Assembly (NCBI GenBank): GCA_963833985.1
Contig: CAWIAD010000002.1
Coordinates: forward strand, 4,992,001-5,056,000
Length of the DNA: 64,000 bases
Source of the DNA: an uncultured Planctomycetaceae bacterium
Lineage (GTDB): Bacteria; Planctomycetota; Planctomycetia; Isosphaerales; Isosphaeraceae
Reading direction: 5' to 3'
The notes below the pieces were generated by a model. The model was not told the DNA's origin, did not search any database, and worked only from the letters and a program-made list of their open reading frames with translations. The position numbers were made by a program, and so were the translations under genes. The first letter of the stretch is position 1. Every line of letters begins with the position of its first letter. Shown in pieces: positions 1 to 64,000 of this stretch.

Positions 1-25
1 CGCGCTGAGCGCAATCGCTTGCCGT

Positions 26-823
26 TCACTGGATCGGCGGGAAGTGGACGCCCATGGGGTGCACTCGCATCACAATCAGAGCCACCGGAATGGCGCAGGC
101 GATGGGCAAGATCAACGCCAGCAAGTAATGCCAGGCGCGCGGCCGGCCTGCTTCGGGCCGTTTCGGCAAGGCGCAGGCCGGCAGCCAGACCATCAGTCCG
201 TAGACCCAGACCCAGAAGCCGGCCATGGCGAGATTCTGGACGCCGAAGGTACCGGTCTCGGCGAGCGTACCGGTCAGGCCGAAGAGCAGGAAGACCTCGC
301 CAGGCTGGAAATCATGACGCGACAGCATCCACGCCCAGGCGGCGAACATGGGCACGAAGACGATCACGCTGTGCCCCAGGACGACATCGAGGTAGTTCGC
401 CGAGGCCGTGATATACGCCTCGCCCACAGCCGCGCCGAGAACGGGAGCGAGGTTCGTCATGGTGGTGGTGACGGCCTCCTCCAGCAGGGCCATGGCGGTC
501 GCGAAGCACACGAATGTGACCGGCCACGGCACAGGCAACCTGCGGACCAGCACGCCGGCTCGGTCGCGTACGAGATAAGACAGAGTGCCACCGATGACGA
601 TCCAGAACAGCGCCAGGCCGTCGGCCATCAGCATCAACGCGCGGTGCCGATGCACCTGCCAGTTGGCGATGGTTGCCAGCACCAGAACGGTCAGCCCCCA
701 GACGGCGAAGATCACGGCCAGACCGATCGTCAACCTCCGCCATCCACGTCCGCCTTTCGCCTCCCGGGGGAGCTCGCAGGTCTCCAACCCCACGGATGTC
801 CCGGCAACGTCCGATCCCGACAT
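26..823 (-). CDS. Hypothetical multi-pass membrane protein
   Basis: 265-aa ORF with about 7 hydrophobic segments; no family recognised. Confidence 0.75.
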   Translation of the reverse strand: MSGSDVAGTSVGLETCELPREAKGGRGWRRLTIGLAVIFAVWGLTVLVLATIANWQVHRHRALMLMADGLALFWIVIGGTLSYLVRDRAGVLVRRLPVPWPVTFVCFATAMALLEEAVTTTMTNLAPVLGAAVGEAYITASANYLDVVLGHSVIVFVPMFAAWAWMLSRHDFQPGEVFLLFGLTGTLAETGTFGVQNLAMAGFWVWVYGLMVWLPACALPKRPEAGRPRAWHYLLALILPIACAIPVALIVMRVHPMGVHFPPIQ

Positions 824-1236
824 GACTTACCCTCGCACAGGCGCACTGGGTCCTCACCGCAACGTCAAGGTGAGCGGCGCAACGCACCCAGTTTGATACC
901 TCCATGACCCGGCCCAGGTTTCGGAACCTCCGTCCAATCGGTACGTGGCCCCCAGGGGCACCGTGGAGCCGAGGCGTTACTGACAACACAGTTTGACAGA
1001 CGGCTTCCATGTCGACCTCCTTGACCACCGCCCGATTGCGAGCGGGAAGAAGCGGGTTGCGACCCCGGTCCGCTGGGCCGGCCAGAGAGAAGTCGCCAGT
1101 GGCCCAGCGCTCCGCTGCATCGGCGATCCGTGCTCGGTAGGTTAGAGTAGAGCCGGGATGTGCCATGGCCCGAGCAGACTCGTTGCTCGTAGGTCCAGCG
1201 AGTCGCGTGTTGGCCTCGTAGCTCGAGGAGATTGAC

Positions 1237-3752
1237 ATGCCAGTTTTTTCTCTTCTCACAGCCCTGGTGATGAGCGGATTGATCGGAACGGAAGATCCGC
1301 CACCGGCCTGGTCAACCCGCGCATCCCAGTGATGTCGCCAGGTCGCACGTCGAGGACATCAAGGCCGGGCCGCACCGTTACACCATCACCCAGGGCGGCA
1401 CGATGGATGGCCGGAACTGCCGCTCGCCCATGGGGTGCGGCATCGCACGCGAGGGGGCCCTGCTCCAGACCTGGGAGTCGAACCGGTCGGTGCGGATGGA
1501 GAATGTGGGCGAGACCGACGTGATCAACCCCTGGCTGTCGAACGGCCGCAACCACTTTCGCAACGCCGAGGAGATCGTTGCCTCGGCGCTGGTTCCCGGC
1601 ATGACCGAAGCGGAGAAGGCCTTCGCTCTCTGGTTCCAGGAGATCCAGTACCGCCATCATTCGCCCGGCGACAACAACGAGCTGCTCGACCCGGTGAAGG
1701 TGTTCAATATTTATGGCTATAACACCTGCGGGAACGATTCGATCAGCCTCGCCTCCCTCTGGCGGCAGGCCGGGCTCAAGGCGGCACCGGCGCGGGCGCT
1801 GGGGCACTGCATCTCGCAGGCATATCACGATGGCGGCTGGCACTTCTATGACGGCGACATGCACTCGGTCTATCTGCTGCGCGATAACGCCACGGTGGCC
1901 GGCGAGCAGGACCTTGTCCATGACCACGATCTGATCAAGCGCACGCATTCCAAGGGGATCCTCTTGCGCGACACCTGGTGGGACGGCCAGGGCATGTGCG
2001 CCATGTACTCTTACCAGGGAGCGGTCACCGGCCAGCGCGGGGGCAAGGTCGACACCACCATGAACATGGTCCTGCGTCCCGGCGAGGCCATCGAATGGCG
2101 CTGGGGGCATGGCGAACGGCTGAAACACCATGGCGCCCTTTACACCATGCCCGCCTATCCGGAGCTGATTGACAACGGATCATGGGAATACCGCCCCGAC
2201 CTGTCGCGTGAATCATGGCGCCCGGGCGCGGCGACGGTGGAGAACATTCGCTCCGGCGACGATGGGCTCTCCGCGGCGGACGGACGGCGGGGCCAGATCG
2301 TCTGGAACATGAAGAGCCCCTACGTCTTCGTCGGCGGACGGATCGAGGCGGAGGGAGCAGGCGCCCGGTTCTTCATCTCCGTCGACGGCAAGAGCTGGCA
2401 AGCGGTGAAGGACGGCAGCCTCGACAGGGCCTTCCCCGAAGTTGGCCCAGCGCGGTACGCGTACCAGCTCAAGTGTCTGCTGGAGGGCCCCGCCCGGCTG
2501 CGCCGGCTGGCGATTTTCAATGACGTGCAGATGGCGCCGCTGGCTCTGCCCGAGATGACCGTCGGCACCAATGCGTTCACCTACACCGATGAATCGACCG
2601 GCGAGCGGAAGGTCCGCATCACGCACCGCTGGGTCGAGCGCTCGGCCACTCGGCCCCCGCTGGCACCAGCGCGGCCCGTTTTTCCGGAGGATGCCGGGGA
2701 AGCCGACGGGACGGACGTCGTCTTTCGCTGGACTCCGGCCATCGATCCGGACGGTGACGCGATCGCCGATTACCAGTTCGAGCTCTCCAGCCGCCCGGAC
2801 ATGGCCTTCCCGCTCTCCATGTGCTTCTACAAGCTCATCTCGCGCACCGGCGACGTGACCAGGGAGAACGTTCCCGAGGCCCGCTACACGCTGCTTCAGC
2901 CCGGTCTGCTCTCGCCGGATCGGCGCTACTCCTGGCACGTGCGGGCCAGGGACCGCAACGGCGTGTGGGGACCCTGGAGCAAGACGTGGAGCTTCACCCC
3001 GCGGGCCCGCTCATCCGCTCGATCTGACCGTGGCGTATGACCAGGCCGCCGGCTCGGGCACCCTGCGCTGGAAGCCCAACCCGGTCGGCCGCCGGCCCGT
3101 CAGGTACCGCGTTTACGGCAGCGATGAGAAGGGCTTCACCATCGCCGACCAGCCTTTCCAGGGGACGGTTGGCGTCACGAAGGACGAGATGGCGTCCTGG
3201 AACCCCTGGTTCCCGGCGAACTTCATCGCCGAGACGACGGCCACGGAGCTGAAGGTGCTCGGACGCGACGTCACCTTGCCCGCAGCCAACAAGGCGTTCT
3301 ATCGCGTGGTCGCGGTGGATGAGCACGGCAAGCGAAGCGGACCCTCCGATTACGCCTCTGCGCCGCGGCCCATCATCTACAGCCGCCCCGTCGAGACGGC
3401 CAGGCCTGGTGCGCCCTACCGCTACCAGGTCGCCGCCACGCGCTCGCTGGGCGACCTGAGTGCGCGGATGAAGGGGAATGACCAGGTGAGCGGCTACTTC
3501 GACGTCGAGCGGCCACGGTTCACGCTGGAGCGTGCGCCGGGCTGGCTGAAGGTCGACGAGGCGACCGGCCTGCTTTCCGGGACCCCGGATGCCGCAGGAA
3601 ATGACGCGGTGGTGGTCGGCGTCACTCTCGAACACGACCAGCGCACACTCGACCCGACGGCACTCGTCTGGGGCGTGGAAAAGGTGCTCTCCACGGCCAC
3701 CATGAAGACCGGAACCGCGCGCCAGCGGTTCGTGATCGACGTGCGGCCGTGA
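1237..3752 (+). CDS. Secreted transglutaminase-like (Cys-His-Asp) protein with FN3/Ig-like C-terminal domains; two apparent frameshifts (~1310, ~3005)
   Basis: RBS GAGGAG before ATG 1237 gives signal-like MPVFSLLTALVMSGLIG. It joins ORF 1403-3040 (YNTCGNDS...GHCISQAYHDGGWHFYD; WHVRARDRNGVWGPWS) and ORF 3030-3752 (YRVVAVDEHG; APGWLKVDEATGLLSGTP, putative Ig). Confidence 0.7.
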
Positions 3753-3797
3753 GCCGGGGCATACGGTGCCGGCCGCGGCGCGATCCACAGGCCGGCA

Positions 3798-4691
3798 TCA
3801 GGGCGCCGCTTGCAGAGTGCCCACGCGCGAGGCGTACCGGCCTCCGCTCTCGCGGGCGATGCGCACCAGGTGATCGCCGGCCTGGCCGCCGGTCATGTCG
3901 ATGCAGTGGATGGGCACCTTGCGCGGGTTCAACTTTGCCACGCGTTCCACGGTGCGTTCGGGGAACTCGCCATCGGAGAGCAGGAACACGGCGTCGGGCT
4001 GAAGCGCCAGTGCCTGGGTGATGGCGGGCCGCGGGTCGGTGCCGCCGTCCGGGCCAATCACGTGCAGCCACGACGTGAGCTGGTTCTTGCTCTTCAGGTC
4101 GGCCGGGCGAGGCTGAGGTCCTCCGGGCATCGGCGTGGCTTCCTCGTTATAGAAAATGACCTCGAACCGCTGGGGCGGCTGAAGGCTGTAAACAGTGCGT
4201 AGCAGCTCGATCTTGGCACGGGTGAGGCGGTCGTCGTCGATCATGCTGCCCGACTGGTCCACCACGAAGACGAAGAACTGGCCGCGGGCGCGGACGCCGA
4301 AGAACGAAGTCTGCCGCCAGGTGGGAATCTCGCTCCAGTCGGTCTCTTCCAGGTTGTACCGGTCCTGCACCGAGCCCCCCGCGCCCGTGGCCGGCATCAG
4401 GAATGGCGAGCGCGGGCGCTTCGCGTCGGCCGCGGCCTTCGACATCACCCTGGGCGGAAGGTCATCAGCGAGACGCGCCGATGGGCGAGTCTTCCCCGCG
4501 TGCTTCTCGCCTGGCGCGGCCGGCCTTGTTCGTTTCGCGGCATTCCTGGCCTTGACGCTGGTGGTCTCCGGCGGAGTTGTGGGGGCCGGCTGATCCTGGG
4601 CATTCGAAGGGATGGAATCGCAGAGACCGACACCGAGCGCAAGGGCGATCGCGATCGCCCGGAAGGTGGACCGGAATCCGCAAACGTCCAT
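3798..4691 (-). CDS. Exported vWA-domain protein
   Basis: Signal-like N-terminus; MIDAS motif VVDQSGSM, GGT, FLLSDG. Confidence 0.85.
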   Translation of the reverse strand: MDVCGFRSTFRAIAIALALGVGLCDSIPSNAQDQPAPTTPPETTSVKARNAAKRTRPAAPGEKHAGKTRPSARLADDLPPRVMSKAAADAKRPRSPFLMPATGAGGSVQDRYNLEETDWSEIPTWRQTSFFGVRARGQFFVFVVDQSGSMIDDDRLTRAKIELLRTVYSLQPPQRFEVIFYNEEATPMPGGPQPRPADLKSKNQLTSWLHVIGPDGGTDPRPAITQALALQPDAVFLLSDGEFPERTVERVAKLNPRKVPIHCIDMTGGQAGDHLVRIARESGGRYASRVGTLQAAP

Positions 4692-4902
4692 GGATCTGCG
4701 CTCCTGCTCGGTCCCGGGGTACCATTCCCCGGAACAGGTCGAGCTGCCTTCACCAGGCTACCGAAAAGGGTGAATCGAAGCACGGCCACGTTCCGGGTTT
4801 TCTCCGTCCCGATCCGTTCCCTCGGGACCGGGAGAATGTTCCCTTCTGCGTTTTTCCGCTCCATGGTTCTCCATGGCCTGCTCAGCTCGCAAGGTCGCAC
4901 TG

Positions 4903-6390
4903 TCACGCGACGAACTCCCAGTTCACGTAAGTGCCGAGCAGGACAAACTGGGCAAACAGGCAGCCACTCACGGTGATTGCGAAGAGAGATCGATTCGAAG
5001 CGATCTCGGCGGCGTCCAGGAAGCCGGGGAAGGCAGATAGAACAACCCTGATCATGCTCAGATGCGTTCCAGAGGCAAGGACCTGGAGCACGGGAACCAC
5101 CACCAGGCAACCCCAGAGAGGTCCTCTGACCCAGAAGGCGTGGAGTCCGAGGCCCAGGAAAAAGACTGTGGCCAAAAGGTTCTTGCCGTAGATGACGCTC
5201 TCCACTGCGGGAAGAAGATCCTCAAACGACTCCGCCGCGCAAAGCACGACAAAGCCAATGCCAGCGAGCAGCATTGCCCAGCAAGCGGTACTCCAGGCGG
5301 GATGTCTGTTTGGAATGAGCTTCAGACCATCCCTTGCCGGGCGCGCGGCACGCCGACGCAACAACGGCCCCGCCAGCCGAAGGAAGGCCAAACCTAATGG
5401 CTTCTGGCACAGCCAGGTGAGGAGCAGCACGAGCACAAGAGCGAAGCTCGACGACCTCTTGACCATGAATGCCGACAATTGGACCGTCGACCAGATCGTT
5501 CTCAGAAGCTGCGCGGCACTGGGTGACTTGCGCTGCCAGGCGCCGTGGGCCTTGAAGTGGAGGAACGGATCGCGAAACCGGAGCGCGAGGTAGCCAAAGA
5601 AGATGGCAGTACCGAGAGCCCCCGCGCTTGCGACGAACCACGCCGCATTGCGGGCAGTCCGTCCCCGGATCACGTTGAGCATCCATTCCAGCACTAGGCC
5701 GACGGACATCGACAATGCGGTGAGTCGCGCGGTCGCCGCCGTCGCCAGCGACGCCGCTGCCACCGCGGGATGATAGCTCTGCCAGGCCAGGAGTGCACCG
5801 GCCGTGAACATCAGCCCCAGCGACTCCTGATACGGGGCCGAGAAGTAGAAGGAGCTGGGAAATGCGGCCAGCAAGATACAGGCACGCCACGTCGTCGCCG
5901 CGCTCTGGGTCATGCCTCGTACAACGCGGCCAAAGAAAACCAGTCCAGCAACGAACGCGAGATTCGGGATGAGCAGGCCCAACCAGTACCGATCGAGTCC
6001 CAGTGTCGTGCCGGTCTTGATGAGCAATGGCAAAAGCGGCATGAAGGCCACGCTGCTCTGGGCGCCGGGGCGGTAGGAATAGCCGCGCTGGCCGATGTCC
6101 AGGTACCACATCGCGTCCCACCGGTACCAAGGCATGATCAAGCGTCGACTTCCGACCGAAAGCGCCGCAAGATGTCGTTCGTTGATCCGGTCATTCGTCC
6201 GGGAGTCGACCACCATCCTCGAGAACGAGTCCTCAGGCATGGCAAGGAGACAACCGAAAAGAACGACGACCAGACGGGTGGCAAGACCAAAACCGGCCAG
6301 CGCAAGCCATGTGGGTTGAAGCCCGGATGCGGTGCTGTGAACGGGGCAAGTCACATCTGGGATCACATCGCTCTTATTATCGCAACTCAT
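4903..6390 (-). CDS. Membrane mannosyltransferase-like glycosyltransferase (PIG-V/GT-C type)
   Basis: WYRWDAMWYLDIGQRGY...AFMPLLPLL and FPSSFYFSAPYQESL motifs; many TM segments. Start uncertain (6390 chosen; ORF open to 6630). Confidence 0.75.
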   Translation of the reverse strand: MSCDNKSDVIPDVTCPVHSTASGLQPTWLALAGFGLATRLVVVLFGCLLAMPEDSFSRMVVDSRTNDRINERHLAALSVGSRRLIMPWYRWDAMWYLDIGQRGYSYRPGAQSSVAFMPLLPLLIKTGTTLGLDRYWLGLLIPNLAFVAGLVFFGRVVRGMTQSAATTWRACILLAAFPSSFYFSAPYQESLGLMFTAGALLAWQSYHPAVAAASLATAATARLTALSMSVGLVLEWMLNVIRGRTARNAAWFVASAGALGTAIFFGYLALRFRDPFLHFKAHGAWQRKSPSAAQLLRTIWSTVQLSAFMVKRSSSFALVLVLLLTWLCQKPLGLAFLRLAGPLLRRRAARPARDGLKLIPNRHPAWSTACWAMLLAGIGFVVLCAAESFEDLLPAVESVIYGKNLLATVFFLGLGLHAFWVRGPLWGCLVVVPVLQVLASGTHLSMIRVVLSAFPGFLDAAEIASNRSLFAITVSGCLFAQFVLLGTYVNWEFVA

Positions 6391-6720
6391 TGTTCTGTAA
6401 CGGTTAACGAACTGACGTGCTGACCTGGAAGGTGTGCGCCAGCAGCAGCTTGTTTTTCCAGCAAGTCCCAACGCACTCAAGTAGTCTAGAACCCGAATGT
6501 CCATGCACGACGGGGCTGCAATGACGGCAAGCTGGTGACACAAATCAACGCAATTCTGACGAGCGGGGATCCTGGTGATGAGCGGTCGGAAGTCCATCCC
6601 CGACGACGCACCGTCAGAATGCCGCAGCACGGAGCTCAGCGGGCGTGATCTCTCGCTCGAGGTCCACGGTCCCCATCTGACCGCCCCGTTCCGGAGCGAC
6701 CGTCCGGGACGTGACTGCGC

Positions 6721-9700
6721 TCACTTCCTCTTCCAGAAACTCTTCCGGGGACCAGTTTCCTTGGCGAGGAACTGGCGCAGGGCCTGGGCCAGCGCGCCGG
6801 GTGTCGCATGGCGATCTTCGGGCTTCCGCGCCATGGCCTTGAGGCAAATCGCTTCGAGTTCTTTGGGAATGGAACGGTTCATGGTCCGGGGTGGTCGGGG
6901 CGCGTCCTTCATGATGCGCTGCAATACCGTCGGCCCGCCCCCAGCAAACGGCAGTGTTCCGGTCAGCAACCTGTACAGCACGATCCCCAGGCTGTACACC
7001 AGGCATCGAGGGTCTCCCCACAAGGCCTGTCCGCCGATCAGCTCAGGGGGCAGCGACGCGGGATTGCCGTACGCGAAATCGAGTTCGGTGCTGCGGAGCC
7101 ACTGCATTGGGCCTCCCAGAACGGCCCTTCCATCCGGGCCGATCTCGACCTCGGTCCAGAGCAGGTCGTGACGACGGAACCCTTGCTCGAAAGCATACTG
7201 GACGGCCTCAGCAATCTCGGCAACCCACCGTGCCGATTCTTCCGGGGCCGGCGGCCGATCCGGCAGAACGCGGTACCTTCCGTCACCTGCACGATCGGAC
7301 GGAGTCACCAGGAAGAGCCCGTCGCGCCATCGGCCGGCGTCGCTGGGTATGACCAGCGAGGGATGGCTCAATGCCATCAGCTTGCGGGCCTCCCCGACCA
7401 GCAGTTCGACCCGATTGGCAGCAACTGTGACCAGCCTGATGCAGACCTTACGCTGAAGGTCGCGATCAAAGGCTCCAAATACCATCCCCTGTCCGCCCCG
7501 GTCAACTTGCTCACGAAGCTCGTACCGCGCCGGGAGACCGGTCGGCTCACTGGCCATACAGAGCGTCTCGGGCTCGTCCGTGCTCGGTGGCGGCGGAGGC
7601 GGAGGAGCGGCTGCTCGCCGGGTCGTAATCGCGTGACGGATGGCCTTGCTGCGTCGGCCACCGGCCGCAAGGCTCGGCGGATCGGCCGTCAGCCTCATAA
7701 GTGCCAAGCCAGAATCCATGGTGGCAAGATCGTCCAGGCTCGCGCAGCCCTGCATCAGGCTGCTGTCAAGGGCGGTCAGATAGGCATGTTGAGCCCCATC
7801 CCACCCCTGCGGCATCTCCACCGGCTGAGTGATCCGGTGCACCTTCCCGCCCCGGTTGGCGATCTCGGAACGATCGATGGCGACGTAAGCCGTGAACCGG
7901 CTGAGGACCTGGTAGCGCAGCGACACGGCCAGGATGTGGCGTTCCAGCGCCTCCAGATCAGAGTTTCCCACGACGTAGTGGTCTTCCAGCCGGCGGATCT
8001 GGCCTCTGGCCCAGGCCGTGGCGATGGCCGGGTTGTCACGCCATCGGGCGTCCAGCGACTGACACCATTCCTGCCCCTGCATGTCGCGTGACTTCACGAG
8101 CATCCTGCCCGCGGGTTGTCCCTGGTAGCGGCCCAGCACCAGCACCGGAGCGCCTGGGAACAGGTCGGGAAGACGTTCAGGGACCAGCGAGTCGGGCTCG
8201 ATGGCGAACCCTTCTGGCTCCAGGGCCAGGTCGGTGAGCAGGGGCGTGGCGATCTGGCGATGCATCGAAACCATGACCGCGTCGAGCCGGTCTTCCGATT
8301 CAACCAGTTCGCACCGGCCATGGCCGAGGTCGGCCAGGCGTGCCAGAAATGCCGCGTTCACCGCCCGGTCGATCCCCAGCGCGAAGACGCGGATACCCGC
8401 CAGCGCGGGTGCCAGGGCTTCGAGGATCTGGTCCTCATTTCCAACCTGGCCGTCGGTCACCAGGACAATAATGGCGTCCCGCGTGTTGCTGGTTTGCGCC
8501 GGCTTCTTCCAGTGCGCGCGGTCTGGGCCGCTCAGACACTCCGCCGCCATCCGGAGTGGTGCTGCCATCTCGGTGCCGCCCCGGGCCTCCATTTTCGTCA
8601 GGAAGCCAAGCGCAGTGAATCGGTTCCGGTCAGATGCGGCGACAAGCTCCTGGCTCAGTCCCGGCGGAGTCTCGACGGAATTGTCAAACGCGAGCACGGC
8701 AAACCGGTCCCTCGCGCCCAGCGTGTCAATCATACGCCCCAGCGCCCTGCGGGCCGCCACGATCTTCCAGCCGCTCATGCTCCCGGAGCGGTCGAGCACG
8801 AAAACGACGTCGCGCGGGCGGCGGGCCGTCTCATCGTCATTGTCATCGCTCGGAGGAATCAGCGTCAGCACGAATGTCCCGGACTGGCCCCCGCTCTCGC
8901 TGTCGGGGTGGACCGTGAAGCTTGACTGGATCGGGTTTTCGGGATCGCGGCCAGCCAGCCGGAATCGGAGGATGAAATCGCGATCCAGGCGTTCGCCTGG
9001 CTGAAGCTGGATGCGCCTGTAGCCGTCGTTCGCTTCGGCCACCACCGCGTGCAGGCTTGACCGGACGCCATCGCGGGCCACGCAGCCGTGGTCCTCGTGC
9101 AGGTCGATCGCCAGCGAAAGGCGAACCGGGTGAGGAAAGCCCGGCAAGATCACCGGAGGCGAGATACGCGACGCGTCGGGTACCGCGTCGGTGTCCACGC
9201 TCGTACCATCGCCGACGGATGGCCCCGGCAGCGGCGTGCCCGGAATGTACCGGGGCGCCACCACGAGCGGAAAGCGGAATGTCACCTCGCCTTCGGCGTA
9301 GGGTAACACGCCGGTCATCTCGAAATGGACGGTGGCCGCCTCACCGGGGAGGATGTTGCCAACCCGCAGCGAGAACACGCCGGGACGCTCCTCCTCCGCG
9401 ATGGCCGCGCGCTGCCCGGCCACCAGCGCCTGCTGATAGCTTTGCCTGGCCTGCGCCCGTTCCTCGAGCGTCCCCTCGACCGTTCGCCCGCCAACTTCCA
9501 TCCGGAACGCATGAACCCCGGCACGGTCGGGCAGCGGGAAGATGTAGGTCGCCTCGACCGGCTCATCAAACGGGTTGACGAAGGTCTGGCGTACCGTCAC
9601 CTGCGACAGCAGGCCGTCGATCCGCCCCTGAATATCCATCGCCCTCAAAGGGAGGTTTCCCCGGGCGGTGCCCAGCGCACCGAAGCCCGCCTCCTCGTCG

Positions 9701-9756
9701 CACATCGTCCGGGGTTGCTCGCTTTCACTCATCTGCGGAAGCGGAATGGGCATCAC
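6721..9756 (-). CDS. VIT + vWA domain protein with C-terminal degenerate Ser/Thr-kinase-like domain
   Basis: VIT (QTFVNPFDEPVEATYIFPLP), vWA (FVLDRSGSM, GGTE, LVTDG), Pro linker, then kinase-like region (RGGQGMVFGAFDRDLQRKVCI...YSLGIVLYRLLTGTLPF...LEAICLKAMARKPEDR). Confidence 0.9.
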   Translation of the reverse strand: MMPIPLPQMSESEQPRTMCDEEAGFGALGTARGNLPLRAMDIQGRIDGLLSQVTVRQTFVNPFDEPVEATYIFPLPDRAGVHAFRMEVGGRTVEGTLEERAQARQSYQQALVAGQRAAIAEEERPGVFSLRVGNILPGEAATVHFEMTGVLPYAEGEVTFRFPLVVAPRYIPGTPLPGPSVGDGTSVDTDAVPDASRISPPVILPGFPHPVRLSLAIDLHEDHGCVARDGVRSSLHAVVAEANDGYRRIQLQPGERLDRDFILRFRLAGRDPENPIQSSFTVHPDSESGGQSGTFVLTLIPPSDDNDDETARRPRDVVFVLDRSGSMSGWKIVAARRALGRMIDTLGARDRFAVLAFDNSVETPPGLSQELVAASDRNRFTALGFLTKMEARGGTEMAAPLRMAAECLSGPDRAHWKKPAQTSNTRDAIIVLVTDGQVGNEDQILEALAPALAGIRVFALGIDRAVNAAFLARLADLGHGRCELVESEDRLDAVMVSMHRQIATPLLTDLALEPEGFAIEPDSLVPERLPDLFPGAPVLVLGRYQGQPAGRMLVKSRDMQGQEWCQSLDARWRDNPAIATAWARGQIRRLEDHYVVGNSDLEALERHILAVSLRYQVLSRFTAYVAIDRSEIANRGGKVHRITQPVEMPQGWDGAQHAYLTALDSSLMQGCASLDDLATMDSGLALMRLTADPPSLAAGGRRSKAIRHAITTRRAAAPPPPPPPSTDEPETLCMASEPTGLPARYELREQVDRGGQGMVFGAFDRDLQRKVCIRLVTVAANRVELLVGEARKLMALSHPSLVIPSDAGRWRDGLFLVTPSDRAGDGRYRVLPDRPPAPEESARWVAEIAEAVQYAFEQGFRRHDLLWTEVEIGPDGRAVLGGPMQWLRSTELDFAYGNPASLPPELIGGQALWGDPRCLVYSLGIVLYRLLTGTLPFAGGGPTVLQRIMKDAPRPPRTMNRSIPKELEAICLKAMARKPEDRHATPGALAQALRQFLAKETGPRKSFWKRK

Positions 9757-9807
9757 CTTCCCCTTTCAGGGGTGATTGAATCATCTGATGCTGGGCGAGG
9801 TAACGAA

Positions 9808-10428
9808 TCAAGGGTGCAGCCGCCTGGCGTAGCGCGGGAGCTCTTGCCGATCGATGGAGCGCGCCGGGTCCAGCAGCAGGAAGACCCGGTCTGCCAGAGC
9901 GATGGCCTGAAACGACGCCATCTCTTCGAACGCGTGACCTCCCCTTGACCTTTCCGCATCGAGGGGCGGCTGCTCGCCGGACTGGTCGAAGCTTGCGGGC
10001 TGAGCCGATGCGGGCGCCGGGCGTGATTTCCAGAAGGGACGTTGACCGTCCGCGGATTCGTTGCGCGGCGAGCCAGTCGGAATCAGGTCGGGCTCGGGCA
10101 CATGGGGCCAACCCGCGAGCTGCCTGAGCGTTGCGTCGGTGGCACCGGCGAGCCGCTGCTGCACCTGCACGAGGCTCAGCCCGTTTGCCTGAAGCTTCTT
10201 GATGGCCAAAAGTTGCAGCAGATGCCGCTGCCCGTAAAGAGCCGTCCTGCCGCGGAAATCGCACGGCCGGTCCAGTAATCCCGCCGTCGTGTAGTAACGC
10301 ACAGTCCGCAGGTTGGGAATGTCTCGCACCTGGCCGTTGGGAGACCCTTCGTAACCGACCGCCAGCCCCTGCTCGACTGCGGCGCACAGCTCCTGAATCG
10401 TCCAGAGTCTGAGCGACTCGTCTTTCAT
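9808..10428 (-). CDS. MerR-family HTH transcriptional regulator (leaderless ATG at 10428; probable frameshift ~9835, in which case the true stop is 9725)
   Basis: WTIQELC...RTVRYYTTAGLLDRP...YGQRHLLQLLAIKKLQANGLSL; the alternative frame continues with helical ALRQAAAPLIRYLAQH. Confidence 0.85.
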   Translation of the reverse strand: MKDESLRLWTIQELCAAVEQGLAVGYEGSPNGQVRDIPNLRTVRYYTTAGLLDRPCDFRGRTALYGQRHLLQLLAIKKLQANGLSLVQVQQRLAGATDATLRQLAGWPHVPEPDLIPTGSPRNESADGQRPFWKSRPAPASAQPASFDQSGEQPPLDAERSRGGHAFEEMASFQAIALADRVFLLLDPARSIDRQELPRYARRLHP

Positions 10429-10464
10429 GACAGTGTTATATCCAGCCAGATGTAACACTGTCAA
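10428..10464 (-). promoter_or_regulatory. sigma70 promoter (TTGACA-18bp-TATAAC) overlapped by a 15-bp inverted-repeat operator
   Basis: + strand TGACAGTGTTATATC-cagcca-GATGTAACACTGTCA (14/15 dyad); -35 at 10464-10459, -10 at 10440-10435, ATG 6 nt downstream of the -10. Confidence 0.85.
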
Positions 10465-10610
10465 ATACAAACTTCAAGGATTTCCTCCCGGCAGCAAGAT
10501 TGCCTGACTGTCCGCGTGCACGGGCGGACGGGATGCCCCGGGCCGGCGCAGGAGAGTGGCTGGTGGTTCAGCGCGCCTCGGACGCCACCTGGTGCGTGCC
10601 GATCGGATCC

Positions 10611-11447
10611 TCAGTTCATGCTTTGCGACAGGAGCACGTCGCGCAGCTTCTGAATGACCCGAGATTTTTCGTTGCTGATGGTCTTGGGAGCCACGCCCCA
10701 GTGATGTGCGATCTCGGCGGGGGTCTTGCCCATGAGGGTGTCGGTGATCAGGCTTGCCTCGCGGGGGCTGAGCGAGTGGGCGATGGCCTCGCGGAGGGCG
10801 TCGCTGCGGGCGCTCGTCTCCGCGCTGCCGTTCGAGGCGGGAACATCCACGGCGTCGAGCGACAGGTAGGCGCGCTCGCGTTGCGCGCGCTTCTTCACCA
10901 TGTCGACCGCGCGGAAGAAGTCGAGTCCCTCGTTGGTCTCGCGGCTGAACACGTCGCGGATGCCGTGCTGTCCGACGTCGCTGATCATGGCGTCGAAGCG
11001 AGCGCGGCCAACTTGCTGGAGCATCGTCGTGTAAACGGCCTGCGAGCAGTCCTCATGCATCTGCACGGGGATTCCGGCCCGGTACCAGGCGCGGTTCAGG
11101 TACTTGTCGAGCTGGGCCAGCCCCGATTGCAGCGCGGCCGGGTCACTGGCGGTCCCGGTCCCGGTCCCGGCGGGGCTGGAGAGAACTGTGGGAGCTGACC
11201 CGGGGAACAGGTCACCGAGGTGCGTCTGGAACAGAGCCGCGTCCCAGGTGTCGCTCGAGATGGCCGGGAGGACCGGGACCTGTGAGGAAGTGCCACTGAG
11301 CGGCTCGTTCAGAAGGTTGTGCTGGGCCGCGAGTGCAGGCAAGGCCGAGGTGGCGGCTCCGCCGGAAAGCAGCCGAAGCGCTTCCATGGCCTCCACCACG
11401 GGGCGGTACGATCGTCGCGCCCGCCTTTTTTCCTCGCCACCAGCCAA
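10611..11447 (-). CDS. sigma-70 region-4-like HTH protein with N-terminal LEPR-XLL-like motif
   Basis: C-terminal LSPREASLITDTLMGKTPAEIAHHWGVAPKTISNEKSR; N-terminal RRSYRPVVEAMEALRLLSG. Confidence 0.75.
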   Translation of the reverse strand: MAGGEEKRRARRSYRPVVEAMEALRLLSGGAATSALPALAAQHNLLNEPLSGTSSQVPVLPAISSDTWDAALFQTHLGDLFPGSAPTVLSSPAGTGTGTASDPAALQSGLAQLDKYLNRAWYRAGIPVQMHEDCSQAVYTTMLQQVGRARFDAMISDVGQHGIRDVFSRETNEGLDFFRAVDMVKKRAQRERAYLSLDAVDVPASNGSAETSARSDALREAIAHSLSPREASLITDTLMGKTPAEIAHHWGVAPKTISNEKSRVIQKLRDVLLSQSMN

Positions 11448-11904
11448 AACTTTACCCCCCAGGTACGTTCGCTACCAACCAGGTTGCCGATGCGTTGGGT
11501 GCGTGTCACCCGCAGTCTTGCGCTGATCAACGATCAGTGGCTGCACTCACCCAACAGATCGCAGGCCGACCGGAAGTGTGACCCGGCCTCCGTTTCCCAT
11601 GAACCCGACCTTCGCAAACCCGTTTGTCTCGATCATAGGACATGGCCGTCAAGACCAAGAAGGCCGGTCAACTTAATCGAATCTGATCCTTGGTTCGAGA
11701 GCAAATCACCACGACACTCCTATAGTACAATGCATGCACTCCGACGTCCAGTCCACGGGCCGGCTGGCACGCTTTCGGCCAGCGGAACTGCTCCACCGGT
11801 TCGCTCCAGCAGGCCGTCAATGGGAAATCGCTTTTTCTCCGCCAAGCCTGCAATTATTCCGCCGAGTTTCGAAACCTGCGCTCCTTCCGAGCATTCACGA
11901 GCGC

Positions 11905-13602
11905 TCATCGTGCCACGGAGTTGTCGCGGACCGACACGCCCTCGCAGTGCGTGCTCCGGACCGGCTCGGGTGGGTCCGAGGCGGGGTTCGGGCTGGATGC
12001 GGACCAAGTCAGAGCGCGCACCGGCGCTGGCGTGATCGCATTGCCGGCGACGAGCCCGCCTCGGGTGGAGGTGATCTCGATGGCCGGCCAGGGACCAGCG
12101 CTGAGCGTATTGCCAAGGATGCTGATATCACGGTGAGCACCCGCTGGGGCAAGCTCGCCGGGCCCGCCGCGGGCGACAACGCGGATCGCCGTCTCGCGGC
12201 AGTCGCGGATCGTGTTGCCGCGAATCGTCACGTGGCACGAGCTGCCCGATTCCAGCCACCAGTACTCCGGCGCCACCAGCACCGCGGCCATCCAGTTTGC
12301 GGTGAGTGTGTTGCCCACGACCGCGCCGTCGCTCGCCTTGATGAGGATGCCCCGCGAGCGGTTGAACCCGAAGTCGCAGCCCTTGACCACGAAGCCGTTG
12401 CCCATGCGCCGCGTCGAGGACAGAAGCGAGCCGCGAGGCAGATCGACGTCGCGATCGAGCGTCAGCATGAAGGCGTTTGGCGTCCAGCGCGTCCGCAGAC
12501 CCTGGTCCATCTTCTGCCGGCTCAGAAAGGCCCGCTCGTCCGCGGTGATCTTGCCTGCGGGCTCAACCCGTTGCACGCACGCGTCGGGCAGCCTCCGGCC
12601 TTCGTAGGACAGGAGCTCGACTCCCTCGCCAGCCTGCGGCACCTTGCCGTTGGCCAGGACTCGCAGAACGTTGCGCCGGGCCTCGGTGATCATGTGGTAG
12701 TTGCCGTGGATATTCACGGCGTCATCACCCATGAACCGGGCCGTGCAGCCAATGTACGCCGGCCCCCTGGCCGCGCCCTTGCTATGAAACGCGTCGGCGT
12801 TCAGCGAGCGGATGCGCGGCTCGGCTCGGTGAGCAATGTCGGTCGCGGCCGCCCGCCGGTCGATCCGGCAGCGGACATAGACTGAGCCGTCGCAGTCTTC
12901 TTCCAGGAAGCCAAAGCAATTGGAGGCATACAGGTCGATATCCTCCAGCCGTAGCCCCGAGCAGTGCTCGGCGAAGACCGCGTGGGGAATGCTTCCCGCC
13001 GGTGCGTCCTCCGCGCCGATGACGATGAGATCGCCCACTTGCTCCGGATCGGATGCGCTGGCGTGACTCTTCCGCACGCGGATATGCCTCGCATCGAGCT
13101 TCTGCACCATGTAGTCGTAGTCAGCACAGCGCAGGGTGCGGGTATCGGGCCGGAAGATCTCATACTTGAAGGCAACGACTGCTTTTGAGCCCGGATAGCC
13201 ATCGAGTAATTCGATGTCATGACTCGTCCTGTCGGCCGAGACCGCCGTGATGCGCCCCTGCGAAAAGGGCAGCGGATCATGGTCGATCTTCAGCCCGCGG
13301 ATGCTCACGTTCCGGCAGCCGGAGAGGGTGACCGCACGTGTGGTCTGCGTGCAGATCATCTCGACGCCATCCGCGATGATCTCCGTGTCGTGCAGCTCAC
13401 TGAGCACCAGGTGCTGCCGGTGACTGGGCAGCACCCGGTATGTCCCGGGCGGAACGACGATCCGCCGGTCGCCCGATTGCACAGCCCTGTCGATGTAGCC
13501 TTGCAGGTCGAAGGGCTTGGGCTCGCCGGCCCGGTTCTCCCCGGCCGCCAGGCAGCAGCCCATGGCCGCCGTGAAAAGCACGACCCGTCGATGTTTCATC
13601 AT
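11905..13602 (-). CDS. Secreted right-handed parallel beta-helix protein (GH110/alpha-galactosidase-like)
   Basis: Signal peptide; IDHDPLPFSQGRIT, SLNADAFHS, FMGDDAVNIHG, NRSRGILIKASDG motifs. Confidence 0.8.
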   Translation of the reverse strand: MMKHRRVVLFTAAMGCCLAAGENRAGEPKPFDLQGYIDRAVQSGDRRIVVPPGTYRVLPSHRQHLVLSELHDTEIIADGVEMICTQTTRAVTLSGCRNVSIRGLKIDHDPLPFSQGRITAVSADRTSHDIELLDGYPGSKAVVAFKYEIFRPDTRTLRCADYDYMVQKLDARHIRVRKSHASASDPEQVGDLIVIGAEDAPAGSIPHAVFAEHCSGLRLEDIDLYASNCFGFLEEDCDGSVYVRCRIDRRAAATDIAHRAEPRIRSLNADAFHSKGAARGPAYIGCTARFMGDDAVNIHGNYHMITEARRNVLRVLANGKVPQAGEGVELLSYEGRRLPDACVQRVEPAGKITADERAFLSRQKMDQGLRTRWTPNAFMLTLDRDVDLPRGSLLSSTRRMGNGFVVKGCDFGFNRSRGILIKASDGAVVGNTLTANWMAAVLVAPEYWWLESGSSCHVTIRGNTIRDCRETAIRVVARGGPGELAPAGAHRDISILGNTLSAGPWPAIEITSTRGGLVAGNAITPAPVRALTWSASSPNPASDPPEPVRSTHCEGVSVRDNSVAR

Positions 13603-14013
13603 CGTTCTTGCCCCGGACGATGCCTGGCCGCCTGCGCCGCGACCTGGTCCCACCTCGTACTCCAAGATTATCAAGCATCAGGAAGCGATTCACAAGCGAC
13701 TGCCTTCGCGCCATGAACCTCACGCACGAGCTCCCTGCCGGCACCGGAGAGAGGCTGCGACCGCAATGGTGCTTGCCGGCAACCCGGCGCGGCCTGGTGC
13801 GCCGCGGGTCCCAGCCAACATCCGCCCTGGGCTGTGCCAGCGCAGCCGAGCTCGCATTCCCGGATCTGTCACCGCTTCGGGAGAGCGATCCACCGGGGCG
13901 ACCCGACCGGCGGTTTGCATCCGACGGCCGGGCCGCTCATCATACTTGAGCAAACCGGAACGGCCGGGTCGCCGGAACGGAAGGGGCAATCCGCATGGAT
14001 CGGAGGTGGCGCA

Positions 14014-15915
14014 GTGCGTGTGCGTGCAAGGTTCGCGTGGACCGCTGGGGCTTTGCTGGTGCTCGGCTCAAGTTTTCACTCGCACGCCAGGGCTCAACCG
14101 CAGGTCAGCCGGCGGCCTGCCGAGTATGGAGTGGTCGTGGAGCGTGAGGTGATGGTCTCCGTTCGCGATGGCACCCGCTTGGCCCTGGACCTGTATCGCC
14201 CGGCACGGCAGGGTCAGCCCATCCCGGGCCGTTTCCCCACACTGCTCACGCGCACGCCTTACGACAGGCGCGGGGCGGCCGCCGAGGGGAACTACTACGC
14301 GGAGCGCGGCTATGTCGTGGCCGCCAACGACACGCGCGGCCGTTACGCCAGCGAGGGAACCTGGCACGGTGTCAGCGACGATCCGGCAGACGGCTTTGAC
14401 GTGGTCGAGTGGATCGCCGCCCAGTCCTGGTCGGATGGGAAGATCGGCACGTTCGGCACAAGCTACCCGGGAGGCACCCAGCACGCACTGGCGGAGATGA
14501 ACCCGCCTCATTTGAAGACGATGATCCCCATCGACGCGCTCTCCAATTGCGGTGTCAACGGCATGCGGCACGGTGGGGCGTTCGAGCTCCGGTTCATGAA
14601 CTGGATCTTCCAGACCGGCGCACCCAACAGCAAGGCCGCGCTGGCCAACCCCGCACTGCGGCGCGCTCTGGTGGCCAGCGGCCTGCGCATCCGCGTGCAC
14701 GCCGACAGCCTGCCGGTCCGCCCCGGCACGACACCGTTGCGGGTCGTGCCCGAGTACGAGTCGTGGCTGGTGGAGGCGATGCGCAGCGGTCCGGAGGCGC
14801 CCTTCTGGCACGCGAAGGGGATGTCGGTGGTCGATCACGTGAAGGATTATGCCGATGTCCCCGTCCTGCATGTCACCGGCTGGTATGACTCCTGGACGCG
14901 GCAGGTGACGATGAACTACGAGGCCCTCTCGAAAGCCAAGAAGGCACCGCAGCGCCTGGTGATCGGCCCCTGGACGCACGGCAGCCAGGGCTCGAGCCTC
15001 GCTGGCGAGGTCGAATTCACAGCCGATGCCGCCGTGGATCTGCTGGCATGGCGGCTGCGGTGGTACGACCACTGGCTGCGCGGGGTCGCGAACGGGCTCG
15101 AGGACGATTCTCCCGTGCTGCTCTATGTCATGGGCAGCGGTGACGACCGGCGATCGGCCGCCGGACGGCTGAAGCACGGCGGGCTCTGGCGGGCCGAACT
15201 CCAGTGGCCGCTGGCCCGCGCCCGGTCCACCACGTATTTCCTGCATGGCGACGGGACGCTCGCGCCCGAGCCATCCGATCGACCGCCGGTGCAGACCACC
15301 TTCACGTTCGACCCGATGCATCCGGTGCCGACGATCGGCGGTAACATCTCATCAAACCAGGGACTGATGACGGCCGGCGGCTTCGACCAGAGACCACGCG
15401 ACGAGACCCACGCCGCCGGCAATCGCCTGCCGCTCTCGGAGCGGCGTGACGTCCTGGTGTTTCGAACCGCACCCCTGGCGAACGACATGGAGGTGACAGG
15501 CACGGTCGAGGTGAAGCTCTTCGTCCGCTCGACGGCTCCGGACACCGACTTCACGGCCAAACTGATCGACGAGGTTCCCCCCAATGCCGACTACCCGCTG
15601 GGTTTCGACCTGAACCTCGGCGATTCGATCCTGCGGACCCGGTATCGGGAAGGTCTCGATCATCAGGCTGCGCCATTGCGGCCCGAGCAGATTGTACCGG
15701 TCACGATCACGCTCTACCCGACATCGAACGTGTTCAAGAAAGGGCACCGCATCCGGCTCGACGTCTCGAGCAGCAACTACCCGCGTTTCGACGTGAATCC
15801 CAATACGGGTGATCCGCTGGGCGACTATCGCCGGGTGGTTCCCGCGGACAACACGGTCTGCCACGACCCCGCGCATCCCTCGCAACTGGTCCTGCCCGTG
15901 ATCCCGGCCGGCTGA
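14014..15915 (+). CDS. CocE/NonD family hydrolase (peptidase S15-like)
   Basis: RDGTRLALDLYRP, RTPYD, GTSYPG nucleophile elbow, GWYD, GPWTHG, SSSNYPRFDVNPNTG; GTG start after GGAGGT. Confidence 0.92.
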   Translation: MRVRARFAWTAGALLVLGSSFHSHARAQPQVSRRPAEYGVVVEREVMVSVRDGTRLALDLYRPARQGQPIPGRFPTLLTRTPYDRRGAAAEGNYYAERGYVVAANDTRGRYASEGTWHGVSDDPADGFDVVEWIAAQSWSDGKIGTFGTSYPGGTQHALAEMNPPHLKTMIPIDALSNCGVNGMRHGGAFELRFMNWIFQTGAPNSKAALANPALRRALVASGLRIRVHADSLPVRPGTTPLRVVPEYESWLVEAMRSGPEAPFWHAKGMSVVDHVKDYADVPVLHVTGWYDSWTRQVTMNYEALSKAKKAPQRLVIGPWTHGSQGSSLAGEVEFTADAAVDLLAWRLRWYDHWLRGVANGLEDDSPVLLYVMGSGDDRRSAAGRLKHGGLWRAELQWPLARARSTTYFLHGDGTLAPEPSDRPPVQTTFTFDPMHPVPTIGGNISSNQGLMTAGGFDQRPRDETHAAGNRLPLSERRDVLVFRTAPLANDMEVTGTVEVKLFVRSTAPDTDFTAKLIDEVPPNADYPLGFDLNLGDSILRTRYREGLDHQAAPLRPEQIVPVTITLYPTSNVFKKGHRIRLDVSSSNYPRFDVNPNTGDPLGDYRRVVPADNTVCHDPAHPSQLVLPVIPAG

Positions 15916-15939
15916 CGCTGGCGGGCTGAAAAAATGGGC

Positions 15940-16734
15940 TCAGGAGTCTTGCCCCAGAAAACGGCCGCCGTCGACACGGAAGCAGGCACCGGTGACGAAG
16001 TTGGTTTCCTCGATCAGGTAGAGGATGAGGCGGTTGACGTCCGCCGGCGTACCGAGCCGGTGCAAGGGCGTCTGGGCGATGACCGCCGCGGTCTCCTCGG
16101 GGGTGAAATCAGCGGGCGGGTCGACCATCGCGGGCTGGATCATGGCCACCGGCACGTGGGGCGCCAGCTCCTTGGCCAGGGCAAGGGTCATCGTGGTAAG
16201 CCCCCCCTTGGCCACCAGGTAAGGAAGATAGTCCTTGTAGGGCCGCTCGGTGGCCCAGTCTCCGATGTTGATGATCTTACCCTTGATGCCGTCTTCGCCG
16301 GGCTGGGCGACCATCTGCCGGGCCGTAGCGACCGCCGCGTGGTAGGGAGCGGCCAGGTTGGCGGCGATGAGCTCGTCGAAGTCACGCGGTTGCAGTGTGG
16401 CGAAGGGCGTGCGACGGTAGACGCTGGCCATGTTCACCAGGACGTCGATCCGGCCGAACCGCTCGACGACCTGGGTGATGGCGCGATCAGCGGCCAGGGC
16501 GTCGGAGAGATCGGCAGCGACGGCCAGACCCTCGGTTCCGGCAGCCTCCATTTCCTGCATGACGCGTTCGATCGCCGCGCGGCTGGTGTGGTAGGTCATG
16601 GCGAGCCGGGCGCCGCGCGGGGCAAGCATGTACGCCAGGGCCGAGCCGACGCGTCGGCCGCCGGTGATGAGAATCACCTTGCCCCGCAGTTTGCCCGCGC
16701 CAGGCATGGACCCTGCCATCGCTTGCAAGCTCAA
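15940..16734 (-). CDS. SDR oxidoreductase (pteridine-reductase-like)
   Basis: TGGRRVG, NMAS, YLVAK (YxxxK), FVTGACFRVDGG. Confidence 0.9.
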   Translation of the reverse strand: MSLQAMAGSMPGAGKLRGKVILITGGRRVGSALAYMLAPRGARLAMTYHTSRAAIERVMQEMEAAGTEGLAVAADLSDALAADRAITQVVERFGRIDVLVNMASVYRRTPFATLQPRDFDELIAANLAAPYHAAVATARQMVAQPGEDGIKGKIINIGDWATERPYKDYLPYLVAKGGLTTMTLALAKELAPHVPVAMIQPAMVDPPADFTPEETAAVIAQTPLHRLGTPADVNRLILYLIEETNFVTGACFRVDGGRFLGQDS

Positions 16735-17279
16735 AGTCCTTTCCAGGGGATGTCCGAGACGCCGGCGCGTGCGTTCTCGGCCCGGGCCATGACGAACAGC
16801 AGGTCGCTGAGCCGGTTGAGGTAGACGATCAGCGCGGTGGGCACGTCGCCTCCAGGCTGGCGGGCCAGCCTTACGACCAGCCGCTCGGCGCGGCGGCAGA
16901 CGGTGCGGGCCAGATGCATTCCGGCCGCGGCGACGCTGCCTCCCGGCAGGATGAAGCAGGTGAGCGGCTTGAGTTCCGCCTCGAGGGCGTCGATGATTCC
17001 TTCCAGCCGTGTGGCATGCTCGAGGCGAATGGAGTTGTGATATCGGCCCGCCGGGTCGGGGTCGGCCAGCGCGGAGCCCACGGCAAAAAGCTCATCCTGG
17101 AGCTGGGCGACAATCTGATCGTTCGACCTCTCCAGGCCGTGCGCGCGGGCGAGCCCCAGCACCGCGTTCAGCTCATCCACCGTGCCGTAGACTTCAATAC
17201 GCAGGTCGTCCTTGGGAACTCTTCGGTTTCCCAGCAGTCCGGTGATCCCGTTGTCCCCGGTCTTCGTGTAGATCTTCAC
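16731..17279 (-). CDS. ATP:cob(I)alamin adenosyltransferase, PduO type
   Basis: KIYTKTGDNG, YGTVDELN, FILPGG, RTVCRRAER, YLNRLSDLLF. Confidence 0.95.
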   Translation of the reverse strand: MKIYTKTGDNGITGLLGNRRVPKDDLRIEVYGTVDELNAVLGLARAHGLERSNDQIVAQLQDELFAVGSALADPDPAGRYHNSIRLEHATRLEGIIDALEAELKPLTCFILPGGSVAAAGMHLARTVCRRAERLVVRLARQPGGDVPTALIVYLNRLSDLLFVMARAENARAGVSDIPWKGL

Positions 17280-17491
17280 CGTCGTGTCGCGCTCCGCGCC
17301 GGACCGTTGTCAGGGTTCGGCGATCCTGGTGTCAAGCATGCCTGCGGCTGACTCGCCCGGCCGGCCTCGGCCATTGGCGGTGTTCCGCTCAAGACCTATA
17401 CTAGGCGGGTCGTTTGCCCCGGGAAAGACTTTCGAACCGGCGCTGGCCATGGCATCCGGCCCGCCCTCGCCCGTAGAGACCCCAGAGCGGA

Positions 17492-18570
17492 GTGAGCTTG
17501 ATGTCCCTGCCCGTGTTGTCGACAGCCCTGTTATTGATCACCAGCGCGCTGGGCCAGCAGTCGCCCGGACGCCCGCTCTCCGCCGAGGAGGTCGCGCGCC
17601 TGGAATCAAAGCACCTTCAAAACGTTCGCCAGGTCACTTTCGGCTTCTTCCGCGCCGGCGAAGGGTACTTCCGTCCCGACGGCAAGGGCGTCATCTTCCA
17701 GGCCGTGCCCACTCTGCCCACCACGGTGTTCCTGAAAGCCAGGCCCAACCAGTACGAGTATCAGATCTTCACGGCCGAACTCGCCGCGGACGCCAGGCCC
17801 CGGCTCGTGAGCACCGGCGAGGGTGCGTGCACCTGCGCTACTTCCATCCCGACGGCAAGTCGCTGCTCTTCGGATCGACCCACCTGAACCCCAGCCCTTC
17901 GGCACCGCAGACCGCCTATTCGCGGTCGGGAAGCCGCTACCGCTGGAGCTTTCCCGAGGGCATGGAGATCTTCAAGGCGGACCTTGACGGCAAGAACCTC
18001 GTCCGCTTGACAGACTCCAACGGCTACGATGCCGAGGCAAGCTATAGCCCCGATGGCACTCAGATCATCTTCACCTCGTTCCGCGACGGCGACGCCGACA
18101 TCTACATCATGAACGCCAACGGCAAGAACGTCCGTCGCGTGGTCCAGGCGAAGGGCTACGACGGCGGCCCGTTCTTCTCGCCCGATGGAAAGCGGATCAT
18201 CTACCGCAGCGACCGCAAGGGAAACGACCTGCTCCAGATCTACGTGAACAACACCGCGGGAACCGCCGAGCGGGCGCTCACGAACAACGACTTCGTGAAC
18301 TGGGGGCCGTTCTGGCATCCCGACAGTACACACATTGTTTACTCGACCAGCCGCCACGGCCACTCGAACTACGAGATCTATCTGATGAACGTGGACACGG
18401 GCGCCGAGGAGCGGATCACCTACCACGACGGCTTCGACGGCCTGCCGGTCTTCAGTCCGGACGGCAAGCAGGTCATGTGGACGTCGAACAGCCGGGCCAC
18501 CGATCGCAACAGCCAGCTCTTCATCGCCGACTTCAGCCTGGCACCCGTGGCCGAGACCGCCGCACACTAG
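17492..18570 (+). CDS. TolB-like PD40 beta-propeller protein (frameshift ~17838)
   Basis: Signal peptide and AGEGYFRPDG in ORF 17492-17887 continue into YFHPDG, YSPDG and FSPDG repeats in ORF 17284-18570. Confidence 0.85.
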
Positions 18571-18626
18571 CCCCCAGATTGTCTTTCCCTGTCCCTTCTA
18601 CCGCTTTCACGAGAAAGGAGTTCACG

Positions 18627-19115
18627 ATGGGCCCCAAAGATGCCATCAAGACGAACATTGACATGAGCGATATGATCATCAACGCATATATAGGTGACCT
18701 GGGCGACGCGGACATCATGATCCGCCCGGTTCCCGGCATGAACCACATCGCCTGGCAGCTTGGCCACCTGATCTCATCCGAGCGCCGGATGATGGAGACC
18801 GTGCAACCCGGCTCCTGCCCCGAGCTTCCCGCCGGCTTCGATGAGGCCCACGGCAAGGAAACCGCGGCGCTCGACGACCCGGCGAAATTCCAGTCGCTCG
18901 AGGTCTACAAGAACCTCTGGAAGGCCCAGCGGGCCGCGACGCTTTCCTTGCTCGCGAGCGTTCCCGAGTCTGATCTGGACAGGAGCGATCCCAAGTATCC
19001 CCAGTACGCACCGACCATTGCCGCACTGCTGGGGATGACGGCCATTCACGCGCTGATGCACTGCGGCCAGTTCGTGGCCGTCCGCCGCCAGCTCGGCAAG
19101 CCTGTGACGATTTGA
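18627..19115 (+). CDS. DinB-family protein
   Basis: RBS AAAGGAG; NHIAWQLGHL and HALMHCGQ His motifs. Confidence 0.9.
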   Translation: MGPKDAIKTNIDMSDMIINAYIGDLGDADIMIRPVPGMNHIAWQLGHLISSERRMMETVQPGSCPELPAGFDEAHGKETAALDDPAKFQSLEVYKNLWKAQRAATLSLLASVPESDLDRSDPKYPQYAPTIAALLGMTAIHALMHCGQFVAVRRQLGKPVTI

Positions 19116-19170
19116 ACCCGAATGACGGAAACGCGGCGCGGCATGGCGCCTCGCCTGCCGCGCCCCACCT

Positions 19171-19929
19171 TCACTCCTCGGCGGCCTCACGCGCCTCTTT
19201 TTGTTTCTGGATGTGCAGATTCCCTACCAGGAACGCCACGAACGTGGCCAGAAAGACCTGCCCGAGAAGCGCCTCCACCATCACCAGAACCCGGGCCAGC
19301 GGAGCGACGGGAACGATATCGCCAAAGCCCACGGTGGTGAGTGTCATGAAGCTGAAATAGGTCAGTTCGGGACGGCGCCCCAGGAGATGACTGACGTTCG
19401 GAGGAATCCTCAGGGGCTGATCCCGTTCCAGGTAGGACCCCGGGTGGATCACTTCCATCATGCTGCCGAGATAGGCGAAGGTCTCGCCGATCAGCAGGTA
19501 CACGCAGATCCCTCCCAGAATCGTGTCCAGGGAAACACGTTCGATACCCACGATGCGGTACAGGATGGCGATCGCGGTGAAGCCCAGAAGTGCGGACTGA
19601 AACGCCGCCCCCGCCAGTGACAGGCCGTCGCCGGCTCCCATGGTGATGATCCACAGGTCGATCCCAAGGACCGGCGCGACCAGGCCAAGGTAGATGCGCC
19701 GCAGCAGCCTCGTGTCGCTCGCGGCGCTGGCCGCGGCATAGCTCACCGAGACGATGAGCACTCCGAACAGGAGCGTCCCATAGCCGGCCTGGCGCAGTGG
19801 CATCTCGAGCATGATCGAGCTGGCCAGCAATGCGCACAACCGCCCGTAGTGCCACTTCATCGAGGAAGTGCGCGCCAGGCGCCACGCTCGTAGCGGCAGG
19901 CGAATCCGGCGATCGATCAAGGTCGTCAA
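19171..19929 (-). CDS. Potassium/ion channel family protein
   Basis: YFSFMTLTTVGFGDIVP pore signature; start could be 19860. Confidence 0.88.
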   Translation of the reverse strand: MTTLIDRRIRLPLRAWRLARTSSMKWHYGRLCALLASSIMLEMPLRQAGYGTLLFGVLIVSVSYAAASAASDTRLLRRIYLGLVAPVLGIDLWIITMGAGDGLSLAGAAFQSALLGFTAIAILYRIVGIERVSLDTILGGICVYLLIGETFAYLGSMMEVIHPGSYLERDQPLRIPPNVSHLLGRRPELTYFSFMTLTTVGFGDIVPVAPLARVLVMVEALLGQVFLATFVAFLVGNLHIQKQKEAREAAEE

Positions 19930-20026
19930 GCTTTTCGTTCCGCTGATGAATAGGAAAAACCGATCACCAGCCTCCGCACACCCATTCTGAACGAATCACA
20001 CATCAATATGCGAAATGAATGAACGT

Positions 20027-20305
20027 TCAATGGTTCTCGGCGGCCAGCAGCCGTTTCAGCAGCCCCGGGTTCACAACACCTCGAAACCGCACCTTGCCGT
20101 TGACCGCGACCACCGGAACCTCGTGTCCATACCGGGCCGCCAGATCCGGATCGGCGTCGACGTCGACCTGTGTGATCTGAAACCCCTGGTCCCGCCGATG
20201 GTCCCTGAGCAGGTCGATCGCCTTGTGGCAACAGCAGCATTCGGCCCGCGTGTAAACGGTGAACATCAGGTGCGCAGCGCCCGCGGGGACGCAGAATCCG
20301 AGCAA
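20027..20305 (-). CDS. Glutaredoxin-like protein (DUF836 type)
   Basis: VYTRAECCCCHKA...VDVDADPDLAARYGHEVPVVAVNG; true start may be an ATG near 20320 with a frameshift. Confidence 0.8.
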   Translation of the reverse strand: MLGFCVPAGAAHLMFTVYTRAECCCCHKAIDLLRDHRRDQGFQITQVDVDADPDLAARYGHEVPVVAVNGKVRFRGVVNPGLLKRLLAAENH

Positions 20306-20364
20306 GCAGTGATGTCATGGCAAGCTCCATGCCCCTCCGGCTAATGAGCGGAACCGGGACTGTT

Positions 20365-22457
20365 TCAGCCGTTGTCGCTTCTGGAATACGGGCGGACATT
20401 CACCAGGTTATCAAAAAACGTGGCCCCTCCGCCCATGTCCGTCAGTGCCGAGGAGGTCGTGCTGTTCACGTTCGACCCACCCGGCGACAGCTTGTTCCAG
20501 TAGATTCCGGTTGCGACCGCAACCCCGGGGCGGACATTCCCGGTCAGCGCGACCCTGGCCTGGAACGACCCGCGGTCATTGAAGACCAGGGCCCACTGGC
20601 CGTCGCTCAGGCCGCGGGCCTGTGCATCATGCGCGGAGAGCTCGACGGTGGGCTCGCCGGCGGCCGCACGATGAGTGGGGCTGCTGGCGAAGGTCGAGTT
20701 GAGGAACTGCGGCCGGGGCGGGCTGAGCAGTTGCAGGGGCAGCCGCGCCGCGAGGTCGGGCCGGCCTTGCGGGTCCTCGAGCGGAGGAATGTACGTGGGC
20801 AACGGGTCCAGCCCGTCCGCCTTCATCCGCTCCGAGTAAAGCTCGCATTTGCCCGACGGCGTGGGGAAGACGCCACTGGCGAAAGGAGTGAAGTCCGCAG
20901 GGACGTTCAGCCGCACGGAACCCTCGTCCTGCAAGCGCTCGAGGGTGATTCCCGCCAGCGTCGGCCCGCCTTCGAGCACCTCTCGCATCAGCGTCTCGTC
21001 ATCCGGGAAGAGCTCCGGCTCGAAGTTCAGCCGCGCCGCCAGGGCGCGGAAGACGTCGTTGTTCGAGCGGCACTCGCCGCGCGCGGCGATGGCGCAGGGG
21101 TTGTACATCACCTCGTGGTGCCCGTACGAGCCGTGCAGATCAACGTGCTCGAGCTGCGACGTGGCCGGCAGCACGATGTCCGCGAGATCGACGGTATCCG
21201 TGGGAAACAGCTCATGGACGACCGTGAACAGGTCATCCCGGCGCAGCCCTTTCAGCACCTTCTGCTGGTTCGGCGAGACCGCGGCCGGGTTGCTGTCGTA
21301 GACGTAGAGAGCGTGCACCGGAGGGCCTGGCAATTCGCCGCAGAGCGCCTCGCCCAGCTCGTTCATGTTGATGGTGCGGGTTCCCGGCGGCGAGAGGTCG
21401 AGACGGGTGAGACTGTCCATGGCAAAGTCGTACGCGCCGCTGGTCGAGAGCAAGGCGCCGCCGCCGGGATGACGCCAGGAACCGATGATCGCCGGCAGGC
21501 AGGCGATGGTCCGCACCGCCATCCCTCCACCGCGATGGCGCTGCATGCCGTAGTTCAGGCGAATCAGCGAGGGCTGCTCGCGCGCAGCCGGCGCGCGAAG
21601 GTTTCCATGCTGCCCACGTCGACGCCCGTGATCGCAGCGACCTTTTCCGGCGGAAACTCCTCGAGCACGCGCTGGCGCAGCAGGTCCGCCCCGATGGCCG
21701 CCCGCGCGAGGTAATCGTCGTCTTGCAGTCCCTCGCGCCAGATCACGTGCATCACCCCCAGCGCCAGTGCCGCATCGGTGCCGGGACGGATCGCGATGTG
21801 CCAGTCCGAACGGCTGGCCGTCGGGCTGCGGTAGGGGTCCACCGTCACGATCGTTGCCCCGTGACGCTTGCGCGCCTCGATCATCAGGCTCCAGAGATGG
21901 CTGTTGGTGTTCGCCGTGTTCGAGCCCCAGTTGACGATGAACTTGCACCGGGGCACCGCCAGGGGATCCGCGCCCAGGCGGCCCGTTCCGACTGTGTATT
22001 CATACCCCAGCGACCCGGCCGAGGCGCAGATGGTCCGGTCCAGCTTCGAGGCGCCCAGCCGGTGGAAGAACCGGCGGTCCAGGCTGCTCGATTGCAGCTT
22101 GCCCATCGTGCCGTAATAGCTGTGCGGCAAGATCGCCTGCGGACCCTCCGCCGAAGCCGCGATGGCCGCGAACCGCCCGGCGATCGTGTCCAGCGCCTCA
22201 TCCCATGAGATCCGCTCGAACCGACCTTTCCCCCTGGCTCCCGCCCGCTTCACGGGATACAGAAGCCGGTCAGGACTGTAGACCCGCTCCAGGTAGCGCG
22301 TCATCTTGCGGCAGAGAAAACCGCGCGTGAACGGGTGGCCGGCGTCCCCCTTCAACTCCACGGCCACGCCATCCCGGACCGTGACCTTCATGCTGCACGT
22401 ATCAGGGCAGTCGAGCGGGCAGACGTTCTTGAATACGGTCAGTTCGGAGCTGGCCAA
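20365..22457 (-). CDS. Molybdopterin-dependent oxidoreductase (frameshift ~21585)
   Basis: CPLDCPDTC...GFLC Fe-S motif, RISWDEALD, WGSN, IRPGTDAALA; second ORF has ADIVLPAT and the C-terminal MopB domain. Confidence 0.92.
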
Positions 22458-22809
22458 GGGAAGCGGCCTCCAGTTCAGGGACTCTCTTGGCGACCGATCT
22501 GATTATAGGCGACGAGCCGTTGGCTTCCCACCGCGAAGCCTCGCCCTTGCGGCCGCATCGGGTTCGAGCATTCCCGGTAAACCGCGGCTCGTACGTCATC
22601 CTCAGGTCCGCCGCACGCGTATGGCACGAGCGATTGACCTCATCGTGGCGGATGGCCGGAGCTGGATGGTCGTGTTCCGGCGCATGGGTCAGCGCTTCCC
22701 GTGGTCAAGATGAGTGGGAGAGGCTTTCCCGCCAGGTGGACATGGGAGCCCGGGCGCGGCATCCTGAATTCACGACAGGCCCCGAAGGCAATTACCTGAG
22801 AGGACTCTC

Positions 22810-25274
22810 ATGCCTGAGAAACCGCCAGGGCCGGAGAAACCGCCGGCAAGCGACCGCATTCGTGATGAACTGAGCAAGGCGCTCGACCAGATCGACCGGC
22901 CCGGCACGTTCTGCACGAGCGGTACGCTGCCGGTCGTGCTGCCGGGGCTGGAGGTCAAGGGAATGGGAGCTCTCGGACTGCCGCTCGCGCGCACAGGCCG
23001 AGGAGCTCAAGGCGATGTGCGAGCAAGCACCGTACGGCAAGGGCGAGAAAACCCTGGTGGATACCAGCGTGCGCAGGGTCTGGCGGTTGAGTCCAGGCCG
23101 GTTTTCGCTGACCAACCCCGACTGGCAGCGCCTGCTTGATGAGACGTTGAAGACAGTTCAGATAAACCTGGGACTGGAGCGCCAGAAGCTGGAGGGCCAG
23201 CTTCATGAGCTGTTGCTCTACGAGCAAGGAAGTTTCTTCCTGCCGCACCGCGATGGCGAAAAGCTCGATCGCATGGTCGCGACGCTGGTCGTCATTCTTC
23301 CCTCGGTCTACGAAGGCGGGGAGCTCATCGTCCGGCACGAGGGCCAGGTGGCCACGGTCGACTTCTCGGACGTGAACGACCGCGCCTTCCGGACTCACTT
23401 TGCGGCCTTCTACGCCGATTGCGAGCACGAGATCCGCCCGCTGATGAGGGGGTACCGCCTCTGCCTGGTGTACAACCTCACGCTGGCCAGGTCGAAAAAA
23501 CCGATCAGCGCGCCGCGACCGGCAGAACACATCGAGCGCATCGTACCCTTGCTCCGTGAGTGGTCCCGACACGATGAGGCCCGCAAGCTGGTGGTCACGC
23601 TTGATCACGAGTACACGAAGGATGGTCTGACGTGGGACAAGCTCAAGGGCGTCGATCGGGCCAAGGCCCATGTGCTCGGCGCAGCGGCGCGGCAGTCGGA
23701 TTGCAAGGCATACCTCGCACTGCTGACCCTGTGGGAATCTGGCTCGGCAGTTGACGACGGCTACGAATACGGATATCGCAGCCGTCGTCGCTGGCAATAC
23801 GACGAGGATGAGGATGAGGACGCTGGCGGAGGCACACACGAGATGGACGAGGTCTTCGAATCGAGCCTCACCGCCAAGCAGTGGAACGACATGGAAGGCC
23901 GGCCCATACCGATCCCGTCGCTCCGCATCGACGAGGACGAACTCCTGGACCCGAGCGCCGTCAGGGACGTGGAGCCGGAAGAGCAGTTCGAGGGTTACAC
24001 GGGCAACGCGGGGATGACGCTCGAGCGCTGGTATCGCCATGCAGCGGTCATCCTCTGGCCGGAGCGCAAACACTTTGAAGTCCTTTGTGATGGCAATGGA
24101 CGGCAGGTAGTACCCCTGCTCAAGCAGATGGTGGACCAATGGAAGAAAGCCGGCCCGAGGAATGCACCCGCACAGAAGGAGCAATGTCTCGCGCTGGCCA
24201 GCGCAATCCTCAAGACCTGGCCAGAGAGCCTTGACCGATACACACACGGATACGGTGACCATTCCAGGCCTGAGCAGGAAAGTGACAACCTGCTGCGCCT
24301 GCTCGAGATCCTTGGCGATGAGCAACTCATCGCCCGCTATGTCACCGATGTCCTGAGCAAGGATCCCGCGGCCGACCCAGGGAAGTCGCTGGTGAGCGTG
24401 TGCGCAAAACATGGCTGGGAAGGCTTCCGGCCACAGCTCGAAGCGCTCCTTCAAAGCACGAGCGCCGGCACGGTGGAAAGGAACGTCGGATTGCTCGAGG
24501 AGATTTGCCAATCCAAGGAGCGCAAGAAGGGAGCGCCGGCCGAGTTCTGCGTATCAGCATCGAGCGCGCTGGTCTCCGCTCTGGAAACGATCGACCAGGG
24601 TAAACCCGCTCATGACTGGCGCCTGACGCACATCGACCGGGCGAAGCTCCTCACCGGACTGGTCCGGGCCCTGGTGGTGACCGGACAGTTCGAGCTGCTG
24701 GAACGCGTGCTTGCGCAGCGCGCTGGGCCTGCCGCAGAAGTACCCGCTCAAGACCGCTCATCTTCCCGCACTCATCAGCCTGGGGCCGTGGCTGAAGCAG
24801 CATCTCCAGCACCCGCCCGTGGCATTGACACGCTGGATTGCCGCCTGCCGCGGGCAGCTCCAGGATCTGACCGCGGAGGCACCGCGGGAGCCCAGCGACT
24901 TTCGCCGCACCGCCACGATCAAATGCAAGTGCGGGGACTGCACCGAACTGAAGCGTTTCCTGGAGGATCCAGACGCCCCGGCGTACCGCTTCAGCATGCG
25001 GGAAGAACGTCGTCGCCACCTCCAGGCCGAGATCTCCGAGTATCAGGCCGACCTGCATATGACCACCGATCGCAGCCGATCGCCCCACACGCTTGTCTGC
25101 ACCAAGACCACAGCGTCGTACCAGGCGGAGCGACGGACCAACGAGCAGGACCTCGAATCACTCGCGGCAGTGCGGGCCATCGAGGACAGCCTGGGGGATG
25201 CAACAACGGCAGCCACGGAGCCGGTGAAAAGGCGGCGCAAGAGTCGGCCATCGGCACCATCAGGGTCCGCATGA
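22810..25274 (+). CDS. Large 2OG-Fe(II) oxygenase-domain protein (frameshifts ~22990, ~24712)
   Basis: LLYEQGSFFLPHRDGEK (HxD), FYADCEHEIRPLMRGYRLCLVYNL, EGYTGNAG; C-terminal CKCGDC...RHL...HTLVCTKT in ORF 24711-25274. Confidence 0.85.
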
Positions 25275-25275
25275 A

Positions 25276-26541
25276 TCAGGAGAGCAGCTCCCGGATCGGC
25301 TTCCCTGCGCTCAGCTTCACCGGCCGGCCGGTGAGCGGAGCGATGTTTTCCTTGACGGGGTCGATGCCCAGGGCCTTCAGCACGGTGGCGTGAACATCCT
25401 CGACGGTCGTGGGCGAGGTGGGGGTCTTCGAGCCCTCGGGATCGGTGGCTCCCACGACGTGACCGCCCCGCAGACCGCCGCCGGCCAGAGCGAGGCTGAA
25501 CCCGGTGGGCCAGTGGTCGCGGCCGGCGAAGGGGTTGATCTTCGGCGTGCGGCCGAACTCGCCGCAGCAGAGCACCACCGTCCGCTCCAGCAACCGCCGG
25601 CGCTTCAGGTCGGCCAGGAGCGCGGCGAACGCCGGATCAAGCTGCTTGATGAGCTTGCGATGCTGCTCGTGGTTGTTGACGTGCGTATCCCAGCCGTCGA
25701 GCGTCACCTCGACGCAGCGCACGCCGGCCTCGATCAGTCGGCGGGCGGCCAGACAGCCGCGGCCAAAGGGGCTATCACCGTACTCCGCCAGCACGCCGGC
25801 CGGCTCCTGCGCCACGTCGAACGCCTTGAGCTGCTCGGACGTCATCATCACACGCGCCCGGGCCACGGTCTCGCGATGCAGGGTGGTCGACACCCGCCTG
25901 GAGCGGGTCCGGGAGAAGGCACGCTCGACGACGTCCAGGTCCTGCACACGGGCCAGCTCACGCGCGCCTTTGATGGGCGAGAGCACGTCGGGCAGGGTCT
26001 CCTTCGGATCGCCAACCAGGAATGCGTCGTATTCGCCGCCGAGGTAGCCGCCCCGGCTGGGCCAGCGGCCGGCGAGGATGGAGATGTGTCGCGGGATGTC
26101 GGTCCGGCCCACGGGCAGCTCATGGCAGCACACGGCCCCGATGGAGGGGTGGACGACCGTGGGATCGGGCCGGTAGCCCGTCTTCATCATGTAGGTCCCG
26201 CGCTCGTGGTCCCCCTCCTTGCTGACCATCGAACGGACCAGCGTGAGCGAGGCCATCTGTTCGGCCAGCCGCTCGCAGCCCTCGGCCAGTTGAATGCCCT
26301 GCACCGCCGTGGCGATCGCCTTCGTGCCGCCGGCGATGACCGTGCCGGGATGGGGATCGAAGGTCTCGAGCTGGCTCGGCCCGCCCCCCATCCACAGCAG
26401 GATCAAGGACCGGGCCGGTGCGCGGGACTGCTCGGCGTCGCGCGCCAGCAACTGCCCCAGAGGTGTCAGCCAGCTCAGACCCGCAAGGGTCAGGAAACGA
26501 CGGCGATCGAAGGCCGGAACGGATGACATTCCCATTGCCAT
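25276..26541 (-). CDS. DUF1501 protein
   Basis: Tat-like RRRFL, WMGGGPSQLETFDP, LAARRLIEAGV, WDTH, GEFGRTP, GRDHW. Confidence 0.95.
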   Translation of the reverse strand: MAMGMSSVPAFDRRRFLTLAGLSWLTPLGQLLARDAEQSRAPARSLILLWMGGGPSQLETFDPHPGTVIAGGTKAIATAVQGIQLAEGCERLAEQMASLTLVRSMVSKEGDHERGTYMMKTGYRPDPTVVHPSIGAVCCHELPVGRTDIPRHISILAGRWPSRGGYLGGEYDAFLVGDPKETLPDVLSPIKGARELARVQDLDVVERAFSRTRSRRVSTTLHRETVARARVMMTSEQLKAFDVAQEPAGVLAEYGDSPFGRGCLAARRLIEAGVRCVEVTLDGWDTHVNNHEQHRKLIKQLDPAFAALLADLKRRRLLERTVVLCCGEFGRTPKINPFAGRDHWPTGFSLALAGGGLRGGHVVGATDPEGSKTPTSPTTVEDVHATVLKALGIDPVKENIAPLTGRPVKLSAGKPIRELLS

Positions 26542-26572
26542 GGAGAGGTCCTCGGAGTGACTCCGGCGCGGC

Positions 26573-28183
26573 TCAGTGGTTCCAGGAAAACTCGGTCGAA
26601 TTGATCAGCGTCCAGAACAGGTCCGTCAAACGCTCTTTCCGCTCCTGGCTCTTGGTGCCGGCGAGCCGGCCCTCGAAGTGCGATCGCTCGTCGGGCGTGG
26701 GCCGGCGGGTGAGGACGGTCAGATACGCCACTTCCACGGCCTTCTGGTCGTCGGGCGCCTGCTCGGCGATCCGCCGCGAGGCATTGAAGAAGTCGTCCTT
26801 GGTCTTGTCGCGCACGAGCTGGCCGTTCATGAGCAAGAGGCGTTGCGGGATCGTGCCGCCGGCGGGGGCAAACTCGTCCTCACCCGCATCGCCGTAGCGG
26901 CGCACGAAGTCATTGCGGCCCGTGTAGGCGGCGAAACGGACGATCCAGGGCGATTGCGGGCCCAGCGTGGGGAGCGAGCCGGCCTGGAAGATCGACCCGG
27001 CCACCTGCTCGGGACGCAGCCGCGTGAGGGGAAAGCTGTCCCAGGTGTCTTCGGACTGAGCGTCGGCCTCCGACTGAGCGGTGTCGGCACTATCGAGGTG
27101 GAACAGCTCGGTCGCGGCCATGATCCGGATGAGACGGTGCAGGTCAAAGTGGTGCGCGGTGAAATCGGCCGCGAGCGTCTCGAGCACCGGCGGCAACTCG
27201 CCGGCCACGGGTATGTCGTCAATCGGGTCGACCAGGGGCCGGCCAAATACGATTGCCCAGAGCCGGTTGACCGTGGCGCGGGCCAGGTTCGGGTTGGCCG
27301 GGTCGGTGATCCAGGCGGCGAGCCGCCGGCGCGGGTTCTCGCCGCCAGGCAACAGCTCGGGACGGAACGGCACGCGCGGCTCGACCGTCGTCGCCTCCTT
27401 CGTCTTGCGGTCGAGCGGATGATAGGCGCTCTCGCCGTCGCGGACCCCGCGCAAGTTGGAGTGAACGCTGCCGAAGAAGGCGGCCAGACCGCGGAAATCG
27501 GCCTGTTTCCAGGGCTGGAACGGGTGATCGTGGCACTGGGCACAGTCCAGGCGGATGCCGAGAAAGGCGCGCGAGACCCGCGCGGCCAGGCGTTCGGGGT
27601 CGGGCAGCTCGGTCTCCTCGCTGATCGTCACGGAGATGAAGTTCGTGGCCGGATGGTCCGTCCACAATCCCTCGTCGGCCACCAGGTCGCGGACCACCGC
27701 GTCATAAGGCCGATTCTCCAAAATCGCATCGCTCAGCCAGGTGGTGAACCGGCGGCGGCGGAACTTCACGAACGGCCCGTCCTCGACGCCCACAAGCGCC
27801 CGGGCGAACCGCTCGGCCAGGTAATCGGCCGTGCGGCGGTCGCGCAGCAGGACCTCCAGCCAGCCTTCGATGCGGCCCTCCACAGCCAGCGCCTCGAACT
27901 GGCGGATCTCTTCGAGCGCAGGGATCGAGCCCGTGAGAGCCAGCGAAAGCCGGCGCATCAGGGCAAGCTCGGTGGCCGGCGGTGCGGGTCGGACGCCCTT
28001 GTCCACCCAGCGCTGCTCCAGGATCCTGTTCACCTCGACGACGACCGGCAGCCGCTCGGCCAGCGCGCCGGGCCGGCCGGACGCAGGCGGGGGAGCCGGC
28101 ACCGGTGACCGCAAGGCGCCTCGGGCCAGGGCCAGACCACCGCCCAGGACCACGCTGATGAAGATCAGGTCGCGTAATCGCAT
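26573..28183 (-). CDS. DUF1549/DUF1553 (PSD1) domain protein
   Basis: RRLSLALTGSIP, FLGIRLDCAQCHDHPF, VNRLW, DLFWTLINSTEFSWNH. Confidence 0.93.
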   Translation of the reverse strand: MRLRDLIFISVVLGGGLALARGALRSPVPAPPPASGRPGALAERLPVVVEVNRILEQRWVDKGVRPAPPATELALMRRLSLALTGSIPALEEIRQFEALAVEGRIEGWLEVLLRDRRTADYLAERFARALVGVEDGPFVKFRRRRFTTWLSDAILENRPYDAVVRDLVADEGLWTDHPATNFISVTISEETELPDPERLAARVSRAFLGIRLDCAQCHDHPFQPWKQADFRGLAAFFGSVHSNLRGVRDGESAYHPLDRKTKEATTVEPRVPFRPELLPGGENPRRRLAAWITDPANPNLARATVNRLWAIVFGRPLVDPIDDIPVAGELPPVLETLAADFTAHHFDLHRLIRIMAATELFHLDSADTAQSEADAQSEDTWDSFPLTRLRPEQVAGSIFQAGSLPTLGPQSPWIVRFAAYTGRNDFVRRYGDAGEDEFAPAGGTIPQRLLLMNGQLVRDKTKDDFFNASRRIAEQAPDDQKAVEVAYLTVLTRRPTPDERSHFEGRLAGTKSQERKERLTDLFWTLINSTEFSWNH

Positions 28184-28325
28184 GTCCGCCGCCTCCCCGG
28201 AACAGGTGCATCATAGCAAACTACCCAGGCTTCGTGCCTCGCGTTTCAGGAAACCGCGAAACATGCCACCTGCCCGGGCAAAGCCATCTTGAAACCCGCC
28301 CGCCAACCGGCGAGTAATAAAATGC

Positions 28326-29513
28326 ATGGACGAGACAACGGTCCTCGAACTGGCACCTCCCGAACAAGCCCGTACGGCACCGCCGGAACCGCGGCGGCGC
28401 TGGGCCGCGCGTCTGCGCTTCGACATCGGTCGCCTGGCACGGCGCTTCGGCTCGGGGCTCGAATGGCTCTTCGGGCTGGGCTGGCTGGTGGTGGGGCTCT
28501 CCGTGCTGGCCGCTTTGCCGGTTGCGCAGTTCGTCAGCCTGGGGTATTTCCTCGAATCGTCGGCTCGGGTGGCACGCACCGGCCGGCTGCGCGACGGCGT
28601 CATCGGAGTGCGCCGGGCCGCCAGGGCCGGCGGAGTCGCCCTTGGCATGGTCCTCTCCCTGGTCCCCCTCTTCCTGGTGGGCTCGTACGCGCAGACGGCC
28701 GCGCTCATCGATCCCGGCGGCGCCGTGGCGGGTCGCTGGCGGTGGATCCTTGGCATCGTGGCGGCGCTCACGTTCGTCCAGATCACCACGGCCTGCGCAC
28801 GCGGAGGACGGCTGCGGCATTTCCTCTGGCCACTGGGTATGCCTGGCTGGCTGGTGCGCGGACTGAAACAGGGAGGCCTGTACGCGCAGGCTCGCGACGG
28901 CTTCTGGGACTTCGTCGCCGCGCTGCGCCTGCCCTATTACTTCCGGCTCGGCCTGGTCGGCTTTCTCGGCACCCTGACGTGGCTGGCCCTGCCGGCGGGC
29001 CTGATCGCGGCCAGCCGCGCTTACCCGCTGCTCGGCTTTGTGGGGGCGTTGCTGCTGGCGTTCGTGGCGCCGTCCTTGCCATTTCTCCAGGTCCGCTACG
29101 CGGTCGAGGGCCGCGCCGGGGCCCTCTTTTCCCTGGGCTCGATCCGCGAGCGATTCCGCCGCGCTCCGTGGGCCTTCGCCTTCTCACTCATGGTGCTGCT
29201 ACTGGCATCAGTTCCTCTCTATCTGTTGAAGATCGAGATGATCCCGCGCGAGGCCGCATGGCTGCCGAGCTTGGTCTTCGTGGTCTTCCTGGCACCCGCT
29301 CACGTCCTGGTCGGCTGGGCGTACGCGCGCTCGTGGCGGCGCTACCGGCCGCGCCACTTCCTGGTTCGCGCCCTGGGCCGCCTGGCGATCATCCCCGTCT
29401 CGCTCTTCTACGTGCTGGTCGTCGTTCTGGCCCAGTACACCTCCTGGGGCGGCGTCTGGAGCCTCTTCGAGCAGCACGCCTTCCTGCTGCCGGTGCCGTT
29501 TTTCAGCATGTGA
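28326..29513 (+). CDS. Hypothetical multi-pass membrane protein (DUF4013-like, tentative)
   Basis: 395-aa ORF with many hydrophobic segments. Confidence 0.7.
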   Translation: MDETTVLELAPPEQARTAPPEPRRRWAARLRFDIGRLARRFGSGLEWLFGLGWLVVGLSVLAALPVAQFVSLGYFLESSARVARTGRLRDGVIGVRRAARAGGVALGMVLSLVPLFLVGSYAQTAALIDPGGAVAGRWRWILGIVAALTFVQITTACARGGRLRHFLWPLGMPGWLVRGLKQGGLYAQARDGFWDFVAALRLPYYFRLGLVGFLGTLTWLALPAGLIAASRAYPLLGFVGALLLAFVAPSLPFLQVRYAVEGRAGALFSLGSIRERFRRAPWAFAFSLMVLLLASVPLYLLKIEMIPREAAWLPSLVFVVFLAPAHVLVGWAYARSWRRYRPRHFLVRALGRLAIIPVSLFYVLVVVLAQYTSWGGVWSLFEQHAFLLPVPFFSM

Positions 29514-29640
29514 TGCGCTGCCGGCCGCGGGCACTGAGTACGGCAGGCCCTTGATCGCCGTTCCCGGTTCATGCAGAATTCTTGCGTTTTCCCGGCAATC
29601 GCACAACCGCTCAACCGCCCCGGCCCAGCGAGACCATCCC

Positions 29641-30252
29641 ATGGCACAGCGCGACGATCGTATCGACGCTTACATCGCCAGGTCCGCCGAGTTCGCCCAG
29701 CCGATTCTCACGCACCTGCGGGCAATCGTCCACGAAGCTTGCCCGGACGTCGAAGAGACAATGAAGTGGAGCTTCCCCCATTTCCAGTACCAGGGAATGA
29801 TGTGCAGCATGGCGGCGTTCAAGGAGCATTGTGCCTTCAACTTCTGGAAAAGCTCACTCATCGTCGAATGGGGCGGGGAACCGGTCGAGAAGGCCATGGG
29901 CCAGTTCGGGCGTGTCACCAGGGTCGCCGACCTGCCGTCCAGGAAGGTCCTCATCAGCTACGTCAAGCAGGCCATGAAGCTCAACGAGGAAGGCGTCAAG
30001 TCTCCGACCCGGACCAAGCCCAGGGACAAGGCGCCCAGGGAAGTGATGGTCCCCGAGGACCTGGCGGCCGCCCTGGCGGCCAGCAGTGCGGCACAGGCCT
30101 CTTTCGAGAAATTCAGCCCCAGCCATCGCCGCGAATACATCGAGTGGATCACCGAGGCGAAGACCGAGGCGACACGAACCCGGCGGATCGCTCAGGCGGT
30201 GGAGTGGATGGCGGAGGGCAAGCCGCGCAACTGGAAGTACATGAACTGCTAG
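29641..30252 (+). CDS. YdeI/OmpD-associated family (DUF1801) protein
   Basis: RIDAYIA...VHEACPDVEETMKWSFPHF; PSHRREYIEWITEAKTEATR; GKPRNWKY. Confidence 0.93.
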   Translation: MAQRDDRIDAYIARSAEFAQPILTHLRAIVHEACPDVEETMKWSFPHFQYQGMMCSMAAFKEHCAFNFWKSSLIVEWGGEPVEKAMGQFGRVTRVADLPSRKVLISYVKQAMKLNEEGVKSPTRTKPRDKAPREVMVPEDLAAALAASSAAQASFEKFSPSHRREYIEWITEAKTEATRTRRIAQAVEWMAEGKPRNWKYMNC

Positions 30253-30369
30253 CGCACGCCGGAAGCGTCCTCCAGACGCCCTCGTACGCAACGTGCACCA
30301 CCCGGCGGGGAGATTTGCTCGTCTTCACTCATGAGCGGTTAATTCTCCCTTCTCCCGGATCCTGGACTC

Positions 30370-30525
30370 GGGTGCGTCGAGCTTGCGACTGTGCGACGAC
30401 GCACCGACTGTGCGGTACTCGGGAAATCGGTGCGTCTTTACGACGCACCCTACATTGCTCATGGGATGGCATCGGTAGGAAGTGAAGCAGGATGCGTCGA
30501 GCCTGGACGACGCACCGACTGTGCA
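30370..30525. repeat. GTAG-type REP/REPIN cluster (three hairpins)
   Basis: GGTGCGTCG...CGACGCACC (30371-30405); GGTGCGTC-tttac-GACGCACC-CTAC (30429-30453, GTAG foot on - strand); GATGCGTCGA...CGACGCACCGACTGTGC (~30491-30524). Confidence 0.75.
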
Positions 30526-30656
30526 GGCCACGGTCTGTCCTTCCCTTTTCTTTCCCGAGTGTCGGGCCTTGCTAGTCCAATCTTTCGGCCTGATACTAAC
30601 CGAGTTGTCTCTATTCCAGGCTAGTCGGAACAGGGGTCCCCTGAGCGTGAGAGCCT

Positions 30657-31391
30657 ATGATGAAACGCGTGCTTCTGCGAGGACTTTTCGGATGGGTGGT
30701 GGTTGTCGCTCTGGTTGGGGGGTCGCTCTTCGCTCAGGGGATTCAGAGGCAAGGACCGCCCGTTCAAGACGATGAAACATCAGAATCCTTCCGTGAAAAA
30801 GTATGGCTCACGCTTCTAGACAAGGGGCTGATCGGGGGACTAGTGTTGCTCGCCGGGATATTCATTCAACGGGCTCTCGAAAGTTTTAAGAACGACCTGA
30901 ACTTGAAGAACCTCTATTCCAACTGGCGATGGGCCAGGAACGCGGCTCTTCTAGAGAAGATCGGAAACGCTGCGGCTGATCTGACGCAGAAGCTTGCCGC
31001 CGGAGTTCATGCAATGGCATGGTTGACTTGGCAAGCGAAATACAACCCGCATGCATTCTCGCAGGACCTAATCAAGGAATACGACATCGAGATGAAGGCC
31101 CTGCTTCCTTCATTCGTCGCGAGCCGTGTGCTAGTGGCCGTCGTGAGCAAGACAACGAGTAACAGGTTGAAACCACTGGTGGACGACCTCCTGGATTGGG
31201 ACAGGAAGATCGCCATCACTTGCACCAAGTTCAGTGAGTCACCCGAGGTTTGCAAGAAGGAACTAGCAGATTATCATCCGGACATTGTGAAATTTGATGA
31301 TAAGATACTGAGTGAAGTGGCTGACTTGATCGCCACCTGGCCGTCGATCGAGTCCGAGGCGCGAGCCGATGGGATGGCCGTTCGAGGATAG
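30657..31391 (+). CDS. Hypothetical membrane-anchored protein, lower GC than flanks
   Basis: 244-aa ORF with signal/TM segments; visibly AT-richer codon use. Confidence 0.7.
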   Translation: MMKRVLLRGLFGWVVVVALVGGSLFAQGIQRQGPPVQDDETSESFREKVWLTLLDKGLIGGLVLLAGIFIQRALESFKNDLNLKNLYSNWRWARNAALLEKIGNAAADLTQKLAAGVHAMAWLTWQAKYNPHAFSQDLIKEYDIEMKALLPSFVASRVLVAVVSKTTSNRLKPLVDDLLDWDRKIAITCTKFSESPEVCKKELADYHPDIVKFDDKILSEVADLIATWPSIESEARADGMAVRG

Positions 31392-31573
31392 TTCCGAGGA
31401 TAAAAGCGGTTAGGCTGGATAGGACCGTGTCAGAAAGGCCAATACTAGAGTATTAAGTGAACACTCGCACCTCTCCGCTTTGCAAGCGCGCTCCACCGAG
31501 AATGACCGCCAGACAATCTTGCCCACAATCCCCAATATCGCCTTGACCCGACGGAAAAAATGAAAATAACTGT

Positions 31574-31755
31574 CTAAAGTAAGAGTCGCAGGCAGATGAG
31601 CGAGCACGCCAGTGACATCCAGCCGCGCTGGACCTCGGGCAAGCGGTCCCACCTCACCCGGAGGCGACCGTATTGATGGAGCCACGACAGCGTCCGCTCG
31701 ACGTACCAACGGGTCTTCCCCAGGCCGGTACCGTGGGGCGTCCCTCGCTGCGCCA
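31574..31755 (-). pseudogene. IS5-family transposase C-terminal fragment
   Basis: RGTPHGTGLGKTRWYVERTLSWLHQYGRLRVRWDR matches the IS5-family R-W-x-V-E-R-x-x-x-W signature; no N-terminal part. Confidence 0.85.
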
Positions 31756-31756
31756 G

Positions 31757-31847
31757 GAAAGAAAGAAGAAGAAAGAAGGAAAGAAGGACATGCATTGCTG
31801 CCCATCTGGTGGAAGGCTGCATTGCCTGTCCCTTCCTTTCCCTTCTT
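31757..31847. repeat. Near-palindromic 54-bp element (copy 1) with stuttered purine/pyrimidine tails
   Basis: Core 31787-31840 matches 39484-39537 at 52/54 positions; tails GAAAGAAAGAAGAAGAAAGAAGGAAAGAAG (left) and CCTTCCTTTCCCTTCTT (right). Confidence 0.85.
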
Positions 31848-31908
31848 GCTCGAGCATTGAGCCCGCGGACTCGGGACGATCTCTCGACTTGCCCGGCATC
31901 CCAATGCT

Positions 31909-33483
31909 TCACTGGATCGTGATCGCGGTCTTGAATCCCGTGACGCGATTGCCCGAGACGACCACTCCGCCGGCGTTCGGTGCACCGTGGGCGGGGACGA
32001 AGATTCCGTGGCTGCCCGTGCCCTCGATCGTGTTGCCCGTCACTTTCGTACCGCTGCCTCCCTTCGCGGGCGGTACGATAAACATGCCATCTCCCGATCC
32101 AATCCGGAGCGTGTTGTCCTGGATGACGTTGGACTGGACGAGCGCGCCTTCGGCATGGATTCCCAGGGCAGTTCCCGTGGCGACGATGGTGTTGCCGATG
32201 ACCGCAGTATCGGCCGCGAAGATTCCCAGGCAGATGTTGCCGTCGGCCCGGCACTCCAGGGTGTTGCCCGTGATCCGGATCTGCCCGACGTAGGGCGCAT
32301 ACTCGACGGGGCCGATGAAATCGGCCAGCACGGCGCCCCAGCCCGAGCCGCCGGTGATATTCCCGCAGTGCACCGTGTTGCGGCTGAATTCGACATCCTT
32401 GCCGCCGATGAAGATCCCGGCGACGACCGTCGCATCGGGGTGAAGCGAGAATACGTTGTCTGTCATTTTCAAATGGGCCGCGTATTCTCCGAAGCCGGCG
32501 TTCAAGCCCGTGAAGCGGTTGCCGGCGAACACGCCATGGCGGCTGTTTCGCTGGGTCAATTCGAGCGGAGCGTAGCGTGGACCGACGGATGTGAACGTAT
32601 TGCCGGTGAACGCGAAATCGACGAGCGTGTTGAGGCTGATTCCCGCGAACTGACGCTCGCCGGTTCCCGTCTCGATGACGAACTCGTTGTTCTCTGCTTT
32701 GAACCCGATCGTCTCGGTCACGGCCAGCGGTTCGGCGCCCTGCACCGTCATGTTCCGGACGCCCACGTTCCTGGTCACGAGCGGTGTGATCCGGGCGATG
32801 GAGGGCGAAAGGAAAGAACGGGTCAGAGGACGTCTCAGCGTGAGCACGCCGTTTTCGGCTTTCACCGCCGTGACTTGCCCGATCTCCGTGGGTATGACAT
32901 CGCCTTGGGTGGACTCATAAATGGCCACGTCATCTTCCGCCTTGAACCGCGTGAGATCGGCGGATCTGGAGAGAGCGACCGAAGTCTCGCCCGCGGTCGT
33001 TGGCCTGAGCGTGACGAATCCGCCGTTGTACCTGGGATACTGGAAGCGGATCACCGTGTATTCGCGGCCGAACGCGAGCACGGTGTTGCGCACCTCGGTC
33101 GCCCGGGGCGCAAGTGCGTGCCGGCCGCCGGGCCCCTGGAGCAACCGCGATCCGCCCGTGCCGCTGAGCGTCACGTTGGAGCCGACAATGAGGTTGTAGA
33201 AGAACCAGGGATGGCTGCTCGGGCGGGACGAATTCAGCAGGCAAGTGCCCGCGGGAAACTCGACCACGCCTCCGCCCGCGGCCTCGGTCGCGTCGATGGC
33301 CTTCTGCACGGCCGCGGTATCGTCGGTCTTGCCGTCGCATGCGGCCCCGAAGTCGATGACCCGGAAAGTTGCTGTGGTTCGGCCTGGGCCGGCTACTGAC
33401 GATGAGGGTTGCGCCTTTGCGATGGTACTCGCCAGCAAGGCGGAAGCAATCGCGATCACGGCGCCGCGCATTGGCAATCTCAT
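31909..33483 (-). CDS. Secreted pectate-lyase-superfamily (GH28-like) beta-helix protein
   Basis: Signal peptide MRLPMRGAVIAIASALLAS; VIDFGAACDGKTDDTAAVQKAID...GGGVVEFPAG; repeated xGNT beta-helix turns. Confidence 0.88.
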   Translation of the reverse strand: MRLPMRGAVIAIASALLASTIAKAQPSSSVAGPGRTTATFRVIDFGAACDGKTDDTAAVQKAIDATEAAGGGVVEFPAGTCLLNSSRPSSHPWFFYNLIVGSNVTLSGTGGSRLLQGPGGRHALAPRATEVRNTVLAFGREYTVIRFQYPRYNGGFVTLRPTTAGETSVALSRSADLTRFKAEDDVAIYESTQGDVIPTEIGQVTAVKAENGVLTLRRPLTRSFLSPSIARITPLVTRNVGVRNMTVQGAEPLAVTETIGFKAENNEFVIETGTGERQFAGISLNTLVDFAFTGNTFTSVGPRYAPLELTQRNSRHGVFAGNRFTGLNAGFGEYAAHLKMTDNVFSLHPDATVVAGIFIGGKDVEFSRNTVHCGNITGGSGWGAVLADFIGPVEYAPYVGQIRITGNTLECRADGNICLGIFAADTAVIGNTIVATGTALGIHAEGALVQSNVIQDNTLRIGSGDGMFIVPPAKGGSGTKVTGNTIEGTGSHGIFVPAHGAPNAGGVVVSGNRVTGFKTAITIQ

Positions 33484-33770
33484 TCCGGTTCCTTCACGGC
33501 ATTCCTTCGAGCGCCAGACGCCTTGACGTCGACCGGCTTCTTCGTGCGGATGTCGCCCGGGTTGCGGACCTCGCCGGGCGGGACGACAAGGTTCTCGAAC
33601 GGGCGCCCGGCTTACAGTTCCTTGCCGATCCAGACCTTCGCCGTAGAGCGCTGTCCGGGCACCAGTCGTTCCACGCGCAAGCAACCTTCGCCGTCGCGAG
33701 AGCAGGCCGGAATCTTGCCGACCCCGGCATCATCCTGAGCTGCGCGTACCAGTCGGCCTGGCATGCAAAG
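33480..33770 (-). pseudogene. Degraded 3' remnant of a planctomycete beta-sandwich (carboxypeptidase-regulatory-like) protein
   Basis: Translates DGEGCLRVERLVPGQRSTAKVWIGKEL*AGRPFENLVVPPGEVRNPGDIRTKKPVD with an internal TAA; its final TGA overlaps the next ATG (ATGA). Confidence 0.5.
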
Positions 33771-34037
33771 TCCGCCAGACTCCGGCTCGAAATCCGCGGG
33801 CGCTTCATTTTCATCGAGAATCCGTCTCGTGACCAGCCCAGCGCTTCATACGGACCGTGCAAGGCGTCGTGTCCTTGCCGCGAGCCAGCAGGAATCCGAT
33901 GAATGCCGCGTGGCCTGTCCGTTCTGCCATTTCTGAATTTCGACGAATCGAGACATGAACATCTCCAGATACAAGACAAGGCCAATTCTTCAGGGAGTCG
34001 ACGTCGCAGGCGACGGTCCGTGACTGACGCCATCGGC

Positions 34038-37000
34038 CTACCGTGCGAGAATCGCGAGCATCCGTTTGACCGATTCCGCGGCATCGGGCCGCCTCGGCGG
34101 CGTGGTGAAGTCCAGTTCGAGGCCCTGCTCCCGGGCGAACCGGACGAACGCCAGGTGGTTGTCGAACCGCCGGCCGTGCCGATTGCCCAGGTGATCGAGC
34201 ACGACCCGCCGGGCCGGGCCGAAGCACGTTGGCATCTTGAGAAGCTCGACCAGTTCTTGCGTGGTGAGGCGGCAGGGGAAGGGCTGGGCGGCCGCTTCTC
34301 CGGCCCAGGGGAATTGCCCTGAAATTGCCTGGCCGAGTGCGATGGCAGTGAAGCCCGCTCGGCGGTTGATCTCAGCCGTGCTGGAGTCGTCCAGGACTTC
34401 AGACCAGCGGCTCTCGTTGAGATTGCGCTTTGAAACCAGTCCCATGGACACCTCACAGGCGAGCGCCTTCGCGCTAGCCCTATCCACATACCTGAGAAGG
34501 AGGGGCGAGAGCGAAGGATCACCCCACGGCCCGCCCGCTGGGGCCCTCGTGACAAGCTTCTGCATTGACGAACGTATGACACCGCTGCAGATGCGCGAGG
34601 CATCCGCCGGGTCCATCCGGCCCGCCACCTCCGACAGCGCCGACGCCAGCCACGATCGTTCAGAGGCGTCTGTAGAACGCTCAAGTGCTTCTGCGAGTAT
34701 CTTGGCAGCCTGGCCGCAAATGCGTGAGGCCTCGGTTGGGTCCATCCGGCCCGCCACCTCCGACAGCGCCGACGCCAGCCACGATCGTTCAGAGGCGTCT
34801 GTAGAACGCTCAAGTGCTTCTGCGAGTATCTTGGCAGCCTGGCCGCAAATGCGTGAGGCCTCGGTTGGGTCCATCCTCACCGCTACGGCCGACAACGCCG
34901 ATGCAACAAGCAAGCGGGAATAGGCATCCATATCATGGTCGAGTGCTCCCGCAACTGTCTTGGCCGTCCGGCCGCAAGTGCGCGAGGCATCCGTCGCGTC
35001 CATCCGCACCGCTACCTCCGACAGCGCCGTGGCCAGCGTCCAACCGGCACTGGTCTCCGTCACCATCGACGCAGACCAAAGGGTGGGATCATCCGCCATC
35101 CGGCCGAATGCTTCGGCGAGTGTCTTGGAGGCCCCGGCCGGTTCCATTCGCCCTGCCACAGTCGACAGCGCCGATGCAAGGGACGAGCGTGCGTTGGCAT
35201 CCTTCTCGCGGCCGAGAGCTTCGGTGAGCACCTTGGCGGCCTGGCCGCAAATGCGTGCGGCCTCGGTTGGGTCCGTCCAGCCCGCGACGTTCGACAGGGC
35301 CGACGCCAATGACGAGCGGGCACTGGCATCCCTCTCACGGGCCAGGGCTTCGGCGAGAGTCTTGGCGGCCCTGCCGCAGATGCGAGCGGCCTCGGTCGGG
35401 TCCAAGCGGCCCGACACCACCGACAACACAGACGCAAGATACAAGCGTGCGTTGGGCTCTGTCTCGAGCTCGAGTTCCTTCACGAGGGTGCTGGCGACCT
35501 GGCGCAGATCCGCGCGGCCTCTGTCGGGGCCATACGGCCCGCCACGGTCGACAACGCCCGCGCCAAATTCGAGCGGGTATAGGTGTTCGTCTCACGGTCG
35601 AGTGCATCGGCGAGGGTCTTTGCGGCCTGTCGGCAGGTGAGAGCGGCCTCGGTCGGGGCCGTCCGGCTCGACACAGTCGACAGGGCCGATGCCAGGTACG
35701 TGAGGGAATTGGGCTCCGTCTCACGGCAGAGCGCTTCGGCGAGGGTCCTTGCCGCGATACTAGGATCGATTCGTGCCGAAACAGCGATCAGCCGGTTCGT
35801 CCATGCCGGGTGTTGGTCGGGGAAGTCCCCCGCCAGCCCCTGGATTAGAAGGCCACTTTCGTCTTCGGCCTCCGGACTGGCCCGGTCCTCGAATTCCAGC
35901 GCGACGAAAGCCAGGTCGACCTTGCTCTGGAGTTGAAGCCCGGGATCGCCAAGCCGCTCGGAGAGGAGTCGGGCCGCCCGCTTTCTCTTTTCGGCGTCAA
36001 GGCCAACCGCGGCGATCAACGCCGGCTCGGACCGGGCGCGGAGCTGGCTCAAAGTGATCGGGTCCTTGGTGGCTTCGTCCAGGAAGCGCAGGCCGATGTC
36101 CGTGTTACCGAGCCGGGCGAGCTCCCAGAGGGATTCACTTTCAGGGACCGAGAGCGTGTCCTTGCCATCGCCATCGGGATCGAGCGGCTTGGCGAGACCC
36201 CGGGCGAGGAGGCCTTCCATCGCGTCTCGGTCGTCAAGCGCCTTGCTCTCGGCGACCTCGGCTCGATTGCGTTCTCGCCGTTCCCTGGTGGCAAAGACTG
36301 TTGAGACAACGATGCCGATCAAAAGCGATGCAGCCACGGCACCAGCCAGGCCGCTGACGGCCGGGTTCCGTCTGCACCATCGCCAGAACCGCTCGGCCTG
36401 GCCCACTGGCCTCGCCAGGATCGGCTCGCCCCGGAGCCAGCGGTCCAGGTCGTCGGCCAGGGCCTCGGCCGAGGGATAGCGCCGACCCGGCTCCTTCTCC
36501 AGGCACTTGAGCACGACCGTCTCCAGGTCGCGGTCGAGGCCAGGCCGGATCGACGAGGGACGCGGCGGGTCGGACTCGCGCGCCTGGCGCAAGAGCGTCA
36601 GCGCGTTGTCGCCCGTGAATGGGGTTTGGCCAGTCAACCGCTCGTAGAGGATGACGCCCAGGCTGTACACGTCGGCGGCCACGGTCAGGTCCTTGCGCCC
36701 GGCGGCTTGCTCGGGAGCCATGTACCTCGGCGTGCCCAGCACCTGGCCCGGCTCGGTGAACGAGCGGCCTGTGTCAGCCAGCCGCTTGGCCAGGCCGAAG
36801 TCGGTGACGAGCCGCGTCCCCTGGGGATCGACGAGGACGTTGGAGGGCTTCAAGTCGCGGTGCAAGACCCCGCGCTGGTGGGCGTGGTGCACGGCCCGGA
36901 TCACCTGGATCATCCCCTCCACTTCCCGGCGCGGCTCGCTTCGCGGGTGCCTCGCGAGCGAGGTCCCCTCGACGAACTTCATCGCGTAGTACTGCTGCCC

Positions 37001-37489
37001 CTGGTGCTCGCCCACCTCGTGGATCGGCACGATATGGGGATGATCGAGGTTCGCCGCGGCTTCGGCCTCGGCGTGGAACCTCTGGACGTCACGGCTCGAG
37101 GCGAAGCTGCCGGCGAGGATCATCTTGAGCGCGACGAGCCGATTGAGCGACACCTGCCGCGCCTTGTACACCAGCCCCATCCCGCCCCGGGCGATCTCCT
37201 CCAGCAGCTCGTAGTCGCCGAAATAGCGGACCGTCGGCAGATCGGTGTGGCCGTTCGCCTCGAGTGCATTCGTCGCGTCCAGCCCGTCGGCCATGCGTAA
37301 AGGCGAGGCCACGCGGTCCATGCGATCGAGGTCGGCGAAGAAGGCCTGAAGCGCCTCGGCGTGCTCGAGGTGCTGGTCGAGCAGCTCCTGGCGGTTGGGC
37401 ACTTCGCCGGCCTCGACGGCCAGCATGTAGGCGGCGATGACCGCGTCGAGTGAACTGTGCGAGATCGTCGGGTCGTTCGGCGTCGACAT
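34038..37489 (-). CDS. Ser/Thr protein kinase with TM segment and ~43-aa helical (HEAT/ARM-like) repeats (frameshift ~35500)
   Basis: [39 protein letters not shown] then a TM segment; repeats [32 protein letters not shown] across both ORFs. Confidence 0.92.
34609..34876. repeat. Exact 129-bp tandem duplication within the kinase repeat region
   Basis: GGGTCCATCC anchors at 34609, 34738 and 34867, with identical intervening sequence (43 codons). Confidence 0.9.
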
Positions 37490-37646
37490 GGGTTGCGTCC
37501 GATCCAAAAGATCCTTCGTCGCTGAGCATCCAGGCGCTGAGGTCGCCCTATCTCGTAAAGACGACGTTTGCTGGCGAACGAACCATGAATTATCTCGCGG
37601 CAGGGCGAGTCTGCCAGAATCGGAGCGGCACATGGTACCAAGGAGT

Positions 37647-38152
37647 TCAAGGTTCGGTCTCGTAGGGCTCTGGCAAACCGATGCGGCTGAAGGTGTCGGC
37701 GAAGTGTCTGGCGAGGTGTTCCCGATACGGCGTGAGGAGACGAGCCCGACGGCGGCCGGCCATGCCCAGCGCTCTCAGAAGGTCAAGGCGGACCGTATGG
37801 AGCTGACGCAGGTCCACGATCATCTCGTTGAGGCCAAGGTCCGAGCTCGCGGGCAGAAAGTACCACCCATAACCCGGGCCGCCCCCACCGGCCCGCGAAC
37901 GTCGGCGGGCTTGAGCAGACCTTGGTCCACGATGAACTGGGCCTCGTGAACGACCGCAACCGTAAGGTTTGTGACCTTCTGATTCGCGAGATCGCACGCC
38001 TGGGTCAAAACAAGAACTCGGTTTCTTGCGACATTGATCTCGGGTGGATCGTTCCCGTCGAGGTCGAATTCCTTGACCGAAAGAATGAGACACTGATCGA
38101 TCAGGTCCCCTTGATCCAGCGGCTCATCGATCGCGGGGGCTCCGTAGATCAT
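37647..38152 (-). CDS. Putative toxin (PemK/MazF-like fold, tentative); frameshift ~37875
   Basis: LDQGDL...[10 protein letters not shown] (ORF 37820-38164) joins YGWYFLP...VDLRQLHTV...[23 protein letters not shown] (ORF 37647-38093); ATG overlaps the upstream stop. Confidence 0.6.
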
Positions 38153-38418
38153 TGGTCGCCCCAATCGTCGGGGATCTCAGGGGGGTCTGGAAGCGGCGTG
38201 GGGCCGGGCCTGGCAATGACGGTGAAGTGTGCCGCGGGAGCCGGAAACTCCACCCAAGGGTCAAGCATCACGTCGGATTCATCGTACGCCGAGATAGGCG
38301 GCAGCTCACTGGCCTCGAGCATGCGCAGCTCGACCACCTTGCCGTTGACCTGGCACCGATAGACACGTCCAGCTTCCAGATCCACCTGCCCGAGGGCTTC
38401 GACAAGGGAAAGGCTCAT
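38149..38418 (-). CDS. Small acidic protein, putative antitoxin
   Basis: 89 aa with an acidic Pro-rich tail; RBS GGAG; ATGA-coupled to the downstream gene. Confidence 0.6.
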   Translation of the reverse strand: MSLSLVEALGQVDLEAGRVYRCQVNGKVVELRMLEASELPPISAYDESDVMLDPWVEFPAPAAHFTVIARPGPTPLPDPPEIPDDWGDQ

Positions 38419-38517
38419 AGACTCTCCGGTTCACTGGGGGGAACCAGGACACCATTGACACCCTCAATTGTATCGGCAGTCTGGGCTCGGTGGCAGGGCG
38501 TGCGGACCTCTCGAGAG

Positions 38518-39078
38518 TCACGCGGGGTCGGTCTTCATCCGTTTCCGCAACTCCTCCAGCCCCCTGCGCAAAAGCGACGCTACGGCCGGGACGCTACGGC
38601 CGATCCGTTCGGCAATCCGGGGGAGCGTCCAGCCCTGGCAGTGCTTCAAGACGACTACCTCGCGCATCAGCTCGGGCAGCTCCGTCAGGGCCCCGACCAT
38701 CCGTAGCAGCTCCTCGTTCCGCTCGGCCCGGCCGCTGGGCGAGGTCTGGTCGGCAGCCAGCCAGGCTGCGAACCCGGACGCCGAGCGGTCCAGGTCGGCG
38801 GCCAGCGACCGCTCCAGGGCGATATCCCGCTTGTCCCGCTCGTAATGCTTGGCGGCGTCGGCCAGCGTCCTGGCCAGGATCCGCCGCAGCCAGGCGACCA
38901 GCACTTCGGGCCGGTGATCGCGCACCTCGCCCAGGGCCGAATACGCGCGCAGCAGAGTCTGCTGGACCACATCGGAGGGGTCGAGCTTGCCACGAAGTTT
39001 CCGGTCAAGGTGCAGGTCCGCCAGCACCTTGAGGTACTTGCGGTACGGTTCCAGGGTTTCCGACGGGTCATGGGTCAT
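38518..39078 (-). CDS. ECF sigma-70 factor, planctomycete-specific subfamily
   Basis: YRKYLKVLA...LRGKLDPSDVVQQT...AWLRRIL...RERSL-like...TSPS...LPELMREVVVLKHCQG. Confidence 0.93.
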   Translation of the reverse strand: MTHDPSETLEPYRKYLKVLADLHLDRKLRGKLDPSDVVQQTLLRAYSALGEVRDHRPEVLVAWLRRILARTLADAAKHYERDKRDIALERSLAADLDRSASGFAAWLAADQTSPSGRAERNEELLRMVGALTELPELMREVVVLKHCQGWTLPRIAERIGRSVPAVASLLRRGLEELRKRMKTDPA

Positions 39079-39442
39079 GGGCGATCGTCGTTTCCCCTCT
39101 TCCCAGGAAGACGACGTCTTCTCGTCGATGAACCAAGTTTTTTCTCAGCAGTCACCGATTTTGACATTTTCTGCCACGGGATCGTTCGTCTCGGCTCTCG
39201 AGTCTGAGGTACTGCATCATTGTAGGTGCATGTCGGGGGCCATGCAGGCGAAGAGAGTCGACCCGAACGTGGTGGCCACCAGCCTTCTCCTGGCTGCGCT
39301 TGGCCAAGGCCGATACCGCACTGGGCTATGAGCTGGATTCGATCGCCGCCCACGTCGTCGGCAGTATGAAGGAGCTTGAATCGTTATGACCGAGCGTGAA
39401 GCAAGAGTCGCCCTCACCGATCGCTCGCTCTTCAACGAGAGG

Positions 39443-39537
39443 CACAGACAGAAAAGACGGCGAGTAAGACTGGCGAGTAAGGAGACATGCATTGCAGCCC
39501 ATGTGGTGGAAGGCTGCATTGCCTGTCCCTTCCTTTC
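39443..39537. repeat. Near-palindromic 54-bp element (copy 2) with stuttered tails
   Basis: Core GACATGCATTGCAGCCCATGTGGTGGAAGGCTGCATTGCCTGTCCCTTCCTTTC; left tail ACAGACAGAAAAGACGGCGAGT-AAGACTGGCGAGT-AAGGA. Confidence 0.85.
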
Positions 39538-39553
39538 GTGGCATCCGGCGCCC

Positions 39554-40258
39554 TTACACGCAGTCCACGAGCTTGCCCCGGATGGCTGCTTTGAAGCCGA
39601 TGAGGCCCGAGGGCTTCACTCCAGGCGGCTCACTCCGCGCCGAGCCGGTCCGGCACAACTGCTCCAGCGTGGCCGCGAACCCGTCGGCCAGCGCCTTGAG
39701 CTGCCCGACGTCCGTGACCCCCTCGCGCACTTCGAGGACGAGCATGTCCACGTCTCGGGGGAAGTCGGGTTCGGCACCCAGGGCGAACCGCCACGGCTTG
39801 TCCCGGACCTCCATGGCGAACCCCGGCCGCGCCCCGATCAGCTCACGGAACCTCGGTTCGGCGAAGAGGGTTCGCACCCTGTCGTCGTCGTTCCCGGTGA
39901 TGACGAACGCCTCGTCGCATTCGGGGAAGCCCACATCGACTTGCCGCCACAGGCCGAGCTTCCTGGCCAGGCGCGTGAAAAATTCGGTGCGGGTGACCGA
40001 GAACCGGAACCCGCCTGGGTTCGAGTAGGGTGCGTACAGCTGAGTAAACGTCCTCTCAGTCTCACGGGTATAGCCACCGATGCTGACGATCCAGGGGCCG
40101 GCCCGGGCGTGGACGGTGCCGTAAGAGTGGACCCAGCGATCGCCGAGTCGGACTGTCCGCCTGTACGGCCCGTCGCCCGGGTGGTATTCGGCACCGATCT
40201 CGCGGCTGAACCGCTGTAAGACTTCGTCCATGTGGAAGCTAGGATCGGACAGGCCCAT
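39554..40258 (-). CDS. Hypothetical protein (DUF3137-like, tentative)
   Basis: 234-aa ORF with RBS GGAGG; FTRLARKLG...VDVGFPECDEAFVITGNDDDRVRTLF. Confidence 0.7.
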   Translation of the reverse strand: MGLSDPSFHMDEVLQRFSREIGAEYHPGDGPYRRTVRLGDRWVHSYGTVHARAGPWIVSIGGYTRETERTFTQLYAPYSNPGGFRFSVTRTEFFTRLARKLGLWRQVDVGFPECDEAFVITGNDDDRVRTLFAEPRFRELIGARPGFAMEVRDKPWRFALGAEPDFPRDVDMLVLEVREGVTDVGQLKALADGFAATLEQLCRTGSARSEPPGVKPSGLIGFKAAIRGKLVDCV

Positions 40259-40289
40259 CGTGACGCCTCCCGGGATTTCGCGCGATTGC

Positions 40290-40364
40290 CGGTCGTTCGC
40301 CGCCCCGTTTCAGGCGGCCCCGGTCCCGCGCCCGGTCGATCAGGATGCGACGCATGGCTTCGCC
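40290..40364 (-). pseudogene. Internal fragment of an ECF sigma factor (kinase-associated type)
   Basis: Translates EAMRRILIDRARDRGRLKRGGE, the region-2 signature of these ECFs; no flanking gene parts. Confidence 0.6.
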
Positions 40365-40386
40365 TCCAGTCGGCTTCCCCCAGCTT

Positions 40387-40842
40387 TCAGCTGCCCCGCT
40401 TCGCCGGAGTCCCATCCCGCGTCAATGCCGCGTAACCGAATCCTGCGAAGAACAGCCCCACACCGCCGAACGCCAGCGGGATCAACCATCGATCGAAGAA
40501 GGTATCGACGTATCCCAGGGATGGCTGAGCCGCCCTGTACCGCACGGCGATGCTCTGCCCGATTGTGAAACTGGCTGGATTGGAACCGACCGCTCCTTTG
40601 CATCGATACGACGAACCATCGACTTCGTAGGCGACGACGGGGATATAGCCCCCCTCGGGGCCCGGCTGGCGCTCCTGCCCGACGATCGTCCCCGTGGTGC
40701 GGACCGTGCCGAACCAAAGGCCCACTGAGCGCACTCCGAAGCCGAGCCCGATCAGGAGGGAAACCGCGCCCATCAGCAGGGAGCACCAAGCTGCCCAAGC
40801 CGGGATGCCGTCTCGACCCTGGCCTGTCGCCTTGGATTTCAT
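40387..40842 (-). CDS. DUF3592-like membrane protein
   Basis: TM, RTTGTIVG...YIPVVAYEVDG...GQSIAVRY, C-terminal TM. Confidence 0.8.
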   Translation of the reverse strand: MKSKATGQGRDGIPAWAAWCSLLMGAVSLLIGLGFGVRSVGLWFGTVRTTGTIVGQERQPGPEGGYIPVVAYEVDGSSYRCKGAVGSNPASFTIGQSIAVRYRAAQPSLGYVDTFFDRWLIPLAFGGVGLFFAGFGYAALTRDGTPAKRGS

Positions 40843-40924
40843 CGGCGATCTCCGCTCGGCCCCCCCCATGATACACGGCTCCCCGGACGATCTCTTGGGA
40901 ATAACCGCCGATTCGGCGAAAGCC

Positions 40925-41162
40925 TTACCCCTCCGCCTTCTCGAGCCTCAGCCCCGTGATCCACTCCTCATCCCGGCCGCCCGCCGCCGCCTGCAGCGGG
41001 TCCACTTGGATCAGCTCGCCCCGCGTGCCGCCCTCGATCTTGTCGGCCACGGCCTTGAGGTTTCTTCTGGTAATCACGAACCACCTCGCTGTAGGCTTGG
41101 TCGTCGTAGTCGACGTTGCGATTGATGTCGAGCTTGTCGAAGGCAGCCGCGTCGGCGATGGC
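40925..41162 (-). pseudogene. 5'-truncated gene remnant abutting the stutter tract
   Basis: IADAAAFDKLDINRNVDYDDQAYSEVVRDYQKK/LKAVADKIEGG...LRLEKAEG* (one shift ~41060); host-like codon use; no start codon. Confidence 0.65.
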
Positions 41163-41164
41163 CT

Positions 41165-41382
41165 AAAAGGACAGAAGGACAGGAAAGACAGAAAAGGACG
41201 GAAAGACAGAAAAGGACAGGAAAGACAGAAAAGGACAGGCATACAGAAAAGTACAGAAAAGGACAGGCAACGCAGCCTTGCCCTGGCCGCACTGATCAAA
41301 GACAGAAAGGACAAGACAGAAAAGGACAGAAAAGAGGACAGAAAAGGACAGGCAACGCAGCCTTGCCCTGGCCGCACTGATC
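41165..41382 (+). repeat. Telomere-like stuttered AAAAGGACAG tract with a 45-bp direct repeat
   Basis: About 17 imperfect A(2-4)(G)GACAG units; exact 45-bp copies at 41253-41297 and 41338-41382. Confidence 0.92.
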
Positions 41383-41418
41383 TGATAGGTTGCGCAGATC
41401 TTGCCAGGAGGTTCGTTC

Positions 41419-42453
41419 ATGACGATCGCGCGTGCGCATCTGGTTGATCCGTCGGTTACCCGCTGGTATCACTGCATCACGCGGTGCGTGCGGCGGGCGT
41501 TCCTGCTGGGGGAGGGCGGGATCGACCGCAAGGAATGGATCGAACGGCGACTCCAGGAACTTGCGGAGATCTTCTCGATCGCCGTGGGCGGGTTCGCCAT
41601 CCTCGATAATCACTTACATCTGCTGGTGCGGCTCGACCCGGATGTGGCGGCGGGGTGGCCGGATGAAGAGGTCGTGCGGCGCTGGGGGAGGCTTTTTCCG
41701 CCCCGCGACAGGGCTCGAAAGGCACTGCCGGTCTCGGAGGCTTGGGTCACGGAACGGCTGAAAGACGTGAAGTGGGTGGTGATGGCACGCCAGCGGCTGC
41801 AAAGCCTGAGCTGGTTCATGAAGTGCCTCAAGGAGCCGCTATCGCGGATGGCCAACCGCGAGGAGAACACACGCGGGGCGTTCTTCGAGGGGCGGTTCCA
41901 GAGCGTGGCGATCCTGGACGAGGAATCGCTGCTGGCGACGTGTGCCTACATCGATCTGAACCCGGTGGCGGCGGGGATCGCCCAGGTTCCGGAAGCCAGC
42001 CCGCACACGTCGATCAAGGAACGGGTCGAGCATGTTCAGGAGCAGGGGCGAGCAGAAGATCTGCAAGCCGCGAAGCAAGGCAGCGTGGCGGGGTCGAAGG
42101 CGGCGAGCGGGCTGGAGGAGCAGCTCTGGCTCTGTCCGATCGAGGACCGCCGGCGGCTCGACTCGGGTCGCGAAGGGATGCTCGAGGGGCTCTCGCTGGG
42201 GAACTACCTGCTGCTTGTGGACTACACCGGGCGGCTGTTTCGCGAGGGGAAGGCGGCGATCTCGGCGGAGCTGGACGGGATACTGGAGCGGCTGGGGAGC
42301 AATGCCGAGAGCTGGCAGGCACGGCTGCTGAAGCTGGCGGGCGGTCGGCTGCTGGGACGGTTCTTCGCCGCCAGCCGGGAACGTCTGCGGGATGTGGCCG
42401 GTCGGCTGGGCCGGCATCACCTGGCCAACCTAGGCGGCTGCTCGGCACGGTGA
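41419..42453 (+). mobile_element. HUH/Y1 transposase (RAYT-like, IS200/IS605 superfamily-related)
   Basis: YHCITRCVRRAFL, HUH motif DNHLHLLV, FFEGRF, catalytic Tyr in CAYIDLNPVAAG; RBS AGGAGG; intact frame. Confidence 0.92.
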
Positions 42454-42945
42454 GCCCGCGGCGAGATGCGCTGTGTGTCGGTCCAGGTTCTGGTCGGCCT
42501 CACGGCCGAGGTTGGAGGCTGCGCCCGTCCGAACCACGCGCTCACGCACGTGGTCACGCGTATCTCTCGCCTGCGGATCGCTCGTCGGTACCACACGCTC
42601 ACGTACGCGGGCGGCAACCTGGGCCGCTTGCCCGGCACGGTGAGTCCGCGGCGACCGTGGTAATGCGCGTCGCTCCAAACGGAAGGTCGGCCTCACGGCC
42701 GAGGTTGGAGGCTGCGCCCGTCCGAACCACGTGCTCACGCACATGGTCACACGTATTGGACTGCCGGATCGCTCGTGACTGCGCCCGTCCGAGCCACGTG
42801 CTCACGTACGCGGGCGCCGAGCTGGGCGGAAGTGCAGGCTGCGCCCGTCCGAACCACGTGCTCACGCACGTGGTCACACGTATTGGACTGCCGGATCGCC
42901 GACACTGTGCCCGGGTGAGCCCCGCAGTCGCGCATGTAGTTACCG
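42425..42945 (+). repeat. Array of REP-like hairpin repeats downstream of the Y1 transposase
   Basis: CTGCGCCCGTCCGARCCACGYGCTCACG at 42519, 42712, 42779 and 42839, plus degenerate copies; hairpin ACCACGTGC-TCAC-GCACGTGGT; ~190-bp higher-order duplication. Confidence 0.88.
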
Positions 42946-43559
42946 ACCTGGGCGTAAGCGCCTGGTGTGAGGACCCCCGGACCCGCGCGGCCACCTCATC
43001 AATAATGAGCCGTCGCTGGGCGGACTGGAATCGTCAGAGCACCGTGATCGTGCCGTAAACTGGTAGGATGGGACGGTGCGTAAGTTACTGCGGCAGGTCG
43101 CTGATCTTCATCCGCGCCCTCGTTCAGGGGTTGGCCGGCCGGCTAGCAGTGGGCTGCCTGGGATCGGTGTGGGGACGCGGGATTCGTCAGATTGGAGTAC
43201 GAAAAAGTGACCGATCGAAGCCAAATGGATTGTGACCTTTAACTCACAACGTCCCAAAGAGTTACGCCCATGAAAATGGAGCGAAAGCGGAGGAGAACGA
43301 ACCCATTTTTCTGCGCCAGTCTCCAGGCGGGGAGGAAACGGCGGCTCCCTCGCGACGCGCCTGCTTGACAATGGAACTCTGCGATGCGAGGTTGAACTTG
43401 TGTTCCACGAACGTCGAATTGCCTCCGCTTTACCCGCCCCGAAAACGAACGACATCGCGTGGTCCGGATGGACCAGGCATGGCGCGACTGGAGAAACCTT
43501 TCTCTGTCCGCGGGTGCCGGTCACGTTGCTGCCAGGACCAAACCGCCGGAGACCGTCGC

Positions 43560-45916
43560 ATGACCCGGACCGCGAATGCGGTGATTGCGTGCTGCATCGC
43601 TGTTTTGTTCCAGGGCGACCCGGTTCAGGCTGGGGCGCCGCGGATAAGCGACATACGGCCGCTCGGAGTGCAGCGCGGGGTGACCAGCGAGGTGACGATC
43701 CGCGGCTTAGGGCTCTCCGGAAACCCGCGGTTCGTCGGACCGTTTACCGGCCGGGTTGAGTCGGTCGAGCCGAAGCGAAGCAGCGCGGGCCTTTGGAGCT
43801 TCCGGTTGACGGTACCGGCGAAGGTCGCAGTGGGTGTTTACCCGGTCCGCGTCCAGACAGAAGGCGGCGTTTCCAATCCCCTGCTGTTCGCGGTCGGGCA
43901 GCTTCCACAGGTCAGTGAAAAGGAAGACAACACCAACTTCGAGTCGGCCCAGGTGCTGCCGGCGATTCCCCTGGTTGTCGAGGGCGAGGTTGCTGGCAAT
44001 GACGTGGACTACTTTCGGTTCGCCGGCAAGGCAGGAGAGGTGATCGTGATCGATGCCCAGTGCGCCCGCATCGGCTCGGGCGTTGATCCGGCGCTCCGGC
44101 TGACTACCGCGTCCAGCCGCCGGCGGTTCGTCGCCTCGGCCGACGATACGCTCGGGCTCCTGACCGATGCCAGGCTGGTGGCCACGCTGCCCGAGGACTG
44201 CGACTACGTGATCGAGCTTTCCGACTCACGCTATCAGGGGGGTGGCCGGCCCGTCTATCGGCTGCTGGTTGGACCGGTCCCCGTGGCCGATGAGGTCTAT
44301 CCGCTCGGAGGCCGGGAGGGAGACACGTTGGGGCTGGAGCTCCGTGGCGGAACGCTCGGGACAACGTACTTCGCGGCGCTTCCGCTGGTGCGTTCAACCG
44401 GGACGCTGCTGTGTGTTCCCAGGATCAGCCAGGGGATGCTTGGACTGGCAACCGGCCCGGGGGCGGGCCTCGATGTCGAATCGCTGCATCCGCTGGTGAC
44501 CAGCGTCCTGCCGGAGCTGCGCGAGCCGGCCGATCCGGCTGCCTCGCCCATCAAGGCGGTGGCCCCAGTGGTGCTCAACGGCAGGATCGATCCAGCCGGC
44601 GACGAGGATCGCTTCGTGCTGGCGGTGACTCCCGGCGAGCGGTTGCACATCGCCGTCGAGGCCTCGCAGGACGGCTCGGCCCTGGACGGCGTGCTCCAGA
44701 TCCTCGGCGCCGGCGGCTCGGTGCTCGCCACCGCCGACGATACGGCCATCGCGGTTCCCGAAGCGCAGGCTGCCAAGGGAGGGATCGCACTTCCGGACCC
44801 CTCGGTCGACTTCACGGTTCCCGGCAGAACCAGCGAAATCACGCTGGCCCTGCGCGACCTCGAGGGCCGGGGCGGAGTGGGGTTTCCCTACCGAATTGTC
44901 GTCAGCCCCATCGTGCCTGGTTTCGCGATCGAGCTGGATGCGGCCGAGCTGAGCGTTCCCCGAGGCGGGACCGCGGTCCTGGGCGTGACCGTGAAGCGAT
45001 CCGCATACAATGGACCGATCGAGCTGTCGCTCGCGGACCCGCCGGCCGGGCTGGCTGTCCGAACGGGTACCATCGCGTCGGGCCAGGATCTGGGCGCGTT
45101 TTCGGTCTCGGCCACGGCGGCCGCCGATTTTCCGGCCGCACCGCTCAGGCTGCTGGGCCGCGGCCAGGGACCCGGATCAGCGCTTGACGCCGACGCGACC
45201 CGGCAGCTCGTCTTCGCCAGCCAGTCCGTCCTGCCAACCAGCACCCTGACGCAGCGTGGAGTTTTCGTCGCTCCGGCGGTGGCGGGACCTGTCCGGATCG
45301 ATGCGCCCGGCGGCGTGCTCGAGATCGCCCGCGGGCTGGGCGGCACCATCCCGGTCACGGTCGAGCGAGGCAAGAACGCCGAGGCAGAGCTGCAAGTCAG
45401 CCCCCTGCCCTTGCCGCCCGGACTGTCGATTCCGGCCACCAAGGTTGCGGCGAAGTCGGACCGGGCGGCCATCTCGGTCAACACCTCACTCGAGGCACCG
45501 CTCGGCCGGATGACGATCGCCTTGACAGCCCGCGGGAAGTTCGCGGGCGCTGACCAGACGATCGGGATCCCGGCCGTCACACTTGACCTGGTCCCGCCCG
45601 CCGAACTGCTGCTGGGCGCACAGGCCATGAAGGTGGCCCAGGGGCAAGCGGTGGAGCTCCGGGGACGCGTGGTGCGCAGAGGCGGCTTCGACGAGCCCGT
45701 GACGGTTCGAGCGAGCGGCCTCCCTTCCGGGCTCAAGGCCGGCGCGGTCACGGTCGCTCGCGGCGCCTCGGACTTCCGCATCAAGTTCGAAGCAGACGCG
45801 CGCACGCGGCCCAGGGGTCCACCGCCGTGCAGCTCAGCCTGGGATACCAGGTCGGAAAGAAGGATTACCCGTCTGCCCCGGTCCGGCTTTCGCTCCAGGT
45901 GGATCGCGCCAGGTAG
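43560..45916 (+). CDS. Planctomycete PPC (pre-peptidase C-terminal)-domain secreted protein (frameshift ~45808)
   Basis: PLGVQRG, EKEDN, DVDYFRF, NGRIDPAGDEDRF, DLEGRGG...YRI; the alternative frame gives a natural C-terminus ending TAG at 45916. Confidence 0.85.
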
Positions 45917-45946
45917 CCATTATCCTGAACCCATCAAGAGACTCTC

Positions 45947-47446
45947 ATGGCCATGGACATCACCAACGGCTCGATCATGACCGCCCGCGCCTGGCTCGGC
46001 CTGCTTCTGGCTTTCTGCTCGCTCGCGTCCGCGCGGGCCGATGATCCTCAGCCACCCGCGAAGCCGGCCTCCGAGCGGCCCGCAGTCAAGAATACAGGGC
46101 ATGGGCAGGACAAACCGGCAGCGGATACAAAACCTGGCCAGGGCCAGCCGGTGAGCTTCCTGCGCAACATCGCGCCCATCCTGGTGAAGAACTGCATCGC
46201 CTGCCACAATCCCAAGAAATCGGAAAGCAAGTACGTGATGACGACGTTCGCCCAGCTTGCCAGGGGGGGAAAGCAGGGCGAGGGCATGACGGTGGTCCCG
46301 GGCAAACCCGACGAGAGTTTTTTCCTGGATGTGGTCCTGCCCGACGCGGAGCCGCGCATGCCGTACAAGCTCGATCCCTTACCGCCGGAGGAGATCAAGC
46401 TGCTGGAGCGGTGGATCGCCGAGGGAGCCAGGTACGAAGGTGCGAGTCCGGCCGAGGACTGGACGTTCCTGCTGCGCAAGAACCGGAAGGTTGATATCCC
46501 GCGGGTCTATCCCGTCACCGTGCCGATCACGGCGCTGGCGTTCACTCCCGACGGCAAGCAGGTCGTGGCGTCCGGTTATCACGAAATCACATTCTGGAAT
46601 GTATCGGATGGGCTGCTCGGCCAGCGGGTCCCCGGCCTTTGCGAGCGGACATACGCGCTGGTTTTCAGCCGCGACGGCCGTTTCCTGGCCACGGCCGGCG
46701 GCGACCCCGGCCAGTACGGCCTGGTGAAGCTCTGGGCGGTGAGCAAGGAGGGGTTCGATCCGGTACGCGACCTTGCCGAGAGCCAGGACGCGGTCTTCGC
46801 GGTGGAATTCAGCCCCGACGGCAAGCGCCTGGCGACGGCAGGAGCTGACCGGACCGTCCGCATCCACGATGCCGAGACCGGCAAGACGATCGTGCAGATC
46901 GAGGACCACGCCGACTGGATCTTCGATATCGCGTTCAGCCCCGACGGCAAGCGCCTGGCCACCGCGAGCCGCGACAAGACCTGCAAGGTGTTCGACGTCG
47001 CCAGGAAGGAGTCTCTGGTGACATTCACGGGGCACGGTCAGCCGGTGGACACGGTGAGTTTCCAGGCCGACGGCAAGACGGTTACCAGCGGGGGCGAGGA
47101 CGGCGAGGTCCGCATCTGGACCACTGAGGGAGAGGCGAAGCAAACCAAGGAGCTGGGCGGGTTCGGCGGTGCCGTGTTCCGGGTGCGCCGCTCCCCCGAC
47201 GGCACGCTGCTGGCGGCATGCAGCGCGGACAAGTCGGTCCGGCTCTTCAAGGCGGCTGACGGCTCGGCGGTCCGCACACTGTCGGGACACACCGACTGGG
47301 TCTACGCGCTGGCCTTCTCGCCGGATGGCAAGACCCTGGCCTCGGGAAGCTGGGACGGCGAGGTCCGGCTCTGGAACGTGGCCGACGGCAAGCTCGTCCG
47401 GACGATCATCGCGGCGCCGGGTTTCAAACCCGGTGCGGTCAAGTGA
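45947..47446 (+). CDS. Planctomycete cytochrome-c domain + WD40 repeat protein
   Basis: IAPILVKNCIACH (CxxCH), MP...WIAEGA, then FSPDG/WD40 repeats. Confidence 0.92.
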   Translation: MAMDITNGSIMTARAWLGLLLAFCSLASARADDPQPPAKPASERPAVKNTGHGQDKPAADTKPGQGQPVSFLRNIAPILVKNCIACHNPKKSESKYVMTTFAQLARGGKQGEGMTVVPGKPDESFFLDVVLPDAEPRMPYKLDPLPPEEIKLLERWIAEGARYEGASPAEDWTFLLRKNRKVDIPRVYPVTVPITALAFTPDGKQVVASGYHEITFWNVSDGLLGQRVPGLCERTYALVFSRDGRFLATAGGDPGQYGLVKLWAVSKEGFDPVRDLAESQDAVFAVEFSPDGKRLATAGADRTVRIHDAETGKTIVQIEDHADWIFDIAFSPDGKRLATASRDKTCKVFDVARKESLVTFTGHGQPVDTVSFQADGKTVTSGGEDGEVRIWTTEGEAKQTKELGGFGGAVFRVRRSPDGTLLAACSADKSVRLFKAADGSAVRTLSGHTDWVYALAFSPDGKTLASGSWDGEVRLWNVADGKLVRTIIAAPGFKPGAVK

Positions 47447-48761
47447 ACAGCTCGGCAATTGCTTGCGCGCCGGCCGCCAGCACGAACGGCTCGCCCGCCG
47501 GGTTTTGCAGTCTGTGGTCAGGTGCGATCCCGAGGCTGCGGTACATGGTGGCGAGCAGTTCCTGCGGCCGCACGGGCCGGCTTGACGGAGCCCCGGCGTG
47601 CGGGTCGCTGGCACCCACCACCTGCCCACCGCGCACGCCTCCGCCCGCCAGAAGCGCACTCCAGACGCCCGGCCAGTGGTCGCGGCCGCCCGCGATGTTG
47701 AGCCGTGGCGTCCGCCCGAATTCCCCCGTTGCCACCACGAGCGTGGTCTCGAGCAGACCGCGCGAGTCCAGGTCGTCCAGCAAGGTTGAGAGAGCCCGGT
47801 CGAGGGTCGGCAAGAGGGAACCGGAGTAATCCTCGAGCGTGCTGAAAGGCGCGGAGCCGTGGCAGTCCCAGGTGGTTTTGTCAAAAACGGTATCAAACAT
47901 GTTCACAGTCACCATACGAACACCCGACTCGACGAGCCGGCGCGCCAGCAGGCAGCTCTGGCCGAAGCTGTTCCGGCCGTACGCGTCTCGAACCGCCCCG
48001 GGCTCGCGATCCAGGCGGAAAGCGGAGCTGGCCTCGGGGGTCAGGGCAGAGGTGGCCGCGGCTGGAGCGGCTGCCAGCAGTCCAGGCAGATCGAAGTCGT
48101 CCCGGGACCGATCGAGCCAGCGCCGCGTCTGATCGAGCGTCGCGCGGCCGTCCCAGGCTGGTGAGCCGGGATCTCCGACGATCGTGAACGGCTCGTAGGC
48201 CGGCCCGAGCCAGCCGGCCGTCTGGCCGTGGGACGCCCGCACGCCCGTGTTCTGAATAGGCCCAGGCAGCACGACGCAAGACGGCACAGAACTCTGCCGT
48301 TCCGTCAGGCATCGGGTCACGGCCCCAAGGTGCGGATGCTCCTCCCCTGGCGGGCAGAGCCGACCCGTCTGCAAGAGCTGGTATCCTGTTTCGTGAATGG
48401 GGGCGGCATCGTGATGGAGGGAACGCACCAGCGCCAGGCGGTCCATGCGGTCGGCAAGCCGCGGCAGATGCTCGCAAATGCGCACGCCTGGGACCCTTGT
48501 GGCAATCGAGTTGAAGGGGCCGCGGATTTCTCGGGGCGCGTCCGGCTTCGGATCGAAGGTCTCAAGCTGGCTCGGCCCGCCCACGAGCAAGAGCAGGATG
48601 ACCGCCCGGTCATGACCACGCCGGTCCGCGGGAGCCGCCCGGGCTGCTGACCTGGTCAGCGTAAGCCCCAGTGAACCGAGCCCCAGCCCACCCACGCGGA
48701 GAAACTCACGACGGGTGAAGCCCTCACATGTCTTCACTATCCCCTGGCTGATCGCGAGCAT
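47439..48761 (-). CDS. DUF1501 protein
   Basis: TRREFLRVG, GGPSQLETFDPKP, LLARRLVESGV, WDCH, GEFGRTP, GRDHWP. Confidence 0.95.
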   Translation of the reverse strand: MLAISQGIVKTCEGFTRREFLRVGGLGLGSLGLTLTRSAARAAPADRRGHDRAVILLLLVGGPSQLETFDPKPDAPREIRGPFNSIATRVPGVRICEHLPRLADRMDRLALVRSLHHDAAPIHETGYQLLQTGRLCPPGEEHPHLGAVTRCLTERQSSVPSCVVLPGPIQNTGVRASHGQTAGWLGPAYEPFTIVGDPGSPAWDGRATLDQTRRWLDRSRDDFDLPGLLAAAPAAATSALTPEASSAFRLDREPGAVRDAYGRNSFGQSCLLARRLVESGVRMVTVNMFDTVFDKTTWDCHGSAPFSTLEDYSGSLLPTLDRALSTLLDDLDSRGLLETTLVVATGEFGRTPRLNIAGGRDHWPGVWSALLAGGGVRGGQVVGASDPHAGAPSSRPVRPQELLATMYRSLGIAPDHRLQNPAGEPFVLAAGAQAIAELFT

Positions 48762-49102
48762 CGTGGTCACCCTCCGCCTGCCTGGTGAGATACGCATCGC
48801 CCGATTCACCGGCGTTCAAATTACCCGCGCATCGGGCCTGGGGACAGGTGGCTCCAGGATTTCCGGACGATTCGCCGAAGATCCGGCGACAGGGGTTTTC
48901 AGCGAGACACTTCGGGTTGTGGCGATTCTGCTGGTTCCAGGGTTTATAGGAAGGCCGCGTGGATCCGATAAAATCCGGTAAACTCGGCGTTTGGGAGAAC
49001 CCGATAAACTTGTGAAAAAGCCGTCTGAGTCTCAGGACGAACTCCGGCATGCGTCGCATCCCGTCTGCACGGGGTCCGAGCGACGATGAAACGAGGTCGA
49101 GT

Positions 49103-50701
49103 ATGCGGCGATCAGGCAGGAAGCTGTTTCTCATGGCATGTCTCGGGTGGCTCGTCTGCCCGGGAGTGCTGCGGGGGCAAGCTCCGACCATCGAAAACAC
49201 GCAAATGATGGGCTCGATGACGGCGGCCCCGGGGTCGAGTCAGTCGCGACTCGGGACGATGCCGGGTGCGGGGTCGATGATCCTGGGAAACCAGCCCGGG
49301 AGCGGCAGCATGCTGCTGAACCGGATCGGCACCGCCGCGCCGCGGGTGCCGGCGGCGATCACCATGCCCGGGCAGGGCATGCAGATCCCACAGCCGACCG
49401 GAATCACCGTGCCAGCACCTTTGCCGGTGCCGCGAGCGCCCCTCTATGGAACGCTTTCGCTGCCCACCGAGGAAGCCAGCGAGGGACCGGCCAACGGCCT
49501 GACGCTCGACCAGGCCATCGAGATTCTGGTCCACAACAATCCCGACTTGCTCTCGAAACGCATGGAGATCCCGCAGGCTCGAGCGGATATCTTGACGGCC
49601 AGCCTGCGCGCCAACCCGATACTCTACGCCGACAGTCAGCTTGTCCCCTACGGAGTCTTCAACGATCGCAAGCCGGGCGGCCCGACCCAGTATGACCTGA
49701 ACGTCTCGCACCCGATCGATTTCTCGCACAAGCGCCTGGCCCGGACAGACTACGCCGTCCGCGCTCTGAAGGTGACCGAGGCCCAGTTCCAGGACGCGGT
49801 ACGGCTGGAGATCAACAACCTGTACACCGCGTTCGTGGATGTGCTGGCCGCGCGGCAGACGGTCACGTACGCCAGGGCGAGTGTGAAGGGACTCAGCGTA
49901 CTCCTCCAGAAGACGGAGCTGTTGTACGAGAAGGACCTCAGCTCGCGGGCGGACGTGGAGGATATCAAGACGCAAGGACAAATTGCGGAGGTGGGCGTGC
50001 TGGACGCCGAGGAGAGCTTGCGCAAAGCCAGGCGAACGCTGGGGATGCTGCTTTATCTGCCGCCCGACCAGGCCGAGACGCTGGAGGTCCGCGGCAGTAT
50101 CCTCGACCGGGGGCCGGCTCCGCCAGCACTGGAAGAGCTGGTGCAACGTGCCGTCAACTGCCGGCCGGACGCGCAGGCGTACCGGCTGGGGCTACAGCTC
50201 TCGGAGTCCGGCGTGCGGCTGGCGCGTGCCAACCGCTATTCCGATGCATACCTGCTGTACCAGCCCTACACCTTTCAAAACAACGCCCCGTTCGGCAAGC
50301 AGAGCGCCATATCGTGGGCGCTCGGGATGACCGTCCCGCTGCCGGTCTACAACCGCAACCAGGGGAACATCGAACGGGCCCGGCAGAACGTCACCCAGTC
50401 GCAGATCGAACTGGAGGGCGCACTGCGGCGGATCATCACCGAAGTGCAGCAGGCGGCCAAGGAATACCAGGTGAGCGGGCAGATCTCAGAACGGATCCGC
50501 ACGGGGATCCTGCCGACGTCAAGCCGCTCGCTGGATGACCGGCGCAAGCTTTTTCAGGGGGGCGAGACGAACGCCGTCGCGTACATCCAGGCGCAAAGGA
50601 GCTACAACGACACGGTCAAATCCTACCTTGACACGGTGGTGCGGCACCGCCGCAGCATGCTTGGGCTGAACACCGCCGTCGGTCAAAGGATCCTACCGTG
50701 A
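49103..50701 (+). CDS. TolC/CzcC-family outer-membrane efflux protein
   Basis: LTLDQAIE...NPDL...ADILTASLRANP; VPLPVYNRNQGNI. Confidence 0.88.
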   Translation: MRRSGRKLFLMACLGWLVCPGVLRGQAPTIENTQMMGSMTAAPGSSQSRLGTMPGAGSMILGNQPGSGSMLLNRIGTAAPRVPAAITMPGQGMQIPQPTGITVPAPLPVPRAPLYGTLSLPTEEASEGPANGLTLDQAIEILVHNNPDLLSKRMEIPQARADILTASLRANPILYADSQLVPYGVFNDRKPGGPTQYDLNVSHPIDFSHKRLARTDYAVRALKVTEAQFQDAVRLEINNLYTAFVDVLAARQTVTYARASVKGLSVLLQKTELLYEKDLSSRADVEDIKTQGQIAEVGVLDAEESLRKARRTLGMLLYLPPDQAETLEVRGSILDRGPAPPALEELVQRAVNCRPDAQAYRLGLQLSESGVRLARANRYSDAYLLYQPYTFQNNAPFGKQSAISWALGMTVPLPVYNRNQGNIERARQNVTQSQIELEGALRRIITEVQQAAKEYQVSGQISERIRTGILPTSSRSLDDRRKLFQGGETNAVAYIQAQRSYNDTVKSYLDTVVRHRRSMLGLNTAVGQRILP

Positions 50702-50935
50702 AAGCCTGAGAGAACCTTGAAGTCGGATGCGGGAGAGGAGCGCGTGGCTCGGAACGAGGCGGCGAGGCCGGCCCGGCGGTTCGAGATCCGCCAGGCAGTC
50801 TCCAGGATGGCGCGGCACACAACTCGCCGGGCATGGTCCTGATTCGCCCGCGGAACCACTCGGCATTGGGGCAGCGGGCGAACAGGATGGCGAACGGTCG
50901 TCGCCACGGCAGGCCAGGGGTTTTCGAGAGGTCTG

Positions 50936-51295
50936 TCAGGAGATCAGGTTCTTGACCACGCGGGCCAGATCGGAACCGGTTTCGGTGAGGCTGTAGAAGT
51001 TGTTCTTACCCTGGCGGCGCGGGGCAATGATGTTGCCATGCCGCAAGAGCGCCAGGTGGTGGCTCACCGCGGGCTGGCTCTGACTGAGCTGCGCACACAG
51101 GGCGCCGACGTGGCGCTCGCCTTCTGCCAGGATCAAGATCACTTGCAGACGCGTGGGGTCGCTCACGTGCTTGAGCAGGATCGACGCCCGCTTTGCCTGC
51201 TGGAACCGGTGGTCGGCTCCCTTGGGAGCTTTCACCTTGCTGTTGGCGGTGCGTGTCGCGACCGCGGTCTTGGGACTGGTCTTCGTCGCTGCCAT
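50936..51295 (-). CDS. ArsR/SmtB-family regulator
   Basis: LKHVSDPTRLQVI...SQPAVSHHLALLR...RRQGKNNFYSL; RBS AGGAG. Confidence 0.93.
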   Translation of the reverse strand: MAATKTSPKTAVATRTANSKVKAPKGADHRFQQAKRASILLKHVSDPTRLQVILILAEGERHVGALCAQLSQSQPAVSHHLALLRHGNIIAPRRQGKNNFYSLTETGSDLARVVKNLIS

Positions 51296-51771
51296 AAAAC
51301 TACTCTCCTGCGCATGACGGCCTGCTTGATGACCCGCCAGAAACTTTCCCTGCTTCACGCTGACTCCCGGAACGACGACGAACTGCGGACCAGGCGCGAC
51401 TTGGCAACCATCAGTAATCCATCATAAACATCGCCTGATCGCAAACAACATCGTCATCGTTGTCAATCCACCACTGAATTGATCCATGTAGCCAGCCATG
51501 GAAGCCTGATCCGTCAACGAAACGTTCACGACATTGCGCGAACGTATCTCGACGTGGGTGGTTGTCAACATCTTATTGCTACTCTAACAAATGTCAACCA
51601 CGATCTGCAATCTTTAATGGCTTAGATCCGTCAATTTGTTAGATCCAGCATTACGAACCTATTCGGAGACGGCCTGGCGTGGCCCGTGTCCGATTCACAA
51701 AGGCTTGTAGGAGCGAATGTTCCAGCCAGATGGATCCACATTCGTCGCGGCCTCCCGTTGCACCTGCGCGG

Positions 51772-52749
51772 TCATCCCCTGGTGCGGGGAAGGACGCTGT
51801 AGACCGTCTTGAGAAGGTCGGCAGATGACCATTTGTTTCTCTGGGTCCCCACTTCCAGCCGCACCAGGCGGCCTTGCGGATCGATGACCGCCGTGCAAAG
51901 GTTATGAATGATTTCATCCTTACCGGGGCCGTAAACGAGCCCAAGCGGCCCGGCGACCCTTGCCAGCTCGTCGTGTGCGGCGCTCGCGAAACTCCAGAGT
52001 GGAGGCGTCGCCCCCCGGATCCGGGCATGCGTGCGGAGGATCTCCGGCGTATCATGCTCGGGGTCAAACGAGATCGACACCAGCCGGATCTTCTCGGCCC
52101 GGGCGGGGAACGCCGCAATCGACATGGCCAGGTCGGCGAATCGCCGGTCCATGGCGGGGCAGAAATCGGGCAGCGGACAGCGGGTATAGATGAACGTCAG
52201 TACCAAGACCTTACCTCTCAGGTCCGAGAGCTTGTACACCTGTCCGTCCTGACCGGTCAAGCGGAAATCGGGCACCAGGTCTCCTACCTCCAGCCGCTTC
52301 GGGCCGGGCCGGAGTCCAGGCCGATCGCGCGACAGGTCCAGCACCAGGGGCGGTGCGGGCGCAACAGCCACCACCCTCAGATCGACCAGCTGGTAATCCC
52401 TGGTCGTGCCGTTCTCCTGCTCGACGCGGAGCTTCCCTTCCACCTGATCGCCGGGCCGAAGATCATCCAGAACGGCCGGATCGCCGATCCGGAACGGCAT
52501 CGTCATCGCTTCCATGAAACCGGGAATCGCCTCGTGGCGGATGATCGCCTCCTTCGTTGCCTTCTCGACCCTCTTCACCTCTCCCCGCAGTACATATTCC
52601 TTCACGGCCGGGGCTGCCTGAGCTTTCGCCGGCTCGGGCGAGACGTCTCGCCGGGCCGAACATCCCCCCGGAGCCGCGCACAACAAGGCGATCATCCAGA
52701 CCCGCGCCCGCAGCATCGAGCGCCGGTGTGGCGTGCGGCGGTCGCGCAT
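51772..52749 (-). CDS. CusF-like copper-binding domain fused to SCO1/SenC domain
   Basis: IRHEAIPGFMEAMTMPF; TFIYTRCPLPDFCP, SFDPEHDTP, IIHNL. Start uncertain. Confidence 0.9.
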   Translation of the reverse strand: MRDRRTPHRRSMLRARVWMIALLCAAPGGCSARRDVSPEPAKAQAAPAVKEYVLRGEVKRVEKATKEAIIRHEAIPGFMEAMTMPFRIGDPAVLDDLRPGDQVEGKLRVEQENGTTRDYQLVDLRVVAVAPAPPLVLDLSRDRPGLRPGPKRLEVGDLVPDFRLTGQDGQVYKLSDLRGKVLVLTFIYTRCPLPDFCPAMDRRFADLAMSIAAFPARAEKIRLVSISFDPEHDTPEILRTHARIRGATPPLWSFASAAHDELARVAGPLGLVYGPGKDEIIHNLCTAVIDPQGRLVRLEVGTQRNKWSSADLLKTVYSVLPRTRG

Positions 52750-52812
52750 GGAGAGCAAAGCGAACGCGACTGACCCGGCTGATTCCATCGATCCGGTCCC
52801 CCGAACGCATGC

Positions 52813-53580
52813 TTAAAAAGGAAAGTGTTCGTCGAGCGGGCTGCGCGCGAGCTCCCTCAGGAACGCGGCGATGCGCTGGCTCACCAGCTCAGTGACCGCC
52901 TCGCCCTTGGCGGCGGTCGCTGCACGAGGATCTCCCGAGCCCGAGTTGGTGGTCAGCAGGTGCCAGGGCCGGGTCAGCTCCACCCATCCTTTCTGCACCG
53001 CCGTGAACCGGCTGGAGCGAACGGTTCCGGCGTCGGCCTCCGCGAGTGCGACCAGGTCCGGGAAGTGGGCCAGTCCCATGCTGGTCTCCATTTCTCCGGC
53101 GTGGTCATCCTTGCACTGAAAGATGGTTTCGTAGCCATCGGCGGCAACCTTGTACCAGTTGCACAGGAAGAGGTGGACCGGAGTGGCCCGGTGAAGCTCC
53201 CGGAGGACCCACTTCAGGTCATTCCCGCCGTGCCCATTGAGCAGCAGGCACTTGAGGACTCCGTGTGTCGCCAGCGAGTCGACCAGGTCCGTGATCACCC
53301 GGCACAGGGTCGAGGGACTCAGGTTCATCGCCAGGGGAAAGCCCATCTGGTTGGTTTCCGTGCCGTAAGGAATGCTCGGCAAGACCAGCACCCGCGCACC
53401 CTGCTCGCTGGCCAGGGCCGCGGCGCGGCTGGCAATGGTCTCGACCTGGAACGTGTCGGTCCCGTAGGGGAGGTGGAGGTTGTGCGGTTCCGTCGCTCCC
53501 AGGGGAAGCACCGCCACCTCGTACACAGGGTTCGACTTGACCCGGCCGTAAGTGATATCCGCGAGCCGCCAGGGTTGCAT
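52813..53580 (-). CDS. Creatininase-family amidohydrolase
   Basis: PLGATEPHNLHLPYGTD, NGHGGN, HAGEMETS. Confidence 0.93.
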   Translation of the reverse strand: MQPWRLADITYGRVKSNPVYEVAVLPLGATEPHNLHLPYGTDTFQVETIASRAAALASEQGARVLVLPSIPYGTETNQMGFPLAMNLSPSTLCRVITDLVDSLATHGVLKCLLLNGHGGNDLKWVLRELHRATPVHLFLCNWYKVAADGYETIFQCKDDHAGEMETSMGLAHFPDLVALAEADAGTVRSSRFTAVQKGWVELTRPWHLLTTNSGSGDPRAATAAKGEAVTELVSQRIAAFLRELARSPLDEHFPF

Positions 53581-53850
53581 GGGCATTTCCTTGTCCAGAA
53601 AAAGGCATGGACCGGCCGCGCCGGCTGGAAGTCCGGTCCGGCTCGACCCTTGCCCCGATCGCTCCGGGAGTGCCTGGCCGTTGACCGCAAGGCCAGTCGT
53701 GGCCGTCACTTTCCTACCAGCGCAGGTGCGGCCGTGGACCGGCCGCCAGGACCATTGCTCGGGGTGGGGTGGTCCGTATAGGATCGGGGGGCGGGCGTTG
53801 CTGGCCACCAACCGCTCCTCTTGGTCCGTTATCCTGGGATTGACCCGCCA

Positions 53851-55080
53851 ATGCAAGCCTTCGAGGCGACAAGTCTCTATTTTGACCAGGCCGCCAAGCT
53901 GCTCGGGCTGACCGACAACATCCGGACCCTGCTTGTGACCCCCGACCGCGAGGTCCGGGTCGAGGTCGTCATCGAGCTGGATTCCGGAGCAATCGGCAAC
54001 TTCATCGGCTACCGCGTCCAGCACGACAACGCGCGCGGCCCTTACAAGGGCGGACTGCGCTACCATCCCCTGGTCGATCAGGACGAGGCTCGGTCGCTGG
54101 CCAGCCTGATGACATGGAAGACCGCGCTGGTGGACCTGCCCTACGGGGGAGCCAAGGGAGGGATCAACTGCGACCCGACCAAGCTGTCGCGCGGCGAGAT
54201 GGAGCGCCTCACGCGCAGGTTCATCGAGAAGATCCACGACATGATCGGGCCCTTCAAGGACATCCCCGCTCCCGACATGGGAACAGATGCCCAGGTCATG
54301 GCCTGGATCATGAACGAATACGGCAAGTTTGAGGGGTTCCACCCGGCCTGTGTCACCGGCAAGCCCGTGGAGTTCCACGGCTCCGAGGGGCGCGAGGCTG
54401 CCACGGGATACGGCGTCGCAATCGTGACTCGCGAGCTGCTCTCCCGGCTGGGCCGGTCGATCGCCGGCTCGACCTTCGCCATCCAGGGCTATGGCAACGT
54501 CGGCAGCCACACCGCGCGATATCTCTGGCGGCAAGGGGCCAAGGTCGTGGCCGTCTCCGACGCCTACGGCGCCGTGGTGAACCGCGCGGGACTGGACATT
54601 GCCGAGCTTGACCGGCACGTTGCCGTGAGCCGGAAGGTCGTCGGCTTCAAGGGCGGAGAGCCCGCCACCAACGACCAGCTCTTGCTCCTGCCGGTGGACG
54701 TCCTCATCCCCGCGGCCCTGGGCGGGGTCTTCGACAAGGAGATGGCGGCTGCCGTCCAGGCCGGCCTGGTCGTCGAGGCCGCCAACAGTCCCACGTGGCC
54801 CGAGGCCGACGAGGTGTTCAACGCGCGCGGCATTCCGGTGGTCCCGGATATCCTGGCCAACGCGGGCGGCGTGATCGTCAGCTACTTTGAATGGGTCCAG
54901 AACCTCCAGCACTTCCGCTGGCCGCTCGAACAGATCCACCGCGAGGAAGAGAAACGCCTGGTGGACGCCTTCGGCGAGATGTACGAGCTGTCCCAGCGCA
55001 AGCAGATCTCCATGCGAACCGCGGCGTTCTACCTGGCCATCACGCGCGTCAGCCGGGCCCATGCGCTGGGCGGAATGTGA
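53851..55080 (+). CDS. gdhA: Glu/Leu/Phe/Val dehydrogenase (glutamate dehydrogenase)
   Basis: GPYKGGLRYHP, GGAKGG, IPAPDMGT, QGYGNVG, ANAGGVIVSYFEW. Confidence 0.93.
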   Translation: MQAFEATSLYFDQAAKLLGLTDNIRTLLVTPDREVRVEVVIELDSGAIGNFIGYRVQHDNARGPYKGGLRYHPLVDQDEARSLASLMTWKTALVDLPYGGAKGGINCDPTKLSRGEMERLTRRFIEKIHDMIGPFKDIPAPDMGTDAQVMAWIMNEYGKFEGFHPACVTGKPVEFHGSEGREAATGYGVAIVTRELLSRLGRSIAGSTFAIQGYGNVGSHTARYLWRQGAKVVAVSDAYGAVVNRAGLDIAELDRHVAVSRKVVGFKGGEPATNDQLLLLPVDVLIPAALGGVFDKEMAAAVQAGLVVEAANSPTWPEADEVFNARGIPVVPDILANAGGVIVSYFEWVQNLQHFRWPLEQIHREEEKRLVDAFGEMYELSQRKQISMRTAAFYLAITRVSRAHALGGM

Positions 55081-55127
55081 TTCGGCCCGGAAACGTGAGA
55101 CTCACCAGATTTGACAGATGTTTTTTC

Positions 55128-56558
55128 ATGTCACAATACGAAACGTACGATAATCCCCTGATCGTCCGCTATGCCAGCCGGCGCATGGCGAGGCTGTGGT
55201 CCCCCCAGGTCAAGTTCAGCACCTGGCGGCGGCTCTGGGTCGCTCTGGCCGAGGCCCAGCATGCGCTCGGGTTGAACATCACGCCATCGCAGATCGAGGC
55301 GCTGCGGGCGCAGGTGGACCACATTGATTTCGCCGCCGCCGAGGCCTACGAGCAACGGTTCCGGCACGATGTGATGGCCCACATCCACGCCTACGGAGAC
55401 GCCGCCCCCGAGGCGCGGCCGATCATCCACCTGGGCGCGACAAGCTGCTTCGTGACCGACAACACCGACCTGATCCTGATGCGGGAAGCGCTCGATCTGT
55501 TGCGCGGCCAGCTCGCTCGCGTGATCGACGACCTGGCGCACTTCGCCGTGCGGTGGAAAGACCTGCCGTGCCTGGGGTACACCCACTTCCAGCCGGCCCA
55601 GCTGGTGACAGTCGGCAAGCGGGCGACGCTCTGGTGCCACGAACTGGTCCTCGACCTCGCCGAGGTCGAGCGCCGGCGATCGGAGTTAGCCTTCCTGGGA
55701 GTCAAGGGGACGACGGGCACGCAAGCCAGCTTCCTGGCGCTGTTCGGGGGTGACGACGCGAAGGTCGAGGCGCTGGACCGCAAGGTCGCCTCGGCTTTTG
55801 GCTTCGAGAAGACGTGTACGGTCTCGGGCCAGACGTATTCGCGGAAGATTGATTCCCAGGTGGTCGGGGCCCTGGCCGGGCTGGCCGAGAGCGCACATCG
55901 TTTCGGGACGGATCTTCGCCTGCTCGCTCACGAGCGTGAGCTCGAGGAGCCCTTCGAGGCCGAGCAAGTTGGCTCATCGGCCATGGCGTACAAGCGCAAT
56001 CCCATGCGAGCAGAGCGTTTATGCTCTTTGGCAAGATTCTTGTCGGCCTTGCCGGCCGCAGCCGGCCAGACGGCCGCCACGCAATGGCTGGAACGCACGC
56101 TGGACGATAGTGCGGTTCGCCGCCTGGTGCTTCCGCAAGCATTCCTGGCGGCTGACGCCCTGCTGAAACTTTATGCGAACATCGTTCCGGGCCTGATTGT
56201 CCATCAAGCGGTGACCGCCCGGCACGTGGCCGAGCAACTGCCGTTCATGGCGACCGAGAACCTGCTCATGGCGGCCGTGGCGGCCGGAGGCGATCGCCAG
56301 GCGCTTCACGAGCGGATCCGCGTGCATTCCCTCGCGGCCGCGGAGCGGCTCAAGGCGGGCGCCGCAGAGAACGACCTGATCGACCGGCTGAGGGAAGATC
56401 CCGCTTTTCCTGCCGTCGATTTCGCCGCGATCACCCATCCGGCCCGGTTCGTGGGGCGATCCGCACGTCAGGTCGATGAGTTCGTGGCCGCCGAGGTCGA
56501 GCCGATCCGCCTGCGCCACCTCCGGGAGTCGTCTCCCGCGGAGCAGGTTTGCGTCTGA
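55128..56558 (+). CDS. purB: Adenylosuccinate lyase
   Basis: RHDVMAH, HLGATS, THFQPAQ, GSSAMAYKRNP signature. Confidence 0.96.
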   Translation: MSQYETYDNPLIVRYASRRMARLWSPQVKFSTWRRLWVALAEAQHALGLNITPSQIEALRAQVDHIDFAAAEAYEQRFRHDVMAHIHAYGDAAPEARPIIHLGATSCFVTDNTDLILMREALDLLRGQLARVIDDLAHFAVRWKDLPCLGYTHFQPAQLVTVGKRATLWCHELVLDLAEVERRRSELAFLGVKGTTGTQASFLALFGGDDAKVEALDRKVASAFGFEKTCTVSGQTYSRKIDSQVVGALAGLAESAHRFGTDLRLLAHERELEEPFEAEQVGSSAMAYKRNPMRAERLCSLARFLSALPAAAGQTAATQWLERTLDDSAVRRLVLPQAFLAADALLKLYANIVPGLIVHQAVTARHVAEQLPFMATENLLMAAVAAGGDRQALHERIRVHSLAAAERLKAGAAENDLIDRLREDPAFPAVDFAAITHPARFVGRSARQVDEFVAAEVEPIRLRHLRESSPAEQVCV

Positions 56559-56662
56559 CCACCGGGATGACCGGTTCCCGCCCGGCGAGCGCGATTCGTG
56601 CGCGTGGCGTGACCCGGAAAACGCGATGGCGGGCCAGCCGCCTGGCCGGAAACGCGACGAGA

Positions 56663-56857
56663 TCAGACCCGGGACGTCTGGTGCTGGCGCGCCTTACGCA
56701 ACCGCTTCAGTTCCTCGCGACGGCGCCGCTCGCTCGGCTTCTCATAGTAGGCCTTGCGCCGCATCTCCTTGCGTAAGCCACTTCTCTCGCACAACTTGCG
56801 GAAGCGTCGAACCGCTTCCTGGATGGACTCGCCAGCCCGCACCCGTAACTTCACCAC
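56663..56857 (-). CDS. rpsU: 30S ribosomal protein bS21
   Basis: [12 protein letters not shown]...[11 protein letters not shown]. Confidence 0.96.
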
Positions 56858-57189
56858 AGTCGCGTTCTCTCTTTCCTTTCCAGGGTCAGCCGGAATCGAT
56901 CGAGCGCCAGGCGGCGGCCGACCAGCCTGTTACGGCCCTCGATCACGGCGGTAATCGCTGAAGTCGCCGATTCCTCGGTGAACAGAGGATTGTACCACCA
57001 CGGCCACCGCGATTCACGCACGAACCGGCAAGGAATGACGAGAATATCAGGGACGGGCAGCGCTGCCAAGGGGCGATACGGAGACGCCGGGGCTTTGCTT
57101 CTCCGGATCCTGTCCGCTGCCCCCTCACCCTGATATCCAGGCACGGCGGGGCGGGGAGGGGGCGACTCTTGCTCGATGAGGCTGGCGCA

Positions 57190-57387
57190 TCAGACGCCAG
57201 CGGTCGCCAGGGCCTGGCGGACGGGGCCGCTGCCGGTTTTTTCCAGGATCTCCTGCCGGAACACCTTGATGTGACCGGGCGCGTCGATGCCCAGGCGGAC
57301 CTGACCACCCTCGATCTTCACCACGGTCACGACGATGCCGCCATCAATCACGATCTTCTCGTTCAGCTTACGGCTCAAGACCAGCAT
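57190..57387 (-). CDS. csrA: Carbon storage regulator CsrA
   Basis: MLVLSRKLNEKIVI...VRLGIDAP...VFRQE. Confidence 0.95.
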   Translation of the reverse strand: MLVLSRKLNEKIVIDGGIVVTVVKIEGGQVRLGIDAPGHIKVFRQEILEKTGSGPVRQALATAGV

Positions 57388-57517
57388 GGTTTCCTCCTTG
57401 CTCAGGGTAGAACGTCTTGTCCTCAGTGTGCGATTCTTTCGCAGCTTCCCGATTCCACGCCTTGCCTGCCGGCCTTCCTGGCGTTGCGAGCGGTGCCGCG
57501 AACTGAAATGAATGAAT

Positions 57518-57535
57518 ATGCACGCGCGATGCCAA
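57518..57535 (-). promoter_or_regulatory. sigma54 (-24/-12) promoter upstream of csrA
   Basis: - strand TTGGCATCGCGCGTGCAT = GG-N10-GC, ~130 bp upstream of the ATG. Confidence 0.6.
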
Positions 57536-57823
57536 CGTCAAATCCTCGTGTGCGGATCGATCCCAGATCCTTTGCCATAAACGACTTGTGCCAGAAGAAG
57601 GATCCCCCGTGAAGACTGCCGCTTTGATTCATGGATACAGAACTTGAGACAATTCTTCCCAAAATTCCCTTTCGCTGCGGAAAAAGGGAACGATCGGGAG
57701 ACTCCTGCCCCCGGGATAGCCAGAAACGGGCAGAGCGAGTACCATGTGGGCGGCCACGACGATCCGCGGGGCCCTGGCGGAGAGCCGGCTCAGTGGTCCG
57801 AGTGATTCTGCTGGGAGGGGATT

Positions 57824-58309
57824 GTGTTCCGCGTGGGCCTTGGCCACGACACCCATCGGCTGGAGGAAGGACGTCCGCTGATCCTGGCCGGCGTGCGGAT
57901 CGAGCATCCCAGGGGCCTGGCCGGCCATTCCGACGCGGATGTGGTCTGCCATGCCGTGGCCGATGCGCTGCTGGGGGCAGCCGGTCTGGGAGATATCGGC
58001 GAACACTATCCCGACACGGACCCCCGGTGGAAAGGGCTGGACAGCACGCGGCTCCTGGCCGATATCGTGGAGAGGCTTTCCGTTTCGGGCTGGACCGCGG
58101 TCAACTGCGACGTCATCGTGCACGCACAGGAGCCGAAGCTCGGACCGCACAAGGCGGCCATGCGCACCCGCCTGGCACACCTGCTGCGGCTCGCCGAGAC
58201 GGCGGTCAACATCAAGGCCAAGACGGGCGAGCGCGTCGGGCCCGTTGGCCGGGGCGAGGCCATCTGCTCGCACGCCGTCGTGCTGATCCAGCAGCGAGAG
58301 ACCGGATGA
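57824..58309 (+). CDS. ispF: 2-C-methyl-D-erythritol 2,4-cyclodiphosphate synthase
   Basis: GHDTHRL, HSDADV, GDIGEHYPD, KAKTGE. Confidence 0.96.
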   Translation: MFRVGLGHDTHRLEEGRPLILAGVRIEHPRGLAGHSDADVVCHAVADALLGAAGLGDIGEHYPDTDPRWKGLDSTRLLADIVERLSVSGWTAVNCDVIVHAQEPKLGPHKAAMRTRLAHLLRLAETAVNIKAKTGERVGPVGRGEAICSHAVVLIQQRETG

Positions 58310-58377
58310 GGTGCGGGACTTCGGCTGCGGTTCGTATCATGAGCGCCCCGTCGATACGTTGGAAATGACGAGCTTCC

Positions 58378-59857
58378 ATGCCATTACGAGTCTATAACAC
58401 GCTGACCCAGACCAAGGAGCCGTTTCATACCGTCGTGCCCGGCAGTGTTGGCATGTACGTCTGCGGGCCGACCGTCTACTCCAAGAGCCACATCGGCCAC
58501 ATGGTCGGGCCGGTCATCTTTGATACGATCAAGCGCTACCTGGTTTACCTGGGCTACCGTGTGACCTGGGTTGTGAACATCACCGACGTCGATGACAAGC
58601 TGATCGTCCAGGCCCGGAACGACGGCACGACGGTCCGCGAGCTGGCGGAGCGGGTCACGCGGGACTATCTCGACTGCCTGGAGGCGCTGGGGGTGGCTCA
58701 GGGTGAGAGCGGGATCGACGCCATGCCCCGCGCCACCGAGCATATTGCCGAGATCATCACGATGATCGCGGGGCTGATCGACAAGGCCTTCGCTTATCCC
58801 TCCGGCGGCGACGTTTACTTTGATGTGACACGGGCCGCGGAATACGGCAAGCTCAGCCACCGCGATCCCGAAGAGCTGGTGGCCGGCGCCCGGGTCGAGT
58901 CGTCGAGCCTGAAGCGCAATGCCGGCGATTTCGCCCTCTGGAAAAGCTCCAAGCCGGGCGAACCGTCCTGGGAAAGCCCGTGGGGACCGGGCCGGCCCGG
59001 CTGGCATATCGAATGCTCGGCCATGAGCATGAAATACCTGGGCCCGCACTTCGACATCCACGGCGGCGGGCTCGATCTCGTCTTTCCGCACCATGAGAAC
59101 GAGGTGGTCCAGTCCGAGTCGTACACCGGCGTGACGTTCGCCTCGTACTGGCTGCACAACGGGCTCCTGACCAAGGACGGCAAGAAGATCTCCAAGTCGG
59201 ACCCGGGTACGGTCGTCCTCATGAGCGACCTGCTCGAGGCGCACGCGCCAGACACGCTGCGGGCACTGCTGCTCTCCAGCCATTATCGCCGGCCCATCGA
59301 CTATGGCCCCACACGGCTCGAGGAACTCGAGCGCGGGCTGCAAACCTTCTACCGCGCGTTCGAGCGGTTCGAGGAGCTCACCGGAACGTCGTTCTATGCG
59401 CTCATCCCGCCGGCGCCGGGAGGAAGCACCCGGAGACCCCGGGCTGCCCGTGGATGTGGCCGAGCATCGCCAGCGGTTCCTGGAAGCGATGGACGACGAT
59501 TTCAACACCGGCGCCGCTCTCGGTGAGCTCTACGACGTCGCGCACGCCGTGAACCGGCTCGCGGCCTCTCCGGCGGTTGCGGGCGGCGAAACGTCGCAGT
59601 ACGCAGCCGCGATGGCCGTGCTGCGCGAGCTCAGCCAGATTCTTGGTCTCTTTCGTCAGCCGGCCGGCCGGCCACAGGTGCAGGGTGACGCGCTTTCCGC
59701 GCCCTTGATGGAGCTTCTGCTGGAGCTGCGCGCGCGGCTTCGCAAGGAGAAGAACTTCGCGCTGGCCGACGAGCTTCGCAGCCGACTGTCCGCGCTGGGG
59801 GTGGTGCTGGAAGACCGTCCGGATGGAACGCGGTGGAGGATCGAGCCGCGGCGTTGA
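58378..59857 (+). CDS. cysS: Cysteine--tRNA ligase (apparent frameshift ~59415)
   Basis: CGPTVY, HIGH, GWHIECSAM, FPHHENE, KISKS; the C-terminus MDDDFNT...ADELR...LED lies in ORF 59303-59857. Confidence 0.95.
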
Positions 59858-59901
59858 CAGGCAGCCGGCTTCCCTTCGCGGGAAGCAAGGAGTGTGCAGG
59901 G

Positions 59902-60483
59902 ATGGCCCTCCGTTTATGCGAATCTGAGCCCGACTTCGAGCGCGAGCGAAAACGCGCGGCGGACGGGCCACCGATCGTCGCCGGCCGCGTGCTTGGCGTG
60001 GACCCCGGGCTCACGGTCACCGGCTACGCGCTGGTCGAGCCGTCTTCTCAAGGTCCTTACGTCCTGGAGGCCGGCGTGATACGGCCTCCCATTCCGACCG
60101 CCGCGCTGGGCCAGCGGCTGGCCTACCTGCATCAGGGCATCGAGGAGGTGCTGGACGCGTTTTGCCCGGCATCGCTGGCCCTCGAGCGAGTCCACAGCCA
60201 CGTGAAGCATCCCCGCACGTCCATCCTGATGGCGCACGCCCGGGGAGTGATCGTGCTGGCGGCGGCCGCGCGGGGCATCCCCGTTTTCGGTTACGCCGCG
60301 ACCCGGGTCAAGAAAACGCTTACCGGGAGCGGCCGGGCCCCCAAGCCGCAGATCCAGCACGCGATCATGACCGAGCTTCGTCTGCCCACGCTTCCCGAGC
60401 CGCACGATGTCGCCGACGCCTGCGCGCTGGCGCTCTGCCATTTTCAGGTGGGCCGCAACACCCGGGGCCTGCCGGGATTCTGA
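59902..60483 (+). CDS. ruvC: Holliday junction resolvase RuvC
   Basis: GVDPGL..TGY, ALE, HARGV, TGSGRA.K, DVADA.ALA.CH. Confidence 0.95.
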   Translation: MALRLCESEPDFERERKRAADGPPIVAGRVLGVDPGLTVTGYALVEPSSQGPYVLEAGVIRPPIPTAALGQRLAYLHQGIEEVLDAFCPASLALERVHSHVKHPRTSILMAHARGVIVLAAAARGIPVFGYAATRVKKTLTGSGRAPKPQIQHAIMTELRLPTLPEPHDVADACALALCHFQVGRNTRGLPGF

Positions 60484-60589
60484 GTCAGAACTCATGGCGC
60501 CGGGAACCGATCCGGCCGTCGCGATTTGCGGGGGCCTCGTGTTCCCGGCGGCTTGATGCGTCTTGCGCTCCGGAGTTCATGTCTCAGTC

Positions 60590-62163
60590 TCAGGCACGCT
60601 TCCGGAAGGGTGCGGATCTGTGGTTGGCGGCCAGCCGGACGCGAACCGGGTGAACCACGCGCAGCGCGGGCCTGGCCGCGCGGGCGTACCTGAGCACCGG
60701 GCCTCCCGAACCCGAACCCGTGCCACTGCTGGCGACCACACTTGTCGGGCGAGTGTACCTGAGCACCGGGCCTCCCGAACCCGACCCCGTGCCACTGCTG
60801 GCGATCAAGAAGTAACTCAGATGCGAACTCTGGCCTCTCGCCGAGGTCAGTACCGGGCCTCCACTGCCACTTCCCGTCTTCTGTGTTGAGCCGCTGTAGT
60901 TCCCGAAGCTGCCTGCGTAGTTGACCTGGCCGCCCGGAGAGGCCTGGAGCTGACGGTACCAGGCCATGGATCTGGGATTTGAACGAATGACATTCACATA
61001 ATAATAAACCTCGGACCAGGTCGGCATGCGGCCGAAGAGCCTCTCGTATGCGCCACGACTTCACGGGCATGGTCTCCCTGGGGCAAGGCATACTCGAGCG
61101 TCGAGGCGATCGACTGCGCCCCGACGACGTGCAGGGTGTTTGACGCCAGATCGTTCATGAGCAGCTGCGCAAGGCTCGAGTTCGACACCGTGCCCAGCGC
61201 ACTCTGTGTCTGCGAAATGCTCTGCTGGTTCGTGGAGATCGTTGTTGTCAGGTAAGCCAGTTCGGCCTGGGGCAGGTTGCCGAGATTGAGTGATGAAAGG
61301 AACTGGGTGGCAAGCTGCGCGTCGCCCGGCTGGAGCCCGGCGGAGATTGGCGTGTTGGTGGCCGCGGCGATGCCCTGAAGCTGGAACATGCTCTGCGCGT
61401 GGTCGTTAATCACCTTGTTCGCGAAGGGTTGCAAGGTGGCGATCGCGCTCTGGTATTGCGATTGCGACTGTCCGGAGGCGATCGCGCTGGTCACCTCGGA
61501 CATGTAGCGCTCCAGCCAGCCGCTGGAAAACGAAGTACTGAGGATCTGTGCATCACTGGAGGAGAGCGTCTGCGGCCCCGCGGCCGGCGGCGTGCTGGGG
61601 TTGATGGCCGTGGGCCCGGAAAGCAGGCTCTCGGCGAGGCTCAGGTGCAGTTGCAGGACGGGAAGCTGAGTCGCCAGGAAGCTGTGGAAACCGGGGTCGC
61701 TGGTCGCGCTGAGCTGCTGCGTGAAGGTGGCAATCGCCTGCTGGTGGTTTTGCACCATGAGCGTCAGGAAGGTGTGGTCCACGTTGGCCGAACCCTGGGT
61801 GAGCATCATCTCCAGCGCCGAGCCGGCCAGGGACTGGTCTCCCGAGACGGGGCCTGCGGGAAGCACCACACCCTGTGAGCTAGCCAGCGTCTGGAGCTGG
61901 TACCCCGCCTCGGTATGGTCGCGCAGCAACAGCGCCGCGTACTGCGAGACATTGGGGTTGGTGCCAAGCAGCATGTCGGTCTGGGCCAGGAGCAGCTCCA
62001 GGTTGTTTGCCGAGGCATCCTGCTGCATGGCCTGCGTGTCGGCTGTGCTCGTTGGCGTGCTCGAGCCGCCGCCGGGCACTTCGGGGTAGAGTGGCACGGC
62101 GGTCAGCAATGCACGATTCTCAAGTGAATCGAATTGCAGCCGGAAAGAGTTCTTGCGTCGCAT
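60590..62163 (-). CDS. LEPR-XLL-type exported protein with two DUF4142-like (ferritin-like) domains and Gly/Ser repeats (frameshift ~61050)
   Basis: FRLQFDSLENRALLT; YAALLLRDHT...MVQNHQQAI...LPVLQLHLSLA; second domain FANKVINDH; joins AYERLFGRMPTWSEVYYYV in ORF 60590-61027. Confidence 0.75.
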
Positions 62164-62335
62164 GGGAGAGCCCCTGACTGTCGGCCAGAGCTTCCCGCGC
62201 GCACTCCATGCGGGTTCCGTGGCGCTGCCGGGAGCAGGCCGTGCGGTGTTCAACGTGGAGTGATCGTGGGAATCGGCCCTTGCTCGGAATCTGGTTGCTG
62301 GCACGTCACGCGACGGCCGGGTCGACAGCGAAGTC

Positions 62336-62351
62336 CGCAACAGTGATGCCG
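62336..62351 (-). promoter_or_regulatory. sigma54-like promoter upstream of the DUF4142 gene
   Basis: - strand CGGCATCACTGTTGCG = GG-N10-GC with TTGC. Confidence 0.5.
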
Positions 62352-62590
62352 TGCCTTCTCGAAAAGCTTGAAGGGGATTCGGCCGAGATTCCGCGGCCTG
62401 ATCGGTGCCGCTTGCGCGGGTTCGTGCTCGTACGAGAAACAGGCTGCGCCATGATTCAAAGCAAATGAAGATCCCTTAACTTGTTAAAGCAGGCTCATGC
62501 GACCGGGAGTGTGATACCGCCGGTCTCTCCCCGCCCTGAGGACGGGGAGAAGAAACGGCGATCTCGTCGCGTACCAGGCTGCGATCCCGC

Positions 62591-63680
62591 TCAGTACGCC
62601 TGCAAGAGCTCGACCATGGCGCGGTCCAGCTTGCGCCCGTGCCAGTTTTCATACTGCACATCGGCCCGGCCGCTGTCGCAGACGCCGAAGGTGCCGACGA
62701 AGTTCCAGAGCGCCCATCCCCATCCGGCTTCCTTGTACAGCTCCAGCATGTCGCGCATCCAGGCGAGCGCCACCGGGTGCGGCGTGTGCTGGTGCACTCC
62801 CCACTCACCGACGAACATGCCGACTCCCTGCTTTTCCAGCTTTTGCCAGGGCTCGAAGAGGGTGCGGCGGATCGTCTCGCGGTCGACGATCTTGCCGTCG
62901 CGTTGCTTGAGCGGCCACGTGGGTTCCGGCCAGTTCTTGTTCCAGTGCGCCCACTCCGCCTTGTAGTGCGTCACGGGGATCGGGTCGTACGAGTGGATGT
63001 CGGCGGCGACGTTCAGTCCCAGCAGCTCGGTGATCGGCGTGCGGGCCCAGTTGCGCCCGTCGACGATGATCAGCCGCTCGGGGTCCCGGGCGCGGGTCGC
63101 CTTGACGAGCTGCTCGGTCACCCTGCGCAGGTCCTCGGCCTTCACCTTGTCGTCGGGTTCGTTGAACAGGTTGAAGCTGAGATGGCTATTCGGCACGCCC
63201 TTGTAGCGCTCGGCGAACACCGACCACTGGTACGCGGCACAGCTCGGCGGGCTCGGACTCGGTCCAGAGGTTGGTTTTCTCCGCGGGGTAGACCTGGCCG
63301 AACCCGGGGGCAATGTGGAAGTCGAGCAGCAGGGCGATGCCGTGCTGCTTGCCGAGCTCGACGGCCCGGTCGATCTGCTTGAGGACCGGCTCCTTCAGAT
63401 TTCTCGGATCGGCCGGGTCGGTCCAGTCATGATAGTTGAGCGCGACGCGGAGGAAGTTGAAGCCCAGGTCGGCGACGTCGGTGAAATCGCGCTCGTCGAA
63501 GAGCGCCCGGCGCCGGCCGCGGTAAGAGACCGGCAGGTTGAAGCCTCTCCAGCGGGGCAGCTTGTGGGGCGTGGCATCAGGCAACGCGGGACGGGCCCCA
63601 TCGGCAGCCAGCGCGCGGGCGGCAAGTCCGCCCAGGCCCGCGGACGCCAGCGTCATGCGCAGCACATCGCGGCGGTTCAT
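62591..63680 (-). CDS. Tat-exported GH5 (cellulase-family) glycoside hydrolase (frameshift ~63237)
   Basis: MNRRDVL Tat signal, WRGFNL, GFNFLRV, LFNEP acid/base, HSY, VGEWG nucleophile, WALWNF. Confidence 0.92.
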
Positions 63681-64000
63681 TGCGAGATTCCTCCAGGGAA
63701 CAGGGCGACGGCGTGTTTGCCACGGTGGCACTGAAAGGCGCAGCGTCGCGCGAGCACGGGGTGGGATCTGGTCGCGACCGTGCCGGATCGTGCGGACACT
63801 TCGGGCGGGAGCTTGCACCCCTGCTCCGGGTCCTGATCGGTCCTCCGGGGCGAGGTTGCTTCTCAGGGTGCGATCCTGCGGCGACCGAACCAGGCAGCCA
63901 AAGTCTTGCTGCTTCCCCCATCATCAGCCCTGGACGCCGCGGACTCAAGGACCAAGCGAGACAGCGCCTGCTCTGCTACCCCGAGCGTCACTACCATCTG

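Follow-up and report, generated by a model that had tools for sequence, protein, structure and literature searches.

How a run of unrelated genes came to be stacked between copies of one short motif, beside a gene for a Y1 transposase, is the question raised by this locus, which lies in a 64,000-nucleotide stretch of DNA (the window) from an uncultured Planctomycetaceae bacterium. The genes occupy an island of 13 kb (∼30270–43350; Table 1) that extends past its outer motifs by ∼270 and ∼400 bp. An initial annotation of the window had proposed comparing the interval between the ydeI gene and the right flank in relatives, and that interval proved to be empty in four of them (G004, G009, G010 and G013), where the two flanks adjoin directly and the right flank starts ∼15–45 bp after the ydeI stop. 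The palindromic repeat cluster at the left edge of the island is missing from all four empty sites. An Rfam scan of positions 29500–44000 returned no matches.

Table 1. Features of the island and its flanks, in window coordinates
Feature	Position	Strand	Basis
YdeI/OmdA-family gene, conserved left flank, outside island	29632–30252	+	Pfam PF13376, PF08818
GGTGCGTC/GACGCACC palindromic repeat cluster, island left edge, no bounding end motif	30253–30534	.	sequence
End-motif remnant (GGACAG only), 16-nt purine tail facing segment 1	30535–30556	-	
Segment 1, 55% GC: 244-aa orphan 30657–31391 (+); IS5 transposase 3' end 31574–31756 (-)	30557–31756	.	
Mini-element 1: stuttered tail 31757–31785; two inward-facing end motifs 31786–31831; tail 31832–31847	31757–31847	.	
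Segment 2, with the five features below and an ABC-permease-like piece	31848–39445	-	
Beta-helix enzyme (segment 2)	31909–33516		
Repeat protein (segment 2)	34038–35483		
Ser/Thr kinase (segment 2)	35480–37633		
Small gene pair (segment 2)	37820–38418		
ECF sigma (segment 2)	38518–39078		
Mini-element 2, oriented as mini-element 1: tail 39446–39483; element 39484–39528; 9-nt outer unit 39529–39537	39446–39537	.	
Segment 3: 234-aa hypothetical 39554–40258; DUF3592 gene 40387–40842; gene fragments 40925–41164 cut at tail	39538–41164	-	
181-nt stuttered tail: partial duplications of element tip, including 45-nt copy spanning motif at 41261	41165–41345	+	
Left end of element: GGACA[GT]GCA motif 73 nt before start codon	41346–41418	+	
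344-aa Y1/HUH transposase (NHLH, YIDLNP, TS)	41419–42453	+	PF01797, conserved motifs, AlphaFold model
Double-hairpin repeats after transposase gene; this copy lacks the inverted right end motif	42492–42880	+	
Unexplained island DNA, ∼400 bp, 60% GC, preceding conserved right flank	42946–43357	.	
Right flank: conserved upstream motif and large gene, outside island	43358–45980	+	

Composition of the island

The three segments that the initial annotation placed between end-motif tails are present (1.2, 7.6 and 1.6 kb), as is the short inverted GGACAG with an A/G tail that it had noted at the left (30535–30556). Its observation that the transposase-proximal edge cuts a gene in two of the segments also holds: the IS5 fragment ending segment 1 corresponds to model positions 209–258 of 258 and is cut at the tail, and the right edge of segment 3 is an 83-bp internal piece of a gene of ∼205–232 aa, with homology stopping at the tail. 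A 79-aa frame at 40928–41164 was tried as the cut gene in segment 3 and rejected (no longer homologues were found, and the real cut gene lies in another frame); a cut ParE gene at the end of segment 2 was also considered, and found no support. The beta-helix, kinase, ECF sigma, DUF3592 and IS5 3' assignments are backed by Pfam or NCBIfam, but the pair of genes described as TA-like has no meaningful family match.

Cargo homologues occupy other contexts in relatives. A 92% homologue of segment 3 in G013 begins at position 39537 and has no end motif there, and homologues of segment 2 sit in separate contexts, without end motifs. Segment 2 is itself a patchwork that includes a 90-bp ABC-permease-like piece. 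The motif is absent from the outer edges of the island and from several of its internal junctions (beta-helix/kinase, the small gene pair, and the 83-bp and 90-bp fragments).

The transposase and its end motif

By its motifs and length the transposase is assigned to TnpA-Y1 subclass 2.3 of the HUH enzymes. Its NHLH (residues 64–67) and YIDLNP (177–182) motifs are conserved across 50 aligned homologues, ∼110 residues separate HUH from Y, and T197–S198 are invariant. The AlphaFold model (pLDDT 77) finds its best match among solved structures in E. coli TnpA-REP (4ER8), and from motifs and fold together we infer that the protein would cleave DNA through its tyrosine and form a 5'-phosphotyrosine link. 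No C-terminal DnaA-like HTH was found by Pfam or among the listed fold matches, with residues 310–344 modelled at low confidence.

The transposase's element carries GGACA[GT]GCA as its terminal inverted repeat. It flanks most homologues on both sides in Planctomycetota, where it lies upstream of the transposase at 64 of 73 loci and inverted downstream at 46 of 66, and it takes the form GACACCCA in Gammaproteobacteria, with corresponding counts in Pseudoalteromonas and Colwellia of 60/71 and 35/67. This two-sided arrangement is not seen in the present copy, which has the left end only, and only 1 of 14 copies in this genome has a right end motif. On the left, the distance of 73 nt to the start codon recurs in 13 of the 14 copies examined; a sigma-70 consensus scan of the left end of this copy gave no matches.

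The 19-mer identified earlier at 41346–41364 does recur inverted, with one mismatch, at 39510–39528 and 31813–31831, and a further copy at 41261–41279 had been overlooked; the four matches compare with none in 100 shuffles. The proposed tie between motif and transposase is borne out genome-wide: 15 of 17 matches fall no more than 11 kb from a transposase piece, although that zone makes up just 5.5% of the genome. Ten of these 15 are ends of copies, and of the remaining seven matches in the genome five are near. The 54-bp element of the two minis agrees at 52 of 54 bp (31787–31840 against 39484–39537), and a genome search for it found no third copy. Both mini-elements fold as hairpins (z −3.3 and −4.4).

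Stuttered tips and a proposed joining reaction

Every site had been credited with a stuttered A/G-rich tail. The tails are there, but 39529–39537 is a single 9-nt unit and the tails of relatives are often not A/G-rich; non-purine units stutter too. Tails are duplications that start 8–15 nt outside the motif in ∼74 of 101 instances, with a peak at 11, and end anywhere; about a quarter begin outside that range. The 101 are an unfiltered count of clean motif-spanning duplications, which replaces parses that used an optimised unit length or an upstream-match filter, and the loci of one genome are not independent of each other. All 15 clean duplications from Gammaproteobacteria are compatible with 9–15 nt. 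Microhomology of 0, 1 and 2 nt is seen in 44, 30 and 9 duplications, where random joining expects 53%, 29% and 12%, and tail duplications need no microhomology. Matches of at least 4 nt occur in 13 of the 101, against roughly 2% expected, and some slippage therefore occurs.

The same distance appears in larger events. Duplications starting at an end range from a few nucleotides to 557 bp, and at L185 the two ends are bordered by a 773-bp direct repeat, which stops 15 nt outside one and 10 nt outside the other. Twelve tails of this genome have outer DNA that is copied elsewhere: identity stops 9–12 nt outside the motif in four and 18–76 nt outside, across visible repeat units, in six, while two junctions (28 and 97 nt) misfit the distance rule. 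One tail is joined, at exactly −9, to a 99% copy of non-IS DNA from 40–53 kb away, likely the remnant of a roughly 50-kb copy. A 524-bp unit of motif plus gene is shared by G036 and G047 at 99% identity, and its neighbours differ at the outer unit. No fixed target-site duplication was found in 73 two-ended elements; in 21 of these, 5–7-nt matches are present at varying offsets, a count made without a null run.

A fixed start, a variable end, dispensable microhomology and distant DNA joined at the same distance all fit a reaction of nicking, extension and rejoining in which the protein-bound end accepts any 3'-OH. We think it probable that the island consists of unrelated segments stacked between element ends, and that the transposase nicks one strand ∼10 nt outside GGACA and joins the 5' end bound to it, independently of homology, to whatever 3'-OH is available. 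The position of the nick would be measured from the motif, and the 9–15-nt outer unit would therefore travel with the end. The 3'-OH of the flank could then prime synthesis into the element and, some variable distance on, rejoin the bound 5' end, leaving stuttered tails and longer tandem duplications. If the 3' end of another DNA attacked the bound end instead, DNA that is foreign or comes from far off in the chromosome would be joined and genes cut. Internally deleted minis and read-through copies, added at existing ends, would keep their orientation and yield arrays of the form mini/segment/mini/segment/transposase. Among the points against this model, the left outer units of the two minis differ, and characterised Y1 enzymes require single-stranded hairpins, yet the left end folds no better than shuffles (z −0.1). 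Nicking, primed extension and rejoining make up the published model of BIME amplification, as outlined in PMC3333891, and the available text of PMC8266576 describes a TnpA-REP 5'-phosphotyrosine that is resolved in vitro by an added 3'-OH oligonucleotide.

Arrays of this kind recur. Elsewhere in this genome, two loci have same-orientation minis between unrelated kilobase segments, and another genome has two four-copy arrays; direct-repeat minis occur at L002 and L005. A 95-bp mini has 10 full copies in G031, of which 8 are grouped into two same-strand clusters of four, 4.6–18 kb apart, each with a transposase. Repeated copies are direct at 13 of 14 loci, and a second count gave 16 direct against 2 inverted. 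A 20/38 boundary count in G031, which is partly circular, and a 39/44 count drawn from a hand-picked list are excluded from this support. At L135, identical minis 792 bp apart enclose local repeats only. A seven-fold 6.8-kb repeat with the motif in G039 resembles, by its ORFs, a filamentous prophage array and was dropped. At a Pseudoalteromonas site, cargo differs among all seven genomes; the left boundary has GTTA behind a hairpin in the 6 genomes checked and strict GTTRRRY in 2 of 7 junctions. A possible attC and a GGGGTCA-type end confound this site.

We consider it unlikely that the island is a dedicated capture array, in which a resident HUH enzyme would insert foreign DNA beside itself and duplicate the mini in CRISPR style, with ordered growth from the transposase end. 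Minis do share one orientation, are restricted to their locus and flank different segments, and the two minis here have the 9-nt right outer unit in common. The transposase tail 10-mer occurs five times in the genome, four times in its own tail and once at the right edge of segment 2, where it forms the outer 10 nt of the mini-element 2 tail (39446–39483). Comparable layouts exist at L201, L163, L046 and L191, and the cargo includes TA, methylase/ATPase and CBASS-like genes. As a fingerprint, however, the 10-mer is weak, for the long tail shares one with 5 distant tails among the 43 others tested, and such sharing is seen in 25 of 902 distant pairs. The nuclease, once taken to be resident, belongs instead to a mobile element with 13 near-full copies in the genome, and in G031 the transposase sits mid-array. 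An inverted stuttered motif stands upstream in only 7 of 53 loci, and array-type neighbours are limited to roughly one end in ten. The upstream-only polarity of the initial annotation gives way to equal use of both ends, with outward motif copies at 8 of 112 left and 8 of 72 right ends. Nor are the segments discrete cassettes; across loci they run from 1 to 18 kb, are patchwork inside and often cut genes. Evidence for polarised growth is weak; growth beside the transposase is only suggested.

A history without capture is less probable again. The island would have been built by IS elements, recombination and integrases, with minis and ends hopping in later and deleting adjacent DNA, as may be illustrated at C2:510432, where a mini replaces ∼510 bp of a transposase gene. 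Many junctions lack the motif, the island reaches beyond its outer motifs, the same loci are crowded with IS elements and TA genes, and the variable cargo and GTTA/hairpin boundary of the Pseudoalteromonas site recall an integron attC. Independent hops nevertheless predict both orientations, whereas direct copies dominate; DNA from a distant part of the chromosome is attached at exactly −9; and in four other cases in this genome, each with a known paralogue of the flank, the sides of the mini are not those of a clean insertion. We regard it as very improbable that the tails arose at an A/G-rich repeat through polymerase slippage, host repair or faulty assembly, unrelated to HUH chemistry. Long microhomology at a minority of junctions would suit such an origin, but the start distance is constant despite different outer sequences, two phyla and many assemblies, microhomology is otherwise near random, and the stutter extends to non-purine units. 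Under the favoured end-joining reaction, DNA capture is likely a side effect of a selfish element at island sites that tolerate it, with no dedicated sedentary system. A wider claim is doubtful, in which subclass 2.3 transposases and their minis would form an integrase-free capture platform in at least two phyla, separate from integrons and CRISPR: a ruler-like nick next to a short motif would open a landing site for kilobases of DNA that need no homology, duplicate the motif repeat and build ordered defence and signalling arrays.

Relation to known systems

Integrons and CRISPR arrays place an enzyme gene beside same-orientation repeats that separate unrelated DNA, often with TA or defence genes, and the layout here had been likened to theirs. 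The island differs from both: no integrase family was found by Pfam among its scanned proteins, it has no tyrosine recombinase or Cas1, the segments are multi-gene, truncated and of no constant cassette or spacer size, and junctions cut genes. The IS200/IS605 family, with its ∼150-aa TnpA carrying Y-x-x-x-Q, asymmetric subterminal hairpins and often tnpB, is not matched either (NF033573 scores 14.8 against a cut-off of 55; YIDLNP; symmetric ends), and no tnpB-sized gene was found downstream of the transposase.

TnpA-REP provides the closest solved fold, and for REPtrons and BIMEs a 5'-phosphotyrosine nick with 3'-OH-primed extension and rejoining has been proposed to add repeats (Ton-Hoang et al., PMC3333891; Corneloup et al. 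2021, PMC8266576). As far as those accounts go, TnpA-REP uses GTAG-footed hairpins, cleaves between C and T and is a single-copy domesticated gene, whereas here the gene is mobile (13 near-full copies), the ends have no GTAG foot, an apparent distance rule operates and kilobase segments are involved; the score for RAYT groups 2/3 (NF047646) is 39.5 against a cut-off of 80. One-ended transposition of IS91/ISCR (PMC13181058) and Helitron capture (PMC4778049) likewise have an HUH enzyme, a fixed start, an unreliable stop and no target duplication; they also mobilise adjacent DNA, which the long duplications and the likely 50-kb remnant here may parallel. They differ, on the same accounts, in having distinct ori and ter ends and, for IS91, a target tetranucleotide; here an IS200-fold Y1 enzyme is paired with two equivalent inverted ends, and no oriIS/terIS distinction was found, the same motif standing at both ends and both stuttering.

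TIRtrons (TIRYTs) likewise have a RAYT-like gene between terminal inverted repeats, which are in addition found singly, as dimers or clustered (Di Nocera et al. 2013, PMC3733652). Their reported consensus is GGGGWSAS, mostly with subclass 2.1 proteins bearing an HTH tail, and the available text does not describe a fixed nick distance, stutter, foreign junctions or cargo arrays; GGACA[GT]GCA does not match GGGG[AT][CG]A[CG], sharing only GGACAG. Full and truncated copies of subclass 2.1 TnpA-REP also lie among variable genes beside prochlorosin genes (bioRxiv 10.1101/2020.03.09.984088), where no inverted repeats were found; a diversifying role was proposed in that study, and an added author note withdraws support for a causal link.

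Subclass 2.3 itself is described as the longest class, with a median of 325 aa, an insert between beta3 and alphaC and a C-terminal domain (Quentin et al. 2018, PMC6006769). The present proteins share its NH[YL]H, Y[IV]DLNP and TS motifs, length (∼325–345 aa), long HUH-to-Y insert and several diverged copies per genome. The available text of that classification reports no REP-like structure beside the genes, gives neither end motif nor mechanism, and leaves the subclass without a known DNA target or function; beyond that description, the genes here are framed by inverted GGACA/GACACCCA ends whose tips stutter, and are accompanied by minis and arrays. As to novelty, the transposase class is known, and we judge that the proposed joining of its ends is a behaviour apparently not described before.

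A target for subclass 2.3 can be predicted, namely these inverted ends with a cut site and strand ∼10 nt outside them, and the loci supply a genomic record of the proposed reaction's products. If the reading is right, HUH transposition would extend to symmetric, inverted-repeat elements, the nick-extend-rejoin model, until now argued for BIMEs, would gain direct sequence support, and arrays of foreign segments would build up without an integrase, giving Planctomycetota and marine Gammaproteobacteria a route to variable islands, tandem duplications and truncated genes. The ability to join any 3' end at a set distance from a short motif might also make such an enzyme useful as a tool.

The double hairpin behind the transposase gene was tried as a family-wide terminator and set aside, a lax match being present in just 4 of 80 relative loci; in this genome it has 117 copies and follows 14 of 14 transposase copies. 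An 8-mer of the left-edge palindromic cluster and its reverse complement occur ∼275 times each on the plus strand of the genome.

Terminal repeats of the transposase element

The window's transposase, a 344-residue protein that matches PF01797, carries the motifs NHLH, YIDLNP and TS, the pattern that Table 1 of PMC6006769 assigns to subclass 2.3, and its predicted structure (pLDDT 77) is nearest to E. coli TnpA-REP (4ER8, E = 9e-4). Its closest homologues lie in records of Isosphaeraceae and further Planctomycetota. The initial annotation had described a resident nuclease, but the gene is not single-copy: the source genome (10.2 Mb, 65% GC) holds 13 near-full copies of 89–100% identity among 47 matches. 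The end motif lies 73 nt upstream of the start codon in 13 of 14 copies examined in this genome, and the inverted right motif lies downstream of only one of the 14.

Among the best 80 of 229 confirmed Planctomycetota loci, GGACA[GT]GCA was found upstream in 64/73 and inverted downstream in 46/66; the corresponding motif of Gammaproteobacteria, GACA[CT]CCA, was found in 60/71 and 35/67 (the best 77 of at least 584 Pseudoalteromonas, Colwellia and Alteromonadaceae loci). By these comparisons GGACA[GT]GCA is the terminal inverted repeat (TIR) of the transposase's element. It follows that the two mini-elements of the window are elements with an internal deletion, and that the segments lie outside element ends.

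Several other repeats were observed in this genome. About 20 ultra-short 21-bp hairpins (C1:2608988, C2:1151312, C2:4013738 and others) comprise two end motifs and a 4-nt loop; some are stuttered, and their neighbors are GTAG-type REPs and tandemly repeated heptamers. Another repeat, a double hairpin with TCAC loops, is present in 117 genome copies; it follows every transposase copy, also occurs alone in clusters, and is nearly absent from the relative loci. Two copies of a distant Y1 gene (40% identity; C2:551450 and C2:2519140) have a stuttered tail of their own, placed ahead of another motif.

The island and its edges

Features of the island in the window
Feature	Position	Description
Island	~30270–43350	
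Remnant end motif	30535–30556	basis: sequence
Segment 1	~30557–31756	
Mini 1	within 31757–31847	between segments 1 and 2
19-mer, inverted	31813	one mismatch
Segment 2	31848–39445	
Two-gene pair	37646–38429	between ECF sigma and kinase genes; small, without meaningful family matches
Mini 2	within 39446–39537	between segments 2 and 3
19-mer, inverted	39510	one mismatch
Segment 3	39538–41164	
19-mer	41261	
19-mer	41346	
Transposase gene	41419–42453 (+)	
TCAC-loop repeat	42492–42880	
Right-hand close	42946–43357	~400 bp, lower GC; no copy elsewhere in genome
Motif	43358	

The island's layout of motif, mini and tail is a real feature. The 19-mer end motif, initially annotated at 41346, 39510 and 31813, is present there and also at 41261, none being found in 100 shuffles, and the leftmost claimed site is a remnant motif. 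Each inverted copy forms the right half of a ~46-bp mini-element with two inward-facing GGACA[GT]GCA motifs. The two minis match at 52 of 54 bp in one common orientation, and a genome search for the 54-bp element returned these two copies and no third. In four same-genus genomes (13 searched), ydeI, a YdeI/OmdA-family gene on the left flank, is followed within ~15–45 bp by the conserved right-flank motif of window 43358, so the intervening DNA of the window is an island.

Gene truncation, claimed for two segments, is borne out at segment 1, whose edge is an IS5 3' fragment, and at segment 3, whose edge is an 83-bp internal piece of a 205–232-aa gene with homology ending at the tail; a cut gene at the edge of segment 2 was sought and not demonstrated. 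No end motif was found at matching edges of cargo-gene homologues in nine relative loci, nor at the edges of the two-gene pair. In relatives, the ECF sigma and kinase genes are adjacent or have other DNA between them. Because many island junctions are without an end motif, other routes besides end joining also helped to build the island.

The 10-mer AGACAGAAAA has five genome copies, four in the tail of the window's transposase and one at 39446, the right edge of segment 2. This would fit a history in which segment 2 once lay directly beside the transposase, and mini 2 and segment 3 entered between the two later. The signal is only suggestive because distant tails also share 10-mers (25/902 pairs in an empirical control); five distant tails have a 10-mer in common with the transposase's long tail, and the tail of mini 2 also matches a distant one.

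Tails, foreign junctions and arrays

The tails, stuttered DNA outside the end motifs, are tandem partial copies of the element tip. Counted with no upstream-match filter over the 80 Planctomycetota loci, seven loci of a relative (G031) and this genome, clean motif-spanning duplications number 101, of which ~74 begin 8–15 nt outside the motif (peak 11), although such counts overstate certainty, loci of one genome not being independent. All 15 clean gammaproteobacterial duplications fit a 9–15 nt start. At their other end the duplications stop anywhere between a few bases and 545 nt inside the element. Microhomology of 0, 1 and 2 nt occurs in 44, 30 and 9 cases (random joining expects 53%, 29% and 12%), and 13 duplications with at least 4 nt are an excess over random joining. 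The outer unit, 9–15 nt just outside the motif, differs from locus to locus in this genome and is common to the copies in G031, so it appears to travel with the element end. The tails are read as the record of a reaction; slippage as their source seems very improbable.

For twelve tails in this genome the outer DNA is also present elsewhere. In four of them identity to that other copy breaks off 9, 11, 11 and 12 nt beyond the motif; in six it breaks off 18–76 nt out, across repeat units; the remaining two, at 28 and 97 nt, do not fit. The DNA joined at C2:1453087 is colinear with, and 99% identical to, non-IS sequence at C2:1400133-1413131, which lies in the direction that the end faces; this junction is probably the remnant of a ~50-kb read-through duplication. 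Among 73 two-ended elements there was no fixed target duplication; in one of them a 773-bp direct repeat stops 15 nt outside one end and 10 nt outside the other.

Arrays were found at further loci. In this genome, a 53-bp mini (two copies, L002) and a 470-bp mini derivative (three copies, L005) lie in direct orientation around unrelated DNA that includes a ParE-Phd pair. G031 has ten full copies of a 95-bp mini, eight of which lie in two same-strand groups of four; each group includes a transposase, and their cargo differs. Of 14 loci whose repeats bear the motif, 13 show direct orientation. The element's own tip is copied further out directly at 8/112 left and 8/72 right ends (counts that include some tandem element copies) and inverted in two cases. 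Arrays recur yet remain in the minority.

We consider end joining by a mobile TIR-type Y1 element, with cleavage as a presumed step, the best reading and a reasonably probable one. The transposase would bind the motif, nick the GGACA strand ~10 nt outside and keep hold of the 5' end; attack on that end by the flank's own extended 3'-OH would give stutter and duplication, and attack by another 3'-OH a foreign junction. The BIME amplification model of PMC3333891 (Fig. 7B) parallels these first two steps, and so does an in vitro strand-transfer assay (PMC8266576). Minis or read-through copies added at existing ends could keep orientation and build arrays; IS91 one-ended transposition, as outlined in PMC13181058, is alike in read-through mobilisation. 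A dedicated capture array is a possible reading, at a much lower probability. A CRISPR-like role for RAYTs appears in PMC5581495 as speculation without data. Later hopping of ends and minis into a ready-made island we find more doubtful still; it and slippage are both rated less likely than end joining or a capture array.

Prior work covers proteins of subclass 2.3, RAYT-like genes flanked by TIRs, dimers of TIRs, and the chemistry of sister enzymes. PMC6006769 reports no REP-like sequences for subclass 2.3, and the top matches of full-text searches, mostly without subscription papers, described neither the ends of subclass 2.3 elements nor the distance rule, the stuttering of tips or the arrays.

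A variable site and cargo at other loci

One Pseudoalteromonas site carries seven different cargos in seven genomes. G036 and G047 share a 524-bp motif-plus-gene unit at 99% identity, with flanks of ~81–87% identity and different neighbors at the outer unit. The left boundary is GTTA behind a conserved hairpin (L224:3200-3310; orthologous sites L163, L225-L228), which resembles an integron attC and may be a solitary one, with a strict consensus match at 2/7 junctions; the right boundary is a GGGGTCA-type end, stuttered in G051. These two boundaries make the site a confounded one.

In this genome, a 10.4-kb segment between outward-facing ends holds CBASS-like genes for a SMODS/DncV-like nucleotidyltransferase and for a patatin (L007:8987-11590; C2 ~2794000-2796600). 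Upstream of another transposase copy, two stuttered tails enclose a single large gene, a 938-aa kinase-TPR frame (L006:3642-6458). At least four G031 loci (L123, L127, L138, L139) have copies of a DUF4351 gene segment and of a two-ORF unit, with differing end-motif neighbors. At G039 C1:1955000-2003000 (L219, L220) a 6,829-bp unit with ORFs like those of a filamentous prophage is repeated in tandem about seven times. A GGGGTCA-type (TIRYT-consensus) end at L224:5520-5580 has a stutter of like kind to subclass 2.3 ends, and G036 has a subclass 2.3 end joined to a degenerate copy of this GGGGTCA-type end, 7 nt into the latter.
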